Positions 1 through 64,000 of a stretch of DNA of 64,000 nucleotides are shown here, piece after piece. Below the pieces are notes generated by a model. The model was not told the origin of the DNA. It ran no database searches and saw nothing but the letters and a program-made list of their open reading frames with translations. The stretch is from the NCBI GenBank assembly GCA_047495785.1, contig JBLDXI010000007.1, positions 4,464,001 through 4,528,000 on the forward strand, in the 5' to 3' direction. Position 1 is the stretch's first letter, and each line of letters starts with the position of its first letter. Origin of the DNA: Lepidodermella squamata (taxonomy: Eukaryota; Animalia; Gastrotricha). A program made the translations under genes and the position numbers.

Positions 1-1272
1 GCCTTTTTTTTTATTCGAAAACTCGCCCTCTGCTATCCCTTAGAGTCCAGGCGCCGTAAGTTCTTGGCAATGAATGAATGATTGATGATGTGTTCAAACT
101 CATCTTGAAAGCATCCACCAAAATAGCCCTTCATCTAAGAGCTTTCGATGAAAAAGCGCGCGGAGGTTGTGCGTTGTAGCAGAAAAAGCTCTGTAAATAG
201 CATTCGAAATTGTAACGTGGTGCGTGGTCAATTTGGTTCAACTGCCCAGACAAATTTTCATAACAAGATCCTGGATCTCAATGTTCAATACGGATCAATG
301 AAGCGGCAGTGATCAGCATTTTCATTAAAGAGACATTTTGATTGGTTCAAGACTTGCAGAACGGACAAGGTGCGAAGTAGGATCAATGGAGCTGAGAGCT
401 GAGGTGGTTTCTACTTGTTTTCTAGGGCTAAGCTGAAGAAACCAAAGGGTCCCCCTGTGGTTTTTTTACCTATCCTCTGGTTGGATTCCCGGAGCTAGGG
501 CGTCGCGACACCCAAGCACCGCTGTACTTTGCACTCGAACGGAACTGTCTTTTTTTATGTTTTGATCGGTTTGAGCTTCGATTTCATGTCACCATTCTTA
601 GTTAAAGCTCCCTCGTTCGTGGCGCGAAAGAAACAGCACTTCAAGCAAAAAATATCCTATCATTAGCACTTCCGCGTCACGAACGCCTTGAAAATGCTCA
701 AGTTAAACATGAATCAAACTAAATCAACGCCGAGTAGTAGCTGATTTCCATCATAATCAAAAATTTCTTCGACTTCCACTGTATCCGAAAAACCACGTTT
801 TTTTAAATCGCAGAGTTTCTCATCTCTGAGAGCCATTGAGACCTTATGTACGCCTTCAAACTTGTCATGGACTGACTCATGCCTCAAAACTAGACATCGT
901 TACTGCTGTCAGCGAAACCCGCATTTCTTGGCAATAAAATTGAGTAAATTTAAGATTGGCAAGGATCAAGCTAATCTCTCACCTGGCTTCGTAACCTCGG
1001 CAGAACGTAAGGCTAAATTATCTCTTTGGTCTCAAGAAATACTCTGTAAACACCTAAATGACCATTGCTTATCAGCTGGCGAGACGGGTTCTTATCAAAA
1101 GCTAAAGCGAGTACGAAACGACGTCGTTGCAGAGACAGATTACAGCATTTATTAACAAAGAAACACCTATCAAAGTGCATTTCGCGATCGAAATTCATTA
1201 TTCACCTTTGTTAAGTACTTGAAGAGGCTTATATGATAAGTTTTGTCATTCAGCTCAATTAGACATATAAAC

Positions 1273-1941
1273 ATGGTTGAATTACCAACTGATCATTGCT
1301 TAAAATTCATCCTCATTGGCGACGCTCTCTCAGGTAAGACCAGCATTCTGCGACGGTACCTGCAGGGCGATTTCGCCGAAACAGCCGAACCAGTCAGCGT
1401 CGATTACGGCGTCAAGTCCATGAAATGGAGCGAGGAAAGACAAATCTCTCTGCAAGTGTGGAAAATTGCTGGTCAGGAGCGAATTCTCGGCATGTCACAC
1501 GTCTACTATCGAGAGGTGGCCGGGGCTCTTGTCGTTGCCGATATGACGAGGCTGAAACGATCTTTACAATCCGCTCTGAGATGGAAGCGAGACGTCGAGT
1601 CGAAAACTCGCAATTCCATACCAGCAGTTTTGCTGCTGAATAAGAGCGATAGGCGGTCTCAGATGGACATCAACGTCATACAGCGATTGGACGAGTTTTG
1701 CCGGTTTCACGGTTTTCTCGGTTGGTTTGCGACTTCAGCGAAACTCAACTTGGGCATCGACGACGCGATTCGGTTTTTGGTCCGCAAAGTCCTTGACACA
1801 AGTCAGACGGCTTGCGATTTGGATGCTGATGTCGGCTTCCAGCGGCTGCGTACAAATAGCTTCCTGAACAGTGAAAATGCAACTGATTCTCGTGTCCAGC
1901 AGGTTATAGAATTGAAGCAATTTATGGCTGTTGAATCTTAG
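1273..1941 (+). CDS. Divergent Rab32/Rab38/Rab29-like small GTPase (intronless as read)
   Basis: P-loop GDALSGKTS; W(K)IAGQER resembles the Rab32/38 signature WDIAGQER; YYREVAGA, LLNKSD (G4) and WFATSAK (G5). First ATG at 1273. Confidence 0.85.
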   Translation: MVELPTDHCLKFILIGDALSGKTSILRRYLQGDFAETAEPVSVDYGVKSMKWSEERQISLQVWKIAGQERILGMSHVYYREVAGALVVADMTRLKRSLQSALRWKRDVESKTRNSIPAVLLLNKSDRRSQMDINVIQRLDEFCRFHGFLGWFATSAKLNLGIDDAIRFLVRKVLDTSQTACDLDADVGFQRLRTNSFLNSENATDSRVQQVIELKQFMAVES

Positions 1942-2296
1942 TAAAATTGCCAGCAAAAACACTAAATAATAAATAATCATTCGCTGACGAAGTACTTTTC
2001 GGGAAATTATGACGAATTTGTGATTGATTGTTGCTAAACAGGGTTTACCCATCACAACGCATCGGAAAGATCGCAGAGTATTAAGATGTAGTCGGAATTT
2101 ATTCTCGAGATTTGAACTCCAATGACGACTCTACCTTTAGATAACGAGGCGTGTCTAAGCGATCATTGTGAGAAAAGGCAAGAAAAGGCAAGATCCATAA
2201 CCATAGAGGGGAAAGCACACAAAAAGTGTTAATTCGAATGAAAATAACTCTTTCTGTTGTTTTGGGAGGAAGTGGAGGGGTGATATTTGGCGTCTT

Positions 2297-3375
2297 TCAA
2301 AGATATCCGACAGGTTCCAATCCAACAAACTGCGAGTTGCTTGCCGGCGTTTCTGGAGCAGGGCACGAATCGCGCCAGAAGTCTTTGAAATCCTCAGCGA
2401 GGCCACACTCCTTGTCCGAGTTGCACCTGATTATTATGGGATTGATCTCAGATAAAAAAAAATGCATGCAGAGCTCACATGTCAGTGCAGCAAGTGCAGA
2501 GTTTCACGGATCCTTTCAGCGCGCCCTTTGTCGGGAGTTTCGCAATGTTTGAAGTGCCGATGCAGCCATAAATTGACGAGTCCCTTGCTATTTCATGGAT
2601 TAAATGAAATGATGCGACAAATTTTAGAAAGTTGTACTCACGGCCCAAATTCCTTAGGACCTCCTCGACGTTGACATCGCTGAAAGGGTCTGGCATAGTC
2701 GGAGTAGTGGTTTGCCCGGGTCTTGGGCTGCTTCTCGTCGTGGTCGAGCTGCCTCGGGAGGTCGTAGAAGATTGGCTCTTCTTCCCGTCATCGCAGGTCC
2801 AAACGTTGAATGAAACCCCTAAAACTCCGCTTGCCAACGAATCAGGCATGTCCGCCGGCGCCGGGCCGACGAAATAGGTTAGAGGTGCTGCCATGCGGAA
2901 GGTAAGTCTCTGCAAAATACACCGGATGTTTTCGCCGAATTAGACGTAAATGTCCTTACGATGCAAGTCTCGCAGTCGTTGATGAGCGTGGCATTACTAG
3001 GCAGCCTTGAGCTGGCTTCCAATTTGGCGGGAAGACCGGCCATCAAGTTAAACATGGCGCCCATCATGCCTCCTTGTTGGCTCATATCGGGCGCTGACGT
3101 GGCATTGTAGCATCGTATCGCTGCGAAAAATTAGGAGTGCTTTAACAAGTATGTAATGTCAAATCGAAGTAAATTGCATTTAGTTGCCCAGCTAGAAGGC
3201 AAATCGCAAAAATGTTGAATATCCTCGAAAGATTTCAGTATTGGGAGATGTCATGATTTGGAAATTTACAATTCGGGCATGACTTTTGAGCAAATAGGCA
3301 AATATGTAGAACTACTAGGAGCTTACCCGATGCGCTATGAAGAGCAATAGTTACAAAAACAACGGCTGTAATCAT
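2297..3375 (-). CDS. Secreted cysteine-rich Ly6/three-finger-like protein, paralogue 1 (spliced)
   Basis: Signal exon MITAVVFVTIALHSAS then GTAAGC donor; IRCYNATS...DCETC; WTC; S/T-rich linker; GC...LCTCCTD; last exon CNSDKECGLAEDFKDFWRDSC...GYL*. Same exon pattern as copies at 8.1, 14.4 and 53.8 kb. Confidence 0.75.
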
Positions 3376-5032
3376 TTTGAAGAAACTGAAATGCTTCAAC
3401 TTCAGGATTCTGAAAACAATGCAAGCGTGATGTTTCAAGTGCACACATATGCGCAAGATTACGGAGGTTAATCGGCAGCGAGGAAAACACTAATCGGCAA
3501 AAAATGCAGTAGCAAAATTTGGGGAAAGCTGGTGTCGAAGCAGCACGTAGCCATGTGCCCGTTATCCTTTCTTTTGTGAGCAATGCCCTACTCCATATTC
3601 CAAAGCAGGTAACAGAAGATTTGTTCTTCTGTTCTCCATGGAATACTCACAAATGAGAGCATAAAAGTCGCACTTGACAGCACATGCGATGCTTTCATTA
3701 TTTTGTAATATATCGTTCCTATCTCGGGATCATGAAATTGTTATAAAACGATTGCAAAATGACCGAAGACTGAATAGTTGACCAAATGATTACATGAATG
3801 AGTTTTATTCAACGGCTGAAAAGCATGATGCTTTGATGCTGATGAACATTGAGCCGTTTAAGGACGGCTGCTGACGCAGTTGCCTGAGTGATTTCCATAG
3901 AGGGAAACAATCTACTCGCTACAGCTGTGATGCTGAAATTGGCTGATACTAAAAAATGGCTCAAAATGGGCTCTTTTTGAAGGTAGGTCACACCTATATC
4001 CAAGCTTGCTAAATCCAAAAAATTGACATAGGACCGCTTTTAAACGTTCTCCGTTATAGGTCAACCCCAACAGCATCGATATAAACGGAAAACAACTCTT
4101 AGATCGCAATCTTTTGTGGTTCGTGAATGAAAAATGAAGTTTTACCCAATACGAAAACATTATGGCGCATAGTGTATACAGTGCGTTTCAAAATTATATG
4201 ACCAACACGTCCATGTTTGCGCACACTAGCACACAAACATACCTGTTTTATTGCTACCCCATAAAAATGGCATGATTGCAGTCTCTTAACTTTGTTTAGT
4301 GAGGGGCTCATTAGCGTTTTTTCTCCCTCATTAAGAAACGAATGAAAATAAGCCGCTTAATACGCCATGATTAAATTTGCCTAAATTGAATTTTCGTTTC
4401 GAATTGCCGCATGATGCGAAAATAGTCTCGAAATTATACAAAATAATCGCACAAATGTTGGAACCAAAAGTGAGCTCCTCCGAATTTTTTCAAGTCGGCG
4501 TGAAGGCAGGTCAAGGAATCAAATGCTTATCAGGCTTGCGTGATCGCGCTATGAATCGGCAACACAAGTTAATTACATAGCTTAATTTTACCCGCTATCT
4601 CTGAATTTTACGGAATCATTGTCGGAAACAGCTCTATTCAAAACAAATTTCAAGAAAATTCTCGCGATTTGCCGTAAATGCAATAGGGCGTATTTGTGAC
4701 CTGTTTAGCGTGATAGCAATAATAAAAGTTTCGTGAACATGGTGAATATGCAGCACACAAGAAAAAAATCTCGCCAAACAAGGAAGTACTGGTCATATAA
4801 TTCTGAAACGCACTGTATTACGGGGACATTAATCTGTCCCATAGCCTACTTCCAAGCTAGCCATCCCACATTGCTTTCGTGTCAATTTAACGATAAATGA
4901 TGTTCTAGACTAATGAACATCTTATGATCGATAGCAAATGCTCAATTCCGCTGAGTAGCTTGTCGATGAATCGCCATTGCGCGGTTTCCCAGCTCTGTAT
5001 TATCACAAAATGTTTCCGCGAAATTTCTTCAT

Positions 5033-7913
5033 AATGATGTTTTCACGCTCTGTTCTCGCTTCTGTTATAAGCTGGGAAGAGTTCAATGCGACCAATGCCA
5101 CCACGTCTAGGTTCGGTTTCAGCAGGTATATAACAGAGAGCAAGCTGGATCAAGGAACGAGGCAGCTGAAAATCCTGTCTTTTGTGACGTTTTCTGCGAA
5201 GTACGAACACCTGAGCTCGGGGCCCATTGGTGCATTAGCTCAAATCTCAGCAATTGATCGGCTAAGGCTAATGTCCAACTATTTGCCCAGTTATCAGTTA
5301 GCATTCGAGATGATCGATGATCAAGTAAGTTTGCTCTTGTAAAATTCTTCCCATTGAAACACAAAAATTGCTGACTTGGCAGTGTTCCAGCGAAAGGGTG
5401 GTTGCGAAACTTACAGATACGATACGAAATATGGAAATAAACTCAAGCAGTCTACCAATAGCTCTCTTGCCAGAGTGTTGCGATATGGCACATAGACTAG
5501 CCTCCCAAATTCTACGCGCGAACAACTATGCAACAGTAAGAAACTTCAAATCCTCCTATGTTATTTGGAAATGACTCAATCTCAATCGCTTCTCTCTTCA
5601 GATATCTGACTTGAGCAATCACAACAAACATCGCGATGCCGAAGCTCTTGTAGATTTTCTGATATATTTTAACTGGAGAAAAGCAGCAGTCATAACAGAT
5701 CTCGGAACGGTTAGTTCGCAGTGAAAGTTTCGAATCTCTTTTGTCACCACTGATTCGCCCCTTTTAAGGATTCCGAATTCGAAGATGCTTTACTGCGCAA
5801 TGACTTCCATGTTTTTGCAGCAAAAATTCCTTGGATTGATTTGGTATCAACTCGTCAAATTTTCGAAGACGTCAAACAAGCACAGCCCTTCATTGTTATT
5901 CTGGATACATTCAACGCACCGCGATTAGCTTGCTGGCTCCACGAATTCGGCCTATTCGGAGCGAATTATGCGATTTTTTTGAATATACGCAATTCGTTCA
6001 CAGAGGCTACTACTAAAAATCCAGACTGCAGTCATGAAATGCTGATCGAAGTTCTTAGAAGCGTGATTGTTTACGGGGAGAATACATGGGAGAATTCTCC
6101 AGCAAAAGGCAGTAGATTTGACTCCACCGGCTACACTTCGAAGGAGCTAAACAGCAGCCTTGCTAACCAAATCAGTGGTTTCAGAGACATTGAAAGCCAC
6201 TGGTACTCGCCCTACACCTACTACGACAGGGCTCTATACCTAGGGTTGATTCTCAACGAAACTGAGAATTTACTGAATCAATGGAATCAAACACTATCTG
6301 ATTGGGTGGTGGAATCCTGGAAGTTCAAGAAAAACCCGACACAATTCAAGTACTCGGTCCAACTCGCATCTTCGAGGGTAAAATTCAGAGGATTAAAAGG
6401 TGAGACCGAGTTCAACGAAAGTTCCAATAAAACTGAGATCACACAGCCCTTAATCTTCTACCAAACAATTTTGAACGGGAGTACTTTGGCAAGGCTTCCT
6501 ATTGCAAGTAAATCATTCGAGCATCTCACCATGCTGAATCCCCCAATCTGGCGGACTGGCGACGGGAATCCTCCCTCGGATTCTTGGACTACTATTGAAA
6601 TGAAGCAGCCTCCGCTGTCCACAGCAGTTAACGTTGCTCTGAAAAGCACGGCTGCCATCACATTGGCCTGTATTCTCGGGGCTGGATTGGTCTCGTACTG
6701 CAGCCCTAGGTTGTTTGGAAATGGGAGAAGCCGGCTCAATTCTTTTGACATCTTCATTGCCGTTGGAAGCGCAACAATGACGTGCTCTATCGCTATAACT
6801 CCATCAACTACTGCCTCGAGCCTTCCCATCATTTGTTCGTTCATGGTTCTAACCCTATTCCTCGGCTTTTCAATGTCTTTATACTCTTTGGTTTTGAAGA
6901 TAGATAGAAGTTATAACTTCATCCTAAGCCACACTCCTTCGACGAGAAGTTTCAGGAAAAGGATATCTAGAAAATCTCAGGTTAGAATCGCTCTACCTCC
7001 ACCTGAACAAATTCCCAGTCTCGAGTCGAATCAGAGATCCGGTCGAACGCCTTCAACGTTGAATCAATCAACTCAAGAATCTAGGGAGTCCTCGGTGCAA
7101 GCTCCGCAAATTCAAAACGGACTGGAGAAATCGGAGGGAAAACAAGTACCCATGTACGAATTGAGCTCTCTCAATTCCGAAGGCTCATCGGTCCGCCTCA
7201 GCATCCTAAAAGAGAATCCTCAGATATCCAACACCCCAAGCGATTCGAAAGGACCTTCCCGGGCCACCCTGAGGCAAATAGCTGAGACGAATCCGCTGAA
7301 GAAGGCAAAATATCAAATCATGCTCTGGACCGCCTTTCAAGCCCTGTTGGCCATAGCTATCCTCAGCCTGTCTCCAATTGAAGAGGATAAGGCGCTGCTT
7401 GGCCAACTCGCCGTTGGATCAAGAACTGGAGTCATCCAGCAATTCGTGCGAATGCAGTGTTCAGTTTTCAGATCTTCATTCTTCGGCTCGCAAGTCACTT
7501 CTTTCCTCAGTTCTTGCGTGTTATGCCTACACATTTGCCTGATCTTGAAAGGGCTCTACTACACCATTCTTGCTTTACCGGTAAACTCATTTAAAATTTA
7601 ATTTCGTTGCGGTCAATCTTTAATTCTTTTGCTCAGGGTTCGACAACTCGTAATTTGGCAAGCCAGTTGAAGCGTGTGAAACAGGCGTGCCTCGCTATAA
7701 TTGGCGAGATTGCTGTGTTTATAGCTGGCCTGCTTTTCCTCAAGCCAAATATCAACGATCCACACTTAACTCTAATAACGGCTTCCGTAGTCGCCATCGC
7801 AATCGTCTGGATAAAGCTAGGTCTCGTGCTTCTCCCAAAAGTGTGTTTAATCATCATTAAAGTAATCATCAAATTAAAACATATTCAATCTACTCTGCTT
7901 TCAGATGATTTGA
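5033..7913 (+). CDS. Class C GPCR, GABA-B-receptor-like (ANF/Venus-flytrap ectodomain plus 7TM), spliced; ends approximate
   Basis: Exons read LKILSF...YLPSYQLAFEMIDDQ|CSSERVV (ANF domain start), VDFLIYFNWRKAAVIT, VKFRGLKGETEF, WRTGDGNPPSD, then hydrophobic helices (SRLNSFDIFIAVGSATMTC, ...KLGLVLLPK). GT-AG introns link ORFs 4977, 5368, 5841 and 7607. Confidence 0.7.
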
Positions 7914-8091
7914 TGGCTAGCGATGTGTGGATTCGGTTTAATCTAAGGTAAAAGCCGGCACCTCGCCCACTGATGCAGCAGCGTAATTTTCGAGAGAATA
8001 AAATGAAAAAGTCTTTTAGAGATGAGTCCGTAGCTTGTCTTAGTTGTCAGTGTTAGGCTGCGAACGATTGAGTAGACCATCTACGACTGAC

Positions 8092-8975
8092 CTACTCGCG
8101 GCAAGAATCACGCCAGAAATCTTGGAAATCGTTGGCGAGGCCACATTCCTTATCCGAGTTGCACCTATAGAATAACAAATGTAACTAACAGGATAATGCG
8201 AACAGCAGGATAACCGCTAACCTATCTGTGCAGCATGTGCAGATTTTTACAGACCCTTTGACTGTACTTTTCAATGGGAGCTTGGCGATGTTCGAAGTGC
8301 CGATGCAGCCGTAGCTCGAAGAATTTGATGCTATACGTGGAATAGAAAGCATCGAATGTCGATGGACGAAAGGGAAAAGTGTTTTGCGAGTTTATGTTAT
8401 TTATTTGTTGCTGTCTTACGGCCAATATTCTGGAGGATCTCCTCGAGGTTGATATCGGCAAAAGGATTCGGCACGCCAGCAGGAGTTGTGGTCTGCAAAG
8501 GCTTCGGGGTGACAGCTGGATTGTATTCTTTCCCATCATCGCAGGTCCAAATATAGACTGACACGACCAAGTTGCTATTGGCGATGAAATCTGGCACAGA
8601 GCTAGCTAGCGGGCCGACAAAGAAAGACACAGGTGCTGCCATGCGGAACGTGCTTCGCTGAAATAGGTTAAGGATGAGTGATTTCTATATCAATTCTGCC
8701 TATCGCTGTCTTACAATGCAGCTTTTGCAGTCACTGATTAAGGTCGCGTTGATGGGCAGTGTCGAGTTGGCGTCGAACTTCGCAGGCGTACCGGCAATCA
8801 TCATGAAAATGGCATTTGTCATGACTGATTGGCTCATGTCGGGCATGGACGTGGCGTTGTAACATTGAATTGCTTCAGAATATAGAAAATGAGTGGTCTT
8901 GAAGTTGATTTTCAGCCGTAGCTAACCTGAAACGCCCTGCACAGCGATAGCTGCCAGCAGTAGACTAGTGATCAT
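8092..8975 (-). CDS. Secreted cysteine-rich Ly6/three-finger-like protein, paralogue 2 (spliced)
   Basis: MITSLLLAAIAVQGVS|AIQCYNATSMPD...DCKSC; MAAPVSFFVGP...WTCDDG; GCIGTS...ICTCCTD; CNSDKECGLANDFQDFWRDSCRE*. Confidence 0.75.
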
Positions 8976-9839
8976 TGTAGCGAAAGGTAGGTGAAAGATT
9001 CAGAACAAGGAGCAAATGCGAAACTGGGTGAAATGTTCTCAGTTCTGTTAATTTATACGCGTAATAATTGAGATTACGTGATGCAATCGCTAGAGGAGGC
9101 ATCTTAATCCATGGATGAATCTATGCCATCTAATAAGCTTAGGTTCGCGTAAATGCGATTATACTTGAAAATTGTCTGGAAGCATTGTTCGAGAGAATAG
9201 CTAGCAGAACAAGCCTCGTAAACGGGGCGTTATCAGTCATCTTTTTTGCAATTATCCTCATTTTTTCACTGAAGGAATGATGTTTAACCTGTAGTTCGAC
9301 CTAATTCTTGACTATGAAAAAGGGGCTAAATTACGTCATCGTAACGTCGTGCAACATCCCAGCGCTTATTTTATTTCGGTCATTTTTCTTGAAATTATAA
9401 AGCTTTTATATCCAGGACGTGTAAGTAACAATTATGCAAGTTTTTCACCTTTCAATGAGTGTTGAACGCATGAAATAATTTGGCAATTAGAAACATTCGG
9501 TAAAACTGAGAAAAGCAAAGCTGTCTGCTGGTTCTGCAGGTAAATCCGAACTCTCACAATGTAGAGACAATTTGGCAAATTTTACAAGAAATGTGACCGA
9601 GAAATAGACAACAAGACTCATCGTCCATCGTCCTTTCGCCATTGGACATAATATGGGTAACAACTATTTAGTCAGATTTCGACTGATTCGTCAACTGTTT
9701 CGCGCATTTTGATGCTTTTGCAGTGTTCGGCAATTTAATTATTTATTATATAAAGTCTCTTCAACGTGGAAAGCTGCTCTCTATCATGTTTGTTTACGTA
9801 TTACTAGCCATTCCTCAAATCTCAAAGAATCCGAATGTA

Positions 9840-12800
9840 CAGGGTGTTTCAGAACTTGCGCATCAGAATAACCTGCGGCAAATGGTTGCCTTGGTATCCA
9901 GAGTAAACGTGCGCGCGCTGTGCATACATTCCGCGCACATATGTTTATATTCTTGCACAGCATATTATAAAGCGCGGCTAGCGCAAACGGTTATGCGTGT
10001 AATGCGCACATGCTATGTAGTTGGCGTTATACGCCGAAACGGCGTACAAGCGGCATGAGCGCAGTATAAAATGCGCAAATCGAACTTGTATATACCGTAA
10101 CGCTGCTGCAGTAATGGGGATACCGCTAAGAAATAAGACTTGCTCTTGCAAAATATCTGGAAATTTGCCGATTTCCCAATGAAGAATTCTCCAATAGGAC
10201 AGATCCTTAATGCGGCTATGAATACATTTCGAGTTTTAAATACAAATATAATAAAATTTATTCCAGATGATGTGATTTTTACGTCGTTGCTGTTGTTTCA
10301 TTCCATGAATTTGATTTCACGTTCAATCACTCTTGAAAAAGCAGTAAAAATTGAGAAGAACTGAAAAAGGTAAAATGTTGCAACACTCTGATTGAGTTTA
10401 AAAATTTCTGTGAGCTAAAATTTGTGAGCAAAAACTTGGTCGCTTCCAAAGGAAAACGTCGTTTCCTTTTGCATAAGAATAAACGAAAAAACATTGACGT
10501 TACCTTAAACAGCCTCTCTACGACGAATTTTGCGACATTTGACGTGCGATTCCATGCAAAACCCGTGGGTAGACTTTTTGCGCGACCAACCAGCCAGGTA
10601 GAACAGCTCTTGGGCTTTCTAGCGATATCAAGAAATCGAAAATTCATCCACGGGTTCTCGAACGGGAGGGAGGTAAGGATGACCCGTTTGCGGCTCAAAA
10701 CGGCCCAACTACGACGATTTTTGTGACATTTGATCTGCGTCTCCTTGCGAATCCTGTGGATAGATTTTCGGCGCGACCCGCCAGCCTTGTAGACCTGCTC
10801 TTCAGCTATCTAACGATGTCAAGAAATCAAAAATTCATCCACGGGTTCTCGAACGGGAGGGAGGTAAGGATGACCAGTTTGCGGCTCAAAACGGCCCAAC
10901 TACGACGATTTTTGTAACATTTGACCCGCGTCTCCTTGCGAATCCTGTGGATAGACTTTTTGCGCGACCCGCCAGCCTTGTAGACCAGGTCTTCAGCTAT
11001 CTAACGATGTCAAGAAATCAAAAATTCATCCGCGGGTTCTCGAACGGGAGGGAGGTAAGGATGACCCGTTTGCGGCTCAAAACGGCCCAACTACGACGAT
11101 TTTTGTGACATTTGATCTGCGTCTCCTTGCGAATCCTGTGGATAGATTTTCAGCGCGACCCGCCAGCCTTGTAGACCTGCTCTTCAGCTATCTAACGATG
11201 TCAAGAAATCAAAAATTCATCCACGGGTTCTCGAACGGGAGGGAGGTAAGGATGACCCGTTTGCGGCTCAAATCGGCCCAACTAGGACGAATTTTGCGAC
11301 ATTTGACATGCGATTCCATGCAAAACCCGTGGGTAGACTTTTTGCGCGACCCGCCAGCCTTGTAGACCTGCTCTTCAGCTATCTAACGATGTCAAGAAAT
11401 CAAAAATTCATCCACGGGTTCTCGAACGGGAGGGAGGTAAGGATGACCAGTTTGCGGCTCAAAACGGCCCAACTACGACGATTTTTGTAACATTTGACCC
11501 GCGACTCCTTGCGAATCCTGTGGATAGACTTTTTGCGCGACCCGCCAGCCTTGTAGACCAGGTCTTCAGCTACCTACGATGTCAAGAAATCAAAAATTCA
11601 TCCGCGGGTTCTCGAACGGGAGGGAGGTAAGGATGACCCGTTTGCGGCTCAAATCGGCCCAACTAGGACGAATTTTGCGACATTTGACATGCGATTCCAT
11701 GCAAAACCCGTGGGTAGACTTTTTGCGCGACCCGCCAGCCTTGTAGACCTGCTCTTCAGCTATCTAACGATGTCAAGAAATCAAAAATTCATCCGCGGGT
11801 TCTCGAACGGGAGGGAGGTAAGGATGACCCGTTTGCGGCTCAAAACGGCCCAACTACGACGATTTTTGTGACATTTGACCCGCGTCTCCTTGCGAATCCT
11901 GTGGATAGACTTTTTGCGCGACCCGCCAGCCTTGTAGACCAGGTCTTCAGCTATCTAACGATGTCAAGAAATCAAAAATTCATCCGCGGGTTCTCGAACG
12001 GGAGGGAGGTAAGGATGACCCGTTTGCGGCTCAAATCGGCCCAACTAGGACGAATTTTGCGACATTTGACATGCGATTCCATGCAAAACCCGTGGGTAGA
12101 CTTTTTGCGCGACCCGCCAGCCTTGTAGACCTGCTCTTCAGCTATCTAACGATGTCAAGAAATCAAAAATTCATCCGCGGGTTCTCGAACGGGAGGGAGG
12201 TAAGGATGACCCGTTTGCGGCTCAAAACGGCCCAACTACGACGATTTTTGTGACATTTGACCCGCGTCTCCTTGCGAATCCTGTGGATAGACTTTTTGCG
12301 CGACCCGCCAGCCTTGTAGACCAGGTCTTCAGCTATCTAACGATGTCAAGAAATCAAAAATTCATCCACGGGTTCTCGAACTGGAGGGAGGTAAGGATGA
12401 CCCGTTTGCGGCTCAAAACGGCCCAACTACGACGATTTTTATGACATTTGACATGCGATTCCTTGCGAACCATGTGGATAGACTTTTGGCGCGACCAACC
12501 AGCCTTGTAGACCGGGTGCTTAGCTATCTAGCGATACCAAGAAATCGAAATTCCATCCACGGGTTCTTGAATGGGAGGGTCGCAAAGATGACCCGTTTGC
12601 GGCCGAAAACGGCCCAACTAGGACGAATTTTGCGACATTTGACATGCGATTCCATGCAAAACCCGTGGGTAGACTTTTTGCGCGACCCGCCAGCCTTGTA
12701 GACCAGGTCTTCAGCTATCTAACGATGTCAAGAAATCAAAAATTCATCCGCGGGTTCTCGAACGGGAGGGAGGTAAGGATGACCAGTTTGCGGCTCAAAA

Positions 12801-14107
12801 CGGCCCAACTACGACGATTTTTGTGACATTTGACCCGCGTCTCCTTGCGAATCCTGTGGATAGACTTTTTGCGCGACCCGCCAGCCTTGTAGACCAGGTC
12901 TTCAGCTATCTAACGATGTCAAGAAATCAAAAATTCATCCACGGGTTCTCGAACTGGAGGGAGGTAAGGATGACCCGTTTGCGGCTCAAAACGGCCCAAC
13001 TACGACGATTTTTATGACATTTGACATGCGATTCCTTGCGAACCATGTGGATAGACTTTTGGCGCGACCAACCAGCCTTGTAGACCGGGTGCTTAGCTAT
13101 CTAGCGATACCAAGAAATCGAAATTCCATCCACGGGTTCTTGAATGGGAGGGTCGCAAAGATGACCCGTTTGCGGCCGAAAACGGCCCAACTAGGACGAA
13201 TTTTGCGACATTTGACATGCGATTCCATGCGAACCCTGTGGATAGAATTTCAGCGCGACCAAACAGGCATGTAGAGGACATCTTTGGCTTTCTTGTGATA
13301 TGAAAACATGCAATTGTCACCCTCGGTCTTTCGGAGATGCAGTAGCTTAAAGTCTGGAAAACATCAATTTTTCACTTTTTCTTGGGTTTTCGGGAGATCA
13401 TGAAAATTCTAGCCATGAGTATTTTGGTCTTTACCGTACATCATTTTCTCCTAATGTTCTTGGTTGTTATTTTGTGACAATTTTGATTAGTTATCCACGA
13501 AATGGAATCGCTGCGTTTATTCGACGTAATGAACTGGAAATCTTGATTTTCGTTCTTTACTCGATGTAGAACTCAAGCCAGTGGTTCAAACTACGACATT
13601 TTTTCTAAACTTGTGCAGTCGGAGTCTTGTATTCACGCAACGTGAAAATAATAATGATGCAAAGGCAGGAAACTAATCAATCATCAATTTTTCGGCGAAT
13701 TTAAAATCAAGTAAAATCAGAATTTTCTCAGAAATCATCAGTTTCTGAAATATCTAGCCACGGAAATTGAGAAATTGTTTCGAAACCTCTTGCTTCAGAG
13801 TCCAATCAATCAGCATGTTTCAGAAAACCATGACATCATCCTCGAAATAAAAAAGATATTTAATGAAACTCAGTTCAAATTTATCGAGGCTCGAACGTTC
13901 CCGCCAGAAAATAGCTCGGCAGTGCTATTATGTATGCTGTACATTTGTGTTTTACGCATATTTTATATGCTTATTACAGTAGTGCGTAGTACTTTTATAG
14001 GTAAAGTAGTATACGCGTATAACTCTATAGGCGCATAACAATGCATAACAATGCGCGCGCATTTGCCGCATGCGATTCGTATAGTGCGCGAGTTCTGAAA
14101 CACCCTG
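9840..14107. mobile_element. Non-autonomous Tc1/mariner-type TIR element (about 4.27 kb) containing a satellite array
   Basis: TA|CAGGGTGTTTCAGAACTTGCGCA at 9840 and the inverted copy TGCGCGAGTTCTGAAACACCCTG|TA ending at 14107. Similarity extends about 45 bp, to TGCGGCAAATG. TA on both sides. No transposase ORF inside. Confidence 0.85.
10518..13300. repeat. Tandem satellite, 191-bp monomer, about 14.5 copies, with dimer and trimer higher-order repeats
   Basis: Recurring GGGAGGGAGGTAAGGATGACCCGTTTGCGGCTCAAAACGGCCCAACT. Spacings of 191, 382 and 573 bp show in the repeated ORF starts (10723/11105, 12250/12441, 12441/13014). Confidence 0.95.
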
Positions 14108-14448
14108 TATGAAACCCTTAGTTTTTTCTAAGCAGGGAACTAGAAAGCTAGAGATGGAGCCGCTATCCACTTACCAATGCACTTATTGCCTTTTCTTGTA
14201 ACACCGCAGTCGTTAGTGTACTTCAAATGAAATAATGCAGGTTCATTTTCAGCCACTCCTAATCAAAGAAGACCGCAGCTTGATCGTTGAATTATTTCTC
14301 TCAGAGGAAAATTGTTGAAAAATAACATTATAATTCCTTTCTCACTCAATCGATTATTCATTCCGTTGGTTTATATATGTGCATCTATTTCTCAAAAAAC
14401 ACCGGGTAAGCGTTACAGTCGTAGTTTTCTGATGCTAAGCGAGTGCGC

Positions 14449-15551
14449 CTATTTGTTCAGGCTATCAGGAGCACTGCCCCACGAGTTGGCGGCCGAAGAG
14501 CCTCCCCAGCCACCGGCACTTGGAGATCCACTGCCTCCAAAGCCACTGCTGGATCCAGAGCCGCCACCAAGGCCACTGAACAAGCTGCCGAACAGGCTGG
14601 CAGACGAGTCCGCCTTCGGGCACGATTCGTCAATGAAATCCTTGAAGTCATCCGCCAGTTCGCAATCCTTGTCAGCATTGCACCTGATCGGGGAAAAATC
14701 AAGGCTCATCGTCGAATTTCACGATTTTACACAAACAACAAACTTGTCATTGCAGCAAGTGCAGACCTTCATCGTGCCTTTGATGGTCTTGATCGGGATG
14801 ACAACCATGTTCTGTGAGCTGACGCAGCCAAACTTCGACGAGTCAGCCGCTGGTTGACATAATCAATGAAAATAATTATTCGAATCGGCAACTCGCGAAA
14901 CTTACGGCCCAGGCTTGTCAGTATGCCATCGATGTCTAAACCATCAAACACGCTCGATCCAATCGAAGACGGGTCCGCGGCAGCTTTCGTTGTGGTCGTT
15001 GCCGCCTTTGTAGTAGTCGTTGTTCCTGACGCTTTCGATGTTGCTCCGGCTGATTTTGTGGTCATTGGCATTGAGACCTTTGAAACCATGCCACTGGTTG
15101 CGTTCGGCTCGGCGCACGACCAAATGTTGACGTTGAAGCCAATCGGGGTGCTTGCGAATGAAGCCGGCAAATCGCTGGTAGAATTGCCAGCAAAGTCCGA
15201 GAGTGACGCTTTAATTCTCACCGAGATTCTCTGCAATCGGGAATTTCATTTGAGGACTTATATTTTGGTAAATGAAGTTATTATTTACAATGCAAGCATC
15301 GCAGTTATCCTGGAGGACGGCGTCTTTCGGCAGGGTCGCATTGGCTTCGAATTTGATGGATCCGCCGAACATGAGGGCGAACATGGAGGACATGACCTTG
15401 TCCTTGCTCAAATCTGGCATAGCCGTGGCGTTGTAGCATTTAATGGCTGGAAATTAATCACTTTTTTTACCAGCAAACCTACGAAAAATCAAAATTGCTC
15501 ACCTGCGGCGCCTTGAAAGGCAATCGCGGATAGAATGATTGCTGAAATCAT
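14449..15551 (-). CDS. Secreted cysteine-rich Ly6/three-finger-like protein, paralogue 3, with Gly/Ser-rich tail (spliced)
   Basis: MISAIILSAIAFQGAA|..KCYNATAMPD...NCDAC; WSC; Thr-rich linker; FGC...VCTCCND; CNADKDCELADDFKDFIDESC followed by a G/S-rich tail. Confidence 0.75.
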
Positions 15552-16057
15552 CTTTTACGAAAAGATACTAGATTCTGTATAGCTAAAGAACAGGTTATGA
15601 AGTGCTTGTGTAATTCAACCACCGTTAAGTAGTAGGATGGCGACCGGCTTTTCCAGTTCGTGCTACTGGCCTCGACGCTCTTATGCGATATTTTTTCATT
15701 TCAAAGGAGTATTTTTCATGCGATGGAATGCTCATCGTATGTGTTAAAAACTACGCAACACGAGACTTTGATGATGTATATGCCATGTGTATAGAATAGC
15801 TAACAGCCGTTATTTGAGTATGCCAAGTTTTAATCTACTGCTACATCTTTTCTCGAATGATCAACAAGAATTTGCATTCATACTGTTGGCGCTTTCTCAA
15901 CAGTGACCTGTCAACTTTACGGCAGATATTTTTTATAATTTAATCATCAAATCATGAAAAAACTAGAGTGAATCATAACCGCCAAGCGTTCTGGTTTGGC
16001 TTGATTTTCTCGGTGAAATGATTGTAATCAGAATCCGAAGTATGTTCGATGTTCGAT

Positions 16058-16699
16058 CTAAGCAAGCTTCTTGTAAAGGCCAGTCAGCGCCCCAGGACAG
16101 CCTTTGAAGGACCCACCAAATTCGTCGAAGACCACTTCAGCGAAGGCTGTGAAGCCCAACTTGTTGGCGTAAATGTGCTGTGCTGTCGATGATACCGTCT
16201 CGACCGTTATGAACTTGAAACCCTTCAGCCTAGCATTTTGAACGGCAAATTGCCTCAAACGAGTGGCTACGCCTTGCCCCGAGAATTCTTTCTTAGTTGC
16301 GCCCATAGTCAAATGAGCAATTCGGCCCTTCTCAGCTCGCAGTTCGTCGGGTAGATGTTTGCGAAGCTGGCTAAAGGCCGGTTGAAGCGGGTGCTTATCC
16401 CAGAACTCAACCACTTTTGTTGGATCGTCGTGAACGTAGGCTTCTGAAGTTTGGCAGTGAATGACGGCTATCATTTCGCGTGTCTCTTCGACTTCGGCGA
16501 ACACAGGCAGGCCACTGTCGGTGCCGGCAAGTTTGAACAGCTCGCATACCAAACCGTGGAAATACTCGCGATTGAATCCGGGATGGTTTTCCATCAAATG
16601 GGCTGTCGTGGCTTCGACACTGAGAAACTGCTCAGCGAGAAGCTGAATGGCTTCTTCTTCGCGATTTTCCGGCAAAACCCGGAATACAATGGCTGACAT
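16058..16699 (-). CDS. GNAT N-acetyltransferase, invertebrate arylalkylamine N-acetyltransferase (AANAT/Dat)-like, copy 1
   Basis: 213 aa, intronless; acetyl-CoA motif A HLTMGATKKEFSGQGVATRL; AR-KGFKFITVE; KLGF; N-terminal QFLSVEA resembles the FF.DEP motif of insect AANATs. Confidence 0.85.
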   Translation of the reverse strand: MSAIVFRVLPENREEEAIQLLAEQFLSVEATTAHLMENHPGFNREYFHGLVCELFKLAGTDSGLPVFAEVEETREMIAVIHCQTSEAYVHDDPTKVVEFWDKHPLQPAFSQLRKHLPDELRAEKGRIAHLTMGATKKEFSGQGVATRLRQFAVQNARLKGFKFITVETVSSTAQHIYANKLGFTAFAEVVFDEFGGSFKGCPGALTGLYKKLA

Positions 16700-18436
16700 A
16701 GCTTCAATAACGTTTTTTAAATACTTTTTTGTCGAGAAAAGCAAAGCAGATGCGAGGCGAGATAAATAGATGGATGTGAGCAAACTTTAGCAGCAAGCGT
16801 TAGTTCTGTGTGACATTGTGGAACCACTGGTAAGTTGAACCTTGGCGCGCACACTGATTGGTCAATTTATCGTTGCTAATGACTCCGGAATGAAACATGA
16901 AACATTTCGTCGAGCGATCCACTAATAAATTATTTTATATTTATGGAAAAAATGACCTTGCCACACCGTCTGCCCGGTTTCCATTGACCACGAGCGTAAA
17001 CTCCATATTAATCGTGGTAAATTGCTGCGGCAAAAAACACTTGTTGCAAAAAATCTTATGGATCGCACGACAGAACGTTTCATCCGGGAGTCATAGCAAC
17101 GATCGATTGACCAATCAGCGTGCGCATTGGATTGGACTTTTAAGTGGTCACACAATGGACATTTTGCTTAGTCAATATCAGCTATCAGCTGCCAGGCAGT
17201 CTAAATTTATCTTCTTATTAAAAAAATTAAAATAATGAACGCTCTTTTTCTACACATAGGGAAGTTAATAGTAATATTCTCACCAGTATATAAAGTATTT
17301 ATATTATCACTATTCAACTTACCGCATGATGTGTGTGTGTAGAAAAAGACGTTTATCATTTCTCAGGCATTTTAATAATTTAAAGACTAAGCAAAATGTC
17401 ATACAAACGTCACTTATTATAAATCAATTACGCTGGAATATCAGCGACATCGAAAACCTTTGAGACGCAACTTGGTTAAGCGCTTTCCAGATCGAGCTAG
17501 CATTCTTCATACCACCGGCTTTTATTTCACATCTCAATCTATTGTTCTACACATGTATAAAACTTATCAGAGCAACTATAGCGGAGTGCGAAAGGTGTAA
17601 ATCGTAGAATTCAACGACTAAGATCAAGCTTCACCGGTCAGTGAAAATATCCATCGAAATAAGGGCCGCATCGCCATGATTTTATGACTAATTACATAAA
17701 TGAATGCACAAGAGCGAAATAACATAAAGCTGAAAGCTGAAGTCAGCATCTGTTTGATGCTAGCGTTTGGAATGCTAAACGATGTCAAGTTCAAATGTTG
17801 AACTCCAGTGTGTCAACTTTTTTGAAATAATACATATTGCTGCCATTCGCTCATTTCGGCGAATTTTCTCAAGTTTGAACATAATTTTTAAAGCGGTAAT
17901 CGCTGCGTTTATGTGGTTAAAAGGATTTGACGTAGCTTTCGAAAATAGGTTGCGGTTTAAAAAATTAACGACTCAGTTTCTTTATATAATATCGTGAAAC
18001 AAACGGATTTCCATTAAAATAGGGGCAAACAATTCTTGCGCTATTTCCGCTTTCGGGATGATTAAATCGTGGCTTTTTATGGGGAAATTTTATAGCCGGA
18101 AATCAATTTGATAAAAAACCTCTGACCATAACCTTGAAAACAACCTTTATTAGCTACAAAATTGCATTCGAATAATAATAGAAGAAAGTTTTCCGTTTTT
18201 TCTCTCTCATCGCTTAGCCATTTTGAAAGACATGTCAAAATCCTTTTAACCACTTAAATGTAGCGATTAGAGCTTTCAAAATAATTTGAAACCATGGAAA
18301 GATTCGCAAAAATGAGCGAATCGTAGCAATTTATAACATTGCAAAAAATTTCGTGTATCCTTTCTAAACAGCCTATAAATAGTAAAATCGCCGGCTCAGA
18401 CCTAGTCTTTGGCTATAAATACCCCGGACTGATTGT

Positions 18437-20303
18437 TCACATTTCGGCAACGCTGTAGGCATCGCTTAGGATAATATCAGCAAGTTCTCGGATGACGTTC
18501 CAAGCAAAGTCCACGTGAGACTCGTTAGAAGCGAAGGCACAGATAGCGAGACGTATCAGGATGAGCGATCTGAATGGCAATCTAAAGATTAAACAACTTG
18601 AATGCATAACTGGATACTCTTACTTCACTTCACATGACACTAGATAAATTCGCCCATCTGCTTGGATCGCTTTAAGAAGCGCCGTTGTCAGAACATTCGA
18701 CTGCGCCAAGGTGGCGGCTCTCAGGTAGAAAGTCACCAATCCCATGCGAACCTTCGCGCCGATCGCAAACCGTTCGTCCTTGCGTACCAGCTTCTCAAAG
18801 TACGCAGCCATTCTGACGTGATTCCTGATATGTGCCTGTAATCGAAGAGCTTTTAAACGATACCTCAACCTTATGCTACACAATAAACCTGGATCCCCCG
18901 AACACCAAAAATGCGCAATACAAAAAAGACTTTCAGTGACCTGAATCGGCGGCCCAGATGGATTTCCCTGTTGAGAAATACTTTGTTGAATCCTACGAAA
19001 CACATGTGCAGAAACTGCTTACCAGTGACGATATTCCGGCATGCTTCCGCCTCCAAAGTCATGTTTGAGGTAATGCGGGTCGACAGCGAATGCCTCCTCC
19101 TAAACCAACAAGAGACCAGAAAGTGTTGGAGTTGAAATTTTCAAGTAATTAATACCAGTAAGGTTGCATCTTTGTACCACATGGCGGAGCATTCAAATGT
19201 TGTGAGCATCCACTTGTGCAGGTTGAAATTGAACGAGTCCGCAAATTCGACGCCATTCAACAGGCTGCGGAATTCAGGGCAGCAGAAGGCACTTCCAGCA
19301 TAGGCCGCGTCAATGTGCAGCCATAGAGGTACTTCAAACTCATTGTTGTAGGTTTGAATAAACGGCCCGATTCCGGCCAAATCGTCAAAGGCACAGGTGC
19401 CAGTTGTGCCGAGTGATGCAACAACGTAGAAAGGGATGAGACCTTCGCCCACAGCTACAGCGATCGCGGTTTTCAGAGATTCGGCTGTCATGGCGTTTTC
19501 ATTGTCACTTTCAACTAAGATGACGTGTTGGATCCCGCCTAGTAACGCAGCTTTTTCAACACATGAATGAGCCTGGTCGGAACAAATGACGACCAAACGG
19601 TCCAAGATTTCGCCGCGAGGGAAATTAGGCCTTAATTCAGCCATTCTAGCCAACACGCGGCTTCTAGCAGCTAGTAAGGCTAGAAATAAGGCTTCGCTAG
19701 CTGAGCCATACAAGATGCCACCTCCCTTGCCACCGCTGCTGAATAGAAAATGATCCGGAAGATTCAGCAGTTTAGCCAACCAGTCCATCATCACAGTTTC
19801 GAGCTGTTGAAAAAGTGTTACTGGCTTCTTTATGAATAAAATGTGTTACCTCAGTAGTTATTGGGCACGATGCATAGGTAAGAACGATTGACCCGAGGCA
19901 GTTTGCTAGCATGTCAGCGATCAAGGAAGGAGTAGAAATAGCGACAGGGAAATAGCCGAAGAACCTGCGGATTAAAATTGAATCCCATTGAAGCGAACTA
20001 TTTCAGAAAAACTACGGTAATAACCTCGGAGAATGCCAGTGCGTAACGTTTGGCATAATTACTTTATTTACGTCTGCCATCACTTGTTCAAAGCTATCCG
20101 GCTCTTCGGGGACTTGCCGAGGCAGCAGTGAAGCAAGAAAACCCGGATAGTTATCGGTTCGAGAGGCCAATCTGTATATTTGAATCGTATTATAATGGTT
20201 AATTGTCGCCTGTTCAAAATCACCGGTTTTCGATGTTACAGAAGTAATCGGCCATGAAGTCGACTGCTTCTTTTCCGCGTCTCCGGAATTCTTCAGCATC
20301 CAT
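18437..20303 (-). CDS. PLP-dependent aromatic L-amino acid decarboxylase (DDC/TDC/HDC family), spliced
   Basis: MDAEEFRRRGKEAVDFMADY; VTHWHSPRFFGYFP; GGGILYGSASEA; SDQAHSCVEKA; LGTTGTCAFD; WLHIDAAYAG; PLP lysine in FNLHKW; LGRRFRSLK; final exon LIRLAICA...AWNVIRELA. Confidence 0.95.
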
Positions 20304-21335
20304 TTCAAGTGCAACTGTTTTTTATTGAAGATATATAACAAATTGAAGACGTATCGGTGACAATTTCCGTGATAGCTATATTACACAAATCGCAAGTTAA
20401 CAATTGAATCAAGGGCTAATTATTTTCCGGCAGAATGGTGTTGGGCAAGATGTAATTAAAACAGGAAACATGATGACTCTGAAGTGGTCTTCTTCGTTGT
20501 ACGAAAAGAAATATTCAGATAAAACAAGATTAGTGAATATAAAATGCTCTACTGTTTAGCTGGGCTTGAAGACTCATTTTCTCTGTATTGTCTCAGCTAT
20601 ACAAAATAAGGCGACTAAAATGATCGTTATACTAACTGGAAGAATAAATTCTTGTTGTGCTATAGCAACTGGGAAGAATTATTCACCGATCACACATGAG
20701 TATCACGCATGTTTATTCGAACGCAGCTGAAAATGCAATTTTAGCCGGAGGAAATAAATGGAAGTAGGTTCGTATTTTCACACAAGATATATAATTCATG
20801 GCTTGGTCCGTTTTCGTAGCTTCAATTTTTGTGACAACTGCGATGAAAAACCGCTCTGACAATCAAGGGCTACGTTAGGTCACACAATCAGGGCACATCC
20901 TTGGGTCCAGCGATGGTTTCTAATTTCTCTTTGTCCCTCTTTGTCGTCCCTTTCTTTTGTCAGATAAATTCTCCAGTGAGCCTCCTCAATTGCGTCACCT
21001 GCGCCTCACAACTCACTCTGATCGAGCCTTTATCTTTTCCTGTTATTGTTGATTATTTAATTGATGTGGGTTGCCTCTAAATTATTGCTGAAAAATGTGA
21101 AGGAAAGTGGCTGGCTAATAAAGGATTTTCGCTCTTTTTCGTTCTAAAAAACAAGTTAGGATAAGATCGTGTTAACATCTCAAATAAAATGCATTCACAA
21201 GAATAAAGAACAACCGAGATTTACTGCATTCAAGAAGTGGTGAGGGCTGCATTGGACAGTGGAAAGAATCAAAATTACTTCAGCGAATTTGGTGTTTAAT
21301 CTGATAGCGCATTATTTGGCTGCTTCATGCTCGAT

Positions 21336-21977
21336 CTAGGCAAGCTTTTTGTAAAGACCATTCAGCATTCCGGGGCAACCTTTGTAGGGCCCACCGAATT
21401 CATCGAAGACCACTTGCCCGAAGGCTGAAAAACCCAACTTGTTGGCGTAAATGTGCTGTGTTGCCGATGATTCCGTCTCGACAGTGATAAACTTGAACCC
21501 CTTGAGCCTAGCATTTTCAACCGCGAATTGCCGCAAGCGAGTCGCTATTCCTTGTCCCGTAAATTCCTTCTTCGTTGCGCCCATAGTCAAATGAGCTACT
21601 CGGCCCTTCTCAGCTCGCAACTCATCAGGCAGAAATTTGTGAAGCTCACTAACGACAGGTAGAAGCGGGTGCTTATCCCAGAACTCGACCACCTTTGTTG
21701 GATCGTCGTGCACGTCGGCATCTGCAGTTTGGCAGTGAATTACGGCTATCATTTCGCGTGTCTCTTCGACTTCGGCGAACACAGGCAGGCCACTCTCGGT
21801 GCCGGCAAGTTTGAACAGCTCGCGGACCAAACCGTGGAAAAACTCACGAGTGAAACCGGGGTGGCTGGCCAGCAGATGGGCTGTGGTGGCTTCGTAACCG
21901 AGAAATTGTTGAGTGAGAAGCTGAATGGCTTCTTCCACGCGATTTGCGGGCAATACACCGTACACAATTGTTGACAT
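21336..21977 (-). CDS. GNAT N-acetyltransferase, AANAT/Dat-like, copy 2
   Basis: 213 aa, intronless, colinear with and highly similar to the 16058-16699 copy; motif A KKEFTGQGIATRL. Confidence 0.85.
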   Translation of the reverse strand: MSTIVYGVLPANRVEEAIQLLTQQFLGYEATTAHLLASHPGFTREFFHGLVRELFKLAGTESGLPVFAEVEETREMIAVIHCQTADADVHDDPTKVVEFWDKHPLLPVVSELHKFLPDELRAEKGRVAHLTMGATKKEFTGQGIATRLRQFAVENARLKGFKFITVETESSATQHIYANKLGFSAFGQVVFDEFGGPYKGCPGMLNGLYKKLA

Positions 21978-23210
21978 AGCGTCAAAAACCTTTTTAAAAG
22001 CCTCTAATTGTAGAGAATGCCAATAGGATGAAATGCAAAACAATCGCGAGACCAAATAGAGTTAAGGGAGAAAACGTTAGTAGTTAGCATAGTTCTCACC
22101 ACGTGCTTAGTCAATATCAGCTGCCGGGCAGCGAGCCTAAATTTAGCTGCAAATAATTAAAATTAAAATAATAAACGACTTCTACATGCATGCATGATGT
22201 TAATAATAATACTTAATTGTGATAATAAAAATAATACGATCGTGAGAATATTATTATTCTTATCGCTCGCTGTATTATCTTACGTATCCTCCTATTATCG
22301 TCACGTGTGAGGTGTGAGGTGCCGAACGTGAGCTGCTTCCTCGTCATTTTTCGTCAGTAGCGAAAGATACGAAAAAGAAAGAAGGTAAACAGCAATTTTT
22401 CGGATCGAATGGCAGAGTCTGTCTCGAATCCGCGGTGATCGATAGTTTCTTACTTCGAGTTCAAAGCCCAGTCACTTCTCACTTTGGCCAGCTTATTAAA
22501 AACTGAAAGGTTAGCCATGGCGGAATCAGCACTCTGTTTAATGACGTTTCGCAACGGCTTACCAATCCATGCCGTGCACGTCGTAAGTACATGAGTGCGC
22601 ATTGAAGCGATTCCAAGCCATGGTCAGTTTTCAAGGTGACAGCTGTGTGTGCAGGGTGCGTGGTGTGATTCGTCCATGGAGCATGCCCATGTCCAAGAAT
22701 TGCAAGTGAAGAGAAGTTAAACCTGAAAGTCAGTTCATCATCGACAATAAAGCCCAGATCTATTATATGCGCTACTTACAGATCGAAAGTCTGCGCGTCC
22801 GCTGAGAGAGTAAGACCTACTTGAATTGTTGTACAAGCGATGAAGGACGGCACACTTGTCGAAAGAAACCAAATCGCTTACCCAGGCGAAGAGGAAAATA
22901 ACGCGTTATCGACATGTAGTAATTTAATATATACCTATACCCGCACAAAAGCATGCGTTCACATACCTGTAGTTGATGCAACGTGCATACCACAACTGCG
23001 GCTGGTGCTCGCGTGGCTACCGGTGGCGGCATTGTGAAGCTGGTCGAGGTGACGGTGCCGGCCGGTATCGTGATTGTTAATGAGCGCAGCTAATTAATGC
23101 TGACGTCAATGGTAACCGGCCGGGGGCGGCAGCGGAAGGCATCATCCGGGAAGACAAAAGAATGCACAGATGTTTTGGGATTGAAATTTAGGGACACTTA
23201 TGGGCATATT

Positions 23211-23300
23211 GTTGCCTGCCTTCGCCCTCTTCAAAACCGGAAACGGTAAATGACGCTCAGTCTAAAAGAGGTTTAAATAAAACTGTTATTATTATTATTA
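23211..23300 (+). mobile_element. 3' tail fragment of a non-LTR retroelement with (TTA)n end
   Basis: TTGCCTGCCTTCGCCCTCTTCAAAACC...AATAAAACTGTTATTATTATTATTA; a close match lies at 50290-50370. Confidence 0.6.
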
Positions 23301-24730
23301 TATAGGCATACTTAGGGACAGGATTCGAACGATTAGCATTCAACCTCGCCGGTACGGGCACGTCGCTCGCATGGCCCCTTAGGTTGGCAAGCCAGATGCG
23401 GTACTGGCAGCCGCCGGATGATGCTTATTAGAGCTTAGCATTTTGACCACAGGGGCGACCAAATATAAGATGGATTGATTACATCGAAACCATTTCAACA
23501 AAATATAGATTACAGGAGGCCTTACTCCTGGCACAGGATAGAATTACGTCAAAGGTGTATAATCATTCTGGGGAAATCGAAATATATCGGATTAGGCCAC
23601 GTATGGTGGTGAGAGAGCAAGATAGGTTTGAGGAGGATACGGATCGAGGTAGGTGGCCTCATTCTCCTACACTCGGTACACTTGTAGTGATATCGTCACG
23701 TTCTGCATATTCAATATGGATACTCCGGAGCGTATTTTGTTTATCATTTTACCTCTCATTTTCTTTCTTACTTTAAACTATGTTGATATTTGTTGAATTT
23801 TACTCATATGACATATGAAGGAAATGACGAAATAACACGATAGCCGATAGCGCAATGCTATGTTTGCTTTAGTTGGCTTTGGCAATGCTGATGCTAAATT
23901 CCATCAGCCATCAGCTCACATTGACCGGAGCCAGCAGGGAGGTCCTGTGTCGAGGTCTTTCTTGACAACCTGGTCAGCCATGGCACATTTCACGGCGACC
24001 TAGGGTAGTGTAGGGGCTTGGTTGGGCAGGCGGAAGACGTCGAACCATCCACGTCACGGACTCTGATAAAATGGGACTCTGACAAAGCCCAAGGTCAAAG
24101 GTCATTCAGAATACAGGCAATGTTCCACACAGCATCAGCTAAGTCGTGGTGAAAAAGCCCTAATCCAAGCAAGCTGAGTAAACACGCGGCTAAATTTTGA
24201 TATGAAAAATGCGATAATGATGATAACAATAATCACATAGAAATTCAAATTCTCCTAGTGAAACGTTGTAGCTATTATTCTTCAGACGTATTCACACGCC
24301 AAGGTACGCAGAGTGTAGCACACTGGCGAACACGCTTCGAGAATAAATTTGACGCTTTGTCAGCCATCTGATGTGAAATGATGCCTGAAGCCCCATCAGC
24401 AGCGAATTTTTTCACACGGAAAAAAGGGGATTTATTGGGTTTTTTTACTCAAATGGGCCGATGTTCTCAGTCATCTCAGTCTCAGTATGGCCACGAAGTA
24501 GGAAAATATTTGCTAAGCATAGGTAAAATGTCACTGTGGATTCCAGACGAATCTTACCATTCAATCGGAAAAAAGTGTTGTTTACTTCTCCTTTTTGCCT
24601 TTCTTACCGACATCGAAAATAAGGAGGGCTGAGCTGAGGAAACACGCGGCAGCCCACGTGACGATAAAGATAATACGAGATACAGAACTGAAAGGTGTAA
24701 CGCTAAAACTGCTGGCACATATTGAAACCA

Positions 24731-25084
24731 TCAAGCTGGAATATCAGCGACATCGAAAGAGTCCAAAATTATAATTCGCTTCTTCTCGGAGCCTTTCACG
24801 CGCGTCTTCGGCTTGCTCGCCTTCGTCAGCGCAACACTTGGCGCGTAAATCCGAAGATCGGCGGCAAATTTGGTGCGGTACATCTTGTTGAAAACAGCCA
24901 GCTTGTTCCATACAATTGGATCAATTTTGGCCGGCGATACCACGCTTTCGCTCACAACGGGTTGATAAGTCTCAGAAGAAAGGTTCGACTCACCATTTAT
25001 ATCGTATAAAAACGCGAAGGCAGCAGAGCCAACTGGGGCTGAGATTAGAAAAGCTAGAAACAGGGCGGCAACAACTCTCACCAT
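24731..25084 (-). CDS. Small putative secreted protein of unknown function
   Basis: ORF MVRVVAALFLAFLISAPVGSA has a signal-peptide-like start, with a TATA-like TATATAAA about 55 bp upstream. Its last codons (FDVADIPA*) recur at 17432-17455. Confidence 0.5.
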   Translation of the reverse strand: MVRVVAALFLAFLISAPVGSAAFAFLYDINGESNLSSETYQPVVSESVVSPAKIDPIVWNKLAVFNKMYRTKFAADLRIYAPSVALTKASKPKTRVKGSEKKRIIILDSFDVADIPA

Positions 25085-26032
25085 GATGCACAGCGATTTG
25101 GCTTCGAAATGATCCGTTTTGCTGGGTTGCCCGAGGTCTTTATATAACCGATGAGCTGTTTGTCCTAACAACAACGGGCTAATGCACATGCGGGACGCGA
25201 CGTGTACGTGCTCCAGAGGTTAACATTTGCTCTTACGCTGAATGATTAGTAAAAATCGGAAGGCTAACCAAGCGTTATACATTCAATATCTTGCAATACC
25301 GTGACGCATCGGACCTGAACGGGATTTTGAATACAAATTCTGAAAATACGAACGGGTGAACAACAACGAACGCCTGTGCAACAAATGAAATTCGGCTGGA
25401 AGATATAGCAATAATATAGCTGAATTGTCAGAAACTTGAAAACTCACCCTGCTTTATGAAAAATAGTTGTAGTGATAAAAATGTCTTAATGTGGACAACG
25501 GGTTGTTACACCTGATCTGCTTATGCTGCATGGACAGAACGCCGACCTACAGTCAGCTATGCCACGTTTCTCATGCGGATAACTCAGTTACGATCTGTCT
25601 AATTGATCCAACTCAATCAACTCAATCCGCCCATAGCTGATTTTAGAAAGGTGTCAAGAATTTTTATCTGAGAGCTAGAAATGTCTCCATTTTTGCTTCA
25701 CTTGATTTGCTTTTGCACGCGTCATATAGCTTTCTCAGCTGGTCCAAATAAAACAAACGCAGCCACGTGTGACACAGAGATTACTCAATCCGTTACTAAT
25801 TCAGCGTTGGCGTGAAAATCTCAACTATTCATTGTTAAAATCTGTTATCAAAAAAGAAGCTCTGATAAACTAGATTCACGATACTCTCCGGTGATAAGCA
25901 TATCTCATTCCTCAATAATTTGTAAAAGATAACATTTCTCAAAGTGACTTTGAGCTACTTCTGGATTCCAATTACTCGAATTTTCGGCTCCGTAATTTTC
26001 TTGCTTCATGACATTATCTGGCAAGGCGACGA

Positions 26033-27952
26033 ATGGAGATCAACGGTATTTTCAGCGCGTTCAATCCATTGCTGTTTGGCAACATTTCAAAATTACATCG
26101 CCAGTCTGATGGAAAAGAATATCTTGCGAAGAAAGTATCTAAAGACGCTCCGCGATTCAGCGAGTTGTCGCTACTTGTTTCGAACGCCAATAAAATTTCG
26201 CACTCTAAACTCGAAACAACTTTTTTCCCGATTTTGGGCAAGTAGTTCACCTTGCTTAAATTCGTGGATTGAAATTGGAATATTTGTTGTAGATGAAGAT
26301 TGCTGTGGACTGCTGTTTGAAATTAACCCACATGGGCTCATGACAATGAAGGAGCTGATTTCCAGCCGTAATGGCGTTCAGTTCAAAGAATTCCAGGCGC
26401 TTCGATGGGCAACTGATATCGCTCTCGGCTTGACGTTTCTTCACGAGAAGAACATAGCCCATGGCCTCGTGAGAAGCGAGGTTAGGCGTATGAGTTTTTT
26501 GTTCAAAATGGCGGCTAAGGTTTGTTTTGCATTGGACAGAGCATCCATGTGATAAGCGAAGATATGCTGAAACTCGCCTTCTTCGGCCCTTCGGACGTTT
26601 ACGAAGAGTTGGCTCCCACTGTGAAAAAATTGCAGCGATTTGTTGTAGCTTCTTTATTCTAGCAGGGCGGATTTATCGACTGCCTCAGCGCAAGACTTGC
26701 TAGCATTCTACAGCCACCGAGCACCTGAGCTGTTCAAACCAGCATCCGCAACGAACCGCTTTAAGGCAGACGTCTGGGCGTATGGCGTTACTATTTACGA
26801 AATATCCACCCTAGCGCTACCAGTAAATTGTTGACCAATTTAAGTGGGATTCGTGTTTTCAAAATGCCTTACTTCAGTTTACTCCGGTTTCCCCGACGGA
26901 CATCACGATAACTGACGTCGAAAATGCGTATCTTCGCAACACGCCGTAGGTATGACTGACAAATCTGTTGCGAAATTAATTTGACAACAAACAGGTGGAA
27001 GTACACATTTGAAATGCCGAAACACTGGAGCTCAAGTTTTCGCAGCCTCGTCGGTCATTGCCTGAAACAAGACCCGGAAAGGCGCGCCGATATACGAACA
27101 GCTTTATGGCATCGATGCTTACTCCGTTCAATTCTTGATCGACCAGATTCGGTTCAAGCTATTTCTGATTTTTGTGAATCCAGTGTAAGACAAGGCTCAA
27201 ACCTCTTATAGCTATGTAGCTCCTCATCTAATTTATCATTAGGTAGCCGATGACAAGATCATTCCTGGAAATCGTTATTTGTCCAAGGTTTGTAATTTCG
27301 CTATCACTGCTCGCCAAATTGGTTCTTATTCAACTAGGAATTCTTCGCCGCTTGCATCGGCAAAGACGTCGAAGTGCTCGACCTGTATTTGAGTGATTCA
27401 AAGTGGGATGTTCTGTGGCTGCTCAGTCGGTGTTACGCGCCTTGGCATGGAGAACACATAGCTGGCTATCGCATCTACCCTATGCAATCCTGCCTGCACT
27501 TCGTCTGCCGTTTCGACCTGCCTAACAATCTCGAGAGAATTCTCGCGGCGAAAATCAGATTAGAGCAGAAATTGAATGGCAAGACGAAGATCGAGGCTGT
27601 TGAGGAATTGCGTGAACTGCTGAATTTGCCAGACTACACCGGCATGCGGGCTATTCATGTCGCGGCTTTGAACGGCCATTTGCGATGCGTCGAATTACTC
27701 TGCGAGTTCGGCGTGGAGTCTGGCGAAGTTCTGGCTGATATTAACGTGAAGTCGAATCGCGGCAATACAGCGCTGATGCAAGTTATTGATGGAAGCTGCA
27801 GCAGGGCAGCTGATGTCGTGGGCTACTTGATTTCGAGGGGGGCTGATGTGAACCTTAATAATCAGGCTGGACAGACTGCGCTGCAATTGGCGAGGAAAAA
27901 TAACATGCATCATATTGCTAGGATGCTCACTGAAAACGGAGCAACGCAATGA
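26033..27952 (+). CDS. NEK-like pseudokinase with C-terminal ankyrin repeats (spliced)
   Basis: Kinase subdomains EYLAKK, LTFLHEKNIAHGLVRSE, LKLAFFG, HRAPELF, KADVWAYGVTIYEI, CLKQDPERRA, then ankyrin repeats (GMRAIHVAALNGH, GNTALMQ, GQTALQLA). Confidence 0.8.
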
Positions 27953-28494
27953 AGAACTCGAATAAAGAACTCTTTTCAGAATTGTACTTCTGCCGGCCTC
28001 TACCATGATTTAATGAAAATGTTATGATACTTGCTGTTTCTACAATCATGTAACTGGGACATTTTGAATCATGCATTTTACTCATTTAGAAACTTCATGG
28101 AGAGCAAATTCGAACTTTGCTCAACTTGACCTCAACTTGTGGAGCGAATTGGCGTGAACATCGTGTAGTAATTACGGCGACAATGAAATAACAATGAAAG
28201 CGGCTTATCTCGATCAGAGATAAAGCATCAGCTCGAGTGGTTTGTCAATAGGCTGCCTCTGTAGAATTGCATTTACGACAGTACTACGACAGTACTACTC
28301 AATAGCAGCAGTACTGCTTGCTTATTACATTTCACCGCATGAAACTACGTGTTTTTATTAATAATAATAATTACACTAATTCAGTAGTACGGCGTATTTA
28401 GAGTAGACATGCACTCGTGATATTTAAAAAGCTCGCTTAGTACTTAGTATATATTTCTTCAATAATATTTCGATTTTCAAGTGAGAGAACAATC

Positions 28495-29880
28495 ATGCGG
28501 TCTTGCAAGGTATGGCAAACAATGTTCCAAGGTTAAATGAGACCTATCGTATTCAATTTCTCAATTTATTTGAAGATTTGTGGTGTTTTTGTGAAACCTC
28601 GGCGAGACTATCAGCCCACTGTTTGCGAGTCTTGCCAAAAGTTTTTCAGGCGCAAAAGCCACGGCAACGTTTCAGATCTGAAATGCATCAATGGCGATGG
28701 TCGATGCTTGCTAACACCTGAGCTCGATGGCAACGGCCGTAAAATGTGCCCGAAATGCCGGTATAAAAAATGCCTAGCTATGGGCATGAGCTGTAAGATT
28801 CGATGGTTTTGATTAGCCTAGGGACTTACGCTCTTCTTTCTTGTAGGCAAATATCTCGACGAAAGCTGTAGAGCTGCCCCTAATCAAGTTTCAGAGCCTG
28901 AGTACATCGAAATGGAGAGGCAATTCAAACAACTGGCCGAGTCGTTGACCCATCTTCACGACCTCAATTTTGTGAGATAAGATCCTGCTTTGAACCATTT
29001 TTGTGAGAAAAAATATCTTTGTAGCTGTCGATGAAAGAGCGCAATCAGACGATTGGAGACGCTTCGACATTGATCAAGCTCAGCGAAATCGATACAATCA
29101 TCACACTGCGAGCTATGAACCAGTTCAAGCAGTTTGTAGCAAGTAAGAACTTTTTAAGAAAAAGGAGGCCTCGTCCAACATGGCTAGAATGTCATGATTT
29201 CAGATTTCATTATTCTCAGCACACAAAAAATTCCCTTCTGAATATACAACCTTGATCGCTTTGTTTTCCTCTCTGTTAGACATGACCAATCTATCAGAGC
29301 AAGAACAGGCAATGCTGGACCCAGGTTTCGGCTCTCGAGTTTTGACAATTTTCGACGCGCTGCCGTGCAATGCGGGTGCAAACAGCGTTATGGGCATCGA
29401 CGCAAGCTTCAAGTACGCGATTCTAGGCATTTACCCAGAATTCGAGTCGATGTGGCTGATGACGGAGCAATTCAACCGAATGGTCTGCCAATGGTCGCCT
29501 AGCATCATCGAATGTGCAATCATGATATGCCTGGTCTATTTTAACGGCAAGCCACGTCCAACACTCCCAACTCTTTGTCTTACATTTTTATAACTTTTAT
29601 AGAAAAGCACACAGTAAATCCGAAATTTGCTCGAATTAGGCGTAGGCTTTGGCACTTGTTCAATGTGTGGAACGCCGCTGCTCTGAAATCTTCGTCCGAG
29701 GCTGACATCGAAGCTGCGTCGAGGAGAAGACGTCAGAATTTAGAGGACAGCTTAAACGCTTTGGAGGATACTGTTCAAGAGTTGATTCGCGCGACGGAGG
29801 TCAACTTCTGGCAGGCGTTCACTGATCATCTCTCAATTAACAATGATCCTAAAGGATACAGAAACTTGGTTTTCGGATAG
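28495..29880 (+). CDS. Nuclear hormone receptor, divergent NR1J (HR96/DAF-12)-like (spliced)
   Basis: C4 zinc fingers MRSCK|ICG...CESCQKFFRR...C..C...CPKCRYKKCLAMGM, followed by helical LBD-like exons (IIECAIMICLVYFN). Confidence 0.85.
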
Positions 29881-30312
29881 TTTTGTCACTCTACTTGATT
29901 TTTTTATGTTTAATAAATTCCAGATACTTATACGCATAACGGATGCTTTAGAATCAATTTCGGGCTGGGAATTTTTATAATCTTTGTATTGATCCTCTGC
30001 GTCAGTTCACGAAGCACAGGGGTGGTAAAACCACAGGGGGGCCCTTTGATCATAACAATTTGGGCCCTAGAATACTCCCCAGTTCGAGGAATGCTCTGCG
30101 CAGAATCTTTCGATTGATTAATGTCCTGGAGCCAGAGTGGCCCGTCTAAAAAATGCCCTAAAAATGCAAACTCAACTGCAGCATTGGCTGATAAATCAAA
30201 GATTTTATTCCTAAGTAAAATTCAAGCCAGTGAACTCAATGGAAACGTTAGAAGCAAGAAACCGGCAGTTTTCAGTCAGTTCATGAATTTGTGAGAGCAC
30301 TTACTGCTTTTT

Positions 30313-32921
30313 TCATTTGGTAATGTTGTATTTCCGCAGAACCTTTGCCACCTCTTCCTTGACCGAATCCTCAATCTCCTGGTTAGCCTTCAATTCTTCG
30401 ACCATAACAGCATACGGAGACTTGCCATTCGTATCCAACCGCGTTGAGTCTGTCGTCTTCAACCCTAACAAGAAATCCAATATTTCCGCCCTGCCGTGTA
30501 GGACAGCCAGGTGAACAGCAGTGCGGCCTCGGCCGCGTTTCGGATCGTTCGTGCGATTGCCCATTGTTGAATCTTTGTTAATCAGCGTCTTGACTACATC
30601 GAGGTGGCCCATGATGACGGCGTAGTGAATCGGCAGGTTGCCAAGTGATTCATCGCGTGCTTCCACATCACAGCCGCCCATTTTAAGGAGCGTTTGAACA
30701 GTTTCAGCGTGACCTTCAATAGCAGCTAGGTGCAACGGAGTCCGGCCAGCTCCATCAACAGGATCCGGGTTAACCTCCAGAGAGAGCAACTCAAAGCAAA
30801 CCTAATTACACAAATTGATTGTTGGCACATGTTTTGCATGGACAATTGGAGGTTAATTTTGTTACCTCGGGATGGCCACTAGCTGCTGCGACATGAAGAG
30901 GCCGATTGTGAACCATATCCTTCGCTTCTTTATCAGCGCCGCCAACAACCAGCGGCTTCACGAGTTCGTGCTGGCCGAACTGGCACGCGAGATGCAGCGG
31001 CGTCGAAGCTGTTTGCACGTCCCTCGCATTCACATTCGCCCCACGCTTCATGAACAGCTGGACAACCTCGAGCCGGCCGTTCTCCGCGGCCGTATGCAAC
31101 GGCATGCGACCGAGCTCTTTACTATTCCTTGCCTCGATTTCCGCGCCTTTGTCCAACAAAGCCGCCGCAGCTTCGACTTGGCCTTCAAACGCTGCCGTAT
31201 GCAATGGCGAGTCGCCATCGTTGTCTTTAGCTTGAAGCTCCGCCCCTTTCTCAAGTAACACGTTGATAACTTCAGCAGAACCCATGTAAGCTGCGAGATG
31301 CAGAGCCGACGCCCCCATTTGGTCTTCTTTAGCCTTGATCTCAGCCTTGGAATCAATGAGTAGACTAACCAGGTCTGGACTGCCCCTTTCAACCGCGAAA
31401 TGCAACGGCGTTCTACCCTGTTGGCCCTTGGCGTTTACGTTAGCTTTTTTGTCAATCAAAACCTTGGCCACGTCAGCCGATTTCGCGCAATGTAAAGGCG
31501 TATCTCCGTTTTCATTCTTCGCGTCAACTGGCACGCCCAAATCAAGTAATTGCTTCGCAACTTCCGGCCAGTTGAATCGAGCAGCTTTGTGTAGAGGCGT
31601 GTCGCCAACTGTAGACGCTCGCTTTTTGTCGTCTTCATCCTCGGGAGCAGCTTCGTTCTCAGTATCGTCGGCCGTAATCTCATCCTCGATGCTTTTTGCT
31701 GGCAGCTCTTTCCCAGCGAGAACTTCAATGTCATTTTCGACAAGTTTTGCGATACTCGAAATTCTTTCGACTTTGCCGCGAGTTGCAGCATCTAAAACAG
31801 CTAGAGTCATTCGTTTCCGGCCGATGTCTTCGTAGAGCGCCGTGATGGATGGCCGTTTGAATGGCTCAACGGTCATCAACATTTCGATGAGTTTGAATAT
31901 TTCCGGAGAGTATTGATCTAAAATTTCCTGTTCGATAGGTTCCCGCTTGCCCCTGTAAAGGCAGAAACAAGAATGTGAAATATTGCGATTGTTCCGTCTT
32001 TAGCAATGATAGTTTTTAATTATTGTAAAATAAGAACTTTCAACTTACGACTTGATAACCTCCATTGTTTTGCTCCAATTTTCATCTGCCGGAAACTGGA
32101 AGAACGTCGTTTAACATTGACTAAAATCCCCATCGTGAACCTTGAAGCAAACTTACCGGGTGTTTGAAAGTCACCAGCTGATACAAAATAATTCCGAGCG
32201 CCCAGATGTCAATTTTGTTGTCGTACGCCGGAAGTGGGCTTTTCTTATCCTTGACTGGCGTGAAAAGCTCTGGCGCATAATGGCCAGCAACTGGCATGCT
32301 GCTCGTGGCTGAAGTTGCCATTTGAGTTCGATACTCATCGAATATCTTCGGTGTTATCATATCGGCTAGTTTAAGGACAGTTACTCCGTCAACTACAACG
32401 AAAAACACGTTCTGAAAAAATGAAGCCAGAATCTCGAAAACTGGACACTCGAATTTAGAAATTACGGTAGCTTTTATGTTCCTATGGGTTATTTGCTTCT
32501 TCAGGTGGAGGTACTTCGTCGCGAGAACCATTTGAGTGAACCAGTCCAAGATGTAGTCTTCCACAAAATGCTCGCCATTACGTTTTTCGATGTTTGAAGT
32601 CAGCGTTGGACCTTCTACGTACTCTCGTTCGACGTATAGAAGCCCTTTTTCATGCCAGCAGCTGTAACTAGCAGCTAAGTAAGGATGCTGAAGACTTTTC
32701 AAGGCTGCGATCTCTTTCACAGCTTCTTCTAGGTCTTTCGGCTGCTTCGCCTTTGGAAATATTCGGTCTACATTCGATTCCTTGATCACGTACAGCTTGT
32801 CGGTCTTCGCCTCCGTGCCTTTCCTATAGCCAACATGGGTTTTGTTGCCAGCTAGCAATTGGCCGGTTGAGACGGTTGCAAGGCAAGATTTAACGTTGAA
32901 TTTTTGGGCTAAAGATGCCAT
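30313..32921 (-). CDS. NEK-like (pseudo)kinase with about ten C-terminal ankyrin repeats (spliced)
   Basis: YVIKE, EIAALKSLQHP, EYVEG, EDYILDWFTQMVLATKYLH, HRNIK, YAPEL, KIDIWALGIILYQLVTFKHP, MLMTVEPFKRPS, then canonical TPLH ankyrin repeats. Confidence 0.9.
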
Positions 32922-33580
32922 CGATACACTGCAAGTGCAAGTTGAGTGCAAACTTGAGTTTTGTGCTCTACCATTCCTTTCTTTTTGAGGGCTAATTCAA
33001 CGAGGCCTATCGATTTGTTGAGAGCGTATTTTGCACCTCTATCTAACACCCGATATTGCATTAAAGATTAATATATTAGCGAATAGTTTGGTATCAATAA
33101 ATTAGGAGGACATTCTAATATACCTCAGGCAAGTTAAACATTTCAGTGATGCTGGGAAGAAGAATAAATATTGGCATCGTTTTCTTATCATATCTCATAA
33201 CTTTTCACCTGTAAATGCGGAGCTCTGTGATCACAGATTTCAATATTGGAATGCCGCCGTTGATGCCGCCTAACATAATCTTCGTATTGATGGAAAAATA
33301 CAAATGCATGTGATTTCATTATCCAAGATTGATTATCTAAGATTGCTACCAAGCGTTTCGCTCAACAGATTTTGCAACGAAAATTTCGTTGTTCATATTT
33401 TTCAAGGTATTTTTTTAAATCAATCCAAAAATTATTAAATTCTCAAACATCTCAAGCATATTTTTCGCAAAGCGGCTGGAAGGACTCGGAGAAGCAGTTC
33501 GACGCAACGAATTTGCCACTCGGAAGCATCGAAACACCTGTTAACAGAACGACGCGTCATCGGGAATCGTAATCCTCCTG

Positions 33581-35513
33581 TTATAGAGTAAACGTACAAA
33601 ATTTGCCGTTACCAGTTGCAGCGCCCGCGTCCCACAATGGCCCGGTGCCGTCAAAGTCCTCGTTCGTAATATACGCAAATTCAGTGCCTGCGAATCTTTT
33701 GCAGCCCAGTGGCGCTGCATTTTGGCTCGATGTCTAGCCGAAAGTAAAAAAATAGCTTACATAAGACCAATTCTTCCATGTTAAGCAGAAATTTGCACTA
33801 ACCCCTTCATAAAATGGTTTGATTGTCGCTACCATTCCATCGTAATCAGCCTGTGTTTTGACAATAGGGGCTCTTCGGTTGGTCCCAGTCCCGGGGCATG
33901 TATCGATTGCGCTCTGGCCGACGGTATTTCGCACGGTTCCAAAAAGTTCACCCTTCAGAAACAAAAGACTAGATTGCTCTTAGTGGTTATCCAGTGGCAA
34001 CTGACAGTAACGCTGTCCTGGCACACACGTACAGGGTCGAATTGATCGCTTCTAATGAACATGATTCCAATCGACGATCGCCGGGGATTGTACAAGAAAT
34101 CGAGATCTACAGAGAGAAACAAAGGTATAGTGCACGGAAAGACCGAGTTACTCTCAAAGCCTGGTTGCAAGCTTTCCCTGGAAGTTGGAATTGCAAACTA
34201 ACAAATAGCTGAAGTCGTGGGAGGGCTGCTTTGCGCGATCAGAAACGGCGAAGTTAAATCAAAGAGCGTGCCGTCGAGCCAGCGAAAGCGGGACACAATG
34301 CCAATGTAAGATTGCTTGGCTCCGGCGACAACGATGGCTTTCTCAACGTCATCAGTCGTCTTGATAAGCGCAAGCCGGGAATTCGGGTTGGCCGTGCAAG
34401 CCGCGGAGGCTTTCGGCCAGGTCACTGCGCTGCTTGATGACGGCAAGAAAAAACGAGCTTTTCGAAAAAACATGAGGAATTGCAAGGAAAGAATTACAAG
34501 AAAGATTGCCAACTTGCGACTCCACAGTTTGCCGATATGAAAAATTGTGGGCAGGAACACGTGTTCAGTGCTATACAAGTTCCGCCGTTAAGACACGGTC
34601 TTGCAGCACACAGATCTGATAAAGTAAAATGTAACATATTCCAAATTACAAAATGTCTGAATAGGGTAGGGGGAATTTCTGATTCAGGGTTAGAGGTTTT
34701 AGAATACTCGTAAGATTCACAACCCGTGCGTAAGAAATAGGTTTCGGGATTTCTAGACATGGCCTCTCAAACTGGTTGACCTTGAAACCATTCCCCAAGA
34801 AGCCGAATCTCACAATATGTTGATGAAGACGTCAGACTTACTGGTGCTGCAATCTGCGCCTGTGTAGCCAGTTTTGCATACACAGACATTGTCTGCATTG
34901 CAGACGCCGTCGTTTTTGCATGCACAAGTGCCGCAGTCAGCGGTTGTCCAAGGCGCTGGGCAGACGCACTGTGAGGTCGCATTGCAAGTGCCGTCATTTT
35001 TGCACTCTGGATTACACTGAAAAAACAACGGTCTTCAATTAGTTCCGAAATGAAAGACCTCCCAAGGTTCCCCATGAGAAACAAATTATGAATTGTTTGA
35101 TCTTAAATGATAACTCACTCTGTTTTGCTTGCTAGGGGGAAACGCGGGAAGGGCATCGAGGCATTCACGCTGGGTAGCATATGTCTTCGCAGAATTCACC
35201 GTCTGAAATTATAGCATGAAAGATCTGCTAAGGTGACTTGTTTCTGAATAGCAGACCCGAAATCCATCCATTTTCATGCAAGGATCAGATCCGAATGTCG
35301 TTGTATAGCACAGCGTCGTAGTTGTGGCAACCTCATAACAATGCACGTAAACCTTGAAATTAAATGCAACTGCAATTTTGTGTCGGAAAATGATGTTTGC
35401 TTTACTTTTTGCGCTGCAGTGTTCGTCTGCGTGCTGCATGCAGAAATCAGGCCGAACAAGCCCGTCGACAGGACGCACAACATTTGTCCTAACATTCTAG
35501 TTATTTTATGCAT
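33581..35513 (-). CDS. Secreted EGF-repeat and C-type lectin domain protein (multi-exon; boundaries approximate)
   Basis: EGF exons CNPECKNDGTC...CVC, CKNDGVC...GYTGADC, CLNGGTC; CTL-like exon TWPKASAAC...LALIKT...YIGI..FRWLDGT; signal-like N-terminus. Confidence 0.7.
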
Positions 35514-36262
35514 TTTTCGGTTCTTTCTCTCAAAAAAAAGAAAGATCACAAGCAGTTTTGTTTGAGCGACAACACGTGGGCTCAGCTTAGGCTAAGCGCG
35601 GCTCCTTTGTTTTTTCTCTCACCTTAAGTCGCTTAACTTTTGTTTGATTTTGTTTGCGTTCATAATGCGCCCCGGTGAGTGGAGATTTATTCACTTAGTT
35701 CGCCATCCACAGTTGTTTATAGCTCAGAAGTTTATTTTTAAAACACAATTCTTGGCAAAGGTGGAGGATAACTTTTACGTGGAAATAAATAGGAATATAC
35801 GAATGACGACTAATTCGACTAAGGTCAATGACGTATAATTATTTCTCACTTTAAAGTCTGATTGTAATAGGTTATCGCTTATCCCTTTTAAAAAGCGATC
35901 AGACACGCATAAACGTTGATAATGATATCAATGAAAATTAGAGTCGCAGCCATGTCGACGGCTCAAGTGGCTGATATTACGTACTTGTACCAGTTCATCA
36001 TTTGAAACGAGACCGGCTGAACCCTCGTCGGACATTGCCGTGCGCAAATGATCATTTCATAGAAGAAGCGTTTTTAGTTTTTAGCACCGACAGCAGCTGA
36101 ACCTAGTCGGCTTACAACTGCAACGCCTGCTGCGATGATTCTGGAGCTCTTTCCAAAGCTTGACATTGAACCATAGTCAATGGCATCAGCGCCCCGCAAA
36201 AAAACTGGCCTGTAGAAATCTATCTTTGTCAATTTTAAATGATCACTGTTCAGTTTTAAGTA

Positions 36263-36590
36263 CAGTGCTCCCTAGATAAAGGCACTGGGTCGGCAGCCAG
36301 ACCCGGTCTTTGAACAAGAGAAGTATAAAGAGGGCTGTAATTGAACGCAAGAGCTAAACATAGACAGTTGCTATGGCAACGCGCTGAAAGAGACGGACAC
36401 GGATTATGTGTAATTGCAAATTTTGTTCGCTGAAGCTGCGGAACGATAACGCGATGAACCATCAGTGCGTCGCCATAAGTGTTTTCTTAGTTGCCAAGGT
36501 GATTTTGATTTGACTCTTTAGCCATTGTTTTTTACTCTGATCTTCAGTCCTGCCTGTTAACGAACTCACAATTAAAACGGAAACTGGTTC
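36263..36590 (+). mobile_element. Solo left end of the pogo/Tigger-like element family at 46686
   Basis: TA|CAGTGCTCCCTAGATAAAGGCACTGGGTCGG... aligns over about 330 bp with 46686-47035. Confidence 0.75.
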
Positions 36591-37183
36591 GTCTCTCAAA
36601 GAAAAAAACTACAACCCTGTCGAGAACCTGCGGATGCACGACGAGAGGAATGAACACACACTGCGGTGCCCAACCCGTGCAAAAAAAATCAGGGACGGCA
36701 TTTATTCAAACGGCGTTTTGCGTTCTCCAAGCACGAGTCCAGCAAATTTTCAGCACTCCGAGCACAGAATATACCGTACCGTAAATGTTAGTCTAGTTCT
36801 CCTTGACTGACTGAACAGCATTGCGCATAGTCATCAAGCGTGCCATTCGCTATTCCCGGATGTAGCTATCGAGTTGATCCTCCATTGTGTAGTCGTTCGG
36901 TAACATTCCGTTACCAGGCGCCATATTAAACAAGTTGACAGCTTGGAAACATTATTTTATTGATTGCTGATAGCTGGAATTGTTATTCGTTTTATAACCT
37001 CAAATGTCTTTGATATTTCCGCCCGATTAAAAGTGTCAGCTAGTCGTGATGTGCGGGAGCAGACGTCGAGCGCACTCAAGCGAGCGGAAGTGCGTGAGCT
37101 CCCGACAAGTATTACGTACATGGAGATAGTCACAGCACAGCTCAGTCTTTTCAAGCTGCTCTTATTGCCGCAAGCAATTACGA

Positions 37184-39090
37184 ATGAAGATGAACCTGAT
37201 GAGAAAGTCGAGTATGCTCAGCTATCTGCAAATCGCAGCGTCGCGGCGACCGTCTAGCACGCAGAAGGCGATGCGCTGCTCGGCTGTCATGCGCAACCCG
37301 CTCGCCCGCATACCGTCCATCGTCGAGCCGCGCCAGCCCGGTGAGACGTGCCCGCTCATGATCACTCACGTCTTCTGCCCAACTGGCCGGCTTGGCCGCG
37401 CATAACCGGCTCGAAAATGTACAAAGGCTACTCAATCCTCACGCTGGCGATCACGTGGCTGAATGTCTTGAGGGTGGGCGAGACCCTACTGCACCCGGCG
37501 GTGTTGAGCCCAGAACTGGCGCAGCGGCGGAGTGTTTGGCTGACGCACTACTTGATCCGGGTCTGCATCACGCTGTTCTGGATCACGGCCGCTGTAGCTA
37601 GAACTGTCGTTGTTGATGCTTCGTGGACTCGCAAGGCATTTCTAGCCATATTTCAAGACTATAACAAGGTTAGCAATCAGCGTTTTCTTTATCCAAATAT
37701 ATTAGTAGCCCACCGAACGAAAATGAGAACCTTTCTAGCTTTTATATTTTAATTCATCCCTCTCGAAAACTTTTAGTAAACCTACAGAAAATATCTTCAG
37801 GTTTCGAGCCCTCTTCAATTAATTGAGACCGTATATTAAATATTAAACCTCGAACAATGGTGCAGTTATTCACAATCGAAAAACCATCAAGACACATCGT
37901 AAACAGCATTTTGCTTTTCTTCCGGAACATGCGCAGCTTTTCGCTTTTCCTTATTATGAAAAAATTACAGCTCGAGTTTGATTGATTTATCGATATCACC
38001 TTTCCGCTGATTTTACCTTGATTGAACTTGATGGCTAACTTTTCCTTGCTAACCATCGGATTTTAACCTTTTTAACCTTTTTTTCATCAGGTGCCACTTG
38101 AAGAGCGGCTGCGGCATCAGAGAAAGTTGTTCAACATGGCTTTCACTTGCGCTGTGTTCTGTTGGCTTTTCCACCACTACCTCTGCTGCGTTTCTTTCCT
38201 GAAAGCGCCAACCATGTACCTGTTCATGGCGAGCCCAGTCGAGTCCATCTACCCGAACAGCACCGACATTCGGCAATGGCCCACGGCTTCGCTCATCTTC
38301 ATAGGCGTTGCGTTTTTCCCCGACACCGGAATTTTCCTATCCATGTGGTTCGTGTTTTCAATCACAGCTGTGCTGGCATGGCAGTTTCTAGATCTGGCGA
38401 AATGCATCTCAACCGGGGCGAACAGCCCGAGATTTCATCTCGAAGCCATTCGCCATCGCCATCTCCAGCTGGTAAAACTCGTTCGACGGCTCGATAGACA
38501 ATTGCGGCTGTTCACGTTCCTACTGACCGCCTTTGGCTTCACGACTGCTCTCATCAACATGTACCAGGCCATTTGGAATAAGGATGGCGCCGATGGCGTT
38601 GTGATTTTCATCCGATCAGTCTGGGTTTTTCTCTGCTTCATCTGCTTGCTATCGGCCCCACTGCCATCGGCCTACCTGGCGTACGCTGCTGAGAAGGTGC
38701 GGGAGAAGGTTCATCGCATGCGACTCCATCCAGATGCCGACATCAATTCAGCCATGCAGGTAAGTATTCGTACGATCTGTGATTCATTCATTAATCGAAT
38801 TTAACTTTCAGCTGTCGATGCTACTCAGTCAAGTGACTTCAGAACCGGTGGCTCTAACGCTGCTTGGAACGCTTTACATGAAGCGCGAAACTCTGGCAAC
38901 GGTTAGTTCGTATCGCTTGAAACAATTTTCAACTGATTTTTGGGATCCTTCTTTTTTTTAGCTTTTCGCTGGACTGCTGACATACTTCTTAATCTTGGTG
39001 GATTACATTCTGGGCGACAACAGCCACTTCCACGGGGCATCGCATGATCATGTCGAGGAAACTGCCAACGGAACTACTATAGCCCACTGA
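37184..39090 (+). CDS. Gustatory-receptor-like (7tm_7/GRL) chemosensory channel; 5' end uncertain
   Basis: Several TM helices; IRHRHLQLVKLVRRLD; C-terminal VALTLLGTLYMKRETLAT|LFAGLLTYFLILVDY matches the GR TM7 motif TYhhhhhQF with the typical phase-0 3' introns. Confidence 0.8.
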
Positions 39091-39287
39091 TGTCAAAATA
39101 TAAATTTTAAGCACAATAAAACCGGTTTAATAGATGAATTTACAATAAAGACTTCTCCAATATTTCAACGTTAAATAAAAGAACAAAACAAAAATAGAAT
39201 CTTCATTTCACAAGAGACCGCTGATCGCTGAACGTGCTTTTCAAATTTGCATGAGGCAAGCGCAACATTTGTTGTCGAAAATCATTT

Positions 39288-41532
39288 TTAGCGCAGCTTC
39301 TCGACGCAAAATGCAGTAACTGCAATAAAAGCTAGAATAAACACGCCGAATCCGAGAAAGTCAATAGTGAAAGCGACACTGAATTTCCGGCACGCCAGCC
39401 GCTTCGCAAACTTTTCATGCGTTGTAGTCAGCCAAAGCATGGCAATTGCATGGATCGTCGCGAAGATACACAAGCCTGCCATTGTTTGAACATACGTCAG
39501 CAGTAGATTGCTCTGCGGCGTAACTGGAACGTACGAGTTGACTTGAACCAGGGTGACTGCGAAGGCGAGAACCATGTAGACTTGAAAACACGCTCGATCG
39601 CTGCAAGAAGGCGGTATGAGGAAAGCGAATGCTGAGAGTACCGTCAGCACGTAGCATGGCGCTAAGAGATTCGCAACAAAATAATCCGGGACCCGTTTCA
39701 GAATGATATCGAACGAGGCCAGGGAATGATACTCTGTTGCGAGGGTTTCAAGAGATTTTGCTTGCGATTTCACGCCCAGGATAGACCACTCGCTGTTTTC
39801 CATCGATCGGAGAGTGTCGTTGGGCAGGACGATTTCTGTTTCGCTAATCTTCACCAGGTTCAAGGGCTCGACTATCGCAACATCGAAGGAACACGTCTGC
39901 TTATCCGCTGGGAAGTTCGATAGATCCAGCGGGCAGGAGGCCGAGAAGATGCCTCGAATTTTCCAATAGAAGAACACGTCCAAATGTGGGTTTTCAAGGT
40001 CATTGCCCAACAGGGCAAATAATTCAACGTGGTTGTAGAGAGAATCTGATTTCAGAGCTGGGTCATCCACGGCGTTGGTCAGGCTGATTTTCGGAAGCCA
40101 AATTAAGCTTGGGTCCGGGACGAGAATTCGCTCAGCTTGAACTAGACCGAACTTACGCATGCCGATGAGCATCGGGCAGGATCTCACAACCCACGCAGCG
40201 TAGATTTGCCCCGAAACGTGAATAGTCTGGGCGACACTGTCGATTCCTCGCAGGCGATCGATGCTGAAGCGGAGATTCACACCGAGCGGTTCGCCTTCAA
40301 ACGCTGGCGGGCTACGGATGGTGGGAGAGACGTCTTTGCATTGCCGGATGAGATCGGCGATCGATATGTTGGCGAAGGGCGCGACATAGCTCGCATCTTG
40401 TGGCGGCCTACGTAGCAGACGCTTCTCTGCGAATGAAGAATTATACATAAAAAAGTGGGAATTGATGCAAGTAGATAGGCTTCATACACTCACCGAGGTC
40501 AAGATGAGCCTGCATGTTCAAAGCAGTTATTGTTTTTTCTGGAGTCGTAACATCACCTGTTGATACTGGAGCTGTTGTGCTGCTATAAGGAAAAGCAGTC
40601 GTGGCTTGATTGGTCGTTTCAGTTCGGCGGCTAGTCGGCGTTGTAGTTGGTGGATATCCTCTCGGTGAGCTTTTGGTTGTCACGAGTGTTGTCGCAGATC
40701 CTGTCGTTAAAGTCGTCGCAACTGAAGACTCAGTCGAGGTGACAACTGTTGGAAACGTTGAGGATGCAAAATCGATGAAACAAGACTTCGACAGCGTGTT
40801 AACATCACCTTCCCCCAACGGACTGCCGTATACCATAACACATGAGATGGCGTCATTCCGGCCGAGATTGTAAGACGAGACGGCATCGACCCGAGCTAAA
40901 CCGAGCCTAAAAAGTGTCGGACTATTGCCAGTTGGCAGGTTGACTCCTGCCCCGAAGTTTGCCGGCTTATTCAAATCCGAACCGTAATAATATACCATGT
41001 TATTCGATTTCGGGTTGTAAACAAAAGCCACAACAGACCATATTCCGTAGCTAATCTGTCCAATATTTTTCAGCTGACCCGAAAACACGCTGGCGAAGAG
41101 AGTCCCAGATTCAACATAAGCGCTCAATGGCCACGATGATTCGTTGTTTGCTCCGAGCTGAAAAATGCCGCTCTTATTACGCGTGTCGCCACCCAAGTAT
41201 AAGAGCATGAATATTGTGAAGCCATCAACGACGTTTACAGAGCTTTCTAGAATTCCACCATCAACAGAGTTTGCATCCAAGATGCCTGCACTAGATTCAA
41301 TTGTTCCGCCTCTCAAGTCTGTAACTGATGATCGGCTTAGATAACTCTTCGGCGACGTTACCGACTTGTCCCAGGCGTCATAGTATTCGAATGCTGATGT
41401 CAGAGGCCAGTACCTTTGCAATGCCGTTTTTTGAGGTGGCGGAACCCTCCAAAAAACTTCTGCGAGATCACAGAGCGGGATTAGTATCACGAGAAATAAC
41501 ACTTCACGAATCATCATTTTCATAATGTGCAT
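39288..41532 (-). CDS. Cys-loop pentameric ligand-gated ion channel subunit with N-terminal LamG/pentraxin-like domain and Ser/Thr stalk (two exons)
   Basis: Exon 1: signal peptide, ConA/LamG-like fold (FTIFMLLY, WSVVAFVYN, FRLG, ISCVMVYGSPL) and a Thr-rich stalk. Phase-1 intron 40493-40427 (G|GTGAGT...TTCGCAG|AG). Exon 2: IWLPKISL, Cys-loop CPLDLSNFPADKQTC, ILKRVPDYFVANLLAP and four TM helices. Confidence 0.85.
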
Positions 41533-41974
41533 CGAAGCTCTTTTCAAAGCTATTCCTAGGATTGTTTAATATCCTGCAAGTGTGAGTATTCGTTTCTGAC
41601 GCAAGCCTCTCGGCATCTGACTTCCGGCTGAAGTGCTTTAGTTAACATTCTGATATTGCCGAAACCGTTCGAGGAAGCCAGGCTGATACCATGAATAATC
41701 ATTCTACTTCAGATGAGTGAAACAGTTGTGCGATATCTCGTAAGTACCGTGTGCCATGAATAGATCGTTGACTATCAGGCTGCAGACTGGAAATATCTAT
41801 GCGATCTGGGGCCTCAATACTAACAGGGCATTCATATTTTTCGGCCTCAAGCATAAACTCCGTAAGTATTTATTTTTGCTTGAATAATTAGAGAACGAAA
41901 TTAGACATAATTCAGTGTTTGCAAAGAATCATCCGACTCAATCCAAAACAGGGTAATTGTTTTTTTGCCGAACT

Positions 41975-44900
41975 TTACATGGCGATAATCAACGGGCAGG
42001 CGAGGAGGGCACTTGCAAGCAGCCAAACATGTAACCGCGCCCCAGAGTCGCCGGCTGATTTTGCGTCAGCCTTACAAGACGGAACCGTGCTGTTCCACGT
42101 GCCATCCGACTGGCAGATGATGGTCGCATCGCCTTGAAGGGTGAAACCGGTCTTGCAGCCGAACTCAACTGTCGCATCTAGCAGCAAATCGCCATCGCTT
42201 TTCACCACAAACCCATTATCGGGCGCCTTCACATCGGGGCATGTTATCAAAAGGCACGTCGGAACGGAACTGGTCCACTCGAAAGACACTGGCAAGCACG
42301 TGATCGAGCTGGAGCCGACGAGTTGGTAGCCGCGCAGGCAGCCGAACGTCACGTGGCTGTCCTCGAACGAAGCCGCGGTCGCTGATGCAATGAAGCCATT
42401 CTCAGGCGGGTCCAACGAATCGCAGACCGGCACCGGTTGGGCGAGGACTTCAACCGTTTTGTTAAACGCCTCCTCGACAGCTTTCGTTTGCGCGGCGAAT
42501 TTCGAGTTGCCGCCCGTGCTTTCGTAGTCGAACAGGCACTCGGTCGAAGTGCCACAAAGCGAGACCGCCTCTGCGCTAGCAGCTGGCTGTGATAAAGTTG
42601 GGGCGAACTTGTCGTTTCTGAAGCTGTCATAGGACTTGCCCTGTTCATACGTGAACATCGTTTCCGGCTTTTCCACAATCCACTTCATGCCAAAGTCGTA
42701 GTGAACGCTCGCAAGGTCGTCGCGGGATATCGACAGAATTTCGCCAGTCGGAGTTGCGAAATCGTCCTCCGGCTTGCCATTCAAATTGCCGAGCAGTCCG
42801 CTGATGCTAACCTTCCCTAATAACGATTTATCGGCGGAGGCGGTAATTGCCAGTGCGGAGTCTGAAGCGGAGAATGTGAAAGCGAATCCGGATTTGAAGG
42901 AGACAGCGATCTCTGACAGATCGGCCTTGACAACGCGAACCACGGCCGTCGAATCGTCGAAACGCTGCGTGAACAGCGACGGGTGGCTCAGGTCGATGGA
43001 TTCGCCGTTGACGAGGACAGTCACGAGCTGGAACTGCGACAGCTGCACCTGAACCGAGGTCGAGCCTTGCCGCATGACAAATGCGCTGAACACGGATGCC
43101 GTCGGTGGGCTGATCGGCTCCATGCGTGCCTGCATGGCAAAGTCGGCGCGAGATTGCGGGCGGACCATCCAGAATTCGCCGGCGCCGTTGAATGTGTACG
43201 CGAGGCCGTCGAAGCTGAGCAGGTGCGGGTCGCCACGGGCTGCGGCGCTTCTCGGCGGCTGGTAGCCACTGCAGTCTGACGTTGGGCGTTTGCTGAAGTA
43301 GGGCGCACATGAGCTGGGGACGTTCATGATATCGGATGGGCTGAAAATCTCGGCACGGCAGCAGTAGGCGCGCGGAAGGATGTGATCGTACGCGAACTCG
43401 TACATGAACTTCTTGCCAAAGAATTTCGCGATGTCCCACTCGATGGATCGAACTAAACGGCTTGGGATGTAGGGCGAGCCGCCTGATGTGCCAACGATAA
43501 CGCGACCAGCTGCATCGTAGGTCGAAATCTAACAGACACAGTGAACATCATCAAAAGATCTGAATTACAAACCTGATAAGCCCCGCGCGAGTCTGGGTTG
43601 GTCGATCGGTAAGTGTAAGTGGCGTCATGATACAACTCGCTATACTGCGGCTGTTCCATTGGCATGTAAGCTGGGTCGCTCTGCGCTTGGCTAGCCAGAG
43701 GCGGGCACGGCAGGCGAGACCCTGGTCCGTCAGCAGCGTAGAACCACTCATCGCACTTTTTCTCGGACTCGCGCCTGCTCAACAGCGGCAGCAGGTCGAG
43801 GGCAGTTACGCCCTTGCCGATCCAGTTGCAAGCTGTTTTCGCGACTTCGTAAGCTTGCAAGACCCAACGCGTTGAGCGTTCATTCTCCGCGAACACATCG
43901 TCACGAAGAAGATTTCGCGATCGACAGTTTGCGAACAGTTTCTTGCCCGTTACAATGTCCCAGTACATGCCTACTGGGTCTAAAATGCGGCAAACGTCGT
44001 TGACGCATCGCAGCGATTTCGTGAACCAGTTGCCGGCTCGAGACACGCGCGTGTTGTCCGTCGCGTTCGCTTTTATGAGGGGCGCGGTGATTCTGAAGGT
44101 CAGCAAACCACCGGCCAATTTCGGATCCAGCCCGACGTTGCTCACATTTGCGACGAAATGCCCGGAATTGTTGACGCCGGCGAAAACGTCGTGAATTGTC
44201 CACTCGGCTGTTGTTGTGTCCATCGACATCACCTGGATGTCGACCGTCGCAGAAACATTCGCGAAGGCACCATCGTCCTGTAAGTTGGCCGTGTCTCGAA
44301 TTGTGCTTGGGTCCCATTTCAACTCGTGAACGAAATAAGTGTCTTGAACCGCCAGCGTTTTTGAACTGATCCCAGGAGCTCCCTGAACAACGAGGAGCTG
44401 CGACGAGAATCGCACCTGCTGAACGGCCTGTTCGAACTCAGACTGCGTGGTGCCATTCGCCGTTTCATTCTCGTAGAAAAGTCCGACGAGATCGAAGTTG
44501 ATGCGACCATCTGTGTACAGATACGGAACAGTGCATAAGGCTGTTGGGGTGTCCAGAATCTCAGCGATAGTCGCAATGGACGAAAACGACGAGTTAAGCG
44601 CATCGTCGTGGAACGTGCAGAAGTACAGCCAATCGTCGTTGAAGCACGGACCTTGAATCTGCAGCGTTGACTGGGCCATGGCATCGACGAATGACGGTCT
44701 CACGACGAGTTTCGCCTCAGCCGAGGCATTGCATCTCTCCACGGTGATTTGACTATCGATTCGGTAGATGAACTTGCCGGGCGAGCCGACGTTCGACTTA
44801 TCGTCGATGTTCAGCATCGCCGCGGTGCAGGACAGGTCTTTGACGCCTTCGAACGGTTTGCCACCGGCGACATCAAAGCCGAACTTGGCCGGTGTCGATT

Positions 44901-47900
44901 TGGAACTTGTTGGCAAGCCGCAATAGCTACCACCCAAGCCGCATTGAGGGGTACCTGTCGGGAATTAAATTTTAGTTGATACGATTTACCCTGAAATTGT
45001 TCTAATTTCAAGCCCTTGGATTTTAGATGAAATCAAATTGCTGCATTGAAAAATCTCAATTCAGGGCTACGAAACTAATGAATGACTTGAAGCTGATAGG
45101 TATAATAGTTATCTTTTGATTTTGAAGTGATTTCGAGAATGAATCAAGCTAAATAGATGTCAAAATCAGGGAGATTGAGATGAGTGCATTGTGCATGTGT
45201 TACCTGTTGTCCACGTGACGTTGTTGTAGTAGAAAATCGCGAAAGAAACCGTTCCATCAGTTGCAAGAGTTAGTTGAAAGGTGTTTTTAGGTATGCCAGT
45301 TGAGCAAGACCGGGCTTGGGAGTAAGTGAAGGATGAAACATCCCGCCATGTCGCGACCAACGCCCATCGGATTTTAATTGATCGGAAAGCTGGATAAGCA
45401 GCGGCAATTTCAGAAGCAGCTTTTCGGAAGACGACATCGTTCGGATCCGAGGCGTAAGCGCGGTAGTAAACGCGACCCACCGAACCGCTAGAAGTGTCGA
45501 TGTGCACCCAAAACGGCGTAATCATCGGCACCCCTGCGGGTGAGGAACTGCACGACTGGTGGGAGCCGACGTTCTTTATTTCTTTCTTCATTTATTTCAA
45601 ATCTACATTCTCCCTCATCAGAACTGTCTTGTTTTATTGGATAAACGGTCGCTTGTTAACAGCTTTTGACCGACAACAGTAGCAATATTATGTGATAGAG
45701 CAGCAAATAGTATCAACAGCAGCACATGTTGTGCGTTTCATCTTTTATAAAAAACAAGAAATATATATGACAACGCACACATTGGAGTGGCTTCTAACTG
45801 CCGCATCACGAAGCAGGCAAGAAAGACTTTAAGATCAGGGAGTCTGGAATACAGGGGCGAGTACACAAATTAGTTCGGTCATATCTCTCACAACGTTTTT
45901 CAGAGTGCTTATGTAGCCGGAGCAGCATCAAGCGTTTGGCCAGAAGAGGTTGGTATATGCCAAGGAAGCGTTCTCGGTCCCTCGATGTGGCTGATCTTCT
46001 ACTCAGGCATCAGCAGAGCTGTATCCCACGTGGATCGACCGCTCGGTAAACCACCGATAACCTACACGTTCGCAGATGACTTCAACCTTGGAAGTTCGAA
46101 CAGGGCTGAGGTGGAAGAAGGAGAGGTCAGGGCGATAAACTGGGCGAAAGCGACTCGAGTCTCAATGGACCCAAACAAGCGGATTGACACCACGTTCTCA
46201 TATGCAAGATTACGATGTGGCAGACAAAAGGAACGCGAACAAGTTGAGGTGAACGACCAAGAAGATACTACAACAACACTACTGGGGCTAGTGCTCGACA
46301 AGGGGGTGTCAATGGATAAATGCATCCGCAAAAAAATCGGCCAAGCAACAACAGCAGTCACCCAGCTACTCCGACTGAGACCATATTTATCTCTCGGTCA
46401 GATGGCAAATGCCTTCAAAACCTACGCATTACCGATACTCGAATTCGGAATGGTTGCCTACACCTTTGCAGCGAATCCCAAGCTACTTGAACTTCTGGAC
46501 CAAGTGCAGGAAAGGTTCGTCAAAGCCACGGGAGTGCGGCTGCAACCACTGGGCCAACGTCGATTCGTCAAGGTTATGACCTATATACAAGATAGTGGCT
46601 GCGGGCCGCGGTACCGCTCAAATTCGGTCGAGATTTGTTAAACTGTCCAAGCATAGTTTCAAAACGCCATCAAAAAAGTGGAGTACAGTGCTCCCTCGAT
46701 AAAAGCACTGGGTCGGGAGCCAGACCCGGTCTTTTAACAAGGGAAAGCTATAACGAGGGCTGTATTTGAATGCAGGAGCTAAAAATAGACCGTTTCTACG
46801 TCTTAAGACAGTTGTCATGGCAACGCGCTGAAAGAGACGGACACGGATTACGTGTCATCACAAATTTCGCTCGCTGAAGGCTGTGAAACAATAACACTAT
46901 GAATCATAAGTTCGTCGCAAAGTTTTTTTTTCTGAGTTGCCAGGGCGGCATTGATTTGACTGGTTAGCCTTCTTTTTGTACTCTGATTTTAAGTCCTGCC
47001 TGGGGTTAAGGAACTCAGAATAAAAACAAAACCTGGAATCTCATTATTTCAATTTACTTAAAAATGCCCAGCTCGTCCGATTTCGCAAACAATTTCATTT
47101 GAAATCACAGCTTAAAAAATCAATCACCTTGGTCAAGATTGACCAGAATACTTCTGAATAAATCACCAGCAAATTCAGCCTAAAATTCTCAGAAGTCATG
47201 TTTCGCCTAAAATTCCTAGAATTATTTAAAAATGACTAATTAATATGAAATTTGAAAAAATTAAGATGAATTATGTATTTTCGATAATTCTTTCGTGGTT
47301 AACCTGAATTTTTCTTTTTTAAATTCATGGCATTAATGGCATTGAGCAATTACGGACAAATTTGTAATTTCAAGGCATAAGACGTGTGGTTCCGTCAACA
47401 GGGAACGATTCGATAGGTATTTCGATTGAATGGAATAAATTTGGATCTTCTCAGGCGTGATCTGATTTTCATTCGACTGGCCTCAGAGATCAGAGCAAGG
47501 TAAAAAATCGGGCAGAAGCTCCCGCCGCCCCTCCTCGGGATGTTGCGATTTTCAAAGTCAAAATCGAATGATTAAAAGTTGTGAAAAAACCCGGAAAATT
47601 GCCAAGGCGTTGAGCAATGAAATCGTAGAGTAGTGGCAGCCAGTTTCATGGTGGATCAGGCCTATAGACTATCGAAAGTCGGCTACTAATTACAATGGCT
47701 CAGGACAACTCGAACGATTAAATCGGTTTATTATGAGAATAAATCTATGTATCTATTCAATTAAATCTGAAAACAAGGACTTGATTCTTCGCTTGATTAC
47801 GCAACACAGCTGGGAAATAATTTTGAAAAAAACTGGAAAAAATGCATCATTTAGTGTGGAAAATTCAATAATTTCGATCAGAAAAACCTGGATTTTACTA

Positions 47901-50829
47901 GTCATTTCCCACGGCCCACGGTTTATTCCAGCGGGGTTCTTTCAATAATGGAGAAATAACTACCGAATCGTTAAAAAATACCACGAAGTTTCATTTTTTC
48001 CTGACAAAATTCACGATTTCTAATCCTAATTCGATCATGTTGATAAATTAAAAAAGCTATTCTGGTCAGGAAAACTGCTAAAACATGATAAATCAGGGCA
48101 ACTCAATGGGTGTTTAATTGATCAGCTATTGACCTCAGAAAAATCTGCATATCAAGAAGATTGAAGATAGGAGGGCATTTTTATAGATGTTGAAACGAAT
48201 TACTAATTGTTTTCTGATGAACTGGCTGGTGAATTTCTGATGGAGTTTTACCTAAGGTGCGTTTTTTATTAAAACCGTGGTGTGCTTCAGACTAATTACA
48301 TCTATTAACGCCAGATGACACACAAGAAAAGTTAAAGCTTCTCAAACCCCATCAAAAACTCAAAAATTGAAAATTAAGAAATTCGAACTTGTCGGCAAGT
48401 TTGGATTCAAAATAAAGGTCAGAAATCGCCTAAAACGCTTTGAATTTTCAAAAATTTTACCAAATTGATCGATTTTTTCAAAATCGATTTCATGTTCGAT
48501 AATTGCGGAGAAAATAAAAAACCTTTTGCGTAGTTTTGATAAAATTAGCTCTTAAGACATGGGGTCAGAAATTAACGAGGGTCACATGTTGCATGGTCGT
48601 AAATTAATTACAGCCATGTCACGATTTAGCCGCGGCCAAATGTTCTTAATCCGCGCGGGGATTTGTCTTTTCTGACCGGCCTTGACCGCACTTCGAGCCG
48701 GTCAGTTCATGATAGACGTGCCGATTGTGATTTCTCTGTTGCGAATCTCACCGAAAAATTGATCACAGCGCTGAACAATAGCACCTCGGTTTTAATAAAA
48801 AACGCACCTCTAAAAAAGCAGTGGCAGCTAATCCACACACTCTGTTGCATAATCGCAGTCATTTCAAAGCCACAAGAACGGCTTAGTGCACTGATGATCT
48901 TTCAACTCGTTTGAGCTAAACTTGAAATAACTGGACCTCTTAAAATCACGACAACGCGCCGCTAGGTTTCTAGGAACGCTTTATTATTTTAATTTTTCAC
49001 GCTTAATTTTTTAAATTTATCAAATAATTATTTTGTGCTTAATTAAAAATTTACTACTTTAATTTATTTAGCAGGGTCCAAAATTACGGTCTATTAACGA
49101 GGGAGTTCTTTTAACGAGGGTGCCACTAACGAGGGAGCACTGTAACACACACAATCACCAGATCCGGCTTGCAGCAAGAAGCTCTACTCGGGACATTATT
49201 CCCTTCACACGTATGACCGCGATAATCGAGAAATCACAAAAAAAATCACATTTACTTCGGGTGTGCATTCGGAAGAGAAATTATTCAAATCCAATGACCT
49301 CATCTGCATATGCATTTGAAATTTTAAACAAAAAAACTGAGATTGTCGAAGTTGTACCTTTCTTTACCTGGTCAATGCTCAAAGCCAAAAACGGATTTAA
49401 CCTGGGTTTTGGCATGTAAATTAGCGCCAGGTGAAGGGGTTTCTAATGGTGTCATCCGATTTACCGAATTCTAGAACCCTGATTTTTTAGAATTTTTTTA
49501 GAAAGGAGCACTGGGAGTTGTTAAAATTGTACCGCTCCCCGGTAGTGCATTAAGTTGCTCTTGTGGTTTTTAAATGACTTCGAGTATGCAGCAGAATGTG
49601 TGGATTAGCTGCCACTCATGCGCGAAAAAACTCGTAAAAACTGTGCACTTTTTTGATCGGGGTACCATATTTTTAATCATTTCAATTTTCCTTTGTTTTA
49701 TTAGAAAAATTTTCTGTTTACAAGCAGTTGTTGGATGCCAGCCGGAGGGCACCGAGCATATATTTGATGATAGTATCGCGGTTAGGAAACGGTAAGATAG
49801 CACTAGAGTTATTATAATAATTATTTCCATCATTTATCATCAATTATTATTATAATTCGGCAAGACAAGATAGGCACGATTATATAGGCACGAATAGTCA
49901 TTCCTCTATGTTAGAATGAATTTAAGTGTGTATGTGTGTGTGTGAAAAATGAACAGCAGCAGCAACAGCAAAAAACTTGCGCCGTAATTTGATAAAATAA
50001 TGTGTGCGCGCGAAGATCAAAGTAGGACTGACTAAGGAATTGCGCCGGAAAAAGAAAACTAGCACTAAGAATAAGGCAAAAGATGAGAAAGGCAAAACGA
50101 CAAAGAAAATAAAGAAGGAAAAATCCAGCGAAAAGGAGTTTGTGATTAAAATTATACCCGATTTTCAACTAGCTGAAATGGTGTCTTTTGGAAAAGATGA
50201 ATGGCGCATGATTGTTAACTCGATTGAAAACTATGAATTTTTCGGAAAAAGCAAGATCTTCAATTGTGGGGGTGGGTAAGAATTTCTCTTTGCCTGCCTT
50301 CGCCCTCTTCAAAACCTGAAACGGTACATGACGCTTAGTCATGGAGAGGCTTAGATAAAACTATTATTAGAATGAGTGCGCGCGAAGATTTTGCAATAAC
50401 AAAATAAAAAATGCGCCTTAATAATTTTTAAATTGAAATTTGTCGCAAGTTGATTGGCTCGCGTCAGTGACTTCGCCAGAATTCGTCTATAAAAGGAAGA
50501 AAAGGAAGAGCGGAAGAAAAGAGAGGAAGAAAAGGAAGAGAGATGGAAGAATAGGAAGAATAGAGGGAAGAAGAAGGAAGATTAAGAGAGGGAAGAGGAA
50601 GATTGCCGCGGTTGAACGAAACAAAGCCGTCATTGCCGACGAACAGCTGCGTGTAGGTGGATTCAGCGAATGGGAATGGCGGTATGTTGCAGACAGTCGC
50701 GAAACAGTCGCCGGAACACAGTGAGACGACTGAGTCGCCCGAGCCGTGTGGGAAGAACGTCGACAGAGGGACGGAGCTGAACGCAGACTGCACTGCTGAA
50801 GCCAGCAGAAGAAATAGAACACGGAACAT
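41975..50829 (-). CDS. SUSD2/Mesh-like adhesion protein: NIDO-IPT-AMOP-vWD-2x sushi, probable GPI anchor; NIDO region split by about 5 kb of repeats
   Basis: Signal peptide and NIDO start at 50829 (FPFAESTYTQLFVGNDGFVSF); NIDO continues ITPFWVHID, VATW, NTFQLTLATDG; AMOP/vWD ARGDPHLLSFDGLAYTFNGAGEF; two CCP repeats; hydrophobic C-terminus. Confidence 0.85.
45720..46685 (+). mobile_element. Degenerate non-LTR retrotransposon (reverse transcriptase fragment)
   Basis: G.CQGS.LGP-like region, YTFADD, LLGLVLD, FKTYALPILEFG, LDQVQERF; reading frame broken. Confidence 0.8.
46686..49142. mobile_element. Non-autonomous pogo/Tigger-like DNA transposon (about 2.46 kb)
   Basis: TA|CAGTGCTCCCTCG at the left end and CGAGGGAGCACTG|TA at the right; repeated subterminal TAACGAGGG motifs at 49095-49135. 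Confidence 0.8.
48255..48810. mobile_element. Mariner-like MITE nested in the pogo-like element
   Basis: Inverted repeats of about 28 bp, AGGTGCGTTTTTTATTAAAACCG(T/A)GGTG, with TA next to both ends. Confidence 0.7.
50018..50370 (+). mobile_element. 5'-truncated non-LTR retroelement with target-site duplication
   Basis: Flanked by the 19-bp direct repeat AATG(T/A)GTGCGCGCGAAGAT (49999-50017 and 50371-50389); the 3' tail is shared with 23211-23300. Confidence 0.75.
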
Positions 50830-51893
50830 GTCGAGCCAAAACGTAATTAATGCCGCTCAACATGGCCATTTTATCACAATCAGATGCCGTCAGGTCTTCC
50901 GCGGAACTATTTTTGGTTTATCGCAAATTAACGCCGTTTTATTGCAACTAAACATAGCAACTGATAAGCGAATAAATAAGAAAGCATCGGCTTTTTCTCA
51001 ATAATTCTATTTTTTCACCGTAGCCTTTGCCAAAGCCACTCTGTTGGCTGCTAATTTCCATCAGTCTGTTTGAAGAAGAACAATTACTTGTTTATTTCAT
51101 GTGTCGTGCTAAGCGTTCAGCACATTTTAAATCATGAAACGTACTACTTATAGGACGCCACGGCTCGCTGAAAATCAGAGAAAGCGTGAAAATTGGACAG
51201 GACGGGTCATTTGTTTTTGCCTCTTCATGCGCGTTAAAAAGCGCCGCTAATTACTTGCCACCCGTCACCTCGAAACGGATGTAAGCAAGTCTAAATCCGA
51301 GTTATTCAAAGATACTAACGATGTGAACGTGATACTTTTTTCATGTATTTGAAATTTGAATTCGATACCGGCAAAAAAGCCGAATGAATTTTTCACGCGG
51401 TCCTTAAAGTCGCGCTATTGTCCGTGAATGATTTGTTCGCCAATGATCGAAATCACAAATTAGCCCCTGGAATCCTTCCTGCTTATCTCGGTAGTGGTGT
51501 TCACGGAACAGCCTGACTCTACCTGACTGCATTATTTCTCAAGTTTTGTTTAAGGTTCGTGGAATGTCACGTGGGCACGCGCACTTTGATCCTGCAAAAC
51601 CGAATTATAATGTGCATCTCCTGCGCTCATCACTGGGCAATGGTGAACCAGAGTCAGCTAACTTTGCGACGAGCCAATGTACATAGTAGAACAGTTGAAT
51701 CCTCAGTCAACCTTTGTAAAATGTGCGATTTATGCCGTGCCTTGAATTCACCCTTCTTTTTTTCTTGAGGAAGCATGTCAAACAACTGAAACTAGGCGTG
51801 AGCCTCCGTCTGATTCATGGACCTGAAGGTTGGTCAGGATATTTTTGAATTTTTAAACAACGTATTGGTTTTATTCTTTTCAAGCATATAAAT

Positions 51894-52712
51894 TCAAGTA
51901 ACCTCCGAGAGATATCTAAGCCATCGCTCGATAACCATAACAACAAGTTTTTTGTTCCACTCTTTCGCTACGTCCAGCGTTGATTTGCCGTCGTTTTCTT
52001 GCTGAAGCGCATTGGCGCCTCTGTGCAGCAAGAACTCAACTAGCAAGGCGTGCCCGGCATGAGAAGCACACATCAACGCTGTCCAACCATCGAAACAGTT
52101 GCTGGCATTCAAATCCGCCAAAGTGCCTTGCTCCTCCTCGGGGGACGATTCGAAATCGCACAGAAGTTGAACACAGGCTAAATTACCTGCGGCGGCGGCT
52201 CTCATCAACGCTGTATTTCGGTTCATCCGTTCGCCATCTTGCATTTCGACGAATTTCTTCAGTTTTGCCAGTGCTGCTTCGCGATGCAAGTCTTTGCCCT
52301 CGGCGAATTTCGCTGTCAAAATGGCTTCGACAATCTGGTAATAGCCAGCAAAGCTAGCTAGATGGAGGCAAGTTGAATTTGCGGGCCATTCGTCGCTGTC
52401 GATGATTTTCCCATGCCTGCATGCGTTGTAGCGGCATTCGATAATTGGAAGCCCGGCTTGTGTTTGACTTTTCAAAATGCCTCGGACTGTGTTCAAGTTA
52501 CCTTTCAGGCAAGATTCGAATAACAGCTGAAATTTCTGAAATAATTGAACGTTCTTGACTTCTATAATGAGCATTCTCACCTTTTCAGCTCGAATTTGGG
52601 CGAGTTCAGGATCGATCAGCTCTTCGCTAGCACTTTGGTTCGATTTTTGACTCTGCTTCATATTGGCGCCTATGAGAAATGCGAGCTGATCAGCCGTGCG
52701 GAACGCGGTCAT
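51894..52712 (-). CDS. Ankyrin-repeat protein
   Basis: STCLHLASFAGY, NTALMRAAAAGN, WTALMCASHAGH; one short in-frame intron is likely near 52530-52580. Confidence 0.85.
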   Translation of the reverse strand: MTAFRTADQLAFLIGANMKQSQKSNQSASEELIDPELAQIRAEKVRMLIIEVKNVQLFQKFQLLFESCLKGNLNTVRGILKSQTQAGLPIIECRYNACRHGKIIDSDEWPANSTCLHLASFAGYYQIVEAILTAKFAEGKDLHREAALAKLKKFVEMQDGERMNRNTALMRAAAAGNLACVQLLCDFESSPEEEQGTLADLNASNCFDGWTALMCASHAGHALLVEFLLHRGANALQQENDGKSTLDVAKEWNKKLVVMVIERWLRYLSEVT

Positions 52713-52981
52713 TGCTTGCTGCTGCTGCTGCTGCTGCTACCGCTAATTGTCTAAACTCACTGAAGCATCAATTAATATTTCATTCTGTTGTTTCTGTGCG
52801 CAGGAATAACAATGCCTAGAACTGAGAATCACCGATCATAGCATTATAGCACTTCATCGATTTTCGTTCAGCAAGTGTGAAGGCACCAATCCCACATTTT
52901 ATCCGGCCCATGAAGTAGCTCTATCAAACCAGTAATTTACAATTAAACAAAATCAATTAGGCGGCATATAGCGCATTTTAT

Positions 52982-53641
52982 TCACAACGCAGCATTGTGG
53001 GACCGTAATAATTTTTCAATATCGCCGTGGCCATTATCCACCACCAACTTCAAAGCCGTGACTCCGAATCGATCCCGGCTGTTGGCATCGGCCCCTTTCA
53101 TTAGCAGGAATTGGACGACCTCCGTGTGATGCCACCTGGCCGATAACATCAACGGCGTCCACAGTTCGGCGTTCTTCGCATTGACGTCTGCCCCATATTC
53201 GAGCAGAATTTTTGCGCACTTTTGCCGGTTGTATCCCGACGCAACGTGGAGAGCTGTCGAGCCAGCTGCGCTTCTGTGATTGACAAATTCGGAAACAATT
53301 TCAGCCGCCCTCGCTTGGTTTTCGTTTTGCTCGAGGCTTTGTTTCAGGTCAAGGAGGAATTTCAAGGCTAAATACCGGCCTTGGCTGCAGCACAAGTGCA
53401 GAACGGTTTCGCCCGGAGACAAGCCAGGTACAACAGTGATCAGCCAGCTCGATCGTCGAATATGATGCAGATCAGGGCTAATTTGTTGGATTTTACATTT
53501 TCGAGAAATGACTGAATCACGGGAACATTTCCTTCCTTCACGAGTTTTGCGAATTCCTGCAATAAAAAAACTGCCTAAATCTATTACTCAAAAAAACGAG
53601 AAAATTCTCACGATTTGTTCTTGAAAATTGCCGTCAGCCAT
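52982..53641 (-). CDS. Ankyrin-repeat protein (5' part may be frameshifted)
   Basis: GETVLHLCC, GSTALHVAS, WTPLMLSA, GVTALKL. The upstream exons MADGNFQEQI|EFAKLVKEGNV do not join the ankyrin ORF in frame as read. Confidence 0.75.
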
Positions 53642-53848
53642 TTAATAGATTCCGGGAAATTATTCGATATCAAGTCGAGTTGCTTTATAAGGCTATGCCT
53701 ATGTGTAATTTTATCAAAGCGTAACTACTCCAGCAATGTTTTTTCCTTATTGCACGATAGGCTCAAGTTTTGAATGCGGCTCACTTTATTCCGGCAATAA
53801 AATTATTTCGAAAGAGTGGTTTCAATAGACAACGTCATGTTCTACATT

Positions 53849-54800
53849 TTACGAAGAACCTTTCGCCGGGCATTGATCGGCGAGCGCGTCTGCAAACAGT
53901 TGGTCGTGGCCACAATTCTTGTCCTTGTTGCATCTTGAAGGGGAAAAGTAATAAATAAACAAAGTTGTCGCAGATTAAGATTTACCCGTCATCGCAGCAC
54001 GTGCACAAAGACATCGTTCCTAAGTTTTTCGGCAGGGCAGCGATCATCGAAGTCCGGAAACACGTCTCATCCAACTTGCTCACCTTGTCAAAGCCAGCTG
54101 TACAGATTTTGTAAAGAAATAAAACAATTATAAGACAAGAAATAAAGAATGACATACGGATACTGTGTAAAGGCGCGTCGATGCCGAGGCCGCTGAGCAG
54201 ATTTCGCGTCAATCCACCCTTGCTTTCGAGGCCGAGATTCTGGGCTGTTTCGTTGGCGCGCACGCAGCCCCAGAAGAACATCGACAGGCCGAGTTTGTAG
54301 TTGGCGAACGAGCCGAGGCCAAGAGGGACATTGCCCTGGCTTGTTGAGTTGAGGATATCCTTGACTGTCGTCGAGGCTCGAATATTCAGACGCTAAGGGT
54401 GTAATTTTGAGAAATTAAATCATAATTAAACGAACGGCATTTTAATTTGAGAATTGTTGTTTACTTTTAGTGATCGAACTAGATGAATAGTCGTAACAGC
54501 CATAAGAAAAAAGGTCTAATAAATTACCATACAAAAGTCGCAGTTGTCCTCGACACCAGCATTCTCCGGCAGCGTGCTGTCTGCTTCGAGTTTCGCTCCG
54601 TTCGGATTGAACATCATCTGAACAAACAGCCTTCCAACGGCATTCGCATCAGGCAGCGACGTTGCATTGTAACAACTTACAATCGCTGCAAATACAAAAA
54701 TTAAGATTTCGCAAAATGAGAGATCCTCGTCCGAACCCTCATTTCGCCCGAAGAAACAAGCAAGTACGCAGAGTAAACCGAACGTTGAAGCTGAATTCAT
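53849..54800 (-). CDS. Secreted cysteine-rich Ly6/three-finger-like protein, paralogue 4 (most divergent, spliced)
   Basis: MNSASTFGLLCVLAC signal; VSCYNATSLPD...NCDFC; WGC; ETC...LCTCCDD; CNKDKNCGHDQLFADALADQCPAKGSS*. Confidence 0.75.
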
Positions 54801-55617
54801 TTGAACTTTGAGCCGAGTTGGATTGTAAAATAGGTAATGAAATCAAAGAATCGTGAAATTGAATGAAAACTAATGCGTCGTGTCTTTTGAGGACTAGGGC
54901 GCCAGGTGAGAAACCACGTTGCATCACTGTCAATTACGCCGTGGGCGTTACGATGCGTAGTCGTAATGCGTAGTTGTTTGTTTGTATGCTTTTCGATCCA
55001 ACTCGACATGGCGCGAAGATTATACAATTTCATGATAAAGCACTAGATTTGAATGAACTATTACCCACCGCAGTGTAAACCAACGCATATATGCTGCGTG
55101 GAATTTCATGTAGAATCGCTGTTTCCGTTTACCCAAATCGTCAACAGCCGAGGCGCGAAAGAAGAATAAGGTCAATTCTTTCTAAGACTAGTAATGCCTG
55201 AAAAAAGAAACAAAACCCTCCCGGCTCATAGATTTTGAAAACCAGTTATTGTAGCGGCATAGTTTTGTTAACAGATTTCACTTAAAACTGGTTCAAATTC
55301 AGCTTGAAAGAATGAAAACTAGTGCGATCTATCCAGAAAATATAATAAAATGTTTTTTGTAGGTAAGTTATCTAAAGGCGTAACATCTCATTGTGTAAAG
55401 TGGGTGAAATGAGTGGAGAAATTGTAGAAGCGTAATTACGCGTCGGTGTTTCAAGAACATGTTATCTGATCAACTGGCGGCACCTGAATGAAACAACCAA
55501 CGGTACTGTAGGATACAAGCCTCCTAATTAGGCAGCCCGTGGTAGCCAAGACCAGCCCCACAGCCATATATATTAATACTAGCGATTTTTTCATCTGTTT
55601 TTCCCGCGTTTTGCACA

Positions 55618-58600
55618 ATGGTGGCTACGAAATATGTTTTGGCGCTGGTTCTGACGTCATTGCTATGCAATGCTCAAGGTAGGAACTAAAAAATCAAGAA
55701 AATATTTAAAAAAGTTACCTCGAGCGATTGCCTACCTATATTCCCATCTTCGGCCTATTTTAAGATATTTACATACGAAACTAGTAACAGATCTCTTGGT
55801 AACCCCCACGTTAAACAGGTAAACAAAATTTCTTAATGGTTGTTGCTGAGGTTCAGCCATCACATTACTACGCTAATATGTAGTTTCAGAAAATATCCCG
55901 AATTCGCCCAATTTTACTGCAGCCGCTATGTACGCAGTTCAAGTTATTATTATTTGTTTGATTATTATTTTTATTAGCTGTACCTAATCGTTTTATCTGC
56001 TTTTAAGCTGCTTTGATTTTGCTTCTTCTGTTTCAGACGGCTCTGGAGACTCGCCTGTATCTGAATTTCGCGGTATTGACGCAGAGGCTGATAACTCGAG
56101 TTTTACTCTTGAGCCTAGCTCACTTGCCGTGACAACACGGCCACCTTCAAAGCGACGACGGCCTCGCCCTGGTATCGCAATCGATCTGCCTGAGAAATCT
56201 GCTAACAACGCGACCAACCCAGCGCAGGGCTACATTTACCTGGGCCCATTCGACTTGGAAGACATGGCCGCCCTCAGTTGGTACCTGACGCAACTGGCTG
56301 CTAAGAAATCAGGCCGAGGGAGGAGGAAACCGATGCTGGACACTGCTACCACAACACCGGCGATGAAATCGAAGGAAGAAATTGAAACTACCACGTTTGG
56401 ATCCATCACAACACCCACGACTACTGAGGAAGATAATGTGTCCGAAGAAATGAGCGAATATTACGAGGAGGACAAACCCAACGAAGCAATAGCATTGGAC
56501 AATAGCACATCTTCATTGCCAACAACTGAAATAAACCAATTTATGCTATCGAATATCGATATTTTAGCAGCGTCAACCTTGATTCCAGTGTCGGCGCTTG
56601 TTGGCGAATCGGAGTTCACAACTGCAGAGACCAAACCCACTACAGCTACTGACGCAGCGACGACGGCAATCATTTCGACTGCTCACTTGCAATTAGACAC
56701 CGTGAAACCTGTGACAGCAGCAGTGGCGGCCACTGCTTCGAAAAACTCGATATCTACGGCCACGACGAAGAAGAAAACAACGGTGAAGCCGACTACGAAG
56801 CATGCGACGAAGACAACAACGAAGAAAACTGTTCATAAATCAACAACGAAGACGACAACGGTGAAACTGGGCCATGGTAAAGCGACAACTAAGAAAACAC
56901 CAGCTACGACGAAAAAGGCGGCAACAACCACGTAAAAATAAAATTTTTAAACCGTCTAAACAATACCCTTTGTTGCAAAATTTCAAAATTTTCTATAAAT
57001 TTCACATTTGGGCAGTCCTCAAGACCGAGATTTGTTACTTTTCATTTAGTGCCCTAGGCTTTTTTCGTTTTAAAAGCAACTTGCCTTTTTTCGCGAATTA
57101 AATCGCGTGCTACCACACTCTATTCATCTACACTAATAATCTCTCAATGGAACAAGTCAATGAGGAGGCTCAAATCGCCCAGCTAAGGGCAGAAGTCGAC
57201 GAACTGAAGGCAGAGGTCAAGGAGCTTAAATTGGCTGCCAGCGATCTGGCAAGAAGAACCAGTCGTATAGAAGGTCATGTGTGGCGAGCTTCGCTGCTCG
57301 TTGGAGGCATTCCCGAAACCGCCCGCGAATCCGAGGAACTTCTAATCGACAAGGTATACGAGGCGGTACCGATGCTTTGCAACGTACCGATGACTTGCCA
57401 GCGATTCGGACCCCCTCGCAGAAACGCGGAAGGTACCTTGATTAACCGTCAAATACATGTGACACTTGCGCCGGAGGCGGTTTCCTGTGTCTACTCGACA
57501 CTGCAGTTTGAAAACCGCAGGCATCTTGCCCGCGGCATCTGGGTGTCGCGCTACCTCCCTCCGCACAAACAAACGATCCGGAAGGCACTGAATAGTAAAC
57601 TCAACGATATTGTCAAGGACGAAAACAACAACTCTCCCGACATCAACTACAAAATCACCGGCAACACGTTGATCACACAGGGGTTTGGGACTTACGTTTT
57701 CAAATCAGCCATTGGAAAAGTCGAGCAGCTTGCGGATAACGCCGCCCACCAGCCGAAGCCCGACCGATGGTCGAACCGCGCTAAGGCGAACGAAGCACGC
57801 CAGGCCGCTGCGAACCAACGCCAACAGCCACCGCAACAACAGCGACAAGGCAATGGCTACGCCGGCCAGTGGCGCGGCGGAAACAGCGGTCAGCAACAAC
57901 CGAATGGCAACACCAACAACCAGCTCGGAATAGGGAACCGGAACTACGGCACGGCACCACCTCAACAGCCCCAACAAGATGTGAACTTCAACCGAAACGA
58001 ACGCCCGCTCAACCAACACGCACCTCCGCCGCCGCCTCCGCCGCCTAACACGGCCTATGGCGGCCCGGGATGGGACTACAACTACAACGCACCGCCTCTC
58101 AACAACGACTTCGGCGACGAGGACAACTATGGCGAACCTGAATTCCAGCAACGACCCTCGTTCGTGACGAGGCGAAGTCATCAACGGCCGTCGCTCCAAC
58201 GGCCGTCGTTCCAATAGCTGCAAACAACCGGCCACGAAATGAAAGCTTGAAAACTGCTCCATCGGCGCCAAGTAAGAACTGTATGATGAATGTTACAAGC
58301 ACCTCTCTAGATTTTGACTTGACTGTTAAACTGATATCTTTTGTTGCCTGGAATATCTTTAAATTTAGGTTAGAATCATATCCGGATATTATTTATTTGC
58401 TTAAGAAATATCTAGTCGTCGCCCTATTGGAAACGTGGCATGATGCCAAATTGGTGCCTCCGCTTTTACGTAAAGATTTTTATGTAATTCATTCCCCAGC
58501 TAAAAAACTTGCCGCATCGAGAGGTAGAAGTTTGTCTGGAGGTATAATTATATATATTCACAGTTCTTTAAAATCAATTTTGACCTTGCTTTTCAAATCA

Positions 58601-61600
58601 AGCTACTTGGTTGTCCTCAAACTTGAACTAAAGGATTCAATTATGATAATTGCCTTTTGCTACATATTACCTGAAAAATCTGAAAAAATCGAAAAAGAGC
58701 GGCGAAAATCTCACACTAATCCTAACTCTAAACCTAAAAAAGCTCAAGGTCGTTTTAAAAAATTATGGTCCGAGGCAATAAACAAAATCACAGAAATTCA
58801 ATCTCAAATTCGCATTGAAAACCTCGCTAACCCCAAAAAAATCGAAATTATTATGATGGGCGATTTGAACATACGAACGGGCAACATTAATAAATCTTTT
58901 GAACCACTAGACCGAAATATTAATTTTTTTCACAATCAAATACCGCCCAGAAAATCGAGAGATATGGAACTATCAAAATCGAGTACCTCCAATCGTAACT
59001 TCTTTTTCGAAAAACTAGATGAAATGGGTCTCTATATTGTCAACGGTACGACAACCTCGGATGAATTTGGCGAATTTACGCATAAAAAATTGGGGGACAA
59101 TCATAAACAAGCTTTCACTGTAGTCGACTACGCGCTTGCCTCCGAGACTCTGTTCGAAAAAATTCATGATTTCGAAGTAATTTTAGGTGAGGGGATCTCT
59201 GATCACTACGCGATCTGTCTGACTTTGAACACCGAGCTTAACATTGGGAATAGCGAGGAGGATATCTCTGGTCATCAGGTTGATTTTCGGGTTAACAAGA
59301 GTTATTTCGCATCGCTGTGGGAAAGGTTCGAGGTCGATGAGCGCGAACGCAACGATACCCTGAATTCGCTAATCCTTAAGCTATATAAAACGGGTAAAAA
59401 AGCTCTATACTTCAAAAAACAGAGGCAAGAAAACTCAGAGCATGTATCGTTTTTTGACGGCGAATGCCAAATCAAACGTGAAATAGTTAGAAAATCTAGG
59501 AAACTAGCTACTAGACATCCTTCAAACTCGCTATATAAAGCTGAGATGGATAAACACGAAGTAGAATACAAGCAGTTACTCCGCTTGAAAAAAGAACAGC
59601 TTGAGGACAGCCTGAAGGCGGAAGCCGTAGAATTTGCCGACTTACTCGAAACACACCCGTCTGATTTTTTCAAACTTGCCAAAGAACTCGACCGTCTGAA
59701 GAGCATAGAAACCAACGTTGATTTGCCTGATGCCACAGAAATAATTAGTTTTTTCAGCCAGCTGTTCACAGCCTCAACAACGGGACCTGTCAGCCCCGCG
59801 TCGCCAGCAGTTGTAGCACGGGTTACGAACGACCCACATGACCTAGCTCTCGTAAAACCAGTATCAATAGAAGAAATAGAGTTTATTATATCTAAATCTA
59901 ATTCTAGTTCCTGCGCCGGAATAGACCAAATTGACTACGAATGTCTGAAATTAGACGGCTGTAAACGGGGTTTATATCCCTTCCTAGCAGTTCTATATAC
60001 TAAGATCCTTGAAACGGGCGAATACCCAGAATGCTGGCGTAAAGCATTGCTGATCCCTATTTATAAGAAAAACAGCCGATTAGATCCTAAAAATTATAGA
60101 CCTATCTCACTTCTGTCAGTATTTTCCAAAATATTTTCAAGTATCCTAGAGAAACGCTTGCGAGAATGGTGCACGGCTAAAAAGATTTTGCGACCCGAAC
60201 AGTTCGGATTCACGCCAAAAATAGGCACAGTAGATGCGTGTACTCTATTCTACGCCATCGTGGCTTATTACCTTACTAGGAAAAAGAAAATATACACAGC
60301 CTTCGTAGATTTTTCAAATGCGTTCGACAAAATTAGCCGTGCTCTCTTAATGAAGAAGCTTAGAAAAATAGGACTGCCTTTGTCCTTTATTGAGGTCATT
60401 AGGAACATGTACGCCGACAATACATTGCTGCTTAGAATGAAATCGACTATTCTATTCGATAAGCCAATAAAGTCAAACGTGGGAGTCCGACAGGGTGACC
60501 CATTATCACCACTTTTGTTTTCAATTTTTATAAACGATCTCATTCCTTTCCTAATGAAAGTTTTCCCTGGCTTGACCTTCGGTGAATATGTAGTCTTGGC
60601 AATCCTATACGCCGATGACTTGGTCCTACTGGCAGAAAGCGCTGAGCAGCTGCAGAGCCTCCTGGATGAGCTAGTAGCTTATGCTGAAGAAAATTCATTA
60701 ATAATTAACGTCGATAAAACAAAAATCTTGATTTTTGAAAAGAAATTTGTTGAGAATAATCAACTAAAATTTTATCTAAACGGCGAACAACTCGAAAGAG
60801 TTAAAGAATTTAAATACCTAGGAGTTTATTTTACTAATAATTTGAATTTTGATAAAATGGTGGAGGTTGTCAATGCGAATGCGAAACGAATTGCCGCTTT
60901 TATACCCAACATGATTGATCGGTTCACCACATATCTACCACCCAAAACGTTTCACCTTCTCTATAATTCCTATCTGGTTAGCAACTATTCCTATGCTGGA
61001 GGATTTTGGGGTCAATCAAAAAAGGCCAAAATTTTTCCTTTCAATACTCATTTCGTAAAACAGCTCTGCCGAATTCCCGCCGCGGCGAGAGACGAGCTCG
61101 TGAAACGTGAATTCTACCTAGACCCTCCAAGCCTAATCCTCACTAAAGCAGCTATACGTCACTTTCTTAAACTCAAATTCGAGGACAACCATATACTGCT
61201 GAAGACAGCTTTCGAAATAATTGACTCAAACAAAAATCTATATAAACATATCTTCAAAAATTTACCAGAAGATGTTGAAAAACTGGGCGGAAAAGAAATT
61301 TTCAATGCTACATCTAAATTTGAGGGCCTAGCCCTGCTTGAGAGATGGTATGAGAAATGGGTCGAAAATGACAAATTGTCGACGGCCTCTTCTCTAAAAT
61401 CGCTCTATCAAAATCCTGTTTACTCTGAAGAAAAATTTGACAAACTACTAATGTACTCGAGTGCGCGGCAAGCTTTCTGGTCACTTAAAAATATCCAAAC
61501 GCTAGCTATGATTAGAACTAATTCCATTCATAAACCGTTTTGCTATATAAATAACTTCGGCCTTAGATGTATTTTCTGCTATAAAAATAGTAACAATCCC

Positions 61601-62210
61601 GTCCTATCTCTAAATAGCTTCGCTGACTCAGTAGAACTTTTAACTCACCTATACCTAGAATGCAACTACTTGCCGTATATACATAATATAAATAACGCTG
61701 AAATGAAACCTGATAAAACTGACATAATTAATTCTATAATTTGCTGTGAATCTAGCGGCTCTGCACATTTATCGAAATTACTATCCCTCGCCTACAATTA
61801 CCGGATGACTCTAAAATTGCATACATATCCGCCTATTCCATCTACCTAATCTTGACCAACTATATCGGCAATATTAATAAAAAATGTGAATAAATATTAC
61901 TCTGAGCATCACTCTGGAAAAAACTACCTCTGCCTATGATATTTTTGTGTGTGTGGTACCATACTGTGCTATATTACATTTATTATATATTATACGATAT
62001 TATTATAACGATATTTCTGATGCGCCCAAAGCCCAATCGTGGCCGGTGCTTTTATTTTCGTTTTGAAACAATAAAACCAACAGCTCGTCATTTAGTGCCC
62101 TAATTATTTATTTCTCGCTATCCAGGAAAAGCGTGTTACCGGCAAAGGTCAACGCAGGCAACACGCAGCTGCAGAAGCCGAATGTCAAAAAGTCGAGACG
62201 AGTTCACTGA
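55618..62210 (+). CDS. Secreted mucin/proteoglycan-like Thr/Lys-rich protein (3 exons; last intron holds the LINE)
   Basis: Signal exon MVATKYVLALVLTSLLCNAQ|DGSGD...; Thr/Lys-rich exon to 56931; phase-2 donor AC|GTAAAA is compatible with acceptor TCCAG|G at 62125, giving KSVLPAK...RRVH*. Confidence 0.6.
57147..58217 (+). CDS. LINE ORF1 protein (coiled coil, RRM-like domain, Q/N/G/P-rich tail)
   Basis: N-terminal heptads LRAEVDELKAEVKEL; RASLLVGGIPE resembles the RRNNL.I.GIPE ORF1 motif; lies directly upstream of ORF2. Confidence 0.8.
   Translation: MEQVNEEAQIAQLRAEVDELKAEVKELKLAASDLARRTSRIEGHVWRASLLVGGIPETARESEELLIDKVYEAVPMLCNVPMTCQRFGPPRRNAEGTLINRQIHVTLAPEAVSCVYSTLQFENRRHLARGIWVSRYLPPHKQTIRKALNSKLNDIVKDENNNSPDINYKITGNTLITQGFGTYVFKSAIGKVEQLADNAAHQPKPDRWSNRAKANEARQAAANQRQQPPQQQRQGNGYAGQWRGGNSGQQQPNGNTNNQLGIGNRNYGTAPPQQPQQDVNFNRNERPLNQHAPPPPPPPPNTAYGGPGWDYNYNAPPLNNDFGDEDNYGEPEFQQRPSFVTRRSHQRPSLQRPSFQ
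58247..61849 (+). CDS. LINE ORF2: AP endonuclease, reverse transcriptase and C-terminal CCHC-like motif
   Basis: APE motifs LLETW, MGDLN, VVDYAL, SDH; RT motifs NYRPISLL, QFGF, FVDFSNAFD, GVRQGDPLSP, LYADD, KYLG; C-terminal CIFC...HLYLEC. Confidence 0.97.
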   Translation: MKTAPSAPSKNCMMNVTSTSLDFDLTVKLISFVAWNIFKFRLESYPDIIYLLKKYLVVALLETWHDAKLVPPLLRKDFYVIHSPAKKLAASRGRSLSGGIIIYIHSSLKSILTLLFKSSYLVVLKLELKDSIMIIAFCYILPEKSEKIEKERRKSHTNPNSKPKKAQGRFKKLWSEAINKITEIQSQIRIENLANPKKIEIIMMGDLNIRTGNINKSFEPLDRNINFFHNQIPPRKSRDMELSKSSTSNRNFFFEKLDEMGLYIVNGTTTSDEFGEFTHKKLGDNHKQAFTVVDYALASETLFEKIHDFEVILGEGISDHYAICLTLNTELNIGNSEEDISGHQVDFRVNKSYFASLWERFEVDERERNDTLNSLILKLYKTGKKALYFKKQRQENSEHVSFFDGECQIKREIVRKSRKLATRHPSNSLYKAEMDKHEVEYKQLLRLKKEQLEDSLKAEAVEFADLLETHPSDFFKLAKELDRLKSIETNVDLPDATEIISFFSQLFTASTTGPVSPASPAVVARVTNDPHDLALVKPVSIEEIEFIISKSNSSSCAGIDQIDYECLKLDGCKRGLYPFLAVLYTKILETGEYPECWRKALLIPIYKKNSRLDPKNYRPISLLSVFSKIFSSILEKRLREWCTAKKILRPEQFGFTPKIGTVDACTLFYAIVAYYLTRKKKIYTAFVDFSNAFDKISRALLMKKLRKIGLPLSFIEVIRNMYADNTLLLRMKSTILFDKPIKSNVGVRQGDPLSPLLFSIFINDLIPFLMKVFPGLTFGEYVVLAILYADDLVLLAESAEQLQSLLDELVAYAEENSLIINVDKTKILIFEKKFVENNQLKFYLNGEQLERVKEFKYLGVYFTNNLNFDKMVEVVNANAKRIAAFIPNMIDRFTTYLPPKTFHLLYNSYLVSNYSYAGGFWGQSKKAKIFPFNTHFVKQLCRIPAAARDELVKREFYLDPPSLILTKAAIRHFLKLKFEDNHILLKTAFEIIDSNKNLYKHIFKNLPEDVEKLGGKEIFNATSKFEGLALLERWYEKWVENDKLSTASSLKSLYQNPVYSEEKFDKLLMYSSARQAFWSLKNIQTLAMIRTNSIHKPFCYINNFGLRCIFCYKNSNNPVLSLNSFADSVELLTHLYLECNYLPYIHNINNAEMKPDKTDIINSIICCESSGSAHLSKLLSLAYNYRMTLKLHTYPPIPST

Positions 62211-62668
62211 TTGTTCTCCCTAAAACACCTCATCAACCACAGGTAAGCTATTGCCTATCCATTGCAGATGACGCGCTTTATGCAGCTTTGTTGTTCAGAT
62301 CCTCAATCAATGTAAAAACAATAAACCTGACGACTTGATATTTTTATCGAATAAACGGCCTAAAATACCTGTTTGTTGGCGATTAGCTCATTATAAGTGA
62401 CCATTGTCCTAGAAAATAGCGGTTAATTAGCCAGCCGATGCATTTCTCGCCTCACTTATTAGGACACACAAGCAGGCTCATTGATAAGCTGGCTTCACGT
62501 GGCTGGCCATTTGAGCATGAATTAGTCCAAAGCTGTGTATGCAGATTAGCCGTCGCGGGCGTATCTACCCACCGAAACCGGGGCTCTTATCGCAAAAGTA
62601 TATCGGATTCTCAAGCTTTGGCAGAAAGTCCACTTTCCCTTTTCGACATCACTTTCGGTCGCCTGACT

Positions 62669-63447
62669 ATGTTTCTTGTGAAATACGCCGTTGCACTGCT
62701 ATTCCTGGGATTGGCATCATCGCAGGATGCTTCGACCGCTGCCTATGAGGTTAACGGACACGAGCATGGCATTCACCATGAAGTGACGAGCCAACCTGAA
62801 ACGCCAGTAGATGAGACTACGCATGGCCATGGCGAGCATCACATGCAGGTGTTGGATGATGGCAATTCGACAGTGGGCAATGCGACGGCGGCTCAGTCAC
62901 GCGCTCGCTACAGTGGGCCTACGAAATGGGACGTGACTATCGGCTCGATTGCCGGCGGTGTCATCGGCGGTATCACTCTTCTGCTCAGCATCTTCATCTT
63001 CGGGTGAGAATTTTTCAACTAATTTGCTATTACTCCACAAATATCTGGATTCTGGATGTATTTCTTCGTTCAATTGCGATTTTCAATTTCGAAAAGTATA
63101 TTTCCAAAATACGAAATTGACAAATAAAAATCCTTAAAAAGTAGTTAAGTTAATTAGAATTGTGGGGTATGAATTTTCCGTATTCTCAAGAAACTTGAAA
63201 GTTGAAAGCCGCGGTGAAATATTGGAAGCATTCTAATGAGACCATCTTTTCACTGATTTGATTTACAGTAATATAGAGCGCACTTTGATTGATTTTGATT
63301 CATGCCATTTGATTCATGCTTTGAATTAATTGTTTTGTCGTTCAATTTTACAGTGACTTGATCAGATGGAGACGCCGTCCGAAGCCTTCTCCGATTCCTA
63401 ACGACGACCTTAACGATCAGGACATCCCCCTTCGTCCTATTTCATGA
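62669..63447 (+). CDS. Small single-pass membrane protein with His-rich ectodomain (2 exons)
   Basis: Signal MFLVKYAVALLFLGLASS; GHEHGIHH and HGHGEHH; TM IGSIAGGVIGGITLLLSIFIFG; phase-2 intron; basic juxtamembrane RWRRRPK. Confidence 0.7.
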
Positions 63448-63623
63448 AAATTCCATCCAGTTGTAATGTCTCCTCTTGCATGCAAATTGCCGCTATTCGG
63501 ATTGTTATTATGCCCTGAAATTTACTTTTGCAGCAATAAAAACTATAACTTTTCTAATTAGCTATTTATTTCATCTCGAATTTAGTGCATAATCAAAATG
63601 GGGTCACTCTTAGTTTCATCATT

Positions 63624-64000
63624 TCACCTCCTTGTAGGCTTAAGCATAATTTTGCAATGAGGCGTACGGAACGAAGTTGGCAGCCATTTGATCGGCATTT
63701 CCGTTTCGGGTGAAATCGTGAATTTGTAATCAAGAATAAGTCGAGCGAGGGCAAATTTGAGCTCGATCATAGCCAGTCGCATGCCGATGCAGTTGCGGTT
63801 GCCAGCTCCGAAAGGTATAAACGCGCCCTGGACAAGGCTCTCGGCATTCTCAGGCGCGAAGCGATCTGGATTGAACGTGTACGGCTCTGGCCAGTAATCA
63901 GGGTCGTGGTGAATAACATTCAGAGGTATCACGATGATGGTGCCTTTTTTGATTCGCAAGCCATTCACTTCAGTGTCGCCGGTACAGGCGCGCTCAATCC
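63624..64000 (-). CDS. Cytochrome P450, C-terminal part (probably CYP3 clan); runs off the window
   Basis: Heme motif PFGAGNRNCIG, PERF-like FNPDRF, and HHDPDYWPEP. Confidence 0.95.
   Translation of the reverse strand, partial: IERACTGDTEVNGLRIKKGTIIVIPLNVIHHDPDYWPEPYTFNPDRFAPENAESLVQGAFIPFGAGNRNCIGMRLAMIELKFALARLILDYKFTISPETEMPIKWLPTSFRTPHCKIMLKPTRR

Follow-up and report, generated by a model that had tools for sequence, protein, structure and literature searches.

A DDC-type decarboxylase gene between two insect-type N-acetyltransferase-like paralogs in the gastrotrich Lepidodermella squamata: a plausible two-step locus for N-acetylated amines

In bacteria, fungi, and plants, genes whose enzymes act one after another in metabolism often lie next to one another; animals rarely show such an arrangement. 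To our knowledge, the Ddc gene cluster of Drosophila, which is among the closest described systems, contains no gene for a dopamine N-acetyltransferase. This cluster, on chromosome arm 2L, consists of closely linked catecholamine-metabolism genes around Ddc (PMC4624176). The gastrotrich locus described here resembles it in that putative amine-metabolism genes are linked around an animal Ddc, whereas the fly cluster is much larger and is an arthropod feature. A literature search found no description of DDC-AANAT linkage in animals, although absence from such a search is not proof. For the individual enzymes, the closest described counterparts are metazoan DOPA decarboxylase/AADC (pig 1js3, Drosophila 3k40) and the insect-type arylalkylamine N-acetyltransferases (iAANATs; Drosophila Dat/AANAT1, Aedes aaNAT2, and Tribolium AANAT), as well as PBCV-1 A654L, Aedes aaNAT5b/SpmNAT, and Drosophila AgmNAT, which differ in acting on aliphatic polyamines or agmatine; we know of no linkage of these last enzymes to an aromatic amino-acid decarboxylase.

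The window analyzed here (the whole stretch of 64,000 nucleotides) encodes, on its minus strand and in the sense of transcription, an acetyltransferase (GNAT2, 21336-21977), a DDC-type decarboxylase (18437-20303), and a second acetyltransferase (GNAT1, 16058-16699). The three genes are co-oriented and span less than 6 kb (16058-21977), with the decarboxylase bracketed exactly by the two GNAT copies. GNAT2, which is insect-type AANAT-like, and its paralog GNAT1 are both intronless and encode 213 aa each, and the decarboxylase gene is intact, with 8 exons encoding 500 aa. The spacers measure 1033 nt (GNAT2-DDC) and 1737 nt (DDC-GNAT1) and contain transposon-like repeats. A preliminary description had placed a DDC-family decarboxylase between two co-oriented AANAT-like GNAT paralogs within 6 kb, and all three genes are found as placed; both family assignments also hold, the first by the Pyridoxal_deC domain, the PLP lysine, the His192 and Asp271 equivalents, the loop tyrosine, and an intact frame, and the second by profile, fold, and language-model features. 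No additional GNAT or DDC copy or relic is present in the window. A survey of long ORFs, in which small exons could be missed, revealed neither a tyrosine hydroxylase nor a transporter next to the three genes; the neighboring long ORFs are ankyrin or kinase genes, or have no Pfam match. We give a probability of about 0.5 to the reading that the intact DDC-type paralog and the two old GNAT paralogs form a two-step locus leading from amine to N-acetyl-arylalkylamine, expressed as separate transcription units.

The decarboxylase gene model has canonical GT-AG introns of 42-60 nt, with 7 introns in 1.9 kb. The exons were searched singly and were joined only for stop count and GC3; once joined, they form a single open frame of 1503 nt with one stop, which is terminal. 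All exons lie on the minus strand, and the N- and C-terminal ones align to DDCs by tblastn. Exon 1 (20224-20303), with its ATG at 20303, matches DDC N-termini at 59-67% identity in tblastn. Exon 2 (20025-20171) follows from the gene model and tblastn and covers positions 1-42 of the Pfam Pyridoxal_deC profile, and exon 3 (19850-19964) is supported by the gene model and tblastn of DDC N-termini. The central exon 4 (19156-19803) encodes the PLP-binding core, and matches Pyridoxal_deC at 1.7e-72 and pig DOPA decarboxylase at 2e-73; its identity to vertebrate and insect DDC is 55-56%, and matches to HDC are weaker. The local comparisons with DDCs by tblastn cover the protein matches other than those named as human. 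Aligned residue by residue with residues 114-320 of pig DDC (1js3), the segments NFNLHKW, SDQAHSC, and HIDAAYAGSAF of exon 4 contain the equivalents of K303, H192, and D271, respectively. Exon 5 (19023-19099), located by tblastn, encodes the catalytic loop, whose PEYRHW segment retains the tyrosine and aligns with the PDYRHW of many DDCs; a tyrosine in this loop marks a decarboxylase rather than an aldehyde synthase. Exon 6 (18889-18967; ORF translation and gene model) encodes HLGRRFRSLK, in which Gly occupies what we take to be the position of Ser in histidine decarboxylases (HDC Ser354). Exon 7 (18624-18835; gene model and tblastn) covers Pfam profile positions 335-374, and exon 8 (18437-18581) includes the stop codon. 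The likeness to metazoan DOPA decarboxylase/AADC accordingly extends over the core exon (55% identity), His192, Asp271, Lys303, the loop tyrosine, and the Gly that separates DDC from HDC. Judged by sequence, the gene between the two GNATs encodes a DDC-type (group II PLP) decarboxylase with a complete catalytic set, all checked residues being kept.

The two GNAT genes lie in ORFs 16058-16783 and 21336-22055, with likely ATGs at 16699 and 21977. Both pass the Pfam Acetyltransf_1 cut-off of 20.7 bits (GNAT1, 22.7 bits; GNAT2, 26.7 bits), over profile positions 55-116. Over 220 aa, the two share 80% identity (81.7% by tblastn), with a dN/dS of 0.19-0.26 and a dS of 0.38-0.49; purifying selection acts on both copies, and the duplication is old, as indicated by its dS. 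DNA similarity between the copies stops ~25 nt outside the coding sequence, which excludes a recent segmental duplication of the two regions. The segment TGQGIA / SGQGVA constitutes the acetyl-CoA motif A and aligns with the G-x-G of the family. Residue E29 aligns with the conserved E of the family "EP" motif, including in the alignment of the profile to aaNAT2. Of the DEPLN motif, the two proteins (YEATT / VEATT) retain the glutamate alone, with other residues in place of D, P, L, and N; this glutamate is the general base in iAANATs (PMC6070697).

Family placement of the GNATs comes from profile and fold comparison. A word-index search with GNAT2 returned no match at E <= 0.001, and an exhaustive search of 1.84 billion representatives returned distant relatives only (best E 6e-11; closest 32% identity), which include a giant-virus contig gene, protists, and bacteria. 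In a single-sequence PDB search of GNAT2, matches to the clade are weak (0.002-0.003); the top matches, to designer PPR proteins over the first 23 residues, are spurious and were ignored. The GNAT profile matches PBCV-1 A654L (1.2e-29), Aedes aaNAT2 (2e-27), and Drosophila Dat (2e-21), followed by Ebony and AgmNAT; 14 structures of this clade match at 1e-29 to 5e-15 over ~200 positions, and the next GNAT matches at 3e-08 over ~65. The AlphaFold model of GNAT2 (pLDDT 91.8) contains the N-terminal extension of the clade, and its fold ranks 1-21 in the PDB all belong to Dat, aaNAT, AgmNAT, Ebony, or A654L (TM 0.68-0.78), vs. TM 0.51-0.59 for generic GNATs. By language-model features, the nearest Atlas clusters consist of GNATs from arthropods and nematodes, with "aralkylamine N-acetyltransferase" among them. 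No vertebrate AANAT (VT/NV-aaNAT) chain occurs among the 40 profile matches or the 50 best fold matches. By profile and predicted fold, the GNATs belong to the insect-type arylalkylamine/polyamine N-acetyltransferase clade (Dat, aaNAT2, AgmNAT, the Ebony C-domain, and PBCV-1 A654L). They share with iAANATs the full length of a ~210-aa GNAT, the fold (TM 0.69-0.78), the profile match (2e-27 to 2e-21), the acetyl-CoA motif, and a glutamate that aligns with the general base, but differ in being intronless and non-arthropod, in having DEPLN reduced to its glutamate, and in an identity to solved enzymes of 13-21%.

Both enzyme types are probably transcribed. The evidence is X1, a run from a related strain that is probably RNA; its RNA nature is an automated guess, and it is represented by contigs only (<=313 nt here). 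Its contigs match GNAT2 (21288-21969), GNAT1 (16064-16493), and the 3' exons of DDC, where depth is 6.7 on exon 7 and 11.9 across 18430-18629, at exon 8. The contigs also show that a second strain or species has both GNATs.

In the proposed pathway, the decarboxylase would act on an aromatic amino acid and release an arylalkylamine, be it dopamine, tyramine, serotonin, tryptamine, or phenylethylamine. GNAT1 and/or GNAT2, as cytosolic, acetyl-CoA-dependent enzymes, would then acetylate this amine on its nitrogen to yield an N-acetyl-arylalkylamine; E29, a conserved glutamate, is the putative general base. The three genes would act as separate transcription units rather than as an operon. Adjacency and enzyme classes are observed, and the consecutiveness of the steps depends on the predicted GNAT substrate; we infer the substrates, metabolic coupling, co-expression, and a physiological role in amine inactivation or as a source of tanning or signaling precursors. 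The mini-pathway put forward in the preliminary description is partly supported, by a complete DDC, GNATs of an AANAT-like clade, co-orientation within <6 kb, intact genes, constraint on the GNATs, and probable transcription. Its co-regulation, its amine substrate, and its role in tanning, signaling, or defense would be predictions, and the data give no support to a polycistronic transcript. If the coupling is true, the locus would offer a compact and experimentally tractable pair of decarboxylase and acetyltransferase from a phylum whose biochemistry is almost unexplored, would extend the insect-type AANAT clade well beyond arthropods, and would point to N-acetylated monoamines (for inactivation, tanning, or signaling) in a spiralian meiofaunal animal. 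A broader reading, which we consider quite unlikely, is that this lineage, probably gastrotrichs, repeatedly assembled modular clusters for catecholamine-derived products (NAT-DDC-NAT here), which would be held together by selection as true biosynthetic gene clusters of an animal, supplying bulk N-acetylated arylalkylamines that would tan cuticle scales, egg shells, or adhesive, as an N-acetyldopamine-type sclerotization independent of that of arthropods.

The best-surviving alternative, although somewhat unlikely, is that the genes are linked and not metabolically coupled: the substrates of the GNATs would be polyamines, agmatine, or other amines, xenobiotic ones among them, and their position would have arisen as a very compact genome underwent local duplication and rearrangement. 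The best match of the GNAT profile is a viral polyamine acetyltransferase (A654L), and enzymes acting on polyamines (A654L), spermine (mosquito aaNAT5b), and agmatine (Drosophila AgmNAT) match the fold as well as Dat does, with profile and fold scores equal to or better than those of iAANATs (A654L 1.2e-29; TM 0.76/0.82). In the rotifer, the giant-virus contigs, the bacterial contig, the deltaproteobacterial MAG, and Acrasis, the GNAT relatives do not lie beside a decarboxylase; counting against the two-step locus, moreover, no member of the GNAT family lies beside the DDC genes on four other animal contigs. X1 depth is also strongly different, at ~0-1.4 over most of DDC vs. 13-88 on the GNATs, and these data therefore give no indication of equal expression. 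The exact bracketing of the decarboxylase by GNAT copies on its own strand counts against this alternative.

A very unlikely reading is that a giant virus or a bacterium donated the GNATs by horizontal transfer, that they serve detoxification or another role outside endogenous amine synthesis, and that their adjacency to DDC is incidental. Such an origin would suit the intronless state of both GNATs, as against 7 introns in the 1.9-kb DDC, the lack of any relative above 32% identity among the 1.84 billion representatives, and the location of one of the better relatives on a giant-virus-like contig, flanked by genes for DNA polymerase B and RNA polymerase. However, there is no close donor (best E 6e-11), the composition is host-like (GC3 0.56 for the GNATs, close to 0.53 for DDC), and both copies, which arose by an old duplication (dS 0.38-0.49), are under purifying selection. 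Furthermore, the relative in the rotifer is an animal gene spliced from two exons, and the nearest Atlas clusters are from arthropods and nematodes. A horizontal origin would in any case be compatible with later recruitment into an amine pathway.

Least probable of all, to the point of being highly improbable, is a single polycistronic, spliced-leader-processed operon, in which co-regulation would be structural and which is in keeping with the co-orientation of the three genes, given the 1.0- and 1.7-kb spacers with their transposon-like repeats (1033 and 1737 nt), the lack of X1 contigs over 20230-21229 in the GNAT2-DDC spacer, and a candidate poly(A) signal of GNAT2 (ATTAAA, 21295-21300, minus strand) that starts 36 nt past the stop codon, with the contig match ending just beyond. 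This match ends at 21288, and 30 further letters of the contig do not fit; we infer the poly(A) tail of GNAT2 from this contig end, the tail itself not being seen.

Two repeat elements occupy the spacer between DDC and GNAT1. A foldback element (17815-18351), with 114-nt inverted arms that are 78% complementary, lies immediately downstream of the DDC stop codon. A high-copy MITE-like element (16847-17125), with 32-nt terminal inverted repeats that are 91% complementary, lies ~150 nt upstream of the GNAT1 ATG, as a neighbor of the gene and no part of the pathway; in the DNA run X2 its depth is ~30,000-36,000, vs. ~85.

Three co-oriented genes, all on the minus strand, occupy 16058–21977: in order of transcription, an intronless acetyltransferase ORF of 213 aa (GNAT2; likely ATG at 21977, stop at 21336), a DDC-like decarboxylase gene (20303 to 18437), and a second acetyltransferase gene, also of 213 aa (GNAT1; ATG at 16699, stop at 16058). 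The preliminary description, which placed a decarboxylase between two AANAT-like GNATs in the same orientation within 6 kb, is borne out, and its limits coincide exactly with the stop of GNAT1 and the start of GNAT2. A spacer of 1033 nt separates the GNAT2 stop from the DDC ATG, and one of 1737 nt lies between the DDC stop and the ATG of GNAT1. No further GNAT or DDC copies or relics were found across the 64-kb window, and no other pathway-related genes were seen beside the trio among the neighbouring ORFs surveyed. We favour, with a probability of roughly one half, a two-step locus: the decarboxylase would make an arylalkylamine, the GNATs would N-acetylate it, and the three genes would be transcribed as separate units.

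The DDC gene model, drawn by eye from the sequence and then checked by script, comprises eight exons and seven GT–AG introns (42–60 nt each), with a reading frame of 1503 nt and a single terminal stop. Exons were searched one at a time and joined solely for the stop count and GC3, and matches named as human were excluded from the local comparisons. The central 216-aa exon matches Pfam Pyridoxal_deC (1.7e-72) and pig DOPA decarboxylase (2e-73), and both the N-terminal and C-terminal exons are alignable to DDCs. Among 5.8 billion proteins, the closest relatives are DDCs of vertebrates, insects, and spiders (53–56% identity), and histidine decarboxylases score lower (45–50% identity); because none of these proteins is more than 56% identical, the animal comes from a poorly sampled lineage. 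Residue-level alignment to 1js3 locates the equivalents of His192 (SDQAHSC), Asp271 (HIDAAYAGSAF), and the PLP lysine 303 (NFNLHKW). The catalytic-loop tyrosine is kept in exon 5 (PEYRHW vs. PDYRHW of other DDCs), which predicts an amine-forming decarboxylase rather than an aldehyde synthase. Exon 6 (HLGRRFRSLK) carries glycine at the position where histidine decarboxylases have serine, a difference that we take to separate DDC from HDC.

GNAT1 and GNAT2 are 80–82% identical as proteins, and the DNA similarity of the two regions ends ~25 nt beyond the coding region. Their dS (0.38–0.49) and dN/dS (0.19–0.26) point to an old duplication with both copies constrained. Over codons 41–100 (21678–21857 and 16400–16579), paralogue dS is ~0.16 vs. 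0.45–0.65 elsewhere; gene conversion between the copies, 5 kb apart, may be one cause. Both proteins reach Pfam Acetyltransf_1, over motif A only. A word-index search gave no match, and an exhaustive search of 1.84 billion representatives returned 106 (best E 6e-11, at 32% identity), the named relatives being from a bdelloid rotifer, the heterolobosean Acrasis, a diatom, and bacteria. A 201-aa relative (~25% identity) is also carried by two contigs of other organisms (L002, 10001–10606; L003, 7478–8083), which encode DNA polymerase B and RNA polymerase Rpb1 and are probably giant-virus genomes; this relative fits the position of chlorovirus A654L as the top solved-structure match of the family profile.

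That profile, built from an alignment of GNAT1, GNAT2, and 28 full-length matches, matched 14 solved structures over ~200 positions, including the PBCV-1 A654L polyamine acetyltransferase (1.2e-29), Aedes aaNAT2 (2e-27), Tribolium and Drosophila dopamine N-acetyltransferases (~2e-21), the Ebony C-terminal domain, and agmatine N-acetyltransferase; ordinary GNATs came after the structures of this clade, at 3e-08 or weaker. The AlphaFold model of GNAT2, made from the GNAT alignment, is confident (pLDDT 91.8, pTM 0.88), and its best Foldseek matches in the PDB (21 of 21) belong to the insect-type clade, at TM 0.68–0.78 vs. about 0.5–0.6 for generic GNATs. A language-model look-up returned GNAT clusters from arthropods and nematodes, including one under the name aralkylamine N-acetyltransferase. 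Profile, predicted fold, and language model agree on placement in the insect-type clade, and vertebrate-type AANAT is absent from all three match lists. E29 of both GNATs aligns with the glutamate conserved in the family, the general base of the insect enzymes, where it belongs to the DEPLN motif (PMC6070697); the remainder of the motif is not kept (YEATT/VEATT). Judged by sequence, the window GNATs and DDC are new proteins, very divergent members of known families.

Two public sequencing runs match the window. One (X2) is DNA, and the assembly was probably made from it; its coverage is an even ~85x throughout, across introns and spacers as well, and its sequence does not differ from the window. 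The other (X1), putative RNA under a different organism code, differs from the window by 0–6%. Its contigs on the GNAT2 coding region (21288–21969) have depth 33–78, those on GNAT1 (16064–16493) 13–15, and those on the last two DDC exons 7–12, with almost no coverage of most of the remaining DDC and no contigs over 20230–21229; RNA would give such unevenness, in contigs unable to rank expression. No intron-skipping joint for DDC is present among the X1 matches listed. An ATTAAA motif begins 36 nt 3' of the GNAT2 stop, and ~7 nt beyond it, at 21288, one X1 contig ceases to match and continues with 30 non-fitting letters, an end compatible with a candidate poly(A) site of GNAT2. This second strain or species has both GNAT copies, with frames open where covered; the changed codons within the GNAT1 and GNAT2 coding sequences (13 synonymous, 8 non-synonymous) come from a partial list of differences, in which some contigs may mix GNAT1 and GNAT2.

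Two points count for a meaningful linkage: the GNAT copies flank DDC on both sides, on the same strand and within 6 kb, and the two enzyme classes carry out consecutive steps of known pathways. The conversion of serotonin to N-acetylserotonin is one such step after amine formation. Likewise, insects convert dopamine to N-acetyldopamine both for sclerotisation and to inactivate the amine (PMC4394704). The literature searched yielded no description of DDC–AANAT linkage in animals. Among known arrangements, the nearest is the Drosophila Ddc gene cluster, from which, to our knowledge, the acetyltransferase is absent. The Drosophila cluster consists of linked catecholamine-metabolism genes (PMC4624176), and the window arrangement is a further form of animal functional gene cluster, a kind already known. 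The main rival, less probable, is linkage without metabolic coupling, the GNATs acting on polyamines or other amines. The earlier label "AANAT-like" is justified as far as membership of the insect-type clade, which also contains polyamine, spermine, and agmatine acetyltransferases. No decarboxylase neighbours any inspected distant GNAT relative, and at the four DDC loci inspected in other animals, no GNAT of this family lies within 10 kb. The trio lends itself well to enzyme assays and a comparison of synteny.

Horizontal acquisition of the GNATs is conceivable for genes that are intronless beside a DDC with seven introns and that lack a close relative, but their host-like composition (GC3 0.56 vs. 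0.53 for DDC), the age of the duplication, the spliced rotifer relative, and the absence of a donor closer than 32% identity point to a long-standing presence in the genome.

An operon is disfavoured because the spacers are long and repeat-filled. The earlier pathway interpretation is partly supported, in its DDC (predicted to be amine-forming), its insect-type-clade GNATs, and their co-orientation. Both repeats lie within the DDC–GNAT1 spacer. The first, a MITE-like element at 16847–17125 (32-nt terminal inverted repeats, 91% complementary), lies ~150 nt 5' of the GNAT1 ATG; its X2 depth of ~30,000–36,000x vs. ~85x around it suggests several hundred, roughly 350–400, genome copies. The second, at 17815–18351, is a foldback whose 114-nt inverted arms (78% complementary) are separated by 309 nt; it lies immediately 3' of the DDC stop and is probably another non-autonomous transposon.

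Elsewhere in the window, 57147–61849 looks like a largely intact retroelement, with a 356-aa ORF without Pfam match followed by a 1200-aa ORF with RVT_1 (1.7e-38). Ankyrin-repeat ORFs at 30806–32951, 51894–52712, and 27374–27952, one adjoining a protein-kinase-domain ORF (32121–32951), may form a family of ankyrin-kinase genes. Long open frames at 5841–7601 (586 aa) and 43453–44937 (494 aa) match no Pfam family; the latter adjoins an ORF with VWD, Mucin-4 C8-3, and Sushi domains (41975–43405). Just downstream of GNAT1, a minus-strand 155-aa ORF (14769–15236) has no Pfam match and carries TTTTKAA repeats rich in Thr and Ala; it may belong, as an exon, to the gene of a secreted mucin-like protein.
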